The notes under the pieces are model-generated. The model was not told the DNA's origin. It did no database searches and saw nothing but the letters and a program-made list of their open reading frames with translations. From assembly GCA_947177685.1 (NCBI GenBank), contig CAMWVE010000009.1, positions 6,041 to 70,040 on the forward strand: a stretch of DNA of 64,000 nt, given 5' to 3'. This DNA comes from an uncultured Porphyromonadaceae bacterium (GTDB lineage Bacteria; Bacteroidota; Bacteroidia; Bacteroidales; Muribaculaceae). The translations under genes and the position numbers were made by a program. Shown here in pieces: positions 1 through 64,000 of this stretch (position 1 is the first letter of the stretch; every line of letters begins with the position of its first letter).

Positions 1-573
1 GCGGTTTTTTCGCCGTCCTGCCATGGTGGAGTTATCGGCTTCGGGCATATCGCTTCCCACTCCGTAGCCGAAGAGATTGCCGGTGTTGGTGAAACGGTTG
101 TCAAACCAGTCGTAGAGGCTCATCACTCGCTTGTCCGTCAGGGCAAAGCGATATTCTTCCGACCCGGTGTCGTCGCTGTGTACAACAATTATTACTTTGT
201 ATTCACCGGCTCGATTGAAAAACGGCGCCAGCATCTCCAACGGCTTCGTTGCCCCGTCGGTACGCAAGAGTGTGTCATTCGGCAGAAAAAGATTGTCAGA
301 TGGGATGACTACCACAAAAGCCTCACCTTTGCGCAGCCGTTCTACCCGCAATTTTCCGGCAGCAAGTTTTTTGGCACTCTCCAACATTACGTCGCTTACC
401 TTAGCCTTAAGTTTGTCAGGAACCGCGGGTGTGGCAAGGTTTTTCTCAAGCGACACCTCGTAGGGATCCGTTGCGGCATCCGCTCCGTGATGGATTTCTA
501 CTGGTGTAACGGCTGTGGCGGCAAGAAAACATCCCACCGTCAACGACAAAAATGACAAAATCCTAAGTATCAA
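1..573 (-). CDS. OmpA-family (OmpA/MotB C-terminal peptidoglycan-binding domain) lipoprotein; the 3' end runs off the window
   Basis: Absent from the ORF track because no stop codon lies inside the window. The reverse frame ending at nt 1 is open up to 573. It translates MILRILSFLSLTVGC (signal peptide plus lipobox Cys), then ...VVHSDDTGSEEYRFALTDKRVMSLYDWF...GYGVGSDMPEADNSTMAGRRKNR, which fits the OmpA_C pattern. The proposed TTG start at 573 overlaps the TGA of the upstream gene, and the start is uncertain. Confidence 0.7.
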   Translation of the reverse strand, partial: MILRILSFLSLTVGCFLAATAVTPVEIHHGADAATDPYEVSLEKNLATPAVPDKLKAKVSDVMLESAKKLAAGKLRVERLRKGEAFVVVIPSDNLFLPNDTLLRTDGATKPLEMLAPFFNRAGEYKVIIVVHSDDTGSEEYRFALTDKRVMSLYDWFDNRFTNTGNLFGYGVGSDMPEADNSTMAGRRKNR

Positions 574-875
574 AGCAGTGACTCCTCGTAGGCAAGTTCG
601 GCAGCTACCAATGCCTCAACATCCTCGGGCATCACCTTTGCATCGCGGTCTTTGCGGAGCATGCGCTTCACATAGTCCACGAGGTCAGACTGCAGATCCT
701 CGTCCTCCACCTCATCTTCAAGGTCGATTTCAAGCATGCCGTTCTCCTCGTAGTAGTCCCATATCATGTCGATTACGTTGAGCAGTTCATCGTCATTATA
801 GATTTCCTGACGTTCGGCAGGCACTGCCGCACGCATCATTTCAATAGCCTTATCTTCATTGAAATCCAAGTCCAT
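570..875 (-). CDS. small acidic hypothetical protein
   Basis: ORF 570..881 in the track starts at a TTG. The first ATG is at 875 (MDLDFNEDK...). Very acidic (runs of D/E), no recognisable motif. Packed between two genes on the same strand. Confidence 0.6.
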   Translation of the reverse strand: MDLDFNEDKAIEMMRAAVPAERQEIYNDDELLNVIDMIWDYYEENGMLEIDLEDEVEDEDLQSDLVDYVKRMLRKDRDAKVMPEDVEALVAAELAYEESLL

Positions 876-881
876 AACCAA

Positions 882-1520
882 TTATATTTTAGGTAGTTGT
901 TTCAAATCAAGCCCTGCAAATCCATCGATAACCACAGCTGCTTTGCCTTCCAGTTTCTCTCGCGGATTGGTGGTGGCGAGAGCTATGACCGTGGCACCGG
1001 CACGCCTGCCTGCCTCCAGACCCTGAAACGAGTCCTCGAACACATAGCAGTTCTGAGGATTACATCCGATGTTTTTTGCAGCCAGCAGATAACCTTCGGG
1101 GTCAGGTTTGGAGTTTTTGACCATAGAACCTGTGATGATGGCGTCGAACCGGCTGCGCATCCACGGCTGCTGACGGAAGAGATACTCCATTTTTGTGTTG
1201 TCGCTGGAAGTGACAACTGCAATGCGGAATCCGGCTGACGTCAGACTGTCGAGAAACTCTCTGACGCCTTCGAAAACCGGATAGACAATTTCGTCCTCTA
1301 ACCTGTGGACCAGTTCAGTGATTTCCTTTTGCTGCTGTGGGTCAGGGAAATAGGTGTTGAGAATGTCAGTTAGGGTTGTACCCTTTATGTCGAGCGCGAA
1401 TGTTGGTGCCGTCTGCCCATAACGCGGTGCCACTTCCTGCCAGAAGCTGGTGTAGACGGTTTCGGAGTCGATCAGAACGCCGTCGAGGTCAAACAATGCG
1501 CCTTTTTGATTGTTATTCAT
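882..1520 (-). CDS. HAD-superfamily hydrolase (beta-phosphoglucomutase-like subfamily)
   Basis: The track ORF 882..1787 is N-terminally over-extended. The internal ATG at 1520 gives MNNNQKGALFDLDGVLIDSE (HAD motif I DxDGV). Later motifs are VVTSS (motif II) and CYVFEDSFQGLEAGRRAG (motif III/IV). Confidence 0.85.
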   Translation of the reverse strand: MNNNQKGALFDLDGVLIDSETVYTSFWQEVAPRYGQTAPTFALDIKGTTLTDILNTYFPDPQQQKEITELVHRLEDEIVYPVFEGVREFLDSLTSAGFRIAVVTSSDNTKMEYLFRQQPWMRSRFDAIITGSMVKNSKPDPEGYLLAAKNIGCNPQNCYVFEDSFQGLEAGRRAGATVIALATTNPREKLEGKAAVVIDGFAGLDLKQLPKI

Positions 1521-1593
1521 ATATCTAATTTGGTGCAAAGTTAGCAAACAGAACCAAAAATGTAGTAATTTTGCAAAAGATTTAATAAAATTT

Positions 1594-2982
1594 ATGGGTA
1601 AAGTCATCACATCAGGAGGGAAAAGCTCCCCTATGAGTCTGGGGGTAAGGTCAATTTCCTCGCTATTGGTAGAATATTCCGTGCCGGCGATTGTAGCAAG
1701 CGTTGCCACATCGCTGTATAACATCATCGACAGCATTTTCATTGGACGCGGCGTCGGTCCCATGGCTATCGCCGGACTTGCCATCACCTTTCCGCTGATG
1801 AACCTTGTGGTGGCTTTCGTGATGCTGATAGCTGCCGGCGGCGCAACAATAAGCTCAATCTATCTGGGGCAGAAAAACGTTGACAAAGCCACGGATGTGG
1901 TCAACAACGTGCTGACCCTCAGCTTGATTCATTCAGTCATTTTCGGCGGTCTGACCCTGCTGTTCCTTGACGACATCCTCTACTTCTTCGGTGCTACACC
2001 TGAAACCATTCCGTATGCACGCGAATTTATGGAGGTAATCCTGTATGCCACACCTATTTCATACATATTCATAGGTCTGAACAATCTGATGCGCGCCACC
2101 GGCTATCCGCGCAAGGCAATGATTTCGGCTCTCCTTTCGGTGGTTGTCAACCTCATTCTCGCCCCCATCTTCATCTTTACCCTCGACTGGGGTATAAAAG
2201 GAGCGGCGTTTGCCACCGTCTGCGGTCAGTCAGCGGCATTCATCTGGGTAATGTTCCATTTCATCTCACGCAAAAGCTTCGTCCACCTGAACCTGCACAA
2301 CCGATGGCTGACAGGGAACATCATACGGCGCATCTACGCCATAGGTATGTCGCCGTTCCTGATGAATATATGCGCCTGCGTGGTGGTGATATTCATAAAC
2401 AAGGCACTGCTGGAAAGCGGCGGTGACGACGGCAACTTTGCCGTGGGTGCCTACGGAATCATCAACCGCACGTCGATGCTGTTCGTGATGGTGGTTTTCG
2501 GCGTCACTCAGGGCATGCAGCCCATACTCGGCTTCAACTACGGAGCAGGTCAGTGGGGGCGTGTGAAAAAAACGCTGAATATAGGTATTCTCATAGGGGT
2601 AATAATCACCACCGTAGGTTTCCTATGCACACAGCTTTTCCCCAACACCATCAGCTCGCTGTTCACCGGCGATGACAAACTGATCGGAATTGCCAACAGC
2701 GGTTTCCACCTGTTTTTCCTCGCGTTCCCGGTGGTGGGCGCACAGATAGTGATTCAGAACTTCTTCCAGTCAATAGGCAAACCTGCATTCTCCATCTTCC
2801 TCTCGCTGACACGCCAGATGCTTTTCCTGCTTCCGTTCCTCATCATATTGCCGCCGCGATATGGCATTGACGGAGTGTGGATCAGTCTGTCGGCGAGCGA
2901 CTTCATTGCGTTTGTAGTAGCAGCTGTCACTGCCATTGTCATGATGAAGAAACTACAACCGAAAAACATTGTCCATGATTAA
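1594..2982 (+). CDS. MATE family efflux transporter
   Basis: Polytopic membrane protein with LLVEYSVPAIVASVATSLYNIIDSIFIGRGVG, typical of a MATE N-terminus. It is 12-TM-like throughout. The ATG at 1594 was chosen over the over-extended track start at 1510. Confidence 0.85.
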   Translation: MGKVITSGGKSSPMSLGVRSISSLLVEYSVPAIVASVATSLYNIIDSIFIGRGVGPMAIAGLAITFPLMNLVVAFVMLIAAGGATISSIYLGQKNVDKATDVVNNVLTLSLIHSVIFGGLTLLFLDDILYFFGATPETIPYAREFMEVILYATPISYIFIGLNNLMRATGYPRKAMISALLSVVVNLILAPIFIFTLDWGIKGAAFATVCGQSAAFIWVMFHFISRKSFVHLNLHNRWLTGNIIRRIYAIGMSPFLMNICACVVVIFINKALLESGGDDGNFAVGAYGIINRTSMLFVMVVFGVTQGMQPILGFNYGAGQWGRVKKTLNIGILIGVIITTVGFLCTQLFPNTISSLFTGDDKLIGIANSGFHLFFLAFPVVGAQIVIQNFFQSIGKPAFSIFLSLTRQMLFLLPFLIILPPRYGIDGVWISLSASDFIAFVVAAVTAIVMMKKLQPKNIVHD

Positions 2983-4546
2983 AGAATTCAACTCGCTCAG
3001 AGTAGCACCTTCAATAGCTTTCCAACCCGAAAAACTGCGTCAGACCATAGCCCGCGAGGCAGGTGTGAAGCCTGCGAAAATCACTGACTTGGTTATCACC
3101 CGCCGCTCCATCGATGCGCGGCAGCGCAACGTGATGGTCAATCTTGCCGTCCGCGCCTACATCAACGAGAAGGCGCCTGAGCAGCCGTTGGGGATGAAGA
3201 TTGACTATCCGTTTGTCAATGATGCACGGCAGGTGATAGTGGTGGGTGCCGGACCTGCCGGACTGTTCGCCGCACTACGACTGATAGAACTGGGACTGCG
3301 ACCTGTGGTGGTGGAACGAGGCAAAAACGTAAGCGACCGCCGAAAGGACATGGCGCGTATAGCGCGTGAGAATGTCGTGGACCCCGATTCCAATTACTGT
3401 TTTGGCGAAGGTGGTGCCGGTGCTTTCTCTGACGGCAAACTCTACACCCGAAGCAAAAAACGCGGCTCGGTGGAGAAAATTCTTTCGGTGTTTCACAATC
3501 ATGGCGCAAGCAGCGACATTCTGGTTGACGCTCACCCCCACATCGGCACCGACCGTCTGCCTGAAGTGATTCGCGCCATGCGCGAGACCATAATAGCGCA
3601 TGGGGGCGAAGTCCGCTTTTCAACACGCATGGAGTCACTGATAATTAATGACGGTTGCGTCACCGGAATAACGGTTGCCGGCGGTGGAGAGCTGCATGGT
3701 CCGGTGATACTCGCCACAGGGCACTCGGCACGCGACGTCTATCGTATGCTTCACCGTTCAGGCGTGCGTCTGGAGCCGAAAGGGATAGCCGTGGGTGTGC
3801 GTCTGGAACATCCTCAGAAACTGATTGACTGCATACAGTATCATAGCCCGGAAGGACGCGGCAAATGGCTCCCCGCTGCTGAATACAGCATGCTGACACG
3901 CATCGACGGTCGTGCGGTCTACTCCTTCTGCATGTGCCCGGGTGGATTCGTGATACCTGCCGCAAGCGAACCGGGGCAGCTTGTCGTCAACGGCATGTCG
4001 CCCTCGAACCGCGGTACGCGCTGGTCCAATTCCGGCATGGTGGTGGAGATTCTCCCGGAAGATGTCAAGGAGCTGCCTGACGGTTCTCCATTGAAAATGA
4101 TGGAGTTTCAGGAGGAGATAGAGCGGCGTTTCTTCGCCGACTCAGGCGATGACAGTTACAGCGCCCCGGCACAGCGGATGGAGGATTTCACTAAAGGCAA
4201 ACTGTCAACCTCGCTTCCTCCGACAAGTTATGCACCGGGCATACATCCGTCGCGCATCGACAAGCTTTTGCCGCCAGAGGTAGCCTCACGCCTGCAAAAA
4301 GGATTCATGGAATTCGGGCGTAAATCGCGGGGCTTTCTCACCAACGACGCCATTCTGCTTGGTGCCGAGACACGCACATCGTCACCGGTGCGGATTCCGC
4401 GCGACAATGTCACATTGTGCCACATAGAGATACCCGGACTGTTCCCTACCGGCGAAGGTGCAGGATATGCCGGCGGCATAGTGTCGGCTGCCATGGACGG
4501 CGAGCGTGCCGCCGACGCAGTAAAGGCTTATCTGGACAACGCCTGA
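2975..4546 (+). CDS. FAD-dependent oxidoreductase (COG2509-type uncharacterised FAD-dependent dehydrogenase)
   Basis: Dinucleotide-binding motif VIVVGAGPAGLFAALRL. C-terminal GLFPTGEGAGYAGGIVSAAMDG. The track start 2969 is a TTG; the ATG at 2975 gives MIKEFNS. Overlaps the MATE stop by 8 nt. Confidence 0.8.
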   Translation: MIKEFNSLRVAPSIAFQPEKLRQTIAREAGVKPAKITDLVITRRSIDARQRNVMVNLAVRAYINEKAPEQPLGMKIDYPFVNDARQVIVVGAGPAGLFAALRLIELGLRPVVVERGKNVSDRRKDMARIARENVVDPDSNYCFGEGGAGAFSDGKLYTRSKKRGSVEKILSVFHNHGASSDILVDAHPHIGTDRLPEVIRAMRETIIAHGGEVRFSTRMESLIINDGCVTGITVAGGGELHGPVILATGHSARDVYRMLHRSGVRLEPKGIAVGVRLEHPQKLIDCIQYHSPEGRGKWLPAAEYSMLTRIDGRAVYSFCMCPGGFVIPAASEPGQLVVNGMSPSNRGTRWSNSGMVVEILPEDVKELPDGSPLKMMEFQEEIERRFFADSGDDSYSAPAQRMEDFTKGKLSTSLPPTSYAPGIHPSRIDKLLPPEVASRLQKGFMEFGRKSRGFLTNDAILLGAETRTSSPVRIPRDNVTLCHIEIPGLFPTGEGAGYAGGIVSAAMDGERAADAVKAYLDNA

Positions 4547-4584
4547 CCGCCCCGGCGCTAACAAATATTGGGGAACAATATGCC
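4545..4584 (+). repeat. dispersed intergenic repeat, copy 1 (core TAACAAATATTGG)
   Basis: tgaccgccccggcgctaacaaatattggggaac. Starts on the stop codon of the FAD gene. About 30/33 identical to copy 2. Confidence 0.8.
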
Positions 4585-4658
4585 TTGGGAAAAAGAGCGA
4601 GGATGTCCTGAAACTTTCAGAACAACCTCGCTTTCAATAGGTTTATGTGAGCAGTGTA

Positions 4659-5861
4659 TTAAAGCGCTGACACAATGGCATCAGTGTCGCGCGCAATCAT
4701 CAGCTCCTCGTCAGTGGGCACAACCACCACGGTGACTTTTGAGTCAGGAGTAGAGATGACGGTTTCAGTGCCACGCACTTTGGCGTTCAGCTCCTTGTTG
4801 AGTTCAACACCCATGAAGCCAAGCGGTTTGCAGACGTTCTCGCGCAGACCGGTCTGATTTTCGCCGACTCCGCCGGTGAAAACAATAATGTCAACGCCAC
4901 CCATCTCGGCTGCATAAGCACCTATATATTTAATGATACGCTGCTCATACATGTCAAGAGCCAGAATGGCGCGCTCGTTGCCGGCATTGACAGCTGCCTC
5001 GATCTCACGCATGTCGCTTGAAATCTCGGAGATGCCCATCACGCCGCTCTCCTTGTTGATGATGCGCTGAATGTCATCGGCTGTATAGCCATATTTCTTC
5101 ATCAGGAATGTGATGGCACCCGGATCGACATCGCCCACGCGAGTTCCCATCATGAGTCCTTCGGTGGGAGTCAGACCCATGGAAGTGTCAACGCTCTTGC
5201 CATGGAGAACCGCGGTTATGGAGCCACCGTTGCCCACATGGCAGGTGATGATCTTCTTATCTTCAGGTTTAACGCCGAGAATCTCGCACACACGACCTGA
5301 AACATAGCGGTGGCTGGTGCCGTGGAAGCCGTAGCGGCGCAGACCGTCCTCCTTGTAAAATTTGTAAGGAAGCGGATACATGTAGCTCTTGGCAGGCATG
5401 GTCTGATGGAAGGCTGTGTCAAACACACCAACCTGAGGCACGCCCGGAAGCACTGACTCGATAGCCTCCACGCCGGTGATGTTGGCAGGATTGTGGAGCG
5501 GTGCGAGCGGATAGCATTCTTTCACCTTGGCTATCACCTCATCATCGATGAGCACAGTGCTGCTGAACTTCTCTCCACCGTGAACCAGACGGTGACCAAC
5601 GGCACCGATTTCGTCAAAGTTCTTGATGCATCCGTGCTGAGGATCGGTCAGCACATTGAGAATTGCCTGCACCGAACCTTTGTGGTCAGTCAGACCCAGA
5701 GGGAGAATCTCCTTTGTACCGTCAGGTTTCTTGAATTTCAGGAAAGCGTCGGGCAATCCGATTTTTTCCACTCCGCCTTCGGCGAGAGTCTTTTCGCCGT
5801 CGGTGTCAATCAGTTTATATTTTACGGAACTACTGCCGCAGTTAAGTACCAGAATTTTCAT
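4659..5861 (-). CDS. ackA: acetate kinase
   Basis: [18 protein letters not shown]-terminus, [20 protein letters not shown]. 400 aa, overlaps the pta stop by 4 nt. Confidence 0.95.
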
Positions 5862-6877
5862 TTCTTTGATTCTTTTAATCCGATAGCCTGATTACAGGTC
5901 ATGATGATTGTTTTGTAAATATCTTCGGGGAAACAGCCGCGTGAAAGGTCATTGACAGGTGCAGCCAGACCCTGCAGCACAGGACCCACTGCCTGAACAT
6001 TGCCCAGACGCTGAACCAGTTTGTAAGCGATGTTGCCCACCTCAAGCGAGGGGAAAACAAGCACGTTCGCACGCCCGCTCAAAGGAGAGTTGGGAGCCTT
6101 TGATGCACTTACACCGGGAACAATTGCCGCATCAGCCTGCAGCTCGCCGTCAAGAATCAGCGAGGGGTCGAGCTGATGAGCGAGTTCAGTGGCGCGTATA
6201 ACCTTGTCGACACGGTCATGCTTGGCGCTGCCCTTGGTTGAGAAACTGAGGATAGCCACACGCGGCTCTATGCCGGCGATGTCGCGGGCAGTCTGACCGG
6301 CTGCCACTGCAATCTGAGCCAGCTCCTCGGCAGTGGGGTCAGGCACAACGGCGCAGTCGGCGAAAACCATAATGCCGTCAGTACCGAAAGGCATATCCTT
6401 GGGAAGAACCATCAGGAACGCACCTGAAACCACATCGATTCCGGGCTGAGTCTTGATAACCTGAAACGCAGCGCGGAGCACGTTACCGGTGGTGTTCATG
6501 GCACCTGCCACCTGACCGTCGGCGTCGCCTGCCTTGACCAACAGACAGCCCAGATAGAGCGGATTGGCAGTTGTCAGGCGGGCTTCCTCCATGCTGATAC
6601 CCTTCTTTTTACGCAGTTCGTAAAACAGTGGGGCATACTTGTCGATAACAGCCTCATCAGTAGGGTTGACGATGGTGGCATTGGGGATGTTGACCAGATT
6701 CATCTCCTTTGCCATACGGAGAATATCAACAGGGTCACCGATAAGGATAATTTTTGCCAGACCGTCGCCAATGATGCGGTCGGCAGCCTTCAGCGTACGA
6801 GGTTCAGTACCTTCAGGCAGGACAATACGCTGAACATTTTCCTTGGCTTTCAGCGTCATTTTGTCAAACAGTTCCAT
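5858..6877 (-). CDS. pta: phosphate acetyltransferase
   Basis: 339-aa short-form Pta: [43 protein letters not shown]. Immediately upstream of ackA. Confidence 0.92.
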
Positions 6878-6914
6878 TATTATTAATGTATTGGATTAGC
6901 GAATAAAATCTGTG

Positions 6915-6945
6915 CAAAATTAATAATTTTTCAATCGATTACAAA
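6915..6945 (-). promoter_or_regulatory. Bacteroidetes sigma-A type promoter for pta-ackA (-33 TTTG, 19-nt spacer, -7 TAATTTTG)
   Basis: The reverse strand reads TTTG-taatcgattgaaaaattat-TAATTTTG, about 40 nt upstream of the pta ATG. This matches the published Bacteroides TTTG / TAnnTTTG consensus and spacing. Confidence 0.6.
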
Positions 6946-6991
6946 ACAATTTCGTACTGTTTTTTCTGCGCGAACACATCTGCACGACACT

Positions 6992-7030
6992 TGACCGCCC
7001 CAGCCTTAACAAATATTGGGGAACTGGGTC
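6992..7030 (+). repeat. dispersed intergenic repeat, copy 2
   Basis: tgaccgccccagccttaacaaatattggggaac, in the pta / 7120 divergent gap, same orientation as copy 1. Confidence 0.8.
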
Positions 7031-7119
7031 TTAAACCTCATCTTTATAAAAAACTGCAAAGGCTTAGGGTGTGATACATGATTTTTTATTACCTTTGTAA
7101 CTCATAATATGGCTATAAC

Positions 7120-9555
7120 ATGTTGACCATGAATTTGAACGACACGATAAACAATGCGTGTGACACTGTTGCGGGCGCGTACGCCGATGCGACGGAGAAT
7201 CTCACGGAGTATATGAGCAACGACGGCGGTTTTCAGTCGTTTTCTGTTGACCACATTGTGACACACCCTGACTGGAATCTGTTTTTTGAACTGTCGGGGT
7301 ATGGTTTCGTGTTGGGAATATTGGTGGTCATAGCTTTTTTGCTGATATGGGTCGCTTCGAAGCATACGCCGTCAAAACTCAGGGATATCAGTCTGAAGGT
7401 GGCTTTTCCTGTGGTCTGGATTTACGGATTCATTGTCTATGACGTGGGTATGTGCACTGGTGAGTACATCTCGCTGCTCACCAATGCGCCGATGGCAATC
7501 ATCTATGCGTTCAAGATTTTTTTGTTTGACAGCGATGTCAGCGAAATTCACGAAGAGTTCCACAGCAGCTGGGTTTACTCGCTGAATTTCGCGCTCGTAC
7601 ATTTCAGCGCGGCGGTTATTAGCACCCTTTTCCTGATCAAATATTTTGGGTTTGCCCTTGTTTCATACCTGAGAATATGGTGGGCTGCCACGTTCGGACG
7701 GCGGGTTGACGAGACCTTCGTTTTCCGGGGTCTGAACAAGAAGTCGGCTTACCTGATAAAGGATATTCAAAAGCAATATGGCAAGGGGACGAGTTATCGG
7801 ATTGTGATTGTGCGCACCAATGCTGACGGCAATGAGAGTCCTGAACATCAGTCGAGTATGGAACGGATTTTTGAAATGCTGTCGATACCGTCGTCACAGC
7901 TTGACAGCCTGCAGGAACTGGACTGCCTGACCATAGGTTCATACGTTGATTCAGGAGCAATCAACGTGCTTGACGGCGAGACTGACATCTTGGGCGAAAA
8001 GCTGAAAATGAAGATTTTGAGAAGATTGCTCTGCAACAAGACGAAGCGGAAAATACATCTGTTTTACTTCTCGGATGATGAAAAGGAGAACATCCACGAC
8101 GTTGCGCTGATGCTCCACGATTCAGGCATAAAGGGTTTTGTCAAGGAGAGTCATGCGAAATCGGCTCCCGGGGATGATGGCAAACGTGAGGTGCTGATGT
8201 ATTGCCTCGCCCGATACAACAGTGTACACCGGGTGATAGAGGACCAGAGTCTGTCGGACAAAATTCAGGTCAGAGTGGTGGATTCTTCTCACATAAACGT
8301 TGAGATTCTGAAGCAACAGGCGAGTCTGCTGCCTGTTAATTATGTCGATGTGGAGGCTGATGCCACCGTTTCATCGAAATTTAATGCCCTTGTGGTCGGG
8401 TTTAGTGAGGTGGGACTGGATTCGGTGAGATTTCTCTATGAATTCGGTGCCTTTGTGAAATATGGAAGTACGGATGAACATGCCGTGCGGTCAGAGTTCC
8501 ATCTTGATGTCATCGACAAAAATATGGCAGATCTGGCAGGGACATTCGTAGCCAATGCGCCTGCCATCAAGCTGTCAATGCCTTTCCTTCAGGAGAATAA
8601 AAACAATGAAGCAATGATTACGTTGCATCAGCTGGATTGCCGCAGTGTGGAGTTCTACAACCTTCTGGAAAATCAGATTGCCACTCTGAACTATGTGGTC
8701 ATAGCAACCGAGGACGATGAGATGAATCTGTCGCTCGGCGTGAGAATTTTCAAACTTGCCACCCGCTATCGCAAGGATATGAAAAAACTGCGCATACTGA
8801 TTCGTGCCCACAATGATGACGACGGTCATATACGCCGCATAACACACCACTACAACCGTTTGTGGGCAGCTTATGAATGTGCGCCTGAGATAAAAGGCGC
8901 GCGCTTCCACCAAAGTGAAATCGGCATTAACGATGAACTGACCGAGCCGCTTTATGTGTTCGGTCTGGAAAGTGAAACATTCACCTTTGCCAACATCATC
9001 GCCGACGAACTGGAGCAGAAGGCGCGTAAATACTCCGAGAATTACTCGAAAACAGTATCTCCCGAAAAGGAAATAAAAATTTCGGCATGGGATGACCGCA
9101 TTGTGGACCGCATGCAGCTTGCCGACCCATGGGAAGGGTATGCCCCAACCTACTGCGGCATCATGAATCTGCGTCGCACTCAGTCGCAGGACTTCGCAAA
9201 CAGTCAGCATGAGCTGACCAAGAAGTTACTGATAGAGAAGGCTTTGAAGCTATGCAAACAGGAGAATTTCGGCTTCTCGCAACTGACAAGAACACCTAAC
9301 ACCACTCAATATGTATGGCCTCACGGGGTCAAGGTCATTAACGATATCAACCGCATAGCAATAGTGATAGCGCAGACAGAGCATCTCCGATGGATTGCCT
9401 CGCATGAGATTTTAGGCTATGTCTTGAATAAGGATAAAGATGAGGTTGCGCTTATGCACAACTACTTGAAAGATTGGGATTTGTTAGAGGAAAATGTCCG
9501 TAGCTACGACTGCAATGTAGCGGACTACATCCTCGGCATAAGATTCAAAAGATGA
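7120..9555 (+). CDS. 811-aa membrane protein with a central Rossmann-like region and a C-terminal RyR-like repeat
   Basis: N-terminal hydrophobic helices (about aa 60-200). NALVVGFSEVGLDSVRFLYEFGAF resembles a TrkA-N/NAD-binding GxxxxG strand-loop (weak). The C-terminus IAQTEHLRWIASHEILGYVLNKDKDEVALMHNYLKDWDLLEENVRSYD resembles the RyR domain pattern seen in the next gene. A TACCTTTG -7 box lies at 7090-7097. Confidence 0.6.
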   Translation: MLTMNLNDTINNACDTVAGAYADATENLTEYMSNDGGFQSFSVDHIVTHPDWNLFFELSGYGFVLGILVVIAFLLIWVASKHTPSKLRDISLKVAFPVVWIYGFIVYDVGMCTGEYISLLTNAPMAIIYAFKIFLFDSDVSEIHEEFHSSWVYSLNFALVHFSAAVISTLFLIKYFGFALVSYLRIWWAATFGRRVDETFVFRGLNKKSAYLIKDIQKQYGKGTSYRIVIVRTNADGNESPEHQSSMERIFEMLSIPSSQLDSLQELDCLTIGSYVDSGAINVLDGETDILGEKLKMKILRRLLCNKTKRKIHLFYFSDDEKENIHDVALMLHDSGIKGFVKESHAKSAPGDDGKREVLMYCLARYNSVHRVIEDQSLSDKIQVRVVDSSHINVEILKQQASLLPVNYVDVEADATVSSKFNALVVGFSEVGLDSVRFLYEFGAFVKYGSTDEHAVRSEFHLDVIDKNMADLAGTFVANAPAIKLSMPFLQENKNNEAMITLHQLDCRSVEFYNLLENQIATLNYVVIATEDDEMNLSLGVRIFKLATRYRKDMKKLRILIRAHNDDDGHIRRITHHYNRLWAAYECAPEIKGARFHQSEIGINDELTEPLYVFGLESETFTFANIIADELEQKARKYSENYSKTVSPEKEIKISAWDDRIVDRMQLADPWEGYAPTYCGIMNLRRTQSQDFANSQHELTKKLLIEKALKLCKQENFGFSQLTRTPNTTQYVWPHGVKVINDINRIAIVIAQTEHLRWIASHEILGYVLNKDKDEVALMHNYLKDWDLLEENVRSYDCNVADYILGIRFKR

Positions 9556-9890
9556 CCTGTCGGCAAACACAGTTCACTAATAAACAGAACCACAGAACAA
9601 TGACGAAAGAATATATACCCTCTCCCGAAAACACCTCTGACATAAACCTGCCGGAAGAGCTGTCATCACTCATAGAGGCAATGGCAAAAAACGTGCATGA
9701 GGTATGGGCAAAAAACCGAATTGCCGAAGGGTGGACCTACGGCGAAAAACGCGATGATGAGAACAAGAAACATCCCTGCCTGATTCCATACGAAATGCTT
9801 CCGGACATCGAAAAAGAATATGACCGCGCCACATCTCAGGAAACCCTCAAACTAATCATAAAATCAGGATTCGAAATCAAGAAGAAGTAA
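9552..9890 (+). CDS. RyR (ryanodine-receptor repeat) domain protein
   Basis: LIEAMAKNVHEVWAKNRIAEGWTYGEKRDDENKKHPCLIPYEMLPDIEKEYDR fits the bacterial RyR domain pattern (He.W...GW.yG...d...k.HP.L.Py..L...EK..DR). The ATG at 9552 overlaps the upstream TGA (ATGA). An alternative ATG is at 9600. Confidence 0.8.
   Translation: MTCRQTQFTNKQNHRTMTKEYIPSPENTSDINLPEELSSLIEAMAKNVHEVWAKNRIAEGWTYGEKRDDENKKHPCLIPYEMLPDIEKEYDRATSQETLKLIIKSGFEIKKK
9827..9890 (+). repeat. 64-bp direct repeat, copy 1 (3' end of the RyR gene including its stop codon)
   Basis: cgccacatctcaggaaaccctcaaactaatcataaaatcaggattcgaaatcaagaagaagtaa. Identical to 11086..11149 except at 2 positions. Confidence 0.95.
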
Positions 9891-9938
9891 TATGTTTTTC
9901 ATATCTTTGCACCATCAAAACTAAATAATCAGATACAC

Positions 9939-11069
9939 ATGTCATGCATGCCGCTACAAGCCCCCCCCCATTCGCAAAACACTAACACTCAACACATTAT
10001 AAAGAAACCAAGAAATTCAAACCTTGAATTGTATCGCATCATCGTTATGCTGATGATAGTTGCGCATCACTATGTTGTCAATTCCGGTTTAACTGAAATT
10101 CTGGAAAAAGAACCTTACTCCCCCGCATATTTAAGCATGTTAATCTTTGGTGCATGGGGAAAAACAGGAATAAATTGTTTTGTCATGATTACCGGATGGT
10201 TCATGTGCAAAGCCAAATTTACATGGCAGAAGTTTGTGAAATTATATCTGCAGATTATCTTTTACAGCATAATAATTTATGGAATATTCTGCGTAACCGG
10301 ACACGAACAATTCAGCGTCTTGAGAGCAGTATTGTTTATGTTCCCTGTGAAAAGCATTTCTGACAATTTCACAAGTTGCTTTCTGATTTTTTATCTGATG
10401 ATTCCATTCATAAACATTCTGATACAACATCTTGACAAGAGAAAACATGCCATTCTGCTGATACTACTTCTTCTTGTATATAGCGCGTTGCCAAATTTCC
10501 CCAAATACAGTTTACATTTCAACTATGTCAGTTGGTTCTGCATCATTTTCATTATAGCCTCCTACATAAGATTTTACGGACTTCCAGTAAAAATTTCTCA
10601 CAAAATGTGGGGCGTGATAACTTTAATTACAGTGCTTATAGGAAGTGCAAGCGTGGCATTCATGGCATACGGGTGGACCTCCGGCGCAATCCGAGCATTC
10701 AATCCATTCTTCTTTGTTGCCGATTCTAACAAATTGCTCTCCCTGATAATAGCAGTGAGTTCATTTATGTTTTTCAAAGATATTCACCTGCCCCATTCCA
10801 GACTTATCAATGCCATTGGAGCATCAACTTTCGGTGTACTTCTGATTCACGCCAATTCCAATGCCATGCGTACATGGTTGTGGACTGAGACCGTTGATTG
10901 TGTAGGTCATTATGGCGATTCTGTATTGTTCACCGTTGGTTATGCACTTGTTTCAATACTGATAATCTTCTTTGTTTGTGCCGGTATTGAATGGTTCAGA
11001 GGAAAATTTATTGAGCCACATATTATGAAAGTGGTTGAAAACTTCATTTCCAAGAAATTCCATATCTGA
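9939..11069 (+). CDS. acyltransferase family 3 (OafA/WecH-like membrane O-acyltransferase)
   Basis: NLELYRIIVMLMIVAHHYVVNSG N-terminal motif. About 10 TM helices. Visibly more AT-rich than its flanks. A TATCTTTG -7 box lies at 9902-9909. Confidence 0.8.
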   Translation: MSCMPLQAPPHSQNTNTQHIIKKPRNSNLELYRIIVMLMIVAHHYVVNSGLTEILEKEPYSPAYLSMLIFGAWGKTGINCFVMITGWFMCKAKFTWQKFVKLYLQIIFYSIIIYGIFCVTGHEQFSVLRAVLFMFPVKSISDNFTSCFLIFYLMIPFINILIQHLDKRKHAILLILLLLVYSALPNFPKYSLHFNYVSWFCIIFIIASYIRFYGLPVKISHKMWGVITLITVLIGSASVAFMAYGWTSGAIRAFNPFFFVADSNKLLSLIIAVSSFMFFKDIHLPHSRLINAIGASTFGVLLIHANSNAMRTWLWTETVDCVGHYGDSVLFTVGYALVSILIIFFVCAGIEWFRGKFIEPHIMKVVENFISKKFHI

Positions 11070-11085
11070 AGAAGGAATTGCCCAA

Positions 11086-11149
11086 CGCCACATCGCAGGA
11101 AACCCTCAAACTAATCATAAAATCAGGGTTCGAAATCAAGAAGAAGTAA
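11086..11149 (+). repeat. 64-bp direct repeat, copy 2 (orphan duplicate of the RyR gene 3' end)
   Basis: 62/64 identical to 9827..9890. Both differences (tct>tcg, gga>ggg) are synonymous in the RyR reading frame, so this copy still encodes ATSQETLKLIIKSGFEIKKK-stop. Confidence 0.95.
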
Positions 11150-11637
11150 CCGAATGGAAATTAGTTGGGACGAACCGTGATGCGTCCACCTCTAATAATC
11201 TAAATATCAACACGAAACCTGACGCTCCACGAAGTGCACCTACGAAGAGGGAAACTTGTCCCGACCTTTATATCGGGAGTATTCATTACTCCTGATAATT
11301 GATTGAGATAGTGAGGTCTACTTATTAGTTTCATGTGCACTCGTTTTACAAACTGAAAAAATTTTTACTTTTGGAAAACGATGCAAAGATACGAAATTTT
11401 TTGATTTGGGAAAACAAAATGGAATTAATGTCAAGGGCGTTTGTTATCGTGGTTTGTTTCAGAAGCAACTGAAAAATGATATTGTTTGACAACATGATGG
11501 CATGGCGGAAGCCGGAGGCATCCGCTCCGCAGGTGTGACCGATCGAATAAAGCGTACGCGCCATGGAGTGTTTATTAGTCCAATTGGACCGATGGGACTA
11601 ATGGGACTAATGGTAGGGAGTGGGTGAAATGAAAGAC

Positions 11638-11663
11638 GGGGGCTGCCTGATGAGGCAGCCCCC
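11638..11663 (-). terminator. GC-rich hairpin downstream of the 2061-aa gene
   Basis: Perfect 10-bp stem gggggctgcc / ggcagccccc with a 6-nt loop, 43 nt after the stop at 11706. The T-tract on the reverse strand is weak. Confidence 0.55.
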
Positions 11664-11705
11664 GCGTCATTGGGATTTAGCGATATTATCGGTTGAATGA
11701 TATTA

Positions 11706-14700
11706 TCAGTTGATGCGGACCTTGGTGGTGCCGGTGGCAGTGTAACGGATGTAGACTCCGGGGAGGAGAACTGATTCGTCGTTGCCACAGTTGATACCCT
11801 GCAGGTTGAAGTAGATGGCTTCACCGTCAGCATCGGCGGTTACGGCTTCTACTCCGGTGGGAATCTGAAGGGGATTCTCGAGTACTTCGGAGTGACCGGT
11901 GCGGACAATTTCCGATACGGCACGCTGCACGGCTGCAGGAGTGATACCGCCGTTGATGGTTTCCCATGTCTGAGGTGCGGTGAACGCGGCGCCATACATG
12001 GTCACGGGGTTAGCGAAGTGAACGGTCTTGTTGTCATCGACGTTCTGCGGCATGACCACGGCTATGGCTTTGATGCTCATGCGTGAGGTCTGACCGAGCA
12101 GTGAACGGGGAGTGGCAAGGAACTGACGCTCTGCTTCCGAACCGGCGGCGAGGTAATAGAACACTTTGCCCGAAGCATACTGGTCAAAGGTGCTCCAGTC
12201 CTGATTGTGGGTGAAGTAATCCGATGTGTAGGGAACCGCAGGTGTAGCCAATGAGAGATTAGCCTCACTGTCAAGACGGTCAACATACTGAACGGTGGAG
12301 AGTATCGCCGGGTCGGCAACGGGCTGCACACCATCGGCAAGATGGGTCTGCGGATCCACGCCGTCCTTGGTATAGAACACTACTACATGGTCGGCAATCA
12401 GAGGATCGATGTCGAAGCTGTAGAGGGTCATGGGGTCAGAATAAGAGGCATCATCATCCGAAACAGTCGCTGCGCCGTTCTCTTCCATTACTGATGTGCT
12501 GAAGCTGATTTCGGGCACAGCATAACCGGCGGCAACGTGCTCGATTGAGCTGATGTGGAATGTTCCCTGACGATAGAAACCTTCTACATTGTAGACGGGA
12601 GCTTTTTCGCCATCTGTGTCAACCATTGTGGAGATGTTGCGGTGAGCCGCATGCACGGTGAGCTCGGTTGCGCGGTCAAATGCATGGCTCAGAGTGTAGC
12701 CATCGGTGTGGTTACCGCTGTTGACAACAACATTTTCAAGTTTCACGAAGCTCATTCCTTCGCCGGCGGGGATGCTGTGGATGGCAGTGAGTGAACTTGT
12801 ATCGCTATGGCTGCCGCTCACGGGTGCGAAGCCGCGGAGAGTACCTGCCATTGCGGTGAACGGATACATGTTTCTGTCATCAGCCGTGCTTACGGTGACG
12901 ATGGGGTCAGTGATAACCGATGTTGCGGTGAGTCCGGCAGTGAAGGCGTTCACGGGGAGGTGTGCCGCTGCTGTGGTGATACCGTCGGTGAAGAATACGT
13001 CGAAGATGCCGTCAGTGAGCGAGTGCTCGGCGTGGAGCACATTCATGTTGCCTTTTATCACATAGATTGTCGAAGGCTCGGTTGCGTCAGCAATGGCGTT
13101 GACCTCCTTGATTTCGCGGGGCTGCTCGGCGCAGATGCGGATTGAACCTGCGGCACCTGCTGCGAAGCCTTCGCCAATGTTGGTGTCACCGGTCTTGACA
13201 GTGGCAGTGCCATCGGCGTTTACAGTGATGCTGAACGGAGTGGCAGTGCTGCTCCATGCAAGGTTATTGCCTGAGAGAGCGAGATAACCTTTGGTGCTGC
13301 TGATGGTGAACACGCCTCCGGGCTGCTCGGCAATGGTAAGCTCTGCGGGATCAGACTTGGCGTTGATCTTACCGTTGACAAGTTCCGAGGGTTTGAGGCT
13401 GTTGTTGAGCACAGTGTTGCCTGAAACGAGATAATATTTATCTTCGGTGTTGATCTGGGCGCTGTGGGTCAGCGACTTAACTTCAGCGATAACAGGCACT
13501 GCGAAATGCTGCGATGCAGGAGCGGGAGTAGTGGTTGTGTGAGCATCCATCGGCACCACGAACATGTTCAGACCGTTGTGCGTGTTAGTGCAACGAGCAT
13601 AGTAAACATAGAGGTTACCGGCATAGTCAAAATCCATCTGCGCTACTTCATCGCCAGCACCCTTCGTGCTCATTGACTCCGGAATTGTAGCCCTGTAAGC
13701 CAGTGTGGGCACGTCGCCGTTCCATGTCACGTCATAGATGTTAATTCCGAGCGTACCCATACCGACAGCCATAACGTTTTCTTCAACATTAAGGGCTACT
13801 GCTCCTAAACAAGCGGGAATTATGTCAGCCTGTGAAGCGGAATTGTAAATGATGTCGCCTTCAAAGTCAACCAACATGAATCCGGGAGTGGTTTCATTAT
13901 TATTACCGCTGCCACGATTCTGGGCAATGAACACACCATGTGAACAAGGATGGAAGTTAACATTATCGTTAGCTAACTTGGCTTCTTTTCCATATCTTGC
14001 CAGTTTAACATTCGGTATTGTCGGAGCGGTTGTCACATGTGAGGCTGTGCCAATATTATGAGTCACAACATAGTGATTATCTGCATTATCACCGCTTGGA
14101 TAGTCCTCCTGATATGTCCAGAGTCGGGTGTTTGCGCCTTCACCGGTGAAGCAAAGACCAGAGCAACCGCCACCGAGCGTCACACCGTTATAGGTCCAGC
14201 AGCCGCCTGAGTCTTTTGTCGCACCTGTGGGAGCGAAGATGTTGCCGGTGCCATATTCAGGATGGAGTGGATTGAACACATAAACGCCGGCACCCTTGTT
14301 GGCATAGTCGTTGGCATAGACACAACCGTCGCTCTTGCGATAAGCCAGGCGATAGAGCGAACCACGGTTGGTTGGCGTCCAGTCACCGAAGCCGGCAAGA
14401 TAGGTGCCGCGTTTCTGGCGGGTGGGTTCGTAGATGGTGAATCCCTGAGCATAACCGTCAGAACGGACAACCAGACCGAATGCCTCGTTTTCGGTGTCCT
14501 TTATAGCAACGACACCACCGCGTGAATCAGCTTTCGGTGCACCCTCAAAGAAGTAGCGACCACCAATAGGCTCCTGCTTGTTGTCGACCTGCACTTCCCA
14601 AGTGTAAGCACCCGGTTCGAGCAAGAAGTAGGGTACGGTGAGAGTGTGAGTACCAGCCGACATTGAGCCCTGAGGATAGCTGTATTCCTTTCCGGACTCA

Positions 14701-17700
14701 GAACGCAGAACCAGAGTCACATTTTCCGATTTCTCGCTCAGAGAGAATGTGTAGTCACACATTGACTCTGTTTCAGTCACCTTAAGACCGTAGGCGAATG
14801 AAGCCGGTCTGATTTCACCACCGCCTTTACCTGAGAACTTGAATTCCATAGCTTCAGGCATACCGGCAGTAAAGAGAGTGAGGGTAGCGCTTGCCGAAGT
14901 TCGGGTTGACGGGGTGTAGGTTACTGTCACACTGCCGCTACCGTCTGCAGCGCTTATAGTAGTGTTGTCAATTTTGAAGTCAGAGCTACCTGACAGAGTC
15001 AGATAGATGTCGCCCTGCAGGTTTTCACCCTCGATGGTGAATGAGCGGGCGGCATTTCTACCCAGTTCCACTTCGCCGAAGTCGGTATCACCGAGATTGG
15101 TAGTGATTTCGGGAGTTTCCACGCCGGGAGGCAGAATGGTTGAAGGGGTCATGAACTTGCTGACTGCGCCGTTGCGGACAGCGAAGAGTGCCAGACGGCT
15201 TTCAAGATAGTTGCCGTTTTCGTCATAAGAAACCACACCTGTGCCGGTTGTGGCAACGTTGGTGTTATCGTAGCTGCTGAGGTTTGCACCTGCAACACCC
15301 ACAGCCTTGGCACTGCCGAGACCTGATGTGATGTCGGCAAGGAGAATACCGTTGTTGGTAGTGCTGTTGACAAACGACGGTGATGTGATGTAAATCTTAC
15401 CGCCGAAACGGAAGATGCCTGTGTGAACTGCGTTTGTGGGAATAACATTGGCAGAAAGAGTAGCCTTGACAGTAGGAACAGTATTATTGCCGGTTCGCGG
15501 GAAAAGCATAGCAGCCGAATTACTACCATTGACAATATATTCATCATCTGCATAAGGCGAAGCGAACATTGTCAAGCCACCATCTTTAGCACCAAAGGCA
15601 TCTCCGAAAGCAGCAACTGTTATTCCGGCTGGTTTGTTATATGCGTTAGCCCCGAGGAGCTGCGAATTCTTCATTTCAAGAGCGACAATACGGAAGGTAG
15701 AACCGGAAGCGCTTCGACCGGGATAGTACCACCATCCGGATTCACGGGTTCCGGACCATGCCATTGTGCCACCGGTAACACCTGTGTTGTAGTTACCTGA
15801 GAAATAAGTGATATTGGCAGGGAGTGGATCACCTTGGGCAATTCCATTTCCATCTTTTGCCCAAACATATTGCAGAACTTTACCATTTTTTAGAAATTCC
15901 TGATCATTAACCCAGTTCATAGCAACGAGCCAACCGTCGGCAGTGATGGCAATATCAGAGATTCCACAGTTACCGCTGATATTCGCTGTTGTGCCGAGAG
16001 TGCGGAGGACTTCACCTTTGACGTGATCAAACACCACGATGGTGGCATTGGAGTCTTGGAGACCGAGGATGTAAAGAACATCGCCTCGGGCAATCACGCG
16101 CTTGATAACCTTGCCGGCAAGCTGAGGTATGGCACGGTCGATATATTCAGGATTGACAGTGTAGGATGAGGGGGCAGAATAACCGAATACGGCTGCGTCA
16201 TCCTGATAGATGACATCAGCGCCGACATTCTGAACACCTTCGCCACCAAGCGTGAAGCTCTGTGTGGAGTAGTCAGTGGTGGTGATGTTGAGAGTGGCAG
16301 TGTGAGTTCCCTTTGATTTGGGAGCATAGGTAACTTTGACGCTACCTTTGCCGTTAGCTTTTACGATGCTTGAGGGAGTGACGCTGAATTGGTCGGCATT
16401 TGCGCCTGAGATGGTTATTTTAATGTCGTCGCGCAGATTGGTAGCCTCGATGTTGTAAGTTTTTTCAGCCGAAGCGCCCACATTCACTCCTCCGAAGTAG
16501 GTGTTCTCAGCCGGAGTGATCTTCATTGTCACCGGCTGGAGCTGCTCCGGGGCAGAGCTGACAATAAACATTCCGCTGTGGACAGTGCGCACATCGCCTG
16601 AGTCAGTAGACTTGTTGACCTGAGAACCGTCGACAAGCAACTGTGAAGAGCCGCCGCAGTCAACCTGCGCGGCATAAGTGGCGCCGAAATGCTTGAGGAT
16701 GTAGGTGAGCTGGTCAGTGCTCAGACCATAATAATTGTTGCTTTTGTGACCACAGACAGCAATGTAAAGTTTTGTGCCGTCATCGTTAGTACCGTAGATA
16801 GTACGGGCATAAACCTTGTTGTTATAGCTTGACTGGTCTACCGGACCACCTTTGCTACCAATGACGTTGCCTGCAACCATGGTCATGCAGTTGCCTGAAG
16901 TAGCCTCCTTTATCAGCGGCCAAGGCTGTCCGTTAGTGATGAACTGGTTGGTTAGGATAAGTTCATCGCCTACGCGGTAGTTACCGGCAAGCACGGCTGC
17001 ATAAGGAGCGCCGGCGATGTCCTGCCCTACGATACAGAGGTCATAGTTGCCCAGTGTGCCGGTGCCGGCATTTGTCTTGACTTCTTTTACGATATATTTG
17101 GTGGTGGAGTTTCCGCCTACCTTCATGGCAGTCTCACCGGGAGCAAGCGAGAGATAGACTTCGGTGCATTTACCTTCCAGAATACTCCAAGTGTTGTTAG
17201 AATTTAGCGTCACCGGCTTGAATGCCTTAGTGCGACCCCATGCCGGGGTATAGACAACAGCCGAACCTTCGGTGACAGTGCGGTTGAAGTCGCGGATGTC
17301 AAGCACATGGTTGATTCGTGTGTTGAGGAACTCCAGTTTAGGAGTGTAATAGTTGATTTTCATGCGTCCGTCAGCGGTGAACGCAATCATTCCGGTCTGC
17401 GCCGGACCGCCGATGTGGCTGCCATAGCCGCCGGTGGCATTCTGCACAAAAGTGGCTCCGTCGTGAATGGCAGTGCCGTGAGGTTGCAGACTCATCTGCG
17501 ATTTCCACGGCTGCTCACTGGTGATCCAGAAGTTAGCATTCGCACCGGCAAGCACTCTGTGACCATCGGTGGAGAGCGCTTTGGAGTAATTGACAAGTGA
17601 TTTAGTACTGCCGCCGGTGGTTCCGGAAGCTGTTTGATACTCAACCGAAACCGTTGGTTCGGTGAGATCGGCAATCACCAGATAAACGTGGGTTCCGCAA

Positions 17701-17891
17701 GAGGTGTAACCGGAAGTAGTACCGTTGCGTCCTGCCGCCTTCAGATACTTGTAGGTCACACCCGGCGCCAACTGACGCTCCACCTCAGTGGTGAAATCAG
17801 CGGAGGTGGTGCCCAGACTGATTTTCTCCGCATGGAGCGAGGGTACAATCAGCCCTGCAGCCAGCGCGGCTGCACACAGCATTTTTTTCAT
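11706..17891 (-). CDS. giant secreted protein: N-terminal phosphodiester glycosidase (NAGPA/DUF2233-like) domain, Ig-like (ASH/HYDIN-like) repeats, beta-propeller-like region, T9SS C-terminal sorting domain
   Basis: The ATG at 17891 gives the signal peptide MKKMLCAAALAAGLIVPSLHA (the track start 17993 is over-extended). AGANANFW ... YGTNDDGTKLYIAVCGHK ... QVDCGGSSQL fits the phosphodiester glycosidase family. There are two ...LxGDIxITxSG..F.V.....GSVxVTYxP...HTATL... Ig-like modules. The C-terminal ...LLPGVYIRYTATGTTKVRIN resembles a T9SS type A tail. Confidence 0.7.
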   Translation of the reverse strand: MKKMLCAAALAAGLIVPSLHAEKISLGTTSADFTTEVERQLAPGVTYKYLKAAGRNGTTSGYTSCGTHVYLVIADLTEPTVSVEYQTASGTTGGSTKSLVNYSKALSTDGHRVLAGANANFWITSEQPWKSQMSLQPHGTAIHDGATFVQNATGGYGSHIGGPAQTGMIAFTADGRMKINYYTPKLEFLNTRINHVLDIRDFNRTVTEGSAVVYTPAWGRTKAFKPVTLNSNNTWSILEGKCTEVYLSLAPGETAMKVGGNSTTKYIVKEVKTNAGTGTLGNYDLCIVGQDIAGAPYAAVLAGNYRVGDELILTNQFITNGQPWPLIKEATSGNCMTMVAGNVIGSKGGPVDQSSYNNKVYARTIYGTNDDGTKLYIAVCGHKSNNYYGLSTDQLTYILKHFGATYAAQVDCGGSSQLLVDGSQVNKSTDSGDVRTVHSGMFIVSSAPEQLQPVTMKITPAENTYFGGVNVGASAEKTYNIEATNLRDDIKITISGANADQFSVTPSSIVKANGKGSVKVTYAPKSKGTHTATLNITTTDYSTQSFTLGGEGVQNVGADVIYQDDAAVFGYSAPSSYTVNPEYIDRAIPQLAGKVIKRVIARGDVLYILGLQDSNATIVVFDHVKGEVLRTLGTTANISGNCGISDIAITADGWLVAMNWVNDQEFLKNGKVLQYVWAKDGNGIAQGDPLPANITYFSGNYNTGVTGGTMAWSGTRESGWWYYPGRSASGSTFRIVALEMKNSQLLGANAYNKPAGITVAAFGDAFGAKDGGLTMFASPYADDEYIVNGSNSAAMLFPRTGNNTVPTVKATLSANVIPTNAVHTGIFRFGGKIYITSPSFVNSTTNNGILLADITSGLGSAKAVGVAGANLSSYDNTNVATTGTGVVSYDENGNYLESRLALFAVRNGAVSKFMTPSTILPPGVETPEITTNLGDTDFGEVELGRNAARSFTIEGENLQGDIYLTLSGSSDFKIDNTTISAADGSGSVTVTYTPSTRTSASATLTLFTAGMPEAMEFKFSGKGGGEIRPASFAYGLKVTETESMCDYTFSLSEKSENVTLVLRSESGKEYSYPQGSMSAGTHTLTVPYFLLEPGAYTWEVQVDNKQEPIGGRYFFEGAPKADSRGGVVAIKDTENEAFGLVVRSDGYAQGFTIYEPTRQKRGTYLAGFGDWTPTNRGSLYRLAYRKSDGCVYANDYANKGAGVYVFNPLHPEYGTGNIFAPTGATKDSGGCWTYNGVTLGGGCSGLCFTGEGANTRLWTYQEDYPSGDNADNHYVVTHNIGTASHVTTAPTIPNVKLARYGKEAKLANDNVNFHPCSHGVFIAQNRGSGNNNETTPGFMLVDFEGDIIYNSASQADIIPACLGAVALNVEENVMAVGMGTLGINIYDVTWNGDVPTLAYRATIPESMSTKGAGDEVAQMDFDYAGNLYVYYARCTNTHNGLNMFVVPMDAHTTTTPAPASQHFAVPVIAEVKSLTHSAQINTEDKYYLVSGNTVLNNSLKPSELVNGKINAKSDPAELTIAEQPGGVFTISSTKGYLALSGNNLAWSSTATPFSITVNADGTATVKTGDTNIGEGFAAGAAGSIRICAEQPREIKEVNAIADATEPSTIYVIKGNMNVLHAEHSLTDGIFDVFFTDGITTAAAHLPVNAFTAGLTATSVITDPIVTVSTADDRNMYPFTAMAGTLRGFAPVSGSHSDTSSLTAIHSIPAGEGMSFVKLENVVVNSGNHTDGYTLSHAFDRATELTVHAAHRNISTMVDTDGEKAPVYNVEGFYRQGTFHISSIEHVAAGYAVPEISFSTSVMEENGAATVSDDDASYSDPMTLYSFDIDPLIADHVVVFYTKDGVDPQTHLADGVQPVADPAILSTVQYVDRLDSEANLSLATPAVPYTSDYFTHNQDWSTFDQYASGKVFYYLAAGSEAERQFLATPRSLLGQTSRMSIKAIAVVMPQNVDDNKTVHFANPVTMYGAAFTAPQTWETINGGITPAAVQRAVSEIVRTGHSEVLENPLQIPTGVEAVTADADGEAIYFNLQGINCGNDESVLLPGVYIRYTATGTTKVRIN

Positions 17892-18161
17892 TTGATTGTG
17901 GGTTGGTTTGATTGGTTTATAAAAAGAATTAGTTTTAATGAGCAAATCTATGAATGTTATTGGCAAAGGTAACACTTTTTCTTTACGTTGCAAAACCGAA
18001 TTGCAGAAAACGGTTGCAAAAAGTGCAAAATCAAAGGCTAAATTCAGGCAATTAACAGTTAATTATTCTTAAAATTTGTTTCAAATGCGGAAAACCGGAA
18101 TAATTAACGTAACTTTGTTTCATAAAACAATACAAATCCTTATAAACCAATTACTAACCTA

Positions 18162-21100
18162 ATGAAAAAACTGATTTTAGGTGCTGCATTCGCAGTCTCC
18201 TTGTTTGCGGTTACGCCGTATGCCCAAGCCGAAGAGATCAACATCGGCACCGGCACATACGACTTCGCCCGTGAAACGGAGCGCGAAATAGTGCCGGGTG
18301 TGAAATACACCTATTTCAAGACCACCGGTCGAGGGACCTACGGAACCCATGTGTGGATCACCGAGGTGGATCTGACCAATCCGAATGTCAAAATCGAATA
18401 CCACACCGCTGACGGCAACATGGGTGGCACAACGGCGACACTCGCGAACATAGCTACGGCTAACACCTCAGAAAACCATAAGGTTGTTGCCGGAGCGAAT
18501 GCCAACTTCTGGGTAACGACTGAAACGCCTGCCAAAAGTCAGCTGTATTATTATCCGTTCGGCACAGCGGTGTCAAACGGACTGCAGTTCAGCGTCAATC
18601 CCCCTGCCGGAAAGAATTCCCACATAGGAGGTCCCAAGGTGACCGGTTCCATAGCCATCGGCAATGACGGCAGAGCCTACATCAAACGATTCAATTATTT
18701 CTTTTACGTCCAGAACCCGCGTCTCGGGAAAAGCGTTGCCCTCACTGACTGCAACCGCCTTGTCGAAACCAACCGCGCATCGATCTACAACAGTGGCTAC
18801 GGTCGCAACAAATCGTTCAAGCCGGTTAATCTGAATGAGGCAGGCAACGCTTGGGAAATAGTGCCGGGCATATCGACGGAAGTTCTCTGCGACCTTGCCG
18901 AGGGTGAAACAGCCACCGTTGGCGGCGATGTAAAATATGTTGTCAAGGAGATTCGCCTGAACGCCGGAACCGGCACACTCGGCAATCATGACCTTGCCAT
19001 TGTGGGGCGTGACAATAAAGGCACAGCACTCGCCAATTATGCCGTGGGTGACGAAATTATCCTTCAACAGCATTTCAACAGCCTCGACGACACGGTCAAT
19101 GACATCATTCCATCGATGTATAACGCCACCTCGGGCAACGACATCACTATGGAGGCAGGGGAAATCCTCACTGACCTGATCAACAAACAGTCGTACAACG
19201 GCAACAACTATGCGCGTACGCTCTACGGCACCAACGACGACGGCACCAAACTGTGGATTGCAGTGTGCGGCAACAAGACCGGCGAATACACCGGTATGAC
19301 CACCATACAGATGACCAACTTCCTGAAGCATTTAGGCGCAACATACGCCTCGCAGGTTGACTGCGGAGGTTCAGCCCAGATGTATGTCTATGGAAGTCAG
19401 GTGAATAATTCCACTGACGGGTCGTCAATCCGCCCCGTACACTCCGGTATGTTTGTGGTTTACACAGGAGTGATTGACCAGCCCGCACCGGTGATCACAT
19501 CAAGTTCAAAAAAACATGACTTCGGTGAAATAAAGGTAGGCGCTTCAAAGAAGAAAACCTTCACAATCGAAGGCTCTGACCTGCAGGCTGACATCAAGGT
19601 GAGCGTCACCGGCACCGATGCGGCAATGTTCTCCGTCACTCCCTCAAAGATTATCGGCGCTGACCAGAAAGGCACCATAACAGTGACTTATGCCCCCACA
19701 GCTGAAGGCGCGCACACTGCAAAAATCAAGCTTTCGTCGACCGGCGCCACAAATGTCAATATCACTGTCACCGGTTCGAGCATGATGAGTGCGGGAGCGA
19801 ATGTGATTTATCAGGATGACGCGCTGGCTTACGGCATTGAAGCCGAGGCTGAATATACCACAGAGCGTGAATATCAGGACTATGCCATCGGCGAGCTTGA
19901 AGGGAAAACCTTCAAGCGCGTGATAGCCCGCGGCGACATTGTCTACATTCTTGCTCATGACGAAAGCAACAATCCCACAATAGTGGTGTTCAACCATGTC
20001 ACCAAGAAAGTGCTCCGCACACTGGGTACGGCAATCGCCACCGTTGGCAATCCCGGAATCAGCGACATTGCCATCACGGCTGACGGCACACTCGTGGGCA
20101 TGGGATATGTCAAGCAGGGCTACAACGGAACCTCCTACGCCCAGACTTTCAAATGGGCAAAGGATGAGAATGGCATCGCTACCGGTGAAGCTGTGAAATG
20201 GTTCCTTGGCAACAACAGCGGTAACTGGACCAACGCTTACATAGGAGAGTCAATGCTTGTTCAGGGAGACATCAACACAGGCAAAATCATCTACACAGCG
20301 CAAACCACAGGCACATCTGGTGATATACGTTATGCAATCGGAACACTGAATGGCGACAAAGCACCAACGTTCAGTTATAATAAGCAGGTATCAGGATACT
20401 CGAAAACCGGACTCGGCGAAGTTCTTACATTCCCCTCGCCTTTCAACGAAAACAACATCATCATTCAAGGCTCAGCCAAAGCATGTGCCGAACTGGAAAT
20501 GAAAAGCGCTGCTGCCGGAGTGCCGACAGTGGTTGGAACCGTTCCGACTGCAAACGTAGCTAAAGCCCAGTATCACACCGGCATATTCCGTTACGGCGGC
20601 AAAATCTACATGACAACTCCCACCTCCTCAAGCGGGCAGATCAACGGAGTCAGGTTGGTTGACATAACCGACGGTCTTGCCAATGCACAGACCGTGACCC
20701 TGTCATATAAGGCACTGACAAAGAAAGAGGGTATTGCCAAGGCAGCAACCGTGGGTACTACCCAGATAACCATGAAGGATGGTCAGTTTGTGGAAGCCCG
20801 ACTGGTTATTCTTGCCCTGCGCGACGGTAAGCTGTCGAAATTCATCACCAAGTCAACTATAACCGATCCGGTGGATGAAGAGCCTTCGATCAACTCAACG
20901 GCTCCAATGAGTATTGACTTTGAGAAAGTTATGATAGGTTCGTCAAGCAACAGATCATATACTGTTGAAGGACTGAATCTGAAGGATGACATCACCCTGA
21001 AAGTGGATGGTGAAGGTTTCAGCGTCAGCCCCGCGGTTATTTCAAAAGATACTCCCACTGCCACCTACCAGATTACATTCTCGCCCACAGCCAAGGCTAA

Positions 21101-22703
21101 ATACAGCGGAACACTCACCATAGCCACAACTGATGCGGAACCGATTGAACTGGAACTGAAAGGCGCAGGCGTGGTGGAGGATCCGAATATTCCCCAGATT
21201 GAGGGCGACCGTGGTCACCATGCCTACAACCTGTCGCTGGCAAACATTGAAAACGAGGGTGTGGTGACAGGTGCGCGAATCAATTTCCACCTCACCGGTG
21301 ACGTCCGCAATGTCAAGCTTCACCTCTATCGCGTGAATGAAAGTGACCCCGAAAATCCTGCCATGCGAGCCAAAGCCAAGGAAAAAGCGGAGGTTCAGCC
21401 TGACTACACCATGGAGTTGGGCGAACTCAAAGCAGGCGAGAACTCCCATGACATTGACTTCACCGGCATGCAGACCGGAAAATATGACTGGAAGCTGGAA
21501 GTGGAAAGCTACATTGTGCGTACGAGCGCCAAAGTATTCCAGTATGCTCCGGGAAAGACAAACTGCAACGGTGGTGTAACCGTAATCACCGACCACAACA
21601 GCCCGGCTTACGGCAAGATCGTAGCCTCGAACGGCTACGCTCAGGGATTCATGGTAATCAGCCCGACACATGAGTATGAAGGCACATATTGCGCCAACAC
21701 TGCCACATGGATGAGCGACAACGCCAGCTCGACCTACCGCATCGCAGCCCGTGACAACGGCGTGGTCTATGCCGCTGACTTCAGCAAAGATGGAGCGGGT
21801 GCATGGGCTTTCGACCCTGCAAATCCCGAAGCCGGCACATATAATATTTTCAGCGGCACCAAGGACGCCGACGGATGCTGGACACTGGCTGACGGCACCG
21901 TGGTGGGCGGACGTGCCTCCGGAATAGCTTTCGCCGGCAACGGTGACGCCACTCAGCTGTGGATGTTCCAGAACGCGCTCTCAAGCGTTCTCTGCCGCTA
22001 CGACATCGGCAACTCGCAGATGATTGAACAGGCGCCTGTCAAAATCAACAACATCAGCGGCAGCTCGCTGATGCTGAACGCCAACGTGAGCATCTTTGTT
22101 GACGAAGGGAAGGGACTGTTATTGTCGCAGACCCGTGGCGCAGGCAACAACAACACTTCCGCTCCGTCGCTGGTCTATGCCACATTCGACGGCAATGTAA
22201 TCTACAATTCCGGCAGCCACACCGAACTGTTTGCCAACGGCTCGGCAGGTGGTGTGGCTCTGAACGCTGACCGCACCATTCTGGCACTCGGAACAGCATC
22301 AGGTATCCTTCTCTACGATGTGGAATGGGATGCTGACGGCAAACCTACGCTCAGCCTGCGCGAAACTTCGGCACTTCCTGCGTCGGCAAATGCACGCCAG
22401 CTTGTGTTCGACAATGCTGACAACCTGATTGCTTATCAGCAAAGTGCCGATGCGAAACAGTCAGGCGTTAACATCTATGCCATCGGTCGTGACGAGCGCG
22501 TCGTAACCCACACCCCGGCTCCGGTTCTGATGAGTATCGACGACACTATCACCGGCGTGGAAAACATCGAGTTAGATGAAACCTCAACAACTCCGGTGTT
22601 CTACAACATCCACGGAGTGCGCATGCCTTCAGGCGATGACCTGCTGCCCGGACTCTACCTGAAAGTCACCGGTAAGAAAATAGAAAAGGTAATTATCCGA
22701 TAA
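18162..22703 (+). CDS. giant secreted paralogue (1513 aa) of the divergent neighbour: phosphodiester glycosidase-like domain, Ig-like repeats, T9SS C-terminal sorting domain
   Basis: Signal peptide MKKLILGAAFAVSLFAVTPYAQA. Colinear with the 11706..17891 product (AGANANFW, YGTNDDGTKLWIAVCGNK, QVDCGGSAQM, VIARGDIVYIL, GISDIAITADG, HTGIFRYGGKIYMT). Ends ...LLPGLYLKVTGKKIEKVIIR. Confidence 0.7.
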   Translation: MKKLILGAAFAVSLFAVTPYAQAEEINIGTGTYDFARETEREIVPGVKYTYFKTTGRGTYGTHVWITEVDLTNPNVKIEYHTADGNMGGTTATLANIATANTSENHKVVAGANANFWVTTETPAKSQLYYYPFGTAVSNGLQFSVNPPAGKNSHIGGPKVTGSIAIGNDGRAYIKRFNYFFYVQNPRLGKSVALTDCNRLVETNRASIYNSGYGRNKSFKPVNLNEAGNAWEIVPGISTEVLCDLAEGETATVGGDVKYVVKEIRLNAGTGTLGNHDLAIVGRDNKGTALANYAVGDEIILQQHFNSLDDTVNDIIPSMYNATSGNDITMEAGEILTDLINKQSYNGNNYARTLYGTNDDGTKLWIAVCGNKTGEYTGMTTIQMTNFLKHLGATYASQVDCGGSAQMYVYGSQVNNSTDGSSIRPVHSGMFVVYTGVIDQPAPVITSSSKKHDFGEIKVGASKKKTFTIEGSDLQADIKVSVTGTDAAMFSVTPSKIIGADQKGTITVTYAPTAEGAHTAKIKLSSTGATNVNITVTGSSMMSAGANVIYQDDALAYGIEAEAEYTTEREYQDYAIGELEGKTFKRVIARGDIVYILAHDESNNPTIVVFNHVTKKVLRTLGTAIATVGNPGISDIAITADGTLVGMGYVKQGYNGTSYAQTFKWAKDENGIATGEAVKWFLGNNSGNWTNAYIGESMLVQGDINTGKIIYTAQTTGTSGDIRYAIGTLNGDKAPTFSYNKQVSGYSKTGLGEVLTFPSPFNENNIIIQGSAKACAELEMKSAAAGVPTVVGTVPTANVAKAQYHTGIFRYGGKIYMTTPTSSSGQINGVRLVDITDGLANAQTVTLSYKALTKKEGIAKAATVGTTQITMKDGQFVEARLVILALRDGKLSKFITKSTITDPVDEEPSINSTAPMSIDFEKVMIGSSSNRSYTVEGLNLKDDITLKVDGEGFSVSPAVISKDTPTATYQITFSPTAKAKYSGTLTIATTDAEPIELELKGAGVVEDPNIPQIEGDRGHHAYNLSLANIENEGVVTGARINFHLTGDVRNVKLHLYRVNESDPENPAMRAKAKEKAEVQPDYTMELGELKAGENSHDIDFTGMQTGKYDWKLEVESYIVRTSAKVFQYAPGKTNCNGGVTVITDHNSPAYGKIVASNGYAQGFMVISPTHEYEGTYCANTATWMSDNASSTYRIAARDNGVVYAADFSKDGAGAWAFDPANPEAGTYNIFSGTKDADGCWTLADGTVVGGRASGIAFAGNGDATQLWMFQNALSSVLCRYDIGNSQMIEQAPVKINNISGSSLMLNANVSIFVDEGKGLLLSQTRGAGNNNTSAPSLVYATFDGNVIYNSGSHTELFANGSAGGVALNADRTILALGTASGILLYDVEWDADGKPTLSLRETSALPASANARQLVFDNADNLIAYQQSADAKQSGVNIYAIGRDERVVTHTPAPVLMSIDDTITGVENIELDETSTTPVFYNIHGVRMPSGDDLLPGLYLKVTGKKIEKVIIR

Positions 22704-22727
22704 CTTAGACTTAACATCATTATAAGG

Positions 22728-22764
22728 CAATCAGCCATTTAGCGTTCGGCTAAATGGCTGATTG
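22728..22764. terminator. bidirectional hairpin terminator between convergent genes
   Basis: 16-bp perfect stem caatcagccatttagc / gctaaatggctgattg, followed by ttttac. Lies between the stop at 22703 (+) and the stop at 22786 (-). Confidence 0.75.
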
Positions 22765-22785
22765 TTTTACTTATAGCGGATACTC

Positions 22786-24234
22786 TTATGCTTCCGGCAG
22801 GTCTATGGGCTGCTTGACTGATGTGGTGTCGACAGGGACGGGTGAGGGCACGGTGTCGGAAGGAACGACAACGGAGTCAGGCTTGGCGAAGGTACTGCCT
22901 GATTGCCGCAGTAAACGGCGCACTTTGCCTGCCACACCGCTGCTGCAAACGTTGTAGACATTGAAGGCTATGACAATGTCCGTGATGCCTGTGTCTCTGA
23001 CGTAGCGCTCCAGATTGTGGGGGAAATAGCGGAAGTCGACAACATGGATTTCCGAAAATGAATGGAACAGATAGCCGGGCAGCGTGTTGCCGAAGGAGTC
23101 CTTGATTATCATGAGCCTGCGGTTGCCCGGAGTGCCGGTTTCTACTTTTACAAGGTGCTGGTCGCCACCCATGAAGGTGCAGTACGCGCCGCCGCTGCCA
23201 TCTTTGAAATGATGGAAGAACTGACCTGCATAGGGCTTCGACTCTGAAATAACCTGATAGTCTTTGTTGAGCCCGTAGGTTATGTATGTGGTCTTGTAGT
23301 CGACGCCGGTGGGTGTGTAATAGACGAAATCCTCCGGGGCGTTCTTGACAGAAATATCCTTGGAGTAGCCATACATTGACCCGACATAGCCTTTGACTAC
23401 ATGGCGGGCGTAGCTGTCGAGTTCCTTGAACGGTACGCCGGCGGCACGGGCAAGCTCGCGCGCTGCATAGAAACCGCCGAGCGGCGCCCAGTGGTGGTCG
23501 GTACGCAGATAAATATCCTCGGCGGTGTGTGCGGCGAGAGCCGAGTATGCATCGACAAAGGTAACATCGGGCGACAGGTTGTCGCGGATGTAGTCGATGG
23601 TGGTTTTTTGCGAACGGCTCGCCTTGGAAGCCTTCTCAGGCAGATAGAACTCGGCAGCCTGCGGCGCCACAAGTGCATAGACACGCACTCCCGGAAAGAG
23701 CTCGGCGAAGTGGTCGACCAACCCTATGTAGGGTTTGCCTGACGTGGGACTGCCCCCGAATGCCATCAGGGCACGCACATTTTCGCCCGAACCTACGATT
23801 ATGATGCCGGCGTTGGCGAGCTTGGCGTTTTCGTCGGCTTCGGGGTGTGCCGTGGTGTCGGCAGTCGACTCCTGATTTTCCGCTACGGCATCGTCGCCGT
23901 CATCAGGCGCCGAGGGGCGGAACAGAACCATATCCTCCTTGTTGCCGAGCGAGAAGCGCAGCATGTTGCGGATGTTCATGCTCAGTGTCATGAAGTGGTC
24001 GCGGAACGGCTCGGTGTCGCTGAACCACTGCGAAATAGCAGCGGTCTTTTCGGCAGCGCGCATGGTGGTGTCGGCAAGATTGGGGAAGTCTATCATGTCG
24101 CGCTTCTCCAGTTCGGAATAGCGGGTGCGTGGAAAGAACAGGAACACCACTGTCATTGCAACGAACGCGAGCCCGGCAATGATGAGATATGCCCGATGGG
24201 CACCTGCCGGAACTTCTGGACGGGGGGTTGTCAT
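22786..24234 (-). CDS. DHHW-motif protein (AlgJ/AlgX-like SGNH-type O-acyl transfer partner)
   Basis: N-terminal TM anchor. YLRTDHHWAPLGGFYAARELA (DHHW motif). C-terminal IKDSFGN...VVDFRYF shared with the upstream paralogue. ATGA overlap with the upstream gene. Confidence 0.75.
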   Translation of the reverse strand: MTTPRPEVPAGAHRAYLIIAGLAFVAMTVVFLFFPRTRYSELEKRDMIDFPNLADTTMRAAEKTAAISQWFSDTEPFRDHFMTLSMNIRNMLRFSLGNKEDMVLFRPSAPDDGDDAVAENQESTADTTAHPEADENAKLANAGIIIVGSGENVRALMAFGGSPTSGKPYIGLVDHFAELFPGVRVYALVAPQAAEFYLPEKASKASRSQKTTIDYIRDNLSPDVTFVDAYSALAAHTAEDIYLRTDHHWAPLGGFYAARELARAAGVPFKELDSYARHVVKGYVGSMYGYSKDISVKNAPEDFVYYTPTGVDYKTTYITYGLNKDYQVISESKPYAGQFFHHFKDGSGGAYCTFMGGDQHLVKVETGTPGNRRLMIIKDSFGNTLPGYLFHSFSEIHVVDFRYFPHNLERYVRDTGITDIVIAFNVYNVCSSGVAGKVRRLLRQSGSTFAKPDSVVVPSDTVPSPVPVDTTSVKQPIDLPEA

Positions 24235-25409
24235 CGGTCGGAGTCTTTGCCTTGTTTCAACATTATGTTAAGGCGCTCGGTGGTACCGGGGGCGAACGCG
24301 AGCGACAGACTGTGGACAAACAGCAGGTCGGTGATGCCGTTGTCACGCGCGTAGTCGACAAGGTTGTGGGGGAAGTAGCGGAAATCGACAACATGCACTT
24401 CCTCGAACGATCCGAACAGGCATGATGCCATGGCATTGCCGTAGCTGTCCTTGACAATAAGAAGTCGGCGTCCGGGTGTGCCTCCGGTGCCGGTTGTCTT
24501 TACGGTGCGGGTGTCGCCACCCATGAAAACGCAGTAGGCAGCTCCGCTTCCATCGGGCAGATCCTTGAAAAACGGCTGCACGTTTGGTTCGCTCTCGGCG
24601 CGTGTCTTTCCCTTTTCAATGGTGTAGGTTATGAATTCCGAGGTGTAGCCTTCCGGGGGCATATAATAAATGAAGTCCTCCGAGGCTTTCTTTATCTCAG
24701 GGTCATAGGTGTAGCGGTACATGCTGCCGACGTAATCATGGATGGTGTCGCTGCGGAGCTGCTCCATGGGACGGAACCCTACGCCTGCCACCTCGGCAAA
24801 CAGTTTGGAGGCATAGTAGGCGCCTAAGGGCGACCAGTGGTGGTCGGTGCGGCTGTATATCTTTTCATCGAGGTGAGCCTTGAGTGTGTCATTGACAAAT
24901 ATGGGGGTTACGTCGGGCGACAGATAGCTCGCAGCCTGCTCGATGGCAGCCTGTTCGGCGCCGGCTGTCGACAGCATTTCCGGCATGTAATATTCGCCCT
25001 GCGAGGGTGCAATGAGCGAATAGACCCTCACCGAGTCAGGAGCAAGTTCGGCTGCGTATGCGTTGATAGCCTCGGAGTAAGGTCGTCCCATGGCTCCGTT
25101 GCCGGAGTAGGGCTGCATGGAACGGACAAAGCCTGCACTGTCGCGCCATGTAATGATGCCACGGCGACCGCGGCGAATCCATTGGCTGCCGTCAGCGCTT
25201 TTCCACAGCACTTTGACGCGCGTGTTGGAGTAGTTCTTCTTGCCGGAGCGGCGTCGTGAACCGGATTTCTTGCTTTTACCGGATTTGGTGGCTGCGGCAA
25301 CCTCGAAGGGAAGCTCTGGAGAAACAATCAGGGCAACACCGCACATCACTGTCACCATAAGGCGAAGCGACACGGCGAAAGTACGCAAGCGGGAGGTCAG
25401 TTTTTTCAT
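24231..25409 (-). CDS. DHHW-motif protein (AlgJ/AlgX-like), paralogue of 22786..24234
   Basis: The ATG at 25409 gives MKKLTSRLRTFAVSL... (signal/anchor). YSRTDHHWSPLGAYYASKLFA; VKDSYGN...VVDFRYFPHNL. Confidence 0.75.
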   Translation of the reverse strand: MKKLTSRLRTFAVSLRLMVTVMCGVALIVSPELPFEVAAATKSGKSKKSGSRRRSGKKNYSNTRVKVLWKSADGSQWIRRGRRGIITWRDSAGFVRSMQPYSGNGAMGRPYSEAINAYAAELAPDSVRVYSLIAPSQGEYYMPEMLSTAGAEQAAIEQAASYLSPDVTPIFVNDTLKAHLDEKIYSRTDHHWSPLGAYYASKLFAEVAGVGFRPMEQLRSDTIHDYVGSMYRYTYDPEIKKASEDFIYYMPPEGYTSEFITYTIEKGKTRAESEPNVQPFFKDLPDGSGAAYCVFMGGDTRTVKTTGTGGTPGRRLLIVKDSYGNAMASCLFGSFEEVHVVDFRYFPHNLVDYARDNGITDLLFVHSLSLAFAPGTTERLNIMLKQGKDSDR

Positions 25410-25413
25410 TTTT

Positions 25414-26877
25414 TCAGAAACGGGTGTAAATAAAGGCGTTGTTGGTGGCGCCGACAAGCAGTGCCACGCTGACAACAAGAATGATCACAGAGATTATGGC
25501 GCGGGAAATTTGCAGCGCGTACGCACCGGTGGCAGATGCGCTGTTTGCCACCATGGAGTCGGCAGCGTCAGCCAGTCGGGAGCGCAACGGCAGGCAGAGG
25601 GCGATGGCGGCAAGCCATAGCCAGAGATTGTCGACTATGACACTCTCCACCTCCAATGGCAGTCCGGAACCTTCGCCAAAGCCGAAGAATGCGTGAAAAA
25701 ACTGCCCCAGACGTCCGAAGTCGTCGAAATAGAACAGCCCCCACCCTACGATTATCACGAACAGGCTGTAGATGTGGAGCGCAACCCGGGGCAGATGCCA
25801 CCGCAGCAACGTGTACTTTTCAATCATGATTATCAGTCCGAAGTAAAGTCCCCACAGAATGAAGTTCCAGCTTGCGCCGTGCCACATTCCGGTCAGGAAC
25901 CAAACGGTGAGTATGTTCAACACCTGATGACGGCGATTGCCACCCATGGGAATATACACATAGTCGCGGAAGAACGAGCCGAGGCTCATGTGCCAGCGAC
26001 GCCAGAAGTCAGTGATGGAGTTGCAGGTGTAGGGGTGATTGAAGTTCTCCGGGAAATGGAATCCGACGCTGCGTCCCAGCCCTATCGCCATGTCGGAGTA
26101 GCCTGAGAAGTCGAAGTAGATCTGCAGCGTAAAGGCTATTATGCCTACCCACGCGCCGGCTGTGGAGAGGTGCGCGAGGTTTCCGCCAAGCAGCTGAGTG
26201 GCTATCTCGCCCAGAATGTTGGCAAAAATCACTTTTTTGCCCAAGCCTATGAAGAAGCGGTAGGAGCCTGCCGAGATGTCGGCATGGGTGACGGTGCGGT
26301 GGTTGATTTCTTCTGCCACTGTGCCATAGCGCACAATTGGTCCGGCAATGAGCTGCGGAAACATGGCAATGTAGAGCAGCAGGTCGAGCATGGATTTCTG
26401 CACGGGCGACAGTCGCCGATAGACGTCGGTCAGATAGGAGATAGATTGGAAGATGTAGAAACTGATGCCTATGGGGAGCGCAATCTGCGGGTCAGGCACC
26501 TCAAGCCCTATCTGCGAGAGCGCACCGGCAAAGAATCCTAAATACTTGAAACTGCCTAAGATAACGAGGTCAAGCCCCACACCAATGATGAGCCATAACT
26601 TTCGCATGCCGTCACTTCGACCGGCATCGATTGCGAGTCCGCACCAGTAGTTTATCACCACTGCCAACAGCATCAGCATCACATAAACCGGCTCGCCCCA
26701 TGAATAAAACAGCAGCGAGAAGAGTGTCAGCGAAAGGTTGCGCCATAGCATGGGTCGCTTAAGCGTATCGCCGTCAGCGGCTGCTATGCGCCTGCGGTCG
26801 AGCCATCCGCCACCAAGGTAGGTCAGGATGAACAGCGGCAGAAAAACGAATATGAACAGAAGGTCGGAAAATACCAT
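25414..26877 (-). CDS. MBOAT family membrane O-acyltransferase (AlgI/DltB-like)
   Basis: MVFSDLLFIFVFLPLF start. FDFSGYSDMAIGLGR and RRWHMSLGSFFRDYVYIPMGGNR (the conserved MBOAT His region). First gene of a three-gene minus-strand operon. Confidence 0.9.
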   Translation of the reverse strand: MVFSDLLFIFVFLPLFILTYLGGGWLDRRRIAAADGDTLKRPMLWRNLSLTLFSLLFYSWGEPVYVMLMLLAVVINYWCGLAIDAGRSDGMRKLWLIIGVGLDLVILGSFKYLGFFAGALSQIGLEVPDPQIALPIGISFYIFQSISYLTDVYRRLSPVQKSMLDLLLYIAMFPQLIAGPIVRYGTVAEEINHRTVTHADISAGSYRFFIGLGKKVIFANILGEIATQLLGGNLAHLSTAGAWVGIIAFTLQIYFDFSGYSDMAIGLGRSVGFHFPENFNHPYTCNSITDFWRRWHMSLGSFFRDYVYIPMGGNRRHQVLNILTVWFLTGMWHGASWNFILWGLYFGLIIMIEKYTLLRWHLPRVALHIYSLFVIIVGWGLFYFDDFGRLGQFFHAFFGFGEGSGLPLEVESVIVDNLWLWLAAIALCLPLRSRLADAADSMVANSASATGAYALQISRAIISVIILVVSVALLVGATNNAFIYTRF

Positions 26878-27067
26878 TTTGCACTATCTTTATATGTCGA
26901 TATCGGCAGCGACAAGCCCCGTTATTTACACGGTGCAAAAGTAGTAAATTATAACCTATCTGCAAAATCTGGCACCCTCAACATTTAGCCAATGAAATAG
27001 CCCGTCCCCCAACTTTTAATTCATTGAGGCGACAGGCATTATAAGTAAACGGAAACCGGGGTATTAG

Positions 27068-27108
27068 CCCCCGTTACCCGGACTTAACAAATATTGGTGA
27101 GCCGGGGG
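27068..27108 (+). repeat. dispersed intergenic repeat, copy 3 (more diverged; flanked by a cccccg/cggggg inverted pair)
   Basis: cccccgttacccggacttaacaaatattggtgagccggggg. Shares the cttaacaaatattgg core with copy 2, same orientation. Confidence 0.65.
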
Positions 27109-27110
27109 TA

Positions 27111-27473
27111 CTACTCGGCGTAAAGATTTTCCTCCTGCTGAGGGATATATTGTTCTACGAGTTTGCTGATCTTTTTCATGTCAGGTTTCTTGTCGGCATA
27201 GTCGATAAGCATACCAACGGGATACAGATCGGGATCCGATGCAGACTGGAAATCAGCAGCATCCTCCGAGTAATCGCCATCCTCGACCGCGTCCTCTTCA
27301 ATGGCGTAGTCATTGTACTCGATTACGCGGTCAGCGTCATCGTGTCGTTCAATACTTACCAACAGAGTTGTTGGGATTATGCTTATCTGAGGGTCTTTGC
27401 CCCACATTCCGGGATTGTTGATGACTTCTGCCACTTGTTTGGCAATAATGTCAGTGAGTTCTTCTCTTGTCAT
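27111..27473 (-). CDS. acidic hypothetical protein (120 aa)
   Basis: Clean ATG ORF with sequence composition like its core-genome neighbours. No recognisable motif. Confidence 0.6.
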   Translation of the reverse strand: MTREELTDIIAKQVAEVINNPGMWGKDPQISIIPTTLLVSIERHDDADRVIEYNDYAIEEDAVEDGDYSEDAADFQSASDPDLYPVGMLIDYADKKPDMKKISKLVEQYIPQQEENLYAE

Positions 27474-27523
27474 AATAGCTTTTTGTTATTACAACATCTG
27501 AATCAAGGAATTGGTTCTCACGG

Positions 27524-28738
27524 TCAATCCTGAGATTTCACCAACTTCGCATCAATAAGCAACTGTGACTGTATTCTTAAAGATTTAGCCAACCCAACGG
27601 GTGTGTAGTTTTTAAAAATCTGCATGGGGTCAACCGATTTTCCGTCGCCAAGTCTATATGGGTCTTTGTTGTACCACTCAATAAACGCGTCGAACGGAGC
27701 GCTGTCGGCTGAATACCACTCACTGAACTCCTCAGGGAAATTCAGCATGAACAGGAAGTAATTGTAGGCTTCCCAGTGCCCGGCATCAATGATCTTTTTC
27801 TGGAATTCAAGCAAATACATGGAATTGCCATAAAGATTGTCCGTGACTGCGAAGTATGTTTCCACCAGACCTTTCCGTAGTTCAATCAGTTGTGACAGAC
27901 TGCCGGTGAACGGCACTTTCTCTTTAAACATTTTCATCAACGGCTGACCGATAGCCCCCTCATAAATCCCCGGAAAGTCGAGATAGACATTCTTCATTTT
28001 TTCATCAACTTTCATGTCGCGGGCTGACACGAGATTCACTGAAACAGTGGGTTTGTCGCCATAGCTCAGTTTTATATTTTCTTTCAGGCATGCCGCAATC
28101 AAGCCCGCCATCTGCTCATGGCGCTTTTCATCGGACGGAGCCAGCAGAATAGCTGTTTCGGCATAAACCAATCCCCACACCTTGCCATTCTCCGATGCAA
28201 AGTAAAGGTTTGCAGCCCTGAAATAGTTCGAGGCAAAATCAGGCTGAACCAGAATACCCTGATTGTAGTATTCCAATGCTTTATTATAGTCACCGTCAAG
28301 CAAAGAAACCGTGCCTAATTCCAAGTATAATGAGCCGCTTTCCGGAAATTTTTTAATCCCTTCACGATATGTTTTTGCAGCCATCTTCCTGTTACCGTTC
28401 AGGTCATACGCATTTCCGATAAGCTGAAATGTGCGTTCATTGGCACTCTTCTGCTTAAGCAGGAACTTACCTTCCTTGATTACGTCAGCATAGCGTCCGA
28501 GCATATAAAGATTATATGCCCGCTCATAACGCACCAGATAATTATCGGGATATTTCTTGACAAGATAGTCGAAGTCAGGCATGACCGCATCTGACAGACC
28601 ATCGTCAACAAGCTTCACTGTCTTGGAGAGCAATTCCTGATCTTCGGGACTGAGTGCCTTGAAATCTTCTTCCGTTGTCTGAGCAAAAGCCAATATGCCA
28701 CACATCAAAAATAATATTCCTGAAATCCACTGTTTCAT
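27524..28738 (-). CDS. TPR-repeat protein with signal peptide
   Basis: MKQWISGILFLMCGILAFAQ signal. Repeated A..Y..G/A..Y...G.Y..A 34-residue-like units (YERAYNLYMLGRYADV, GNAYDLNGNRKMAAKTYREGI, LELGTVSLLDGDYNKALEYYNQGI). The track start 28744 is a GTG; the ATG is at 28738. Confidence 0.7.
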   Translation of the reverse strand: MKQWISGILFLMCGILAFAQTTEEDFKALSPEDQELLSKTVKLVDDGLSDAVMPDFDYLVKKYPDNYLVRYERAYNLYMLGRYADVIKEGKFLLKQKSANERTFQLIGNAYDLNGNRKMAAKTYREGIKKFPESGSLYLELGTVSLLDGDYNKALEYYNQGILVQPDFASNYFRAANLYFASENGKVWGLVYAETAILLAPSDEKRHEQMAGLIAACLKENIKLSYGDKPTVSVNLVSARDMKVDEKMKNVYLDFPGIYEGAIGQPLMKMFKEKVPFTGSLSQLIELRKGLVETYFAVTDNLYGNSMYLLEFQKKIIDAGHWEAYNYFLFMLNFPEEFSEWYSADSAPFDAFIEWYNKDPYRLGDGKSVDPMQIFKNYTPVGLAKSLRIQSQLLIDAKLVKSQD

Positions 28739-28949
28739 AACCACTGATGTTTTAAGTTAAAAGTCAATTCACAAATATACAAATAATTATTAGATATGAC
28801 CATAACCTTACCAAATTTTCTCGCCACATACAACATCCGAAAAAACATAGGACAGTACTTACTGAAAATAACTCGCAACATTTTATTGTGCTAAATGGAT
28901 AAGTTTGTCAACTTTTGAGTAATTTTGCAGAAATTTCAAATCAATCGCG

Positions 28950-29747
28950 ATGTCAATCTTTAAGAAAATAACGGTGATCGGCGCCGGGAATATGGGTTCT
29001 GCCATTGCCGCCGGATTAGTGAAATATTCCGATTCTGAAATATGCCTTGCAAACCGTTCGGAAGGGCGCCTGACAAACTTCATGAACGCTTACGGCAATT
29101 ATTCTAACTTCAAGGTAACCACCGATCTTGCTGATTCGGTCAAAGGATCGTCGCTCGTGGTGCTGGCTGTCAAGCCTTGGGCAGTAAAGGATGTTACGGA
29201 TCAGATCAGGGAAAACCTTCAGGAAGATTCGGTGGTTGTTTCTGTGGCTGCCGGAATAAGTATCGCTGACCTGAAAATGATGATTGACCGAAGCTCTGTG
29301 GGTGTAATCTACATGATTCCCAACACCGCGCTGCAGGTGGGCAAAGGGATGACGTTTGCCACTGCTTCGGGAGTCGAGGATGCAAAGATTGATGCTATTC
29401 ACAGACTTTTCGCTCCGCTGACCCGACTGAAATTTATCGACGAAGCTAAGATGGGAGCTGCAACCGCCCTCTGTTCATGCGGCATTGCTTACGTCTACAA
29501 GTTCATAGCCGCCGCAGCGCAGGCAGGTGTGGAACTCGGATTCTCCTACGATGAAGCCGTTGACTATTTCACTGCAACAGTCAGCGGTGCCACGGCAGTC
29601 ATAGAGTCGTCTGACCTGACGCTCCAGCAGCTTGTCAATGCCGTGACCACTCCCGGAGGAATGACTATCCGCGGGGTTAACGAACTTGAACGCAAAGGAT
29701 TCACAGCCGCTGTGATTGACTCCATAATTAGTCCGTTGAAAAAATGA
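28950..29747 (+). CDS. proC: pyrroline-5-carboxylate reductase
   Basis: ITVIGAGNMGSAIAAGL Rossmann motif. VTTPGGMTIRGVNELERKGF C-terminal signature. A TAATTTTG -7 box lies at 28920-28927. Confidence 0.9.
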   Translation: MSIFKKITVIGAGNMGSAIAAGLVKYSDSEICLANRSEGRLTNFMNAYGNYSNFKVTTDLADSVKGSSLVVLAVKPWAVKDVTDQIRENLQEDSVVVSVAAGISIADLKMMIDRSSVGVIYMIPNTALQVGKGMTFATASGVEDAKIDAIHRLFAPLTRLKFIDEAKMGAATALCSCGIAYVYKFIAAAAQAGVELGFSYDEAVDYFTATVSGATAVIESSDLTLQQLVNAVTTPGGMTIRGVNELERKGFTAAVIDSIISPLKK

Positions 29748-30847
29748 GCCGTTATAAAAGAATCACAGTCAAAATAGGCAGTAACGTGCTGACGCGCGCA
29801 GACGGCACGCTCGACGTGACACGCCTGTCGTCGTTGGTCGACCAGATTGCCGAACTTCGGGCTGCCGGAATGGAGGTAATAGTCATTTCGTCAGGTGCCG
29901 TGGCATGCGGACGTTCGGAACTCAAAGGGCTCAACACAGCGCGCCTCGATGATGTAGACCGCCGGCAGCTGTTTTCAGGTGTGGGTCAGGCAAAACTGAT
30001 CAACAGATATTATGACCTGTTTCGCGAACACGGCATAATCGTGGGTCAGGTGCTGACGCTGAAGGAGAGTTTCGCCACCCGGCGGCACTACCTCAACCAG
30101 CGTAATTGCATGCTGACTATGCTTGACAACGGTGTCATACCCATAGTCAACGAGAACGACACCGTTTCGGTCACCGAGCTGATGTTTACCGACAACGACG
30201 AACTGTCAGGGCTGGTTGCCGCCATGCTCGATTGCGAGGCGCTCATTATCCTCAGCAACATTGACGGCATCTATAACGGCGACCCTAAATCGGCTGATTC
30301 AAGGGTCATTGAATCCGTCGACCCACGGCGTGATCTCTCGGATTACATCCGCACCGAGCGTTCAGGCTTCGGGCGTGGCGGCATGGTCACAAAATACCGC
30401 ATCGCCCGCAAAGTTGCCGATGAGGGCATAGAAGTAATCATTGCTAACGGTAAGAAGGATGACATTCTCACCCACCTGCTGCTCGAAGGTCGCGAACGCC
30501 CTGTCTGCACACGTTTCTCGCCGTCGGAAAACCCTACCTCGAGCATGAAGCGATGGATTGCCCACAGCGTAGGGTTCGCCAAGGGCAGAATCCTGATTGA
30601 CTCCAACGCCGAGGAAGCGGTTCTCTCAACCCATGCGGCATCGATTCTCCCGGTTGGTGTTACGGCGGTCGAAGGCGAATTCGAACGCGATGATCTTGTC
30701 AGGGTCGTCAGCGATGCCACCGGTCAGGTTCTCGGCGTAGGGCGCGTCGCATATAACTCCGATGAGGCGCGCGCGTTCATAGGACAACGCGGTGCCCGCC
30801 CAATGGTCCATTACGACTATCTTTACATTGATTTTCCAAAAAGCTGA
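29744..30847 (+). CDS. proB: glutamate 5-kinase (with C-terminal PUA domain)
   Basis: [40 protein letters not shown], and a PUA-like tail [13 protein letters not shown]...GDLVRV. ATGA overlap with proC. Confidence 0.92.
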
Positions 30848-30854
30848 AACCAAT

Positions 30855-32105
30855 ATGTCAACAGATATAACCCCCATGTTGCAGGCTGCCAGAACAGCTT
30901 CGCGACACCTCAATTCAATGACCGACGATGAACGCGCGGCAATAATCACCGAAGTAGCCGACCACCTTGAACAATCCATCCCGGCTATTCTTGAAGCCAA
31001 CAAAAAAGATTTGTCGCGGATGGACCCGTCAAATCCGAAATACGACCGTCTGGCTCTGACTGCCGACAGGATAAAGGCTATTGCTGCCGATACGCGACAT
31101 GTAGCGTCACTCCCCTCCCCCCTCGGACAGCTTGAACAGCGGGTGCTACCCAATGGTCTGGTGTTGACGAAACAGGCAGTGCCGTTTGGTGTCATCGGCG
31201 TTATCTACGAGGCACGCCCCAATGTTTCAGCCGATGTCTTTTCGCTATGCTTTAAAGTAGGGAATGCCGTTGTCCTCAAAGGGGGCAGCGACGCATCGGA
31301 CTCAAATACAGCCATCGTTGAAGTCATCCATTCCGTATTGGAAAAACATGGGGTCGACAAAGCAGCGGCAACACTGCTTCCTTCAACACACGAAGCCACC
31401 GCGCAACTGCTGCAGGCACGCGGGCTGGTTGACCTGCTGATTCCGCGCGGCTCACGTCGTCTCATCGACCGCGTCCGTGAGGAAGCCCGTATTCCGGTCA
31501 TAGAAACAGGAGCCGGAGTGTGCCACACTTTCATAGACCGGTCAGCCGACACAGCCATGGCTACCGCTATTGTCAACAACGGCAAGACCCGTCGCGTCAG
31601 CGTGTGCAACGCGCTGGACTGTGCCATAGTTCATGAGTCGCGACTCAGCGACCTCCCTGCCATCGTGGCTCCGCTCACCGAAAATAAGGTTGTAATATGG
31701 GCAGACGAGCCGTCATACAACGCTCTGGCGAACCACTATCCTGCGGAATTGTTGCGCCATGCTACCGATGAACAATTCGGAACCGAGTTTCTTGACTACG
31801 CCATGTCAATCAAGACCGTCAGCTCTGTTGAAAGAGCCATCGAACACATAAACCACTATGGTTCAGGGCACTCCGAAGCCATAGTCACTGCCGACGACAG
31901 CTCCGCATCGCTGTTCCGTCGCGACGTTGATGCAGCCTGTGTCTATGTCAACGCACCCACCTCCTTCACCGACGGCGCCCAGTTCGGACTTGGCGCGGAA
32001 ATAGGCATCTCCACCCAGAAGCTCCATGCCCGCGGTCCCATGGCACTGCGTGAAATCACCACCTACAAATGGCTCATCGACGGCAACGGACAAACCCGCC
32101 CGTGA
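30855..32105 (+). CDS. proA: glutamate-5-semialdehyde dehydrogenase (gamma-glutamyl phosphate reductase)
   Basis: The ATG at 30855 gives [61 protein letters not shown]. Confidence 0.9.
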
Positions 32106-32122
32106 CATTTAATATTACTGCA

Positions 32123-35100
32123 TTAATTTCTTTTTGTAAGCGATAAATCAACCATTAATACGGCATTTTCTTCTTGTAATGAACCTTTCGGGCGCCACGC
32201 CACAATAAAACGTATTGAAGCAGAACTAACCTTATAGCCCCTATCATTCCATTCCTGAAGCTCATTTTGCATCTTTTGTGAAAGTTGAGCAAGTGGCTTA
32301 TGCCCATTACATTCATAAAGATAGTTGTCGGCAAAACGAAGTTTTTGACCTGCCCTAAGGGCGAGTATCTCATTCTTTCGTTCTTTGAAAAATCCAAGAT
32401 TTACATCCTTATATGACAACTGTAGAACAATCTCATCGGGCATTCCGTATTGATCCTGATATATAATACGCTCATCCACCGGTATACCTTCAAAAAGAGA
32501 TGAATTCGTGTGAATAAACAATCGTTCTTTTGCTCTGGTTATCCCCACATAAAATCGCCGCATATCTTTATCCTGAATGATCTGAGGCTCATTTATTAGC
32601 ATGTAAACATCATCGAACTCACGTCCTTTAGACTTATGAATTGTAGAAACCACAACATCAGCATCGGATAAATCACAAAAATCCTCAATTGTTGATTCAA
32701 ATACAAATTCCTTAAAATCTGTGAGATACTTTGCTTTGTTTGTCTGTTCAAACAAAGAGATACAACGTTGCAGATAAGGAAGGCTCGTGGACTCAGCATA
32801 CATGGAGAATGTCTTTTGTTTAGCCTTGTCCCATAGTTCATCCGTAATTAACTGCGTTTGAGTGGCATGTTCCAATTGTTTAATAAACATCCTCGCTTCT
32901 GCCAGATTCCAAAACCGTAATCCGTTCATATTCTGCACCAGCTTGCTGTTTAATCCATGCTTTCTCAACAATGCTACAAGAATTACCGCATCCTCATTGG
33001 TCTGTGTCAAAACACACACAGATCCCATACGCCGATGTTTCAGTATATCTTCGACAAGAGGCTGGTACATTATCTTGGAAACATGATAGCGTAAGAACAC
33101 AGATCCTTTCTTATTGTTAATAGAAATAATCGGATCTGTTTTCATTCGTTCCTCTATTCTGCTGACGAAAGCATTTGCAAAATCAATCACATGACGTGAA
33201 CTGCGGTAGTTCTCGGTCATTTCAATAAATCGTGAACCGGATTCCTTTAGTAACTGTTTCATGTACTTCGGATCAGAACCACGGAATTCAAATATGTTTT
33301 GATCATCATCACCAACTGCAATAACACGCATCTCATCGTTGAATGATATAAGGGCATGAAGCAGCGCATACTCTCTTTCACTCATATCTTGCGCTTCATC
33401 TATTACCAAAACCGTCTTGGCAATACGATTTGGCTCCACATCTCCATTCACAATCATCTGAGCTGCCCTTGTCACTACATCTTTTGCCCCATCCAGACTA
33501 CCAATTTCACCCAACAAATCAAAACAATAGGAATGGAATGTCTTGATTTCAACAAAGTGGGCTGCATTTCCGATAAGTTCCAATAGTCTCTGCTTGAACT
33601 CTGTGGCTGCGGCACGCGAAAATGTAAGCATCAATAACTGCTCATGCTTAACATCCTCAAGCATGAGCAACGATGCAAGTTTATGTACCAACACACGCGT
33701 TTTTCCACTGCCGGGTCCTGCTGCCACCACTATACAGCGAGATTCCTTATCAGAAATAATCTCCATCTGCTTCTTTGACAAGGCTCCAAAAATATGATTA
33801 TATTTTTCAGGAGTGACGTTACGCTCAATTTCATTAGCCCGTTCTCCTTTAAAATATTTTGAAATAAAACGCCTGTAATCCATGTGGAAGTAATCATGAA
33901 CATACTGCAATGCTGCGCCATAATCCCTCACCATAAGATTAGCATATTCCCCCACAATGTGAATCTGCTGAATTTTTTGCTGGTAAAACTCACTCAGAAT
34001 GCGATAATCGCTTTGTTTATACTGGAATTTAGAATCTTTTATACGGCTGATATCCATAGCGTTATAAAGGACCATAAAACCTCCTTCAAGTTTTAATGCC
34101 CCTATCCTCGATAAATAGAGTAATGCCTCCTCAACATCTTCAAGTTGAGCATCACTCGCTGCCTCCATAAGATTATTCCCGTTTGACTTCAAGTCTTTCA
34201 ACAACTCCACTATGGAAAACTGAACTCCAATATTTTCCGATCCTTTTTCACTACCTTGCGATGCCTGATTGTATAGCCAATCAATTGTGAACTGACAAAT
34301 CATCAGTCGTTTCTCAAACTGTAACTGAAGGGTTGTCATTTCTGACTGGCATCTTAATTCAATGTTATTTATGCCATTTTCTTTTTTACGGATATAGCCT
34401 CTAACAGTGAGAAAATTTAATAAAGTTCGGATATCCTTTTCTGTCGAAATTGTTACTCCTTCTTTTTGAGCATTGTCATTAAGTTGCTTATAAGAGATAC
34501 GACATGTTTCGTTTGACAAACATACTAAAAGAAAACGTTCCAGTTTTGTGAATCGATCCAAAAGTCGTTTCGATTTATTTTCCGATACTCCGGCATCATG
34601 CAGATATACACAAAGATCTTTGGAGTCTGCAAGAATACCTTCTTGGCGCATACGAACCACATTAGAAACCACATCTTCCCTTCTGAGTCCAAGGATATCG
34701 GCAAGATAATCTATTCGCGACTCAGCCGCTACATCATGCGCTTTGCCAATATGCCTCTGTGTTATCAAGGACTTTATTATTCTAACGGCTGTTTCAATCT
34801 CATTTTTCTCAAAAAGCGTGGATTCAGTGATTCGCTGACGTGCTTCTTCCAAGTTATTTATAGTTATACCCGTAGCATAGACATGTGGCATATTATTTCC
34901 TCGCTCCAAATACCCGGCTTGCTCCAAAGCCGCCAATGCCGTGCGCACGCGAGTTTCGATATCAGACACCGAGTCATCCCAACCAGCCTGCCGCGCAATC
35001 TCCAATGCTGAACAGTTCACGCGCTTGCGATGCTTGGTTAAATCCTTCACTGCCTTCCATATCTGCTGTATTTCACTGATACTGAGCTTTGTTTGATTTA

Positions 35101-36988
35101 GAAGAATAAAATGCTTATCAAGATCCGAATCGCTATACAGTACGAAACAACGCGCTTCAAGTTGAGGGTCACGCCCTGCACGACCCGCCTCCTGAACGTA
35201 ATTCTCCAACGAGTCAGAAATATCGTAGTGTATAACCAATCCAACATCTTTTTTATCAACGCCCATTCCAAAGGCAGAAGTTGCCACAATTATTCGCACC
35301 TTGTCATTCATGAAGGCGTCCTGATTGGCAATCTTATCATCCACATCCATCTTGCCATCGAATGGCAATGCCTTGTAACCATCAAGTGTGAGTTTTGCAG
35401 CTAATTGTCTTGTACGTTTGGTGCGAGAAACATACACTATTGTAGGTGATGATGATTCAGCTATCAGTGAACGTAATTTCAAATATTTATCCTCTTCCGT
35501 GTCTACATGTATCACCGAATAACGCAGGTTAGTTCGAGCAGCTGACGAAGCAAAAATCTGAAGTTCAATATTGAGCATATTTTTAAAGTAATCACAGATG
35601 TCCTGTATTACCTTTTGCTTAGCGGTTGCAGTGAAACATGAAACTGGTATTGAACTACAACCTTTTTTCTTCTGATATTGCCTGATAAACTTTCCTATAT
35701 ACAGGTAATCCACCCTAAAATCCTGTCCCCAAGATGAAAAACAATGAGCTTCATCTATTACAATACGAACTAAATGGCGTGCAAGCAATATTTTTTCAAT
35801 CGTCTTTGAACGAAGCATCTCCGGAGAAATGTATAACAACGTGGCATCTCCATCCATAACGCGCCTTATAGCTTCTGCACGACTGATGGGATCCAACAAA
35901 CCATTGATTGTGACTGCGTCAGTTATACCTCTCTCTGCCAAATTATCCACCTGATCTTTCATTAGAGATTGCAGTGGTGATATAACAACCGTAAGACCAT
36001 GAACCAAACGACCTTCCATTAAAGCTGGTAACTGGAATGTCAACGATTTGCCACCACCCGTAGGAAAAACAGCTAAAAGTGATTTATGCTCTGCAGCCGC
36101 ACGAACAGCGTTTTCCTGCAGCGGTTCTCCATCATAAGTCCTGAACTTCTCAAAACCAAAAAAACGTTTGAGATTAACATGCACGTCAAGTTCTTTGTTG
36201 CAATAATAACACCCTTCGCTACATTTAGTATTCCTGAGAAGTCGCACCAGATTTTCTACATTCGGATAATTGTGCAGAACCCATGCTGGTGTTATAGACC
36301 GGTAATCAGTGGTATCAATCAATGCAAGCGCGTATGCCAGCTCACATGGATAATGCTTAATTGCACTTTCTATATCTGCATGTTGGCAAATCTTATCTTT
36401 ATACTCTGATCGAATCTGCGCTGCCAACGACTCTCTATTCCCTACTTTTGCATTAACGAAAGCCAAGAATCCTTTGAATTCATCCTGATCTTGGAGTAAG
36501 GTTGAAAATATCATCTGCATAGAATCAGGTAATTCTTTCCAATGCTCCACCTCTTCCATCAACAAATCTCGGGCTTTTTCACAATCGTTGACAGGATTGT
36601 TTAAATGTTCGACCTCCAACTTGTCATCCTTTACCAACCGATGATACGGACGTTCAGGGAATAGCAGCGGTGATAAATACAGAGTATCTACCAACTTATA
36701 ATCATTAGCATTGTCTCCAAACAAATACTTGGCATCATGATGGATAATGTTATGTCCGCAAACAAACTCCACATCATTAAGGAAAATAATCAACTCCCGC
36801 TTATTTGGGGAATGAAACACCGCACCATCCCATCTGATTGCCCCTATATCATGAATCTTTTTATCCCACAATCCAACCTCAGCATCGACAAAACTATAAC
36901 GTAAAGAATCCGAAGATTCTTTGCTCAAATTAGACAGTCTGTTTTCTGTTCCTGTTATGGTTTCGATTATTTTATTCCAAAAAGACAT
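32123..36988 (-). CDS. 1621-aa fusion protein: DEDD-like 3'-5' exonuclease + RecQ-family SF2 helicase + UvrD/PcrA-like SF1 helicase
   Basis: aa 35-37 FVDAEV and aa 78-85 GHNIIHHD (Exo I/II-like). aa 308-315 FPTGGGKS, 411-415 IDEAH, 569-607 ATSAFGMGVDK...YVQEAGRAGRD (RecQ motifs I, II, V, VI). aa 1088-1097 VAAGPGSGKT, 1195-1200 VIDEAQ, 1259-1262 ENYR, 1449-1458 TIHKSKGREF, 1481-1487 VGITRAK (UvrD motifs). Confidence 0.85.
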   Translation of the reverse strand: MSFWNKIIETITGTENRLSNLSKESSDSLRYSFVDAEVGLWDKKIHDIGAIRWDGAVFHSPNKRELIIFLNDVEFVCGHNIIHHDAKYLFGDNANDYKLVDTLYLSPLLFPERPYHRLVKDDKLEVEHLNNPVNDCEKARDLLMEEVEHWKELPDSMQMIFSTLLQDQDEFKGFLAFVNAKVGNRESLAAQIRSEYKDKICQHADIESAIKHYPCELAYALALIDTTDYRSITPAWVLHNYPNVENLVRLLRNTKCSEGCYYCNKELDVHVNLKRFFGFEKFRTYDGEPLQENAVRAAAEHKSLLAVFPTGGGKSLTFQLPALMEGRLVHGLTVVISPLQSLMKDQVDNLAERGITDAVTINGLLDPISRAEAIRRVMDGDATLLYISPEMLRSKTIEKILLARHLVRIVIDEAHCFSSWGQDFRVDYLYIGKFIRQYQKKKGCSSIPVSCFTATAKQKVIQDICDYFKNMLNIELQIFASSAARTNLRYSVIHVDTEEDKYLKLRSLIAESSSPTIVYVSRTKRTRQLAAKLTLDGYKALPFDGKMDVDDKIANQDAFMNDKVRIIVATSAFGMGVDKKDVGLVIHYDISDSLENYVQEAGRAGRDPQLEARCFVLYSDSDLDKHFILLNQTKLSISEIQQIWKAVKDLTKHRKRVNCSALEIARQAGWDDSVSDIETRVRTALAALEQAGYLERGNNMPHVYATGITINNLEEARQRITESTLFEKNEIETAVRIIKSLITQRHIGKAHDVAAESRIDYLADILGLRREDVVSNVVRMRQEGILADSKDLCVYLHDAGVSENKSKRLLDRFTKLERFLLVCLSNETCRISYKQLNDNAQKEGVTISTEKDIRTLLNFLTVRGYIRKKENGINNIELRCQSEMTTLQLQFEKRLMICQFTIDWLYNQASQGSEKGSENIGVQFSIVELLKDLKSNGNNLMEAASDAQLEDVEEALLYLSRIGALKLEGGFMVLYNAMDISRIKDSKFQYKQSDYRILSEFYQQKIQQIHIVGEYANLMVRDYGAALQYVHDYFHMDYRRFISKYFKGERANEIERNVTPEKYNHIFGALSKKQMEIISDKESRCIVVAAGPGSGKTRVLVHKLASLLMLEDVKHEQLLMLTFSRAAATEFKQRLLELIGNAAHFVEIKTFHSYCFDLLGEIGSLDGAKDVVTRAAQMIVNGDVEPNRIAKTVLVIDEAQDMSEREYALLHALISFNDEMRVIAVGDDDQNIFEFRGSDPKYMKQLLKESGSRFIEMTENYRSSRHVIDFANAFVSRIEERMKTDPIISINNKKGSVFLRYHVSKIMYQPLVEDILKHRRMGSVCVLTQTNEDAVILVALLRKHGLNSKLVQNMNGLRFWNLAEARMFIKQLEHATQTQLITDELWDKAKQKTFSMYAESTSLPYLQRCISLFEQTNKAKYLTDFKEFVFESTIEDFCDLSDADVVVSTIHKSKGREFDDVYMLINEPQIIQDKDMRRFYVGITRAKERLFIHTNSSLFEGIPVDERIIYQDQYGMPDEIVLQLSYKDVNLGFFKERKNEILALRAGQKLRFADNYLYECNGHKPLAQLSQKMQNELQEWNDRGYKVSSASIRFIVAWRPKGSLQEENAVLMVDLSLTKRN

Positions 36989-37208
36989 TTATCTCGTAAC
37001 TTGTAGTTTCCCATTTGATATGATAGCCATTATTTTGAGCTATGCAAATATAATGCAAAGATACAATATTATTCTGACATTCATTAGGCTTGAGATATAG
37101 ATTTTGCTACATGGAGTTCACCAGTCATAACACCAATTCTCATAAGTTTATAATACGCTTATTTTGTTGCGTTTTTAGGTATAAATTTACTATAATTCAT
37201 AAAAAAAT

Positions 37209-37242
37209 GAGTTGACTGTCGCGTATTTGCGAGGTCAACTCA
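37209..37242 (-). terminator. hairpin followed by a T-run on the minus strand (possible terminator; function uncertain)
   Basis: gagttgac ... gtcaactc 8-bp inverted arms (inner TCGC/GCGA extension). The minus strand continues ATTTTTTTAT. It lies about 400 nt downstream of the 37645 stop, so the assignment is uncertain. Confidence 0.35.
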
Positions 37243-37644
37243 TTGAAATTCTTGTAGTTGCGTAAATATGCCTTAATCAATATTCCTCTTCGTTGAAGTT
37301 GCCTGTGGATACTGGTAACTCATTGAAGGGTAATAACATATTAGAGTTGGACCTGTGAGCGGTTCGCAAGTGGTTCGTCCAAAGTTTGCTATATTTATCC
37401 ATTTTAAATGTCTAATGCTAAAGTGAGTTGTATCTATTTTTCAACCTCTTGAGGATATATTCCTAAAAGAGGTTGAACATTATCGAGTACAAATGTAGCA
37501 AAATAATTTGACACTAACAAACTTGGTTAGTACTCACATATTTATATTAAAATACAAATCACCTATAGCGTAATTTACACTATAGATGATTGTAGGTAGA
37601 TCCTTTCATATGAATGGAGAATTTTGCCCACCCTTAAAATTCTA

Positions 37645-38589
37645 TTAAACAAGTGAGTTCTGACGTTTATAATTCAGTATTTCCAGACAACGATAGTAGT
37701 TCTCTGCAAAATCAAAGTAGATTTCGTCTACGTCGTGCTCCTTACTGAAATCATATAGGGGGGCCCATATATCACATAATTTCAAGTTGTCATAATCCTC
37801 TATCTCTCTCTTCCAAAATTCCTTAATACCTTGGATTTCTGAAATAGGATTGTCCTTTAGGTTTTCCAGAGAAGATATTCTATTCATCAGATAATCCTTT
37901 TGAATACCATCTTTCATGTTCTTCAATTGTTCTTCAATTTCACTTACCTCATTATCAATACTGTCTATAATGGAAACCAACTCCATTTCTTTCACCTTTC
38001 CATAGTGAATAGGACAAAGTTCCATTAAATCATCCAGATTGTCTGATTTACTAATTATGAAAGAATTAGAATTCATATAAATGGTATTGTCTACAAAGAA
38101 GATTCCATTACTACTTGCTTCAAAGTTATCAACCATCCATATTGTATAAGGGAATTGTTTCACTATCTTTTCCCAATCACAAAGTCTACCTTCATTAACG
38201 CAGAATGAAAGATATTCACCATTTTCAGAAACAAACGCTCTTAATTGGAGATAGGTTTGTTTCTTGAAAGTATCTAAATCCAAATCAAGTCCCTGTATAA
38301 ATATACATTGAGATTGATTTAGCTCATTCTTGCAAAGACAAGTTATATCAGGTATCTGTGAGTTGATATACTCAAATGTTTTCGAAGGGACATAGATCGA
38401 ATCTCCGTGTTTAATAAAGTCAGTTGCTCCCAAATTTTTTAAGATTGTATTCAAGATTGCCTCCATTTGAAGATATCCCCCTTGGATTGACACAAGAGTG
38501 AAATGTTTTGTGTTGGATGCGTCGTTCTGAACATTTTCCAGGTTTTCTCCTGCATTGTTCATGGTTTTGTTGTTTCTTTTCTTTTCCAT
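37645..38589 (-). CDS. hypothetical protein (314 aa), island orphan
   Basis: Clean ATG ORF preceded by an island promoter box and a 123-nt conserved leader. No motif recognised; a coiled-coil-like segment lies around EIEEQLKNMKDGIQKD. Confidence 0.65.
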   Translation of the reverse strand: MEKKRNNKTMNNAGENLENVQNDASNTKHFTLVSIQGGYLQMEAILNTILKNLGATDFIKHGDSIYVPSKTFEYINSQIPDITCLCKNELNQSQCIFIQGLDLDLDTFKKQTYLQLRAFVSENGEYLSFCVNEGRLCDWEKIVKQFPYTIWMVDNFEASSNGIFFVDNTIYMNSNSFIISKSDNLDDLMELCPIHYGKVKEMELVSIIDSIDNEVSEIEEQLKNMKDGIQKDYLMNRISSLENLKDNPISEIQGIKEFWKREIEDYDNLKLCDIWAPLYDFSKEHDVDEIYFDFAENYYRCLEILNYKRQNSLV

Positions 38590-38617
38590 ATTTTTTATTT
38601 TTAAGATTGTAATTCTG

Positions 38618-38750
38618 AATTAAACATAACAAAGGATTTCTCGATTTATCAGATTTTTGAATTTTTCTTGAAAAATTCTTCTGATTTCTATCTTCGTTCC
38701 CTTTGACACCACAAAGGTAAAATGAAGAATATCCAAGTATTTTGGTCTAT
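38618..38750 (-). repeat. promoter-leader module, left copy of an inverted repeat of about 130 bp (partner 58530..58658)
   Basis: The reverse complement of 58530..58658 aligns by eye along its whole length. The first 60 nt or so next to the genes are near-identical (attaaacataacaaag.atttctcgatttat.agatttttgaatttttcttgaaa). The distal part is more diverged. Confidence 0.85.
38712..38747 (-). promoter_or_regulatory. island promoter box P1 (CCAAAATACTTGGATATTC + 13 nt + TACCTTTG)
   Basis: The reverse strand reads gaCCAAAATACTTGGATATTCttcatttTACCTTTG. The -7 box matches Bacteroides TAnnTTTG. Same architecture at 44049, 49246 and 58530. Confidence 0.6.
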
Positions 38751-38845
38751 TAAAAATTCTTTCTGTTTTATTATCATTTCATCATTTCAACGAGAATGGT
38801 ATACCAATTTAAGTCTCAATTCCCATATAGATAGTTATAGAAAAA

Positions 38846-38877
38846 AGAGGATGGTGAAATAATCCTCACCATCCTCT
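38846..38877 (-). terminator. rho-independent terminator after integrase A
   Basis: Perfect 12-bp stem agaggatggtga / tcaccatcctct with an 8-nt loop. The minus strand is followed by TTTTTT. Lies 21 nt after the stop at 38898. Confidence 0.8.
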
Positions 38878-38897
38878 TATATATTATGTAGTATGAT

Positions 38898-40238
38898 TTA
38901 ATCGAAGTTGAAATCCAAACGCTCACTAACTATATCAATGAGAGTGCTCGGGAATAACTTGGCATAGACTTTTTCCGTTACGCTGGAAGTGGAATGACCC
39001 ATCAGATATGATATACTTTTTACATCCACACCTCTATTGAGGGCGAGACTTGCGAACGTATGGCGGGCTATGTGAAAGTGCAACCTAAATGGTAAGTTCA
39101 TCTTCTCGCCCATACATTGCAAGGATTGGTTCATTGTCTTGTTCCTACTGTTTATAGTCAGTTTAAGTTTCTCGCAATCATCCAAATCAAATTCATCCGG
39201 GAGCATACCGTATACAAAGTTATCATACCTACCTATCCATCGTTCCAGAATTTTCATACATTCTGTGGTGATCGGAAGATTTAACACAACAGGTCGCTTT
39301 GTATGATTTTTGACCTGAAGGTGCTTGATAATCCTCTGTTCCAGATTAACTTCCACCCACCTTAATGTACATACATCACTGAACCTCATACCTCCACAAT
39401 GGACAGAAAACAGAAACATATCCATTAACTCTTTCGTACGGGGATACTTGGATTGTTCAGTAAACTCAATAAGTTGCTTAACTTGTTCAGGTGTAAGATA
39501 GTCAACTTCATCAGTTGGTTTAGATAGTGATTTTACTTGAGTCGGTAAATATAATTCAAGGATTTCATCTGCGATTTCCTTTTTTATCCATCCAAGTCTC
39601 GCCATCTTCTTAACAGCTTTGAAGATAGGTGTCAAAGTCTTATTAATGGTATCATTAGTATTTCCCCGTTCTTTTCTCCATAATATGTAATCCTCAATAA
39701 TTTCTACCGTCAGGTCTTTACAATATAAGGTGGTGGACGGACAGGTGTCCCTGCCTTTTTGTTTTTGCAGAAACTTCCTGAAATTCCCCATATTACATTG
39801 TATGTTATGCCATACGCTATAACTTATCTTTTCTTTGTGATACTGACCCTCATTATGTTTGAGGACTTCATCAACAAAAGATACCTTACCCTTTTGAGCT
39901 GCCAGTTCCTGTTTATATGTCCCATTGAGGATACTCCTTAATATCGGGACAGTCATTTTGAAATCTTCATCTTCATTCAGTGTATCTATGATTTGGTCTA
40001 TCTCTTGTTTCTTCTTTGCCAATACCTTATTATATATATCAGCTTTGGGATGACCATTCTCACCATTGAGAATGAAGACATTTGATTTACCATCATCACC
40101 TAACCATAAATCAGGATGAATGAATATACCCATAGATTTCTTGACTGGAACACTATTGGTGGAATAGTATAAACATATACAATATTCACCAAATTCATTT
40201 GGTTTCCTGTCCTTTCTTAAAATATAGCGCCCGGTCAT
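38898..40238 (-). CDS. tyrosine site-specific recombinase / integrase A (Bacteroides-type with N-terminal Arm DNA-binding domain)
   Basis: MTGRYILRKDRKPNEFGEYCICLYYS (Arm-DNA-bind-like). Catalytic-domain motifs GGMRFSDVCTLRW (R), HIARHTFASL (HxxR), LMGHSTSSVTEKVYAKL (H...Y). Confidence 0.9.
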   Translation of the reverse strand: MTGRYILRKDRKPNEFGEYCICLYYSTNSVPVKKSMGIFIHPDLWLGDDGKSNVFILNGENGHPKADIYNKVLAKKKQEIDQIIDTLNEDEDFKMTVPILRSILNGTYKQELAAQKGKVSFVDEVLKHNEGQYHKEKISYSVWHNIQCNMGNFRKFLQKQKGRDTCPSTTLYCKDLTVEIIEDYILWRKERGNTNDTINKTLTPIFKAVKKMARLGWIKKEIADEILELYLPTQVKSLSKPTDEVDYLTPEQVKQLIEFTEQSKYPRTKELMDMFLFSVHCGGMRFSDVCTLRWVEVNLEQRIIKHLQVKNHTKRPVVLNLPITTECMKILERWIGRYDNFVYGMLPDEFDLDDCEKLKLTINSRNKTMNQSLQCMGEKMNLPFRLHFHIARHTFASLALNRGVDVKSISYLMGHSTSSVTEKVYAKLFPSTLIDIVSERLDFNFD

Positions 40239-40379
40239 ACTTGTTTAGGCTTATGGTTAAACAGAAAATTGATGAACATAAATGGAAGAGAAAGTATAAC
40301 TCCTATCTTCATAAGACATGCGGTTATGTCAATAAGTAGGTTGTAGATGGTTTGTATAAGTTTCAGTTCTTGAGGCATA

Positions 40380-41015
40380 TTATAGTATAAATTTTGATTT
40401 GAGTTTACGAAGTGTGTTGATTGAGGTGCCTGTTATAGCCTTGATATCTTTGAGTGTATTACCTTTTTCAAGGAGATATATTTCCTTGAAGTATTCCTTT
40501 TTGTAATCTATATCAGGCTTGATATATCCTTCTTTACGGCCTACTACTCCACCATTTTCACGATAGGTTTCATACCCTGCAGCCATTCTTGATCGAATGA
40601 GATTTCTCTCCATTTGATTGAATTGTGCGATTATACCACATACCAATGTTGCAATTGGATTGATTGTACCATCAGGTAATAGAGTTTCTAATCCATTTTG
40701 GAGAATGTATAATGAAACGCCCAGTTCGTTCAGTTCCTCTATGATATTTAAGAAATCTGCTGGCCTTCTTGAAAGTCTACTGCACTCGAATATTAGAATT
40801 TTGTCAACTCTATTTTCTTTGATAAAATCCATCAGTTCACACAGAGCCATACGTTCATACATTTTCTTTGCTCCTGAAATCTTTTCCTTGAACTCCTTTA
40901 TAACAATGTATGAGTTTTTCTTTGCAAAGTCGCGGAGTGATTTCAATTGGTGGTCGTAGTCCTGTGTAGAGGTACTGACCCTCGCATATATTACAACTCT
41001 CGTTTTATCGTCCAT
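40380..41015 (-). CDS. serine recombinase (resolvase/invertase family) with C-terminal HTH
   Basis: VVIYARVSTSTQDYDHQ (catalytic Ser motif), ILIFECSRLSRR, and a C-terminal LKDIKAITGTSINTLRKL HTH. The track start 41024 is a TTG; the ATG is at 41015. Confidence 0.88.
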   Translation of the reverse strand: MDDKTRVVIYARVSTSTQDYDHQLKSLRDFAKKNSYIVIKEFKEKISGAKKMYERMALCELMDFIKENRVDKILIFECSRLSRRPADFLNIIEELNELGVSLYILQNGLETLLPDGTINPIATLVCGIIAQFNQMERNLIRSRMAAGYETYRENGGVVGRKEGYIKPDIDYKKEYFKEIYLLEKGNTLKDIKAITGTSINTLRKLKSKFIL

Positions 41016-41239
41016 AAGTATCAATTTTATTATTAGGGGAAAAGTATCAATTTAATCTTTTAGAACCTTTATCCAAAAGTTTATGACTGCATTCAAATCA
41101 ACCTAAATGATTAATTTGCGTTTTTTGAATTTGTATATCTTTTTATCCATCTCATTTAATCTTGTTTGATTATTTTGACACCGCTAAAGTAGCCGTATTA
41201 TTCGAGACCACCAGGGGTAAACTAAAGAAAATGAGTAGT

Positions 41240-41312
41240 TTTCGCATTATTTCGCATTTGCATTGTTCAAGACATATATCTGCACATCATAGAGAAGTTT
41301 CGTACGAAACTT
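41240..41312. promoter_or_regulatory. operator-like cluster: two TTTCGCA direct repeats 10 bp apart plus a perfect 18-bp palindrome AAGTTTCGTACGAAACTT
   Basis: TTTCGCA at 41240-41246 and 41250-41256. Palindrome at 41295-41312. Located 80-150 nt upstream of the 41392 operon, in the divergent gap with the serine recombinase. Confidence 0.55.
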
Positions 41313-41391
41313 GTCGTGGATTTTAATAAGTCAAAATAATGTATCTATGTTATTTTGACCCATAAATATTGTATATAACAATTGAATTAAG

Positions 41392-41811
41392 ATGGATAAA
41401 AAACAGTATGACGCAATGGTAATTTTTGACACTCCCATCCAGATTGTTGACGATGGTGGGGATGTGATTTCTATATATGGATTACTATATAATCAGGATG
41501 AAAAACACAAGGATGACCTCTGGACTTGGGAACTTAATAGATATATCTGCTATCTGCAAGGATGTGAGCGAGCCCAGTCCAATGGATGTAAACTCGCACC
41601 AGAGTTGTTGATTACCAAAGATGAAAATATGATTGCTCTTAAAGTCAGATTTAAGAACCTTATATATAGAATAATGAAGAAACATCTGATAAGATATAGA
41701 ATGGTTGAACTCACAGACCCAATAAAGATACATTTTGGCGAGACTGATGATAATCTTATTATCTCGCAACAACTTATAAATCGAATATACAATAACGAGA
41801 AAAAAAGATGA
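41392..41811 (+). CDS. hypothetical protein (139 aa), paralogue of 42183..42602
   Basis: First gene of a four-gene, translationally coupled + strand operon. Shares VIFDTPIQI / VFERPIQI, YICYLQG / YIAYLVG and LINRIYNNEKKR / LIERYTNIEVKR with the third gene. Confidence 0.6.
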   Translation: MDKKQYDAMVIFDTPIQIVDDGGDVISIYGLLYNQDEKHKDDLWTWELNRYICYLQGCERAQSNGCKLAPELLITKDENMIALKVRFKNLIYRIMKKHLIRYRMVELTDPIKIHFGETDDNLIISQQLINRIYNNEKKR

Positions 41812-42146
41812 GGCGAAAACTTACAGAAATAATCAGCACAATGGACCAGTATAATGGCATGGGGAAATATAGTGATGAGTATAAAGGTGGTGAACAGGTG
41901 GACATAGATACTGACATACCTGATACTCCAAATAAGGCTATTATTACAAAAGGTCAAGAAGATATGATTAAAGAGATGCTCACTTCAACGCTGCAGTCTG
42001 ATAAGATAAATGAACAAGGCTATTTTGCGAATGGATATGTTTTGACGTTTGATAAATTCTTAAGTGAGCAGAAAGGAAAACCATCTAATGTGGCATCATA
42101 TATGGGGTGCTTGGATGATGCTGATGATATAGACGAAGAGGAGTAA
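41808..42146 (+). CDS. hypothetical acidic protein (112 aa)
   Basis: ATGA overlap with the upstream gene. Acidic C-terminal tail DDADDIDEEE. Confidence 0.55.
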   Translation: MRRKLTEIISTMDQYNGMGKYSDEYKGGEQVDIDTDIPDTPNKAIITKGQEDMIKEMLTSTLQSDKINEQGYFANGYVLTFDKFLSEQKGKPSNVASYMGCLDDADDIDEEE

Positions 42147-42182
42147 CTCATAAATAACATATAATTAAACTAATAAGTAAAG

Positions 42183-42602
42183 ATGGACACAATTTTGAAT
42201 AAACTGATAGTATTTGAACGACCTATACAAATTGAGAGTAATACAGTCTATGGGCTTGTGATTAACAAGGAGAGAGAACAGCATTTCGCTAAAAATGGAT
42301 GTACACTGTCTGACTACATTGCATACCTTGTTGGGACTGAATATTTCATAAAGAATGGTGGTGAGATATGTAATGAAGGTGATTTGTGGATTATGCCAGA
42401 CGGAATACATACAATTATATTTAATGGTTCTGTGGAAAGATTATTAGCAGTTCTGATGAAAGACATTGTTGGATTTAGTGCATTTGAATTTGATAAGATT
42501 GATTGGCATGATGGTGATGTTGATATTGATGAAGGTTCACCCTGTTTCATCTTAAATCCGTCATTGATTGAAAGATATACCAATATAGAAGTTAAAAGAT
42601 GA
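42183..42602 (+). CDS. hypothetical protein (139 aa), paralogue of 41392..41811
   Basis: Same length and shared sequence blocks with the first gene of the operon. Confidence 0.6.
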   Translation: MDTILNKLIVFERPIQIESNTVYGLVINKEREQHFAKNGCTLSDYIAYLVGTEYFIKNGGEICNEGDLWIMPDGIHTIIFNGSVERLLAVLMKDIVGFSAFEFDKIDWHDGDVDIDEGSPCFILNPSLIERYTNIEVKR

Positions 42603-42823
42603 GTTCAGATACAATGACTTATATCTTGGTGCGAAAGGAATTCGTAAAGAGTGATGAATTACGAAAAAAGTATATGGAATATGGTCAAACTGACGCTAAA
42701 AGAGATATTCTTCCGATGTCAAAAGGAGTTGCCCCCAAATTACTCGATGAAAATGAAAAGGTCAGAAAGCTTGATTTAAGTCAAGTCAAAGATTATGATA
42801 CTTTTATGAGTGAAAGGAAATAA
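42599..42823 (+). CDS. hypothetical protein (74 aa)
   Basis: ATGA overlap with the upstream gene. Followed by the terminator at 42916. Confidence 0.5.
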   Translation: MSSDTMTYILVRKEFVKSDELRKKYMEYGQTDAKRDILPMSKGVAPKLLDENEKVRKLDLSQVKDYDTFMSERK

Positions 42824-42915
42824 TACATTCCATCATATACGATGGACAAATGTAAGAATGGCAGTAATTTTTATAATACTGTTTAGTCCATCTCAAATTC
42901 AAGTAAATTATTCAA

Positions 42916-42942
42916 GGCCACAGGTGTTGTCCATCTGTGGCC
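42916..42942. terminator. bidirectional hairpin terminator
   Basis: ggccacag / ctgtggcc 8-bp stem with an 11-nt loop, followed by aattttta. Lies between convergent genes. Confidence 0.6.
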
Positions 42943-42967
42943 AATTTTTATTAAGATCTAAATGATT

Positions 42968-44020
42968 TCACGCTGCTATATTATCCGCAATTGTATCTGA
43001 TGTGGTAGGTGGTAAAGTTTCTCTCTCGGTGACTCCAGATAATTGTATCCAGACATATTCCCCTCGATATACTGGTTCCCACTTCTTGAGTTCAATGTTG
43101 TTGTGGTAAATCTTCTTACCACATATTTCCTTTGAACTTTTGTCAATGTCGTTCTGGTTCTTGTAAGTGTGTAAGATTGTATATAAAACTATCCTCTGCT
43201 TCTTCTTATCTGTGTACCGCCATACCCTTTCAACTTTTGTTGACGGTCTGTTGTTGATACAATCAAGTATCACTGACTGGTCAATACCTGTTGCTTCTGA
43301 TGCACTATCAATTGTATCAAACACCTGTTCCCTCTGGTATTGTGCAACAGGAACGTCATACTGTCGTTTCATGCGAGAAGATGACTTGGATGTTTCTGCC
43401 AGAACTTTATCCTTATCGACGACCTTAGAGGTGGTAGTTAGAGCAACTTCTGTCTCTACTCTGACAGGCGTTGTCTCATCTATGGCTTCGTCTTTCGCTG
43501 TTTCCATCATCTTGGGCTTGCGGCCTTTTTTTCTCCCTGTTATCTCAATAGAAGGTTCTTCGACCTCAATTCCCTTTTCAATCCCCAATCCAATGAATTT
43601 TAAATATAAAGACCTCCAACCTATACAATCCAGTTTGATTTCATTGAGAAACATATCCGGGTTAAGGGAAAAATACTTGGCATTTTCTGTGAAACAAAGT
43701 CTGTAATCCTCTTCAGATCTCAGAAAGATTTGTTTCTCCTTTAATACATCTCCGAACTTGGGATACTTGGTACTTTTGATGAAGTAGTCATATATCTTTT
43801 TCCACCCCTCTATATCAAACCTCTTGTTAAGGAGTTCAGGACTATGAGTTAGGACAAACGAATGAATATATGACAACACGTCGTTCTTGCTATATCCACA
43901 TTGTTTAATAATAGACACCATGAGGTACTTTGCCGTTTTATCGTCAATAACATTAGGAATGATGTTGCGAATGTGTCTTACACACTTTAAAAAGTAGATT
44001 TCATTGAATTTTGTTTCCAT
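42968..44020 (-). CDS. hypothetical protein (350 aa) with a possible C-terminal NUMOD1/HTH-like DNA-binding motif
   Basis: Clean ORF behind promoter box P2. FDTIDSASEATGIDQSVILDCINNRPSTKVERVWRY resembles the NUMOD1-type pattern (s..eAa...gi..s.I..c.n......g..W.y). The match is weak. Confidence 0.55.
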   Translation of the reverse strand: METKFNEIYFLKCVRHIRNIIPNVIDDKTAKYLMVSIIKQCGYSKNDVLSYIHSFVLTHSPELLNKRFDIEGWKKIYDYFIKSTKYPKFGDVLKEKQIFLRSEEDYRLCFTENAKYFSLNPDMFLNEIKLDCIGWRSLYLKFIGLGIEKGIEVEEPSIEITGRKKGRKPKMMETAKDEAIDETTPVRVETEVALTTTSKVVDKDKVLAETSKSSSRMKRQYDVPVAQYQREQVFDTIDSASEATGIDQSVILDCINNRPSTKVERVWRYTDKKKQRIVLYTILHTYKNQNDIDKSSKEICGKKIYHNNIELKKWEPVYRGEYVWIQLSGVTERETLPPTTSDTIADNIAA

Positions 44021-44048
44021 TTTCTTTGCGATTTTAAGTTTTACACTG

Positions 44049-44084
44049 CAAAGAAAAGTGGAGGAATATCCCAGTATTTTGGGC
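44049..44084 (-). promoter_or_regulatory. island promoter box P2
   Basis: The reverse strand reads gCCCAAAATACTGGGATATTCctccactTTTCTTTG, 29 nt upstream of the ATG at 44020. Confidence 0.5.
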
Positions 44085-44174
44085 TAATTTAATATGTATA
44101 GATTTTTTTGATAATTCCCAACCTTCTAATCCAAAATGTATTAGTAAATTTGCAAACTAATTTTATTGAATTAT

Positions 44175-45359
44175 ATGGCACTTACCAACTATTGTATATA
44201 CAAATGGCTCATCTTTCTCCTTGAAACGGAAGCCGATGAACAGCATGGAATGACACTTAAAGATATAAACCAACGTTATCTGTGGGATAGAAAAGACATT
44301 TTTAAGTATATTCCATCGTCAGGTTGGACAAGGACAGGACTGCCTGATAGAAAGAAAGAATTGGTAGATGCAGAGGGTAAGAAATATACTGAATATCTTG
44401 ACCCGAAGATTACACCAAAGACATTCTTGCGATGGAGGCATTCCATATACGAACAATTTGGTCTTCTTATTCAGCAACCTATATTCAAGAATATAGTTCA
44501 AAACAGATACTATTTGGCTAACCCTGAATTATTGGATGAAAACAAGACCCTGCGTGAAACCCTTGAACATTTGGTTGATGAAGAAAAAAGAGGTTATGAA
44601 ACGAAAACACTTTTGACCGTCTCTCCGCGTGGCAGAAAGAAGAAAGCGGATGGTGTTTCCTCTGTTGGAAATAGTATGGGGTTTGTTTCTGTTGGTGGTT
44701 CAGATGTTGATTACCCTGACACACGACTTGGGTATCAGGATGAACCTGAAATGGTCGGTATCATACAATTTGTTATGTCCATTGGTGAAGCTCTTGTCAT
44801 CAAATATGGCAAGATGAAAAGACCTGGTGAGAAACGAGATAATGACAAGGATAAGAAATATGTACTTGAGCCCCAGCAACTCAAATGTATAAATGGTAGA
44901 TGGTATGTTGTAGGTAATCTGTATGAATATGGTAATAGGGAAACCTCTCATTTGGTCATATATGATGTCGAAAGGATAAGGTTGTGTGAGGATGAAGATA
45001 TACTTATCCCCCGATACCAAGTCAATGATGGTTTTGACATATACAATCTTATACCTGATGACTGGACTGACTACCTTGACCCGGACAAGGTTGTTTCGCT
45101 ATATCTAAAAACAACTGGACAGATTTTCGATGACCAACCATTCTGTCAGGCACAAATGAAGTTAGACGATTTGAGCGGAATAATGTACACGATCTATAAA
45201 GTGTATGTAAAACCTGATAAGGATTTTCTTATACAATACCTCGCCTATGGAGATGAAATGAGGGTTGTTGATATGTCGAAGAAGATAGAACCTTCAGATA
45301 CAGACATTACTCGGAAACAAATCAAATACTTGAATGATTTACGAAAGATAACATTGTAG
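44175..45359 (+). CDS. WYL-domain protein (putative HTH-WYL transcriptional regulator)
   Basis: LEPQQLKCINGRWYVVGNLYEYGNRETSHLVIYDVERIRL fits the WYL-domain core (g.WYl.g........r.f.l.RI). The track start 44166 is a TTG; the ATG is at 44175. Confidence 0.6.
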   Translation: MALTNYCIYKWLIFLLETEADEQHGMTLKDINQRYLWDRKDIFKYIPSSGWTRTGLPDRKKELVDAEGKKYTEYLDPKITPKTFLRWRHSIYEQFGLLIQQPIFKNIVQNRYYLANPELLDENKTLRETLEHLVDEEKRGYETKTLLTVSPRGRKKKADGVSSVGNSMGFVSVGGSDVDYPDTRLGYQDEPEMVGIIQFVMSIGEALVIKYGKMKRPGEKRDNDKDKKYVLEPQQLKCINGRWYVVGNLYEYGNRETSHLVIYDVERIRLCEDEDILIPRYQVNDGFDIYNLIPDDWTDYLDPDKVVSLYLKTTGQIFDDQPFCQAQMKLDDLSGIMYTIYKVYVKPDKDFLIQYLAYGDEMRVVDMSKKIEPSDTDITRKQIKYLNDLRKITL

Positions 45360-45364
45360 AAATC

Positions 45365-45381
45365 TACGAAACGTTTTCGTA
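45365..45381. promoter_or_regulatory. TACGAAA-cgt-TTTCGTA palindrome (island operator motif)
   Basis: Perfect 7-bp inverted half-sites with a 3-nt spacer, 6 nt after the stop of the WYL gene. Confidence 0.45.
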
Positions 45382-45396
45382 TACCATAAATGAATA

Positions 45397-45431
45397 AAAA
45401 GCCTCGCAAGGATTTTCCCTGTGAGGCTTTT
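45397..45431. terminator. bidirectional hairpin terminator
   Basis: aaaagcctcgca / tgtgaggctttt stem (one G-T pair) flanked by A- and T-runs. Lies between convergent genes. Confidence 0.65.
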
Positions 45432-45456
45432 ACAATGAATGTTTAAAAAGAGATAA

Positions 45457-45639
45457 TTACAATTTAACCTTCTTAATCTGATAATCCCACTTCTCAGGTG
45501 GAATACAATCTTCTAGTTTAAACTCTTTGGGAGGGTGTTCCCACAAGATTGTTTCTGGAATTTCAACAATCTTTCTCCCTTTAACATAGGTGAAATCAAC
45601 ACCTGTTCTTCTGTTTTTACGGGTTACGCTCCCTCCCAT
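45457..45639 (-). CDS. hypothetical small basic protein (60 aa)
   Basis: Overlaps the end of the upstream gene by 16 nt. Weak call based on position in the operon only. Confidence 0.4.
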   Translation of the reverse strand: MGGSVTRKNRRTGVDFTYVKGRKIVEIPETILWEHPPKEFKLEDCIPPEKWDYQIKKVKL

Positions 45640-45956
45640 TTCATACCTCTCTTTGTTAATTCCTCCTTTACTTCATTGATTTGATCAAGGTGGTAATTCC
45701 TATCCATTTCAACGTCATAAAGGCTTCGACCATTAAACTCAATAGAGGCTTTGTCGGAATGTTCTACCAACCTCATTTCCCTATCAAGGTTAGATAGTTC
45801 AACTTCAAGATTTGACCTTACCTCTAAGAGTTCTTCATTCGACAGTTTTTCATATTCATTTACTGTCTTTCTACCAACCTGACTGATTTCACAGCCATCA
45901 TTTTCAGACCACATTGTTCCCAACAACTGGTCTAATTCATTTACTCTTTTACTCAT
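45624..45956 (-). CDS. hypothetical coiled-coil protein (110 aa)
   Basis: The ATG at 45956 (MSKRVNELDQLLG) is preceded by the conserved leader motif taaacataacaaaagatttctc (45975-45996). Confidence 0.55.
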   Translation of the reverse strand: MSKRVNELDQLLGTMWSENDGCEISQVGRKTVNEYEKLSNEELLEVRSNLEVELSNLDREMRLVEHSDKASIEFNGRSLYDVEMDRNYHLDQINEVKEELTKRGMKWEGA

Positions 45957-46204
45957 AATTAAAATTTTATATTCTAAACATAACAAAAGATTTCTCTTTT
46001 TTCTTGTAATTGCTGATTTTTTTGAAATCTCAGTGATTTATGAGTTAAACGCACTGAAGATTAGACTCATCTGTAATATATTATCTCCATTAGCATTCTT
46101 CACTATGCTAGTCGCGTTTAAATATTTGATTATCATCAATATGTGAGTTTTGCACGAGCGCTGATATATTCTATACAATTTACATTTTGGATGTCTGAAT
46201 TGTA

Positions 46205-48934
46205 TTAATAAGATTGTATAGGTTTTGATACATCTACCTTATATATCTTTTTTTCACTCTTAACGACCTTATGACTTTTCCATTTCGTCAAATAACTGCA
46301 ACCATAAGTATCTCCTAACCATTTCTCGAAATCGTTTCTATCTGCATCATTCAATCTGTTCTTGATTATGAATAGAGCCTTATGCCTTGCTCCTTCTTCT
46401 AACTTATCTTTTGATTGGGTAAAATAGTCTTTTGCTTGGTCAAGTGTCCAAAGAGAAATTTTTGAAGAAACAGAAAATGCTGATTTGTTAAACTTTTGAG
46501 GTACAAATTCTTTGCTATTAGTGATTGCAATATTAATACTATCTACCAGTTCCTGTGATATATCTAATAATCGACCTTCATTTTCTATCCTTTGGTCGAA
46601 GTCATCCTTATTAACGTATGAATATAATGTATGCTGTTTGTCTTCATAATAACAGACCATATTGCGGATTGCTTTCAACACCTGTGCATTGTATTCACCT
46701 GTTAATGTCAAGGTGTGTTGAAGTGGGAAAATTACTCTGAATTTAGTCCAATCAGAGGTGATATTGCTGATTGTAGGATATGCTGTATATGATATATCTT
46801 TATATAGTTTACTGAAATCAGAGTATTTCAAACCACCGTCAATATCTACTATAATATGGTCAACACTATCCATTTCAGACTTACAATATCTGTATCTTTT
46901 GTTAGATACCTTATACATTTCACTGATTTTCGTTTGCTTGAAATTTTTTATAATACCCCAATCTTTATCCTTCTTCCTTAGTGGTAATCTGGAAACTTTA
47001 TCTTCATTTACCCAATCATACAAATAATTTCCTTTTAATGAATGGAATTTGTCAATTGCATCATTTAATGGAATAGTTATGGCATAGCAATGCGTTGAAT
47101 GGTCTATCTGATAAGAGATATTTCTGTCAAAAATACCCAATTTAGTAATGGTTAAATTATCACTTACTATAGTAGAACCATATTCACCATTACTTATTTG
47201 GGTATTTTTTACAGGATTATCTATCCTGATAATCATATATTCATTCTTATCTTCTCTATCTCTTGACCTTTCAAGAATGAGATAACTATCAAAAAGGTCA
47301 TAAAACATTCGTGATAATGTATCATAACTACATTCATATCCCATATACCTTATACAAGCAATCAAATAACTTGCTCGATATATCCCAAAAGTCTTGAACC
47401 CGAATGCTTCATATAGTTCATTAGGTGTAAGAATGGTTAAATCAACATTATCTGTGTTGCTATAAATTCTATACCAATCCTTAATCTTGGTTATACTTGA
47501 AGTCTTAAGCTTTTCTGAACCATAGGTATCATAGTATTTGGAGAGCATATAGTTATATTGGTATTGGTCATAGGTCAATGTTTCACCTGCGATAATCTTT
47601 TCTTTTGCAGCTTTGAATGAAAGTTTCTTCTTTGGGTCTCCTTTTACAAGTTCATCAATCTTACATTTTCTGACAATGTATTCCCCAGTATCACCTCTCA
47701 TATCTCTGAACAGTTCACATACATTATCAATAGATTTCCAAATCCTGTACCTGTCCAAAGTATCTTGAAGATTAAGTTGTTCCTGCTTCCATTTCACTCC
47801 AAATTCAAAATCACAGCAGTTCAATCCTTTATCCTCAATTTCCTTAATCTGTTTGTAAATCTTATCATATTCATTCTTCACCCTATTGTAATCAGATTTA
47901 TCGATACACCTATCCAATGCAAACACACATATACCAGATACTCCAGCTCTAAATCTCCCCAGCATTTGTTTAATCTCTCTTTGGGAATAACTGGTATAAC
48001 TGAATTGCTGTGAACCAATGATTATGCAAATATCAATATGTGTATCAATGTCGTGCCCTGTGAAGTAAGCACTGGTCATAAAATGAAGCTTCTTCCCCGG
48101 ATTGAATTCACTGCTGTAATACTCTCCAATGTCATTCTTGTTGGAAGAAGAACACAGAACCTCACAAGAGTTATCACCTATCTGATTAAGAATTTTCTGG
48201 ATTTCATTCACATTATTATAAAAGACACATATTTGTCTGTCAGAACCAAATTTGTCATTGCTATGGATTTGACGGATAATACTTTTCAAGTCCTTATTTA
48301 TTGTATAGACTTGAATACATTTATTTGATTGACCCTCATATTCGGTGCTATAGTCCAAGTTGTAGGTTATAATCTCTTTTTCTTTGACATAGGTTCTCAA
48401 ACAATCAACATATCCCCAATGAGGTGTCGCTGACATTAATACAATGCTATTATCCCAATTCTTAATCAGTTCAGTTACTTTATAACAGATACTCCTGAAC
48501 CCATTCTCGTCAATCAGCTTATGATACTCATCAATAACCACACACCGTCCGGACCAAAAATGTTCCATATCCATTCCATAATTAAGAAGCATTTGGTCCA
48601 ATTTGGGAAATTGATCGTAGGTTGCAATACACACAAGAGCATTGGGGTCTATGGTTTCACAACCACCATAGACACAGCATATATCAGGGTCAGACTTATA
48701 TTGTAATTCCTTGGATTTGGAGATAGATACATTGGGTACTAATATCAAGATACCCTTGAAGTTATTTTTGGCGTATTCTATAAAACCAGTGGTCCCACCA
48801 TTACCACAGAGAGATTTGTTTAAAACATTTATGTTTCTTGAATTGAACCACCTTTCATAAGTAGTAGGTTCAATAATTTCGTTCAGATAGAATTTACCCC
48901 TGTTGGGAATTTCATAATCATAATTGAATAACAT
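46205..48934 (-). CDS. 909-aa SF2 helicase-like protein with a C-terminal primase/replication-initiator-like region (putative island replication protein)
   Basis: Helicase motifs II VVIDEYH, III LMSATP and VI QMLGRFRAG. The motif I position reads CGNGGTTG, which has no Lys. The C-terminal HIIVDIDGG...TKFRVIFPL resembles the AEP-primase DxD motif and following strand (weak). Confidence 0.6.
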   Translation of the reverse strand: MLFNYDYEIPNRGKFYLNEIIEPTTYERWFNSRNINVLNKSLCGNGGTTGFIEYAKNNFKGILILVPNVSISKSKELQYKSDPDICCVYGGCETIDPNALVCIATYDQFPKLDQMLLNYGMDMEHFWSGRCVVIDEYHKLIDENGFRSICYKVTELIKNWDNSIVLMSATPHWGYVDCLRTYVKEKEIITYNLDYSTEYEGQSNKCIQVYTINKDLKSIIRQIHSNDKFGSDRQICVFYNNVNEIQKILNQIGDNSCEVLCSSSNKNDIGEYYSSEFNPGKKLHFMTSAYFTGHDIDTHIDICIIIGSQQFSYTSYSQREIKQMLGRFRAGVSGICVFALDRCIDKSDYNRVKNEYDKIYKQIKEIEDKGLNCCDFEFGVKWKQEQLNLQDTLDRYRIWKSIDNVCELFRDMRGDTGEYIVRKCKIDELVKGDPKKKLSFKAAKEKIIAGETLTYDQYQYNYMLSKYYDTYGSEKLKTSSITKIKDWYRIYSNTDNVDLTILTPNELYEAFGFKTFGIYRASYLIACIRYMGYECSYDTLSRMFYDLFDSYLILERSRDREDKNEYMIIRIDNPVKNTQISNGEYGSTIVSDNLTITKLGIFDRNISYQIDHSTHCYAITIPLNDAIDKFHSLKGNYLYDWVNEDKVSRLPLRKKDKDWGIIKNFKQTKISEMYKVSNKRYRYCKSEMDSVDHIIVDIDGGLKYSDFSKLYKDISYTAYPTISNITSDWTKFRVIFPLQHTLTLTGEYNAQVLKAIRNMVCYYEDKQHTLYSYVNKDDFDQRIENEGRLLDISQELVDSINIAITNSKEFVPQKFNKSAFSVSSKISLWTLDQAKDYFTQSKDKLEEGARHKALFIIKNRLNDADRNDFEKWLGDTYGCSYLTKWKSHKVVKSEKKIYKVDVSKPIQSY

Positions 48935-48978
48935 TTCATATCGGCTTATTGTATATACATATCACTTATAAAAAAGTA

Positions 48979-49025
48979 ATGGTGGTAGTTGGGAAGCGAT
49001 ATGAAGAAAAACCAACTGCCACCAT
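48979..49025. other. 14-bp-stem hairpin in the replication-gene/MTase divergent gap
   Basis: atggtggtagttgg ... ccaactgccaccat (13/14 complementary) with a 19-nt A-rich loop. Lies 45 nt upstream of the 48934 start. Confidence 0.6.
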
Positions 49026-49088
49026 TTATATATTTGATTGGTTAATTACTCCAACACAATATTTATGTAAATATAACAAAGAATGACA

Positions 49089-49156
49089 GTTTCGTTATAT
49101 CGTGATTACCCCAATAGGTATTTATATACCCTTTCGTAGTTTCGTAAGTTTTCGTA
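49089..49156 (+). repeat. iteron-like direct repeats of TTTCGTA (3 perfect copies plus 1 TTTCGTT variant)
   Basis: TTTCGTT at 49090-49096. TTTCGTA at 49132-49138, 49140-49146 and 49150-49156 (8- and 10-bp periodicity). AT-rich surroundings. Confidence 0.7.
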
Positions 49157-49245
49157 GTTAATCTGACTACTCTGGAATGTAGATTGACTACCCCCCAAGG
49201 TGGACCTTACCAAAATCTATACAATTCCATAGATGTGAAAAATTC

Positions 49246-49281
49246 GCCCAAAATACTTGGATATTCCTTCTGATACTTTTG
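49246..49281 (+). promoter_or_regulatory. island promoter box P3
   Basis: gCCCAAAATACTTGGATATTCcttctgaTACTTTTG, 39 nt upstream of the ATG at 49320. Confidence 0.6.
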
Positions 49282-49319
49282 CAGATGAAAAGTAATACAA
49301 ACTCTAAAATCACAAAAGT

Positions 49320-51269
49320 ATGGAAGATATGAACAAGAAGAACATTGTTGAAACAACAAAAGGTGTATTTGATATTGATGGTCAGTGCTGGACAGACAGA
49401 GATTTTTCACATCCAGAACGTACTATCCGCATCGCTACCAGTTTTTCAGGTATTGGTGCCCCGGAGGCAGCATTGGAAAGACTTGGACTTAAATCCCAAA
49501 TTGTATTTGCCTGTGATATAGGTGAGCGATACCTCAAATACAATTTCAAGCAGCTCAAGGAGTTTATCAAAGATTTCAATGAAGAAGACAAAGAAGCCTT
49601 TGCTTTGTCATTGTATGAAGAAAACAAGGCTGGCGTTGAATCGACAAGACAAATCATTGCCCGACACAAAGTTATGAAAGAAACAGGTAAAGAAGTTTCT
49701 ATTAGGGATGTGGATTATGAACCTATAACTCTTGATGATGTTAGGGAGAACCTATTGGGCGACAAACCCAAGTTGGATGATAAACTTGAACTGACGATAG
49801 ACTGTATTAGGATTATCTGTCGTAATAAGGGTATCACAAACTCAGAGGACATTGCTGCCTATGTATCGTCCTTATATGATCAAAAGGGGATGAACTGGCA
49901 GAAAGAGAGTTTCTTTGCAAATCATAAAATTGAAGAAAGTGCGTGGCATACAGACATAAGGTTTCTGGATGCAACCAAATACAGAGGTCTGGTTGATATA
50001 TATATTGGAGGTTCTCCATGCCCAAGTTATAGTCGAAGCGGAAAGAGACTTGGACTGGATGATATGAGAGGTACACTATTTTATGAATTTGCAAAGAGGA
50101 TAGAGGAGTGTCAACCCAAAATCTTCATTTTTGAGAATGTCAAGGGTATGATGGATGAGAAAGATGATATAAAGAGTGGTCTGGAAGCAGCTATTGAAGT
50201 CTTTCAAAGTCTTGGTTATGCAATCTATTGGCAGGTACTCAATGCAAAAGATTATGGGATACCACAAAATCGTGAACGTGTATGGGTCATAGGCTTTCGT
50301 GATAATGTGGATTTCAAGTATCCTGCTCCCATCCATTTAACAACAAGAATGTATGACTATCTGGATGACGATATTCTCCCCAGAAGCGGTAATGTAGATA
50401 CTCCTTTTGTCAGACACCTCACAGGTACTGAATGTTTGCGGTTAATGGGGTTCAAGGACTTCAAGATTGCACCTAAACTGATGGAACTTGAGTCTCCATT
50501 AAAACGAGATAGAATACTATGTCAGCAAGCCGGTAATAGTATGGTTGTTGATTGTCTAATGGCTCTGTTCAGACAAATGGACATAACCCAATATGGTGTT
50601 GAACTTGAAAAAGAAACTACAATGGAAGAAAATAAATATCTTGATAATTCTGTCTTGGAGAGTATGAGTGTTGCTGAACTATCAGACCTAATGGTTCAAG
50701 TGTCAACAATATTGAACAAGAAACTCCATATAACACCTGAATTGGATATAAAAGAAGAAAAGAATACAATTGAAGAAACCGCAACCCTAACTGTCAGTGA
50801 ACCCCGCCAAGTTAAGCACGAAATTGTTTCGTGCGATGACGATAAAGCAGGGATATGGAATATCCAGGAAATTGATTTGATGAACGTAGATACTGACGAA
50901 GACAAACCTACTGAAACATTCAAAGTTAATATCCTTGATGAGATAGATTTATCTGGCGCTCCTGTCAAGAAGATAATTAAAGTTGGTGCAGAAGTCAGTC
51001 AGAAAGTCAAGGAAGAGATAGATAAGATAAGGGAAGTATGGCTTGAAGCAGGTGGAGATGTCATGGAATATTACGAAAAGACACGAAAAAAACACGATTC
51101 ACAATGGAACAGAGTGTTGAGTCCGAATGGTATATGTTCAACAATTACAAAAACAGAACCCCCATTTATCCTTGTAGGCAATGAGGTTCCGACCAACACT
51201 GACCCAGTGGAGATAGAAATAGAGTTAGATCGAGACAAACCAACTGATACACCAGAACCCCTGTGGTAA
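49320..51269 (+). CDS. atypical DNA (cytosine-5)-methyltransferase (649 aa) with a large insertion and a C-terminal extension
   Basis: Motif I FSGIGAPE (aa 42-49), IV GGSPCPSYS (230-238), VI ENVKGM (272-277), VIII QNRERVWVIGF (316-326), IX-like LTGTECLRLMGF, X QAGNSMVV (403-410). There is an insertion of about 130 aa between motifs II and III, and a tail of about 240 aa after motif X. Confidence 0.85.
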   Translation: MEDMNKKNIVETTKGVFDIDGQCWTDRDFSHPERTIRIATSFSGIGAPEAALERLGLKSQIVFACDIGERYLKYNFKQLKEFIKDFNEEDKEAFALSLYEENKAGVESTRQIIARHKVMKETGKEVSIRDVDYEPITLDDVRENLLGDKPKLDDKLELTIDCIRIICRNKGITNSEDIAAYVSSLYDQKGMNWQKESFFANHKIEESAWHTDIRFLDATKYRGLVDIYIGGSPCPSYSRSGKRLGLDDMRGTLFYEFAKRIEECQPKIFIFENVKGMMDEKDDIKSGLEAAIEVFQSLGYAIYWQVLNAKDYGIPQNRERVWVIGFRDNVDFKYPAPIHLTTRMYDYLDDDILPRSGNVDTPFVRHLTGTECLRLMGFKDFKIAPKLMELESPLKRDRILCQQAGNSMVVDCLMALFRQMDITQYGVELEKETTMEENKYLDNSVLESMSVAELSDLMVQVSTILNKKLHITPELDIKEEKNTIEETATLTVSEPRQVKHEIVSCDDDKAGIWNIQEIDLMNVDTDEDKPTETFKVNILDEIDLSGAPVKKIIKVGAEVSQKVKEEIDKIREVWLEAGGDVMEYYEKTRKKHDSQWNRVLSPNGICSTITKTEPPFILVGNEVPTNTDPVEIEIELDRDKPTDTPEPLW

Positions 51270-51346
51270 GTAAGATTGGGTAGGTAAGCAAAGAAAAATA
51301 GAATGGCGGATGAGAGATTGTATATCTTTTCATCCGCTATCGGGTT

Positions 51347-52960
51347 TTATAATTGTTTAATAAAACTTGTAAGTGCATCTACACCTATCTGCAAAATGTT
51401 ATGTGAAGTTGACGTTGAATTTGAATGGTCATATTTAAGTCCAAAAAAATCAAACGCTTTCTTTATATCTTTTTTTATTTCAGTCTTATTTCTATGCAGG
51501 GTATATGAACGTAGAGTTTGAAGATTTTTCAAAAAAGTATTCAGTTTACTATCTTCAATACCCAAAATACCACAGACTCTGTGAAAATGAGATATTGATG
51601 CCTCTGTTTTCTTCGTGTGGATTTCTATCCCATCTTTAATTTCCGTAGTTATTTTCTCCTCAACAGGCGTTATTTGGGAAAGGAAATTAGAATTGAAACT
51701 TTCCTGTAAACATAACGATAGATTTCTAATCAATGTGATTAAGGCCTCATAATCGTTATTGAACACAATACAAATCTTTTCTAAAGATTCCGTTTGTACA
51801 CCATTAAGAGGTTTAATTATTATATCATTATACTTCTTTTCCCATAAGGAAAGAAATGTTTTGTATAAATCTCTAAATACAAAATCAATTGATGTTGCAA
51901 TCCCGTTCCAATTACCCTCTATGATAGAACTTTGAAAGAGCGAGCTAAAGCCTCTCCCATCAGGAGGTATATTATAACCCAACCAAATACATTGGTCAGT
52001 ATAAGGCAAGTCAAGAATATCTTTAAGAAAAGCTATGATATATTCATCATTATCATTATCACATCTTAATGAGAAATTTGGACCTGAAATTCGTAATTCC
52101 TGGGATTTATAACCTTGTCTGCCGTAATGTGCTTGTACATTCTTTGAGAAAAATACAGGTGTATATAATGAGGTGTCAGGAGTTGATTTGATAGGCAACC
52201 CATTATCATCTGTACCAATAATAAAACTAATTAATGGATGCATATTGTCAAAAAATCTCTTTAATGAGATATGTCTGAAAATTTGTTTCCCATTGAACCA
52301 ACTTTGGATTATATGAAAGTGAGGAGCGACACATAACTCAAAGTTAGAACTATTCGTTAAACGTAAATTTTGAAATTTCAGTCCAGGAGTACACCTTATC
52401 TTAAATCGTGGATTATAGTCATTTAAAGAAAACTCTACCTCTGACTGGCAATGACATACTAAATCCATACATTTAGCAGCCATATATTCTGACAGAAAAC
52501 GTGCAAGGATTTTTACAGAATTTTCTTCTATGATACAGACAAGAGTTTCAATATTCTCATTCAGTTGATAATACTTAATTGTATTATTTTCTCTACGCTC
52601 ATATAATCGATGATAGAAAATTATCTCTTCGGCTATTCTGATATCTTTGAAATAAGTATTAGACACTTTAAAGTCCCTAATAGTAACTAAATGTTCAAAA
52701 CCTTCCCGAGCGTAGGGTCTATATTTATAGCCATTTATCAAGCAAACCCTATTATTTTCTTCAATATCGCTCGTTGCAGATTTTATGCAATGTGAGGCGG
52801 CAATAGGTGTTGCTAAATATGCAAAATACCTATAATATACGTCAATACCATTCTCAACTTTTCGATATTTCCGATATAGCCAAACCCAATCATTCTCTAA
52901 AAAATGATTAGATAATAATTTTTGGTGATCTATATGGTAAAATTCCGCTTTGTATATCAT
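51347..52960 (-). CDS. hypothetical protein (537 aa), last gene of the MTase-McrB-McrC operon
   Basis: Clean ATG ORF starting 3 nt after the McrC-like stop (stop 52964, start 52960). No motif recognised. Confidence 0.7.
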   Translation of the reverse strand: MIYKAEFYHIDHQKLLSNHFLENDWVWLYRKYRKVENGIDVYYRYFAYLATPIAASHCIKSATSDIEENNRVCLINGYKYRPYAREGFEHLVTIRDFKVSNTYFKDIRIAEEIIFYHRLYERRENNTIKYYQLNENIETLVCIIEENSVKILARFLSEYMAAKCMDLVCHCQSEVEFSLNDYNPRFKIRCTPGLKFQNLRLTNSSNFELCVAPHFHIIQSWFNGKQIFRHISLKRFFDNMHPLISFIIGTDDNGLPIKSTPDTSLYTPVFFSKNVQAHYGRQGYKSQELRISGPNFSLRCDNDNDEYIIAFLKDILDLPYTDQCIWLGYNIPPDGRGFSSLFQSSIIEGNWNGIATSIDFVFRDLYKTFLSLWEKKYNDIIIKPLNGVQTESLEKICIVFNNDYEALITLIRNLSLCLQESFNSNFLSQITPVEEKITTEIKDGIEIHTKKTEASISHFHRVCGILGIEDSKLNTFLKNLQTLRSYTLHRNKTEIKKDIKKAFDFFGLKYDHSNSTSTSHNILQIGVDALTSFIKQL

Positions 52961-52963
52961 ACT

Positions 52964-54844
52964 TTACAACTCTACAAAGAAGGGTGCATTGTTCCTTGAA
53001 TTAGGTGCGAAAGATTTTCGTAAAGAAATCACATCATACATTGGATGCTCTTCAACTTCTTTTCCCATAAAATACAACACATAGCTTCTTGAATTTTTTG
53101 CATCCGGATAACCTTTATCAATCATTATATCAGAGTTGGCGAGAACCTGTTTTGTCGTATCAAGTTCATATACCGTGTATTCTATTGGATTATCTTTATC
53201 ATACAACAGAAGTCGTGAAGCCGCAATCATAAGACCTGATTTTTCAAGCGACCCATTCCTTTTACCCAACCTAATGTTATATAAGTGGTTATTCAAAATC
53301 CATTCTTTATGCTGTTTGTTTTTATAGCACCCCACCAGCATCATATCACTTTTAATGCGTGGAGTGTATTCAGGCATACTCTCAGCAGCAACAAGAGGGA
53401 ACGTACTATCTTCTAAATCATATTGTAGAAGAATAGGTTGTTTCTTCTTGGCTATTAGAACACTTTTTATAATATTATGCACTTGTTGCTCATAAGATCT
53501 ATTATTCGTTAAGTCGAAAGGCACAACCATTAAACTCAAACCGTATCTGTCAAGGATATCCTCATATACAAATTCAGGAAGTTGCTTGGTGAACTTTTCT
53601 GAATAGGGATATATTAATACCAATTTTGGTATAACTTCGTGTCCAGCTCTTGGAGTTTCACCCTGTCTATATTTTTGACCATAGGCATACATCTGATACA
53701 TATCTTTCATATCTATCAAATAGTTATGATCGGGATTATCTCCATCAATTGCTTTCCATTTAGTATCTAATATGATACACTCATAATGAGGGTTATTCTT
53801 GTCTGTCTCAACAACAATATCAGGTCTTAATCTAAACATACCCTTCCCATCAGAACGTCTATCCACTAAACAATACCTGGTATTCTGGGTTTGCGTTTTT
53901 AAGGATATGCTCCTATCATAAGTTGGTGCATATTTCTTAAACAAGTATGCGACAAAATTTTCAAACAATCTTTCAGCTTGGAAGAGCAGTGATTGATTAA
54001 CGCAAGCTCCAGAAAAGTTTGTAAATCCTTTGTTTAGAAGAAACTGTGAACTCCATTTAATCAATAACTCATAAGCAGAAAATAATCTGTTTGTTGAAAA
54101 TGAGAGCTTCAAATCCCGTTCAATATTGTTGCTTGAAGGAACATCTGACAAAAGACCTAACAATGCGGATATTCTTGCTTTGTTAGTTGTTGAATGACTA
54201 TCCTCATACAATTTCTGTAAGGTAGAAACTACAATCCTATTTTGTGGTATATCTTCAATATACTTATTATATTGTATGGCAAATCTTGACTTATTAACGA
54301 TATTTTTGGACAAATGTCTTGGAATATCAAGTTTCCCTTTCAGAAATCTTTGATTTTCAGAAACTCTTGAATAATTCTTTTTAATGCCTCCAAGTATCAG
54401 TTCCTCAACAGCTGCTATATAATTGGATATATATACTTCGAGAATTGGGAAATTCTTTCTTGTATCAAGACCTGCATTCTGAAATGATTTTGCACGTATA
54501 TCAGAAAAGTGTCTTAACATATTCAAAAACACCTTTCTACATGTCTCTTTGTCCTCTTCTTGTTTACCAGAAGATTTATAAATCTTTGGTAGTATTTCTA
54601 TTACTTGACCATCCTTGGTCTGAATAGTGCCTACATATCGACGTGTGCGTATATATCTTTTTCCACCACGTGTATGAACAGACATTATACTATCTGCATC
54701 ATCATTGGTATTATTAGATAAAATGAAATCCCATAGATTATCAAAGGTGAGCCTGGAAAGCGCAGTATCACCTTCTTTATGAGGTTGTTCCTCTATATAT
54801 AGGGTACCAAACTCATAGGTAATTATGGGTTTCTTTTGTCTCAT
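52964..54844 (-). CDS. McrC-like restriction endonuclease subunit (LlaJI R2-like)
   Basis: PD-(D/E)xK-like core RLRPDIVVETD...CIILDTKWK, as in McrC (D...D/E-x-K with TKxK). ATGA-type 4-nt overlap with the McrB-like gene. Confidence 0.75.
   Translation of the reverse strand: MRQKKPIITYEFGTLYIEEQPHKEGDTALSRLTFDNLWDFILSNNTNDDADSIMSVHTRGGKRYIRTRRYVGTIQTKDGQVIEILPKIYKSSGKQEEDKETCRKVFLNMLRHFSDIRAKSFQNAGLDTRKNFPILEVYISNYIAAVEELILGGIKKNYSRVSENQRFLKGKLDIPRHLSKNIVNKSRFAIQYNKYIEDIPQNRIVVSTLQKLYEDSHSTTNKARISALLGLLSDVPSSNNIERDLKLSFSTNRLFSAYELLIKWSSQFLLNKGFTNFSGACVNQSLLFQAERLFENFVAYLFKKYAPTYDRSISLKTQTQNTRYCLVDRRSDGKGMFRLRPDIVVETDKNNPHYECIILDTKWKAIDGDNPDHNYLIDMKDMYQMYAYGQKYRQGETPRAGHEVIPKLVLIYPYSEKFTKQLPEFVYEDILDRYGLSLMVVPFDLTNNRSYEQQVHNIIKSVLIAKKKQPILLQYDLEDSTFPLVAAESMPEYTPRIKSDMMLVGCYKNKQHKEWILNNHLYNIRLGKRNGSLEKSGLMIAASRLLLYDKDNPIEYTVYELDTTKQVLANSDIMIDKGYPDAKNSRSYVLYFMGKEVEEHPMYDVISLRKSFAPNSRNNAPFFVEL

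Positions 54845-64000: not shown

Follow-up and report, generated by a model that had tools for sequence, protein, structure and literature searches.

RecBCD, AddAB and AdnAB are multi-subunit machines for processing DNA ends, in which two motors are combined with RecB-type PD-(D/E)xK nucleases, and the motors of RecBCD are of opposite polarity. WRN carries a DnaQ-fold 3'-5' exonuclease N-terminal to its RecQ core on one chain, and S. aureus DinG joins an N-terminal epsilon-like exonuclease to a helicase that is XPD-like, belongs to SF2, moves 5'-3' and contains an Fe-S domain. The gene described here lies in a window of 64,000 nucleotides (the whole stretch of DNA that was analysed) from a Muribaculaceae genome, and its product unites a predicted DnaQ-like exonuclease, a RecQ-family helicase core and a UvrD-type helicase core in a single polypeptide. 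A literature search returned no description of this triple architecture and no experimental work on any family member. A long B. fragilis RecQ paralogue has reportedly been studied before. No solved structure and no known defence system spans the whole architecture. Under the public label, 'RecQ family ATP-dependent DNA helicase', two of the three enzymes go unmentioned, an omission that is corrected here.

Gene structure and immediate surroundings

The gene is an intact ORF of 1621 aa on the minus strand, with an ATG start and no internal stop (Table 1). The initial annotation had placed three motif sets in a single ORF, and all ten motifs were located in one frame at the positions claimed: FVDAEV begins at residue 33, GHNIIHHD at 78, GGGKS at 311, DEAH at 412 and QEAGRAGRD at 599, followed on the UvrD side by GPGSGKT at 1091, DEAQ at 1197, ENYR at 1259, TIHKSKGREF at 1449 and VGITRAK at 1481. 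The same annotation had named a merged gene pair as the finding that would overturn it. That a sequencing or assembly error fused two or three genes can be practically dismissed: two independent assemblies carry the identical 1621-aa protein, the uninterrupted frame recurs in more than 240 protein clusters and more than 80 genome loci at 51 to 80% identity, and it is also present on proteobacterial plasmids of finished genomes. The full-length protein was encoded at 83 of 83 loci; natural split or UvrD-less versions were rejected, the representatives of intermediate length being truncations.

Table 1. Features of the helicase gene and its upstream region, in window positions
Feature	Position	Strand	Content or basis
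Complete ORF, 1621 aa + stop	32123..36988 (stop codon 32123-32125)	-	Exonuclease, RecQ-like and UvrD-like modules in a single polypeptide
DnaQ-like (DEDD-type) 3'-5' exonuclease domain (predicted), residues 30-152	36533..36901	-	AF2 fold, Foldseek, invariant residues
Alpha-helical domain with four cysteines, residues 153-272	36173..36532	-	Model and alignment
RecQ-family SF2 helicase core, residues 273-650	35039..36172	-	Pfam, NCBIfam and structure matches
Linker, ~415 aa, residues 651-1065	33794..35038	-	Sub-threshold wHTH matches
UvrD/PcrA/Rep-type SF1A helicase core, residues 1066-1495	32504..33793	-	Pfam and structure matches
Short linker and C-terminal beta-rich domain, residues 1496-1621	32126..32503	-	AF2 model
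Two putative Bacteroidetes-type -7 promoter boxes, TAnnTTTG (TATATTTG, TATCTTTG)	37045..37063	-	Read in the sequence
Hairpin and T-run, putative terminator (GAGTTGAC...GTCAACTC-ATTTTTTT)	37201..37241	-	Read directly from the sequence

Within the window, the gene converges with proA on one side; on the other, beyond a putative terminator, lies an ORF that is unique to the strain. The helicase gene abuts proA as previously noted, with 17 bp between the proA stop codon (32103-32105) and its own, and at this abrupt junction the GC content falls from 55% to 40%. Upstream, the two putative boxes TATATTTG and TATCTTTG lie 56 and 67 nt 5' of the helicase ATG; TAnnTTTG is the established -7 consensus of Bacteroides promoters, and the gene appears to have a promoter of its own. 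The hairpin farther upstream was not listed by a simple scan and was found by direct reading of the sequence. It is the predicted end of the upstream 314-aa ORF and would separate the transcription of that ORF from that of the helicase gene.

The adjacent island holds an integrase, a resolvase, a WYL protein, a Cas3-like helicase and a methylase-McrBC cluster, and extends beyond the end of the window. The helicase gene had been regarded as part of this mobile island and as AT-rich like it. The composition claim holds in part, as the gene (40.0% GC) is below proBA (55.3%) but above the island (34.8%), whereas membership in the island was not borne out. That the gene is a functional component of the island is very improbable despite its adjacency and a GC content below that of the host: tblastn searches with 15 island proteins against all homologue loci found none beside any homologue except in the same strain, an integrase is mostly absent near homologues, the putative terminator and the separate promoter boxes come between it and the next island gene, and GC is 40% in the gene versus 35% in the island. 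The gene lies beside the island and not in it, because it has no conserved partner and no island gene travels with it; it was acquired separately and sits between proA and a defence island that carries an integrase and is unrelated to it.

Exonuclease, RecQ and UvrD modules

The identity of the N-terminal domain was resolved by structure prediction only, not by sequence: residues 1-270 matched no Pfam family (E<=10) and nothing in the PDB, either by phmmer or with a 29-sequence profile. The AlphaFold (AF2) model of the N-terminus (pLDDT 83.5) shows the order b1-b2-b3-a-b4-a-b5-a, and its best Foldseek matches were the exonuclease domains of S. aureus DinG and of family-B polymerases, NrnC, oligoribonuclease and EXD2. 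The top matches were all DEDD exonuclease domains, and this support is modest because the best E was 4.9e-4. The motifs comprise Exo I (D35/E37), Exo II (H79-N80...H84-D85) and Exo III (D135); none of D35, E37, D85 and D135 varies across 71 species-level homologues, and distant homologues display the textbook Exo II motif GHNxIxFD. The DEDD-like exonuclease proposed earlier is thus upheld by the predicted fold and these four residues, without a sequence-model match, and the modelled fold with its D-E-D-D set supports a DnaQ-like 3'-5' exonuclease. As for the fifth residue, neither His at -5 (DEDDh) nor Tyr at -4 (DEDDy) from the last Asp is present, the invariant N130/N131 standing there instead. 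Exonuclease activity is not assured because of this replacement; the invariant H116, located in the conserved flexible loop PYHxLxKDDKL (residues 114-124), is a candidate stand-in for the canonical His/Tyr.

The helical domain that follows contains the invariant C201, C256, C260 and C263 (CX3CX2C), which probably form a metal-binding site. Firmicutes members have CX2CX2C instead, and the cluster is lost in the Aliarcobacter homologue. A weak Pfam match to Radical_SAM was discounted, since the CX3CX2C motif accounts for it.

The RecQ core is the most conserved module (76% mean pairwise identity) and bears motif 0 (FGFxxFR..Q), Walker A GGGKS, DEAH and QEAGRAGRD, with motifs 0, I, II and VI kept in all homologues. 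Pfam matches far beyond chance were obtained to DEAD (6e-29) and Helicase_C (2e-21), and the NCBIfam model recQ_fam TIGR00614 scored 270.4 bits against a cut-off of 219.8, which places the module in the RecQ family and confirms the complete motif set reported in the initial annotation. The TIGR00614 alignment stops at residue 636; RecQ_Zn_bind, RQC and HRDC were absent from the Pfam scan (E<=0.1), and no Cys cluster was seen past motif VI. The protein is not an orthologue of housekeeping RecQ (TIGR01389, 313.7 versus 640.2 bits; NF008279, 239 versus 1015). The closest solved structures of the core are RECQ5, E. coli RecQ (1oyw), RECQ1, BLM and WRN, with E from 1e-38 to 1e-54.

The linker between the two motors matched nothing in the PDB by sequence, and sub-threshold matches in nine of 12 members suggest at least one winged-helix (MarR/TrmB/Crp-like) near residues 760-800. 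The UvrD-type core is compact (~430 aa) and displays the Q motif, GPGSGKT, DEAQ, GDDDQ, ENYR, TIHKSKGREF and VGITRAK. Both Pfam domain models, UvrD-helicase (PF00580; 7e-32, 111.6 bits, cut-off 23) and UvrD_C (PF13361; 3e-18, 66.9 bits, cut-off 25.6), were matched above their cut-offs and far beyond chance, and motifs Q, I, Ia, II, III, IV, V and VI could be aligned, which assigns the core to SF1A and bears out the complete UvrD/PcrA motif set. Orthology to UvrD, PcrA or Rep is not indicated (uvrD 110 versus 1144, pcrA 127 versus 911, rep 103 versus 951), and the closest solved structures are PcrA, UvrD, UvrD1, Rep and GajB.

The C-terminal domain was modelled with six strands and one long helix (AF2 pLDDT 89.9). 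It gave no Pfam match and no PDB match by sequence or profile, and Foldseek against the PDB and BFVD returned nothing significant. HIRAN domains bind 3' ends at forks; HIRAN-containing entries occur among the weak Foldseek matches in both libraries, and this likeness is a lead only because E was 0.12-0.17. The C-terminal domain and the helical/Cys domain are the most variable folded modules (45% mean pairwise identity each), and the high variability of the former would suit a specificity domain.

K314, D412, E413, R603 and R606 of the RecQ module and K1096, D1197, E1198, R1262 and R1485 of the UvrD module are invariant in the 71 species-level homologues, and the catalytic residues of all three modules are kept in Campylobacterota and Proteobacteria at ~30% identity. 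These alignments show strict purifying selection on the catalytic residues throughout, and each of the three modules appears able to carry out catalysis.

Distribution and genomic neighbourhoods

Full-length homologues were found in at least 592 species-level genomes of Bacteroidales, Clostridia, Kiritimatiellia and Sphaerochaetaceae (four phyla; 51-80% identity), and the N-terminal domain forms 1487 representative clusters. The architecture, considered unusual in the initial annotation, is indeed uncharacterised but not rare. In total, 22 plasmid/chromid records carry full-length homologues, Proteobacteria included at about 30% identity, and the GC content of the gene deviates from its flanks by more than 3% at 39 of 69 loci. 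Members are abundant in the gut microbiomes of humans and animals and on plasmids of Proteobacteria. Homologues proved not to be core, syntenic genes in relatives, the contexts being unrelated, the distribution patchy and the transfer cross-phylum. As judged from sequence comparison, the gene is accessory and patchy, and moves horizontally across phyla and onto plasmids.

When the 953 ORFs of 83 loci were clustered all against all, no conserved partner gene emerged; across the loci compared, the helicase gene is solitary and always encodes a single fused chain. Most of the 141 immediate neighbours, which span 168 Pfam families, are metabolic or housekeeping genes, with Fic, AAA_14, ATPase_2, ResIII, RhuM and nSTAND3 among the rest. 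About 10-17% of these neighbours match known or candidate defence families (SoFic, PDC-S04 and PDC-S24, 4 each; PbeA, 3; PDC-S05, PDC-S23 and PDC-S27, 2 each); this share has no matched control and falls far short of what classical defence families show. Some homologues lie near HipA, Doc and YoeB toxin modules or near WYL/Cas6, and the Allochromatium homologue adjoins hsdRMS and HNH; toxin-antitoxin, restriction-modification, Fic, integrase-bearing elements and partition/replication genes are minority contexts. Most homologues have no integrase nearby. Phage carriage was not found in INPHARED, and the few IMG/VR matches have integrase, invertase, HNH and methylase genes as neighbours and not structural genes.

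Proposed role and alternatives

Both motor families, RecQ and UvrD, translocate 3'->5' on single-stranded DNA, so that free or recessed 3' ends or branched intermediates would be engaged. The preferred reading, with a probability of about 0.4, is a horizontally mobile single-protein machine for 3' DNA end processing that is used in conflicts with foreign DNA. At a free or recessed 3' end, a fork, a D-loop or rolling-circle/conjugative ssDNA, the two motors, joined by the winged-helix linker, would unwind DNA and strip proteins, and the exonuclease would trim the 3' end so exposed; the wHTH linker and the variable C-terminal beta domain, which would cap the protein, may choose the substrate. 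The protein would thereby act as a stand-alone effector, shielding the host or the carrier element from incoming phage or plasmid DNA, a role other than housekeeping repair. The earlier suggestion of an immunity or element-maintenance factor is retained in part: the gene is accessory and mobile and has some defence or mobile-element neighbours, but immunity can only be inferred so far, and the neighbours are for the most part housekeeping genes. An unrecognised single-gene immune system, in which the SF2 RecQ motor, the SF1 UvrD motor and the DEDD exonuclease destroy 3'-ended or branched phage or plasmid intermediates, is put forward tentatively; the same-polarity motors would act on opposite strands or in tandem, unlike any studied helicase-nuclease. 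Several observations go against a function in conflicts: for an immunity gene the sequence is strongly conserved (76% in the RecQ core), certain species, R. bicirculans among them, keep the gene stably, and no joint mechanism has been worked out for two motors that share a polarity.

The protein might alternatively serve accessory genome maintenance, as a WRN-like exonuclease-RecQ unit with a UvrD-type anti-recombinase or protein-stripping motor, acting on stalled forks, gaps and recombination intermediates of its own chromosome or a large replicon. The exonuclease-then-RecQ order, a core closest to RECQ5, RecQ, BLM and WRN, the high conservation with strict purifying selection, the weak HIRAN-like leads and the stable presence in R. 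bicirculans agree with such a function, as do the many housekeeping neighbours, dprA near one homologue, and nfo (~6.5 kb upstream) and ssb genes (2.5-6 kb downstream) in a B. finegoldii record. It is nevertheless doubtful in view of the patchy distribution with cross-phylum transfer, variable and non-syntenic positions, carriage on plasmids and decayed mobile elements, the atypical GC in this window, equivalog scores far under the RecQ and UvrD cut-offs, and the absence of RQC and HRDC, which RecQ repair helicases use. Cargo of plasmids or ICEs that serves the element itself, by supporting replication or partition, processing transferred ssDNA, aiding establishment in the recipient or excluding competing elements, is unlikely, although several loci speak for it. 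On Aliarcobacter pACIB, the homologue is divergent from parA-parB and rep/dnaB and has a T4SS coupling-protein gene 0.9 kb downstream; in R. bicirculans it lies inside a decayed ICE, with a TraG/VirD4 fragment 0.4 kb downstream and an excisionase-like HTH_17 gene just upstream; a ParA/ParG/SSB block stands beside the copy in the B. finegoldii record; and the 22 plasmid/chromid records point the same way. However, most chromosomal copies have no mobile-element genes within 10 kb, relaxase and T4SS families are absent among the recurrent neighbours, MOB-suite classified 205 of 259 matching plasmid records as non-mobilizable (a count that includes partial matches), and no island gene in the window is linked to the family.

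If a function in conflicts with foreign DNA is correct, the family would represent a very widespread, unstudied defence or DNA-conflict protein in dominant gut bacteria, with Prevotella, Bacteroides, Muribaculaceae and Ruminococcus bicirculans among its carriers. Irrespective of its role, the protein naturally joins two helicase superfamilies to a proofreading-type exonuclease, and offers a compact model for the cooperation of two 3'-5' motors with a 3' exonuclease.

Comparison with known systems

The domain annotation and defence-context check suggested in the initial annotation yielded the three modules and some defence neighbours but no full-length system match: PADLOC v2 gave domain-level matches only, to DpdF, PsyrT and GajB. 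The highest scores, DpdF (9e-95) and PsyrT (RqlH; 3e-77), cover residues 267-661 of the RecQ core only. Assignment to Dpd was rejected, as NF041063 DpdF scored 207 versus 550 and the dpd cluster is absent around the gene; PsyrTA (RqlHI) was rejected as well, with no PsyrA antitoxin gene or conserved gene adjacent. The full SF1A motif set is common to the UvrD module, Gabija GajB and UvrD-PcrA-Rep, and the module matches GajB structures and PADLOC GajB models; different from Gabija, the OLD-family nuclease GajA is absent among the window neighbours and the 83 loci have no conserved neighbour, and membership was rejected with GajB matching at the domain level only. Hachiman was likewise rejected, since HamA (DUF1837) is absent among the scanned window neighbours; nor does HamA figure in the list of the 25 commonest families in the 141 homologue neighbours.

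Like RecBCD, AddAB and AdnAB, the protein combines two motors with a nuclease, as in a DNA-end-processing machine, but it does so on one chain, with SF2 and SF1 motors that both belong to 3'-5' families and with a DEDD exonuclease. RecB/AddA-type membership was rejected, a PDDEXK-type Pfam match being absent from the whole protein and from the C-terminal piece. In structure, the N-terminal domain is closest to S. aureus DinG (8zef_A, E 4.9e-4, prob 1.00), which likewise joins an N-terminal epsilon-like exonuclease to a helicase, whereas the motors here are RecQ- and UvrD-type. WRN has the same order of exonuclease and RecQ core. In contrast to WRN, the protein has no RQC or HRDC, its exonuclease shows no detectable RNase D/WRN exonuclease sequence similarity and no canonical Tyr/His, and a UvrD-type SF1 motor and a novel C-terminal domain are present in addition. 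The family is bacterial and horizontally mobile, and provides a bacterial counterpart for comparison with WRN.

Three-module architecture and helicase cores

The helicase gene is an uninterrupted reading frame with an ATG start, and all ten motifs quoted in the initial annotation were recovered in it (residues 33, 78, 311, 412, 599, 1091, 1197, 1259, 1449 and 1481). Residues 289-606 match the DEAD and Helicase_C models and pass the NCBIfam recQ_fam model with 270 bits against a cut-off of 219.8, and residues 1071-1496 match UvrD-helicase, AAA_19 and UvrD_C, so that at the level of domain models the proposed RecQ and UvrD cores are confirmed far beyond chance. Among solved structures, the first core is nearest to RECQ5, E. 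coli RecQ, RECQ1, BLM and WRN, and the second to PcrA, UvrD, UvrD1, Rep and GajB. The RecQ-family and UvrD-domain models were passed, while the protein scored below the equivalog cut-offs for RecQ, UvrD, PcrA, Rep and DpdF. No PD-(D/E)xK nuclease was found in the protein.

Predicted DEDD-like exonuclease and accessory domains

Residues 1-270 gave no match with Pfam at E<=10, with phmmer against the PDB, or with a 29-sequence profile against the PDB. An AlphaFold2 model of the N-terminal region, built from an alignment of two clades (pLDDT 83.5, pTM 0.79), showed the RNase H-like exonuclease order b1-b2-b3-aA-b4-aB-b5-aC, with a helical domain after it, and its top Foldseek matches in the PDB were almost only DEDD exonuclease domains, including S. 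aureus DinG (E 4.9e-4), family-B polymerase exonuclease domains, NrnC, oligoribonuclease and EXD2. The positions of Exo I, II and III are filled by D35 and E37 in b1, by D85 where aB begins and by D135 where the last helix begins, all four without variation in 71 homologues, and the textbook Exo II motif GHNxIxFD is present in homologues at ~30% identity. Since fold and metal-ligand residues agree, the module can be called DEDD-like, as first proposed, with a predicted exonuclease activity. The canonical fifth residue is absent, N130 and N131 occupying the places of His (DEDDh) and Tyr (DEDDy); the invariant H116, on a loop (PYHxLxKDDKL) that is conserved yet flexible (pLDDT below 50), might be its replacement.

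The helical domain (residues 153-272) carries four cysteines that do not vary, C201 and three in a CX3CX2C motif at 256-263; Firmicutes members have CX2CX2C in place of this motif, and the cluster is missing in the Aliarcobacter homologue. A weak Radical_SAM match is spurious and is accounted for by this cluster. Sub-threshold MarR/TrmB/Crp-type matches in 9 of 12 members suggest at least one winged helix within residues 651-1065. The C-terminal domain (1496-1621; pLDDT 89.9) is modelled as beta-rich, with six strands and one long helix, and nothing significant was found for it in the PDB or BFVD; weak HIRAN-containing matches in both libraries (Rad5 6l8o, E 0.17; a phage HIRAN protein, E 0.12) offer only a lead. 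Mean pairwise identity is highest in the RecQ core (76%) and lowest, among folded modules, in the C-terminal and Cys/helical domains (45%). Across the 71 homologues the three enzymes show essentially no change in their catalytic residues, and all modules of this three-module protein are under strict selection.

Distribution of the family

An erroneous joining of separate genes, raised initially as a possible artefact, is excluded for all practical purposes by the identical protein in two assemblies and by hundreds of full-length relatives. The latter comprise more than 120 Bacteroidales clusters at 72-80% identity and a second clade of ~1590 aa in Oscillospiraceae, Lachnospiraceae and Ruminococcus; homologues occur in at least 592 species-level genomes, Kiritimatiellia and Sphaerochaetaceae among them. 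At >=80% coverage, 22 plasmid or chromid records carry one, among them those of Aliarcobacter, Rhizobium, Cereibacter, Croceicoccus, Sulfitobacter, Allochromatium and Thiothrix at 30-34% identity. An exhaustive search with the N-terminal domain profile returned 1487 representative clusters, the best 150 of which are all ~1600-aa full-length proteins or their fragments; within this set of best matches, the domain is thus confined to this architecture. Public records name the protein 'RecQ family ATP-dependent DNA helicase'.

Gene calling gives two ORFs that jointly span the full length (P0461, 1130 aa; P0462, 473 aa) in one Firmicutes lineage (the cluster of homologue P0178), on 10-11 contigs, one of 228 kb; the break lies inside the UvrD module, indicating a recurrent frameshifted or pseudogenised allele instead of a split at a domain boundary. 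Bacteroidales-type copies (63-79% identity) are binned in MAGs of Dysosmobacter segnis (locus L029, contig 11.9 kb), Sphaerochaetaceae (L040, 4.5 kb) and Lachnospiraceae (P0019), as a result of very recent transfer across phyla or of contamination during binning; the contigs fetched for L029 and L040 are short.

Position beside the island

The helicase gene does abut proA, ending 17 bp from the stop codon of this convergent neighbour, and GC falls from 55% to 40% at the junction. The description 'AT-rich like the island' is only approximate: at 40.0% GC (GC3 36.6%) the gene lies between the 55% flank and the island to the right (34.8%). Its location on the mobile island, as initially assumed, is very improbable, because none of 15 island proteins, including the 314-aa ORF, tyrosine integrase, resolvase, WYL protein, Cas3-like helicase, methylases and McrBC-like pair, adjoins a homologue elsewhere; the gene borders the island without belonging to it.

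The 314-aa ORF between the helicase and integrase genes has no family, with a marginal spectrin-repeat match only, and is found in the same strain only, the contig of the second assembly breaking inside it. The integrase (Arm-DNA-bind_5 and SAM-like domains) and the resolvase mark the edge of the 32-38% GC island, which extends beyond the window end. The 909-aa helicase, with weak Cas3-like PADLOC matches and a weak AsnA-like C-terminal match, may form a regulator-effector pair of the island with the WYL protein. The pairing of two m5C methylases with subunits like McrB and McrC is reminiscent of LlaJI-type restriction-modification systems.

Features of the window and selected genes near homologues (L numbers, fetched genome loci)
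Feature	Location	Strand	Remark
Helicase gene	32123-36988	-	1621 aa
Bacteroidetes-type -7 boxes	37045-37063		predicted from sequence; own to helicase gene
Terminator hairpin	37201-37241		predicted from sequence; splits helicase gene from upstream ORF
314-aa ORF	37645-38589		
Strong bidirectional hairpin	38845-38878		between integrase and 314-aa ORF
Tyrosine integrase (446 aa), directly adjoining serine recombinase/resolvase (214 aa)	38898-41024		
WYL-domain protein (397 aa) and adjoining 909-aa helicase	44166-48934	+ (WYL)	
DEAD/ResIII helicase, 909 aa	46205-48934	-	
Operon-like block	within 49320-58010	-	stops and starts overlap
Second C5-methylase, 649 aa	49320-51269	+	beside operon-like block
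ORF without match, 537 aa	51347-52960	-	operon-like block
McrC-family protein, 626 aa	52964-54844	-	operon-like block
McrB-like AAA_5 protein, 711 aa	54841-56976	-	operon-like block
C5-methylase, 345 aa	56973-58010	-	operon-like block
Coupling-protein gene/fragment	L085 15684-17300		Aliarcobacter pACIB
Coupling-protein gene/fragment	L133 15167-15490		R. bicirculans
'3'-5' exonuclease' gene	L088 14658-15239		Thiothrix pTfr153; 1.5 kb downstream
'3'-5' exonuclease' gene	L086 23566-24176		Allochromatium pALVIN01; 8.5 kb downstream

Neighbourhoods and proposed function

Clustering of 953 ORFs from 83 loci revealed no conserved neighbour, so the gene is solitary; the protein is always fused, and the gene is accessory and horizontally mobile, its GC differing from the flanks by >3% in 39 of 69 loci. 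Translocation on ssDNA runs 3'->5' in both motor families, and the exonuclease would require a 3' end, suggesting a protein built around 3'-ended or branched DNA, with substrates likely selected by the variable C-terminal domain and the winged-helix linker.

The role favoured for this enzyme is conflict or immunity (probability roughly 0.4). Immediate neighbours are highly diverse, the 141 proteins matching 168 Pfam families, with a minority of accessory or defence type (AAA_14, Fic, ATPase_2/DUF234, ResIII, RhuM, McrB-like AAA_5, nSTAND3) and PADLOC matches to SoFic, PDC-S04 and PDC-S24 (4 each), PbeA (3) and PDC-S05, PDC-S23 and PDC-S27 (2 each); such genes make up ~10-17% of neighbours, above our own expectation for random genes, set without a matched control. 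Individual homologues stand with HigBA, hsdRMS and HNH (Allochromatium), WYL and Cas6, HipA, or Doc and YoeB modules. The initial preference for immunity or element maintenance over repair holds in part: an accessory WRN-like maintenance enzyme is a somewhat weaker candidate, other copies sitting among plain metabolic genes, and a function serving plasmids or ICEs is unlikely. Contexts of the latter kind are parAB, rep and a T4SS coupling protein on Aliarcobacter pACIB, and a decayed ICE in Ruminococcus bicirculans, a species with a very high prevalence of the gene. The ~13 IMG/VR matches have integrase, invertase, HNH and methylase neighbours; no structural phage genes were found near these matches, and the fusion was found in no phage genome of INPHARED.

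TraG/VirD4/TrwB-type coupling-protein genes or fragments lie 0.4-0.9 kb downstream of homologues in two very distant lineages, which may be chance or may tie the family to the processing of conjugative DNA. Small separate genes annotated '3'-5' exonuclease' lie downstream of two proteobacterial homologues.

Comparison with known systems

No full-length PADLOC v2 match was obtained for the protein, and GajA, HamA, PsyrA and dpd partners were found neither among the window neighbours scanned nor as conserved neighbours in the 83 homologue loci. The literature searched yielded no description of the whole architecture; first called unusual, it is not rare, given its wide distribution. Repair RecQs possess Zn-binding, RQC and HRDC domains, all of which a Pfam domain scan found absent from this RecQ core. 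WRN and S. aureus DinG serve as working likenesses as exonuclease-linked helicases, and RecBCD, AddAB and AdnAB as dual-motor helicase-nucleases; the protein is a member of neither group, and belongs to the nuclease-helicase fusion kind as a real and widespread enzyme of predicted function.
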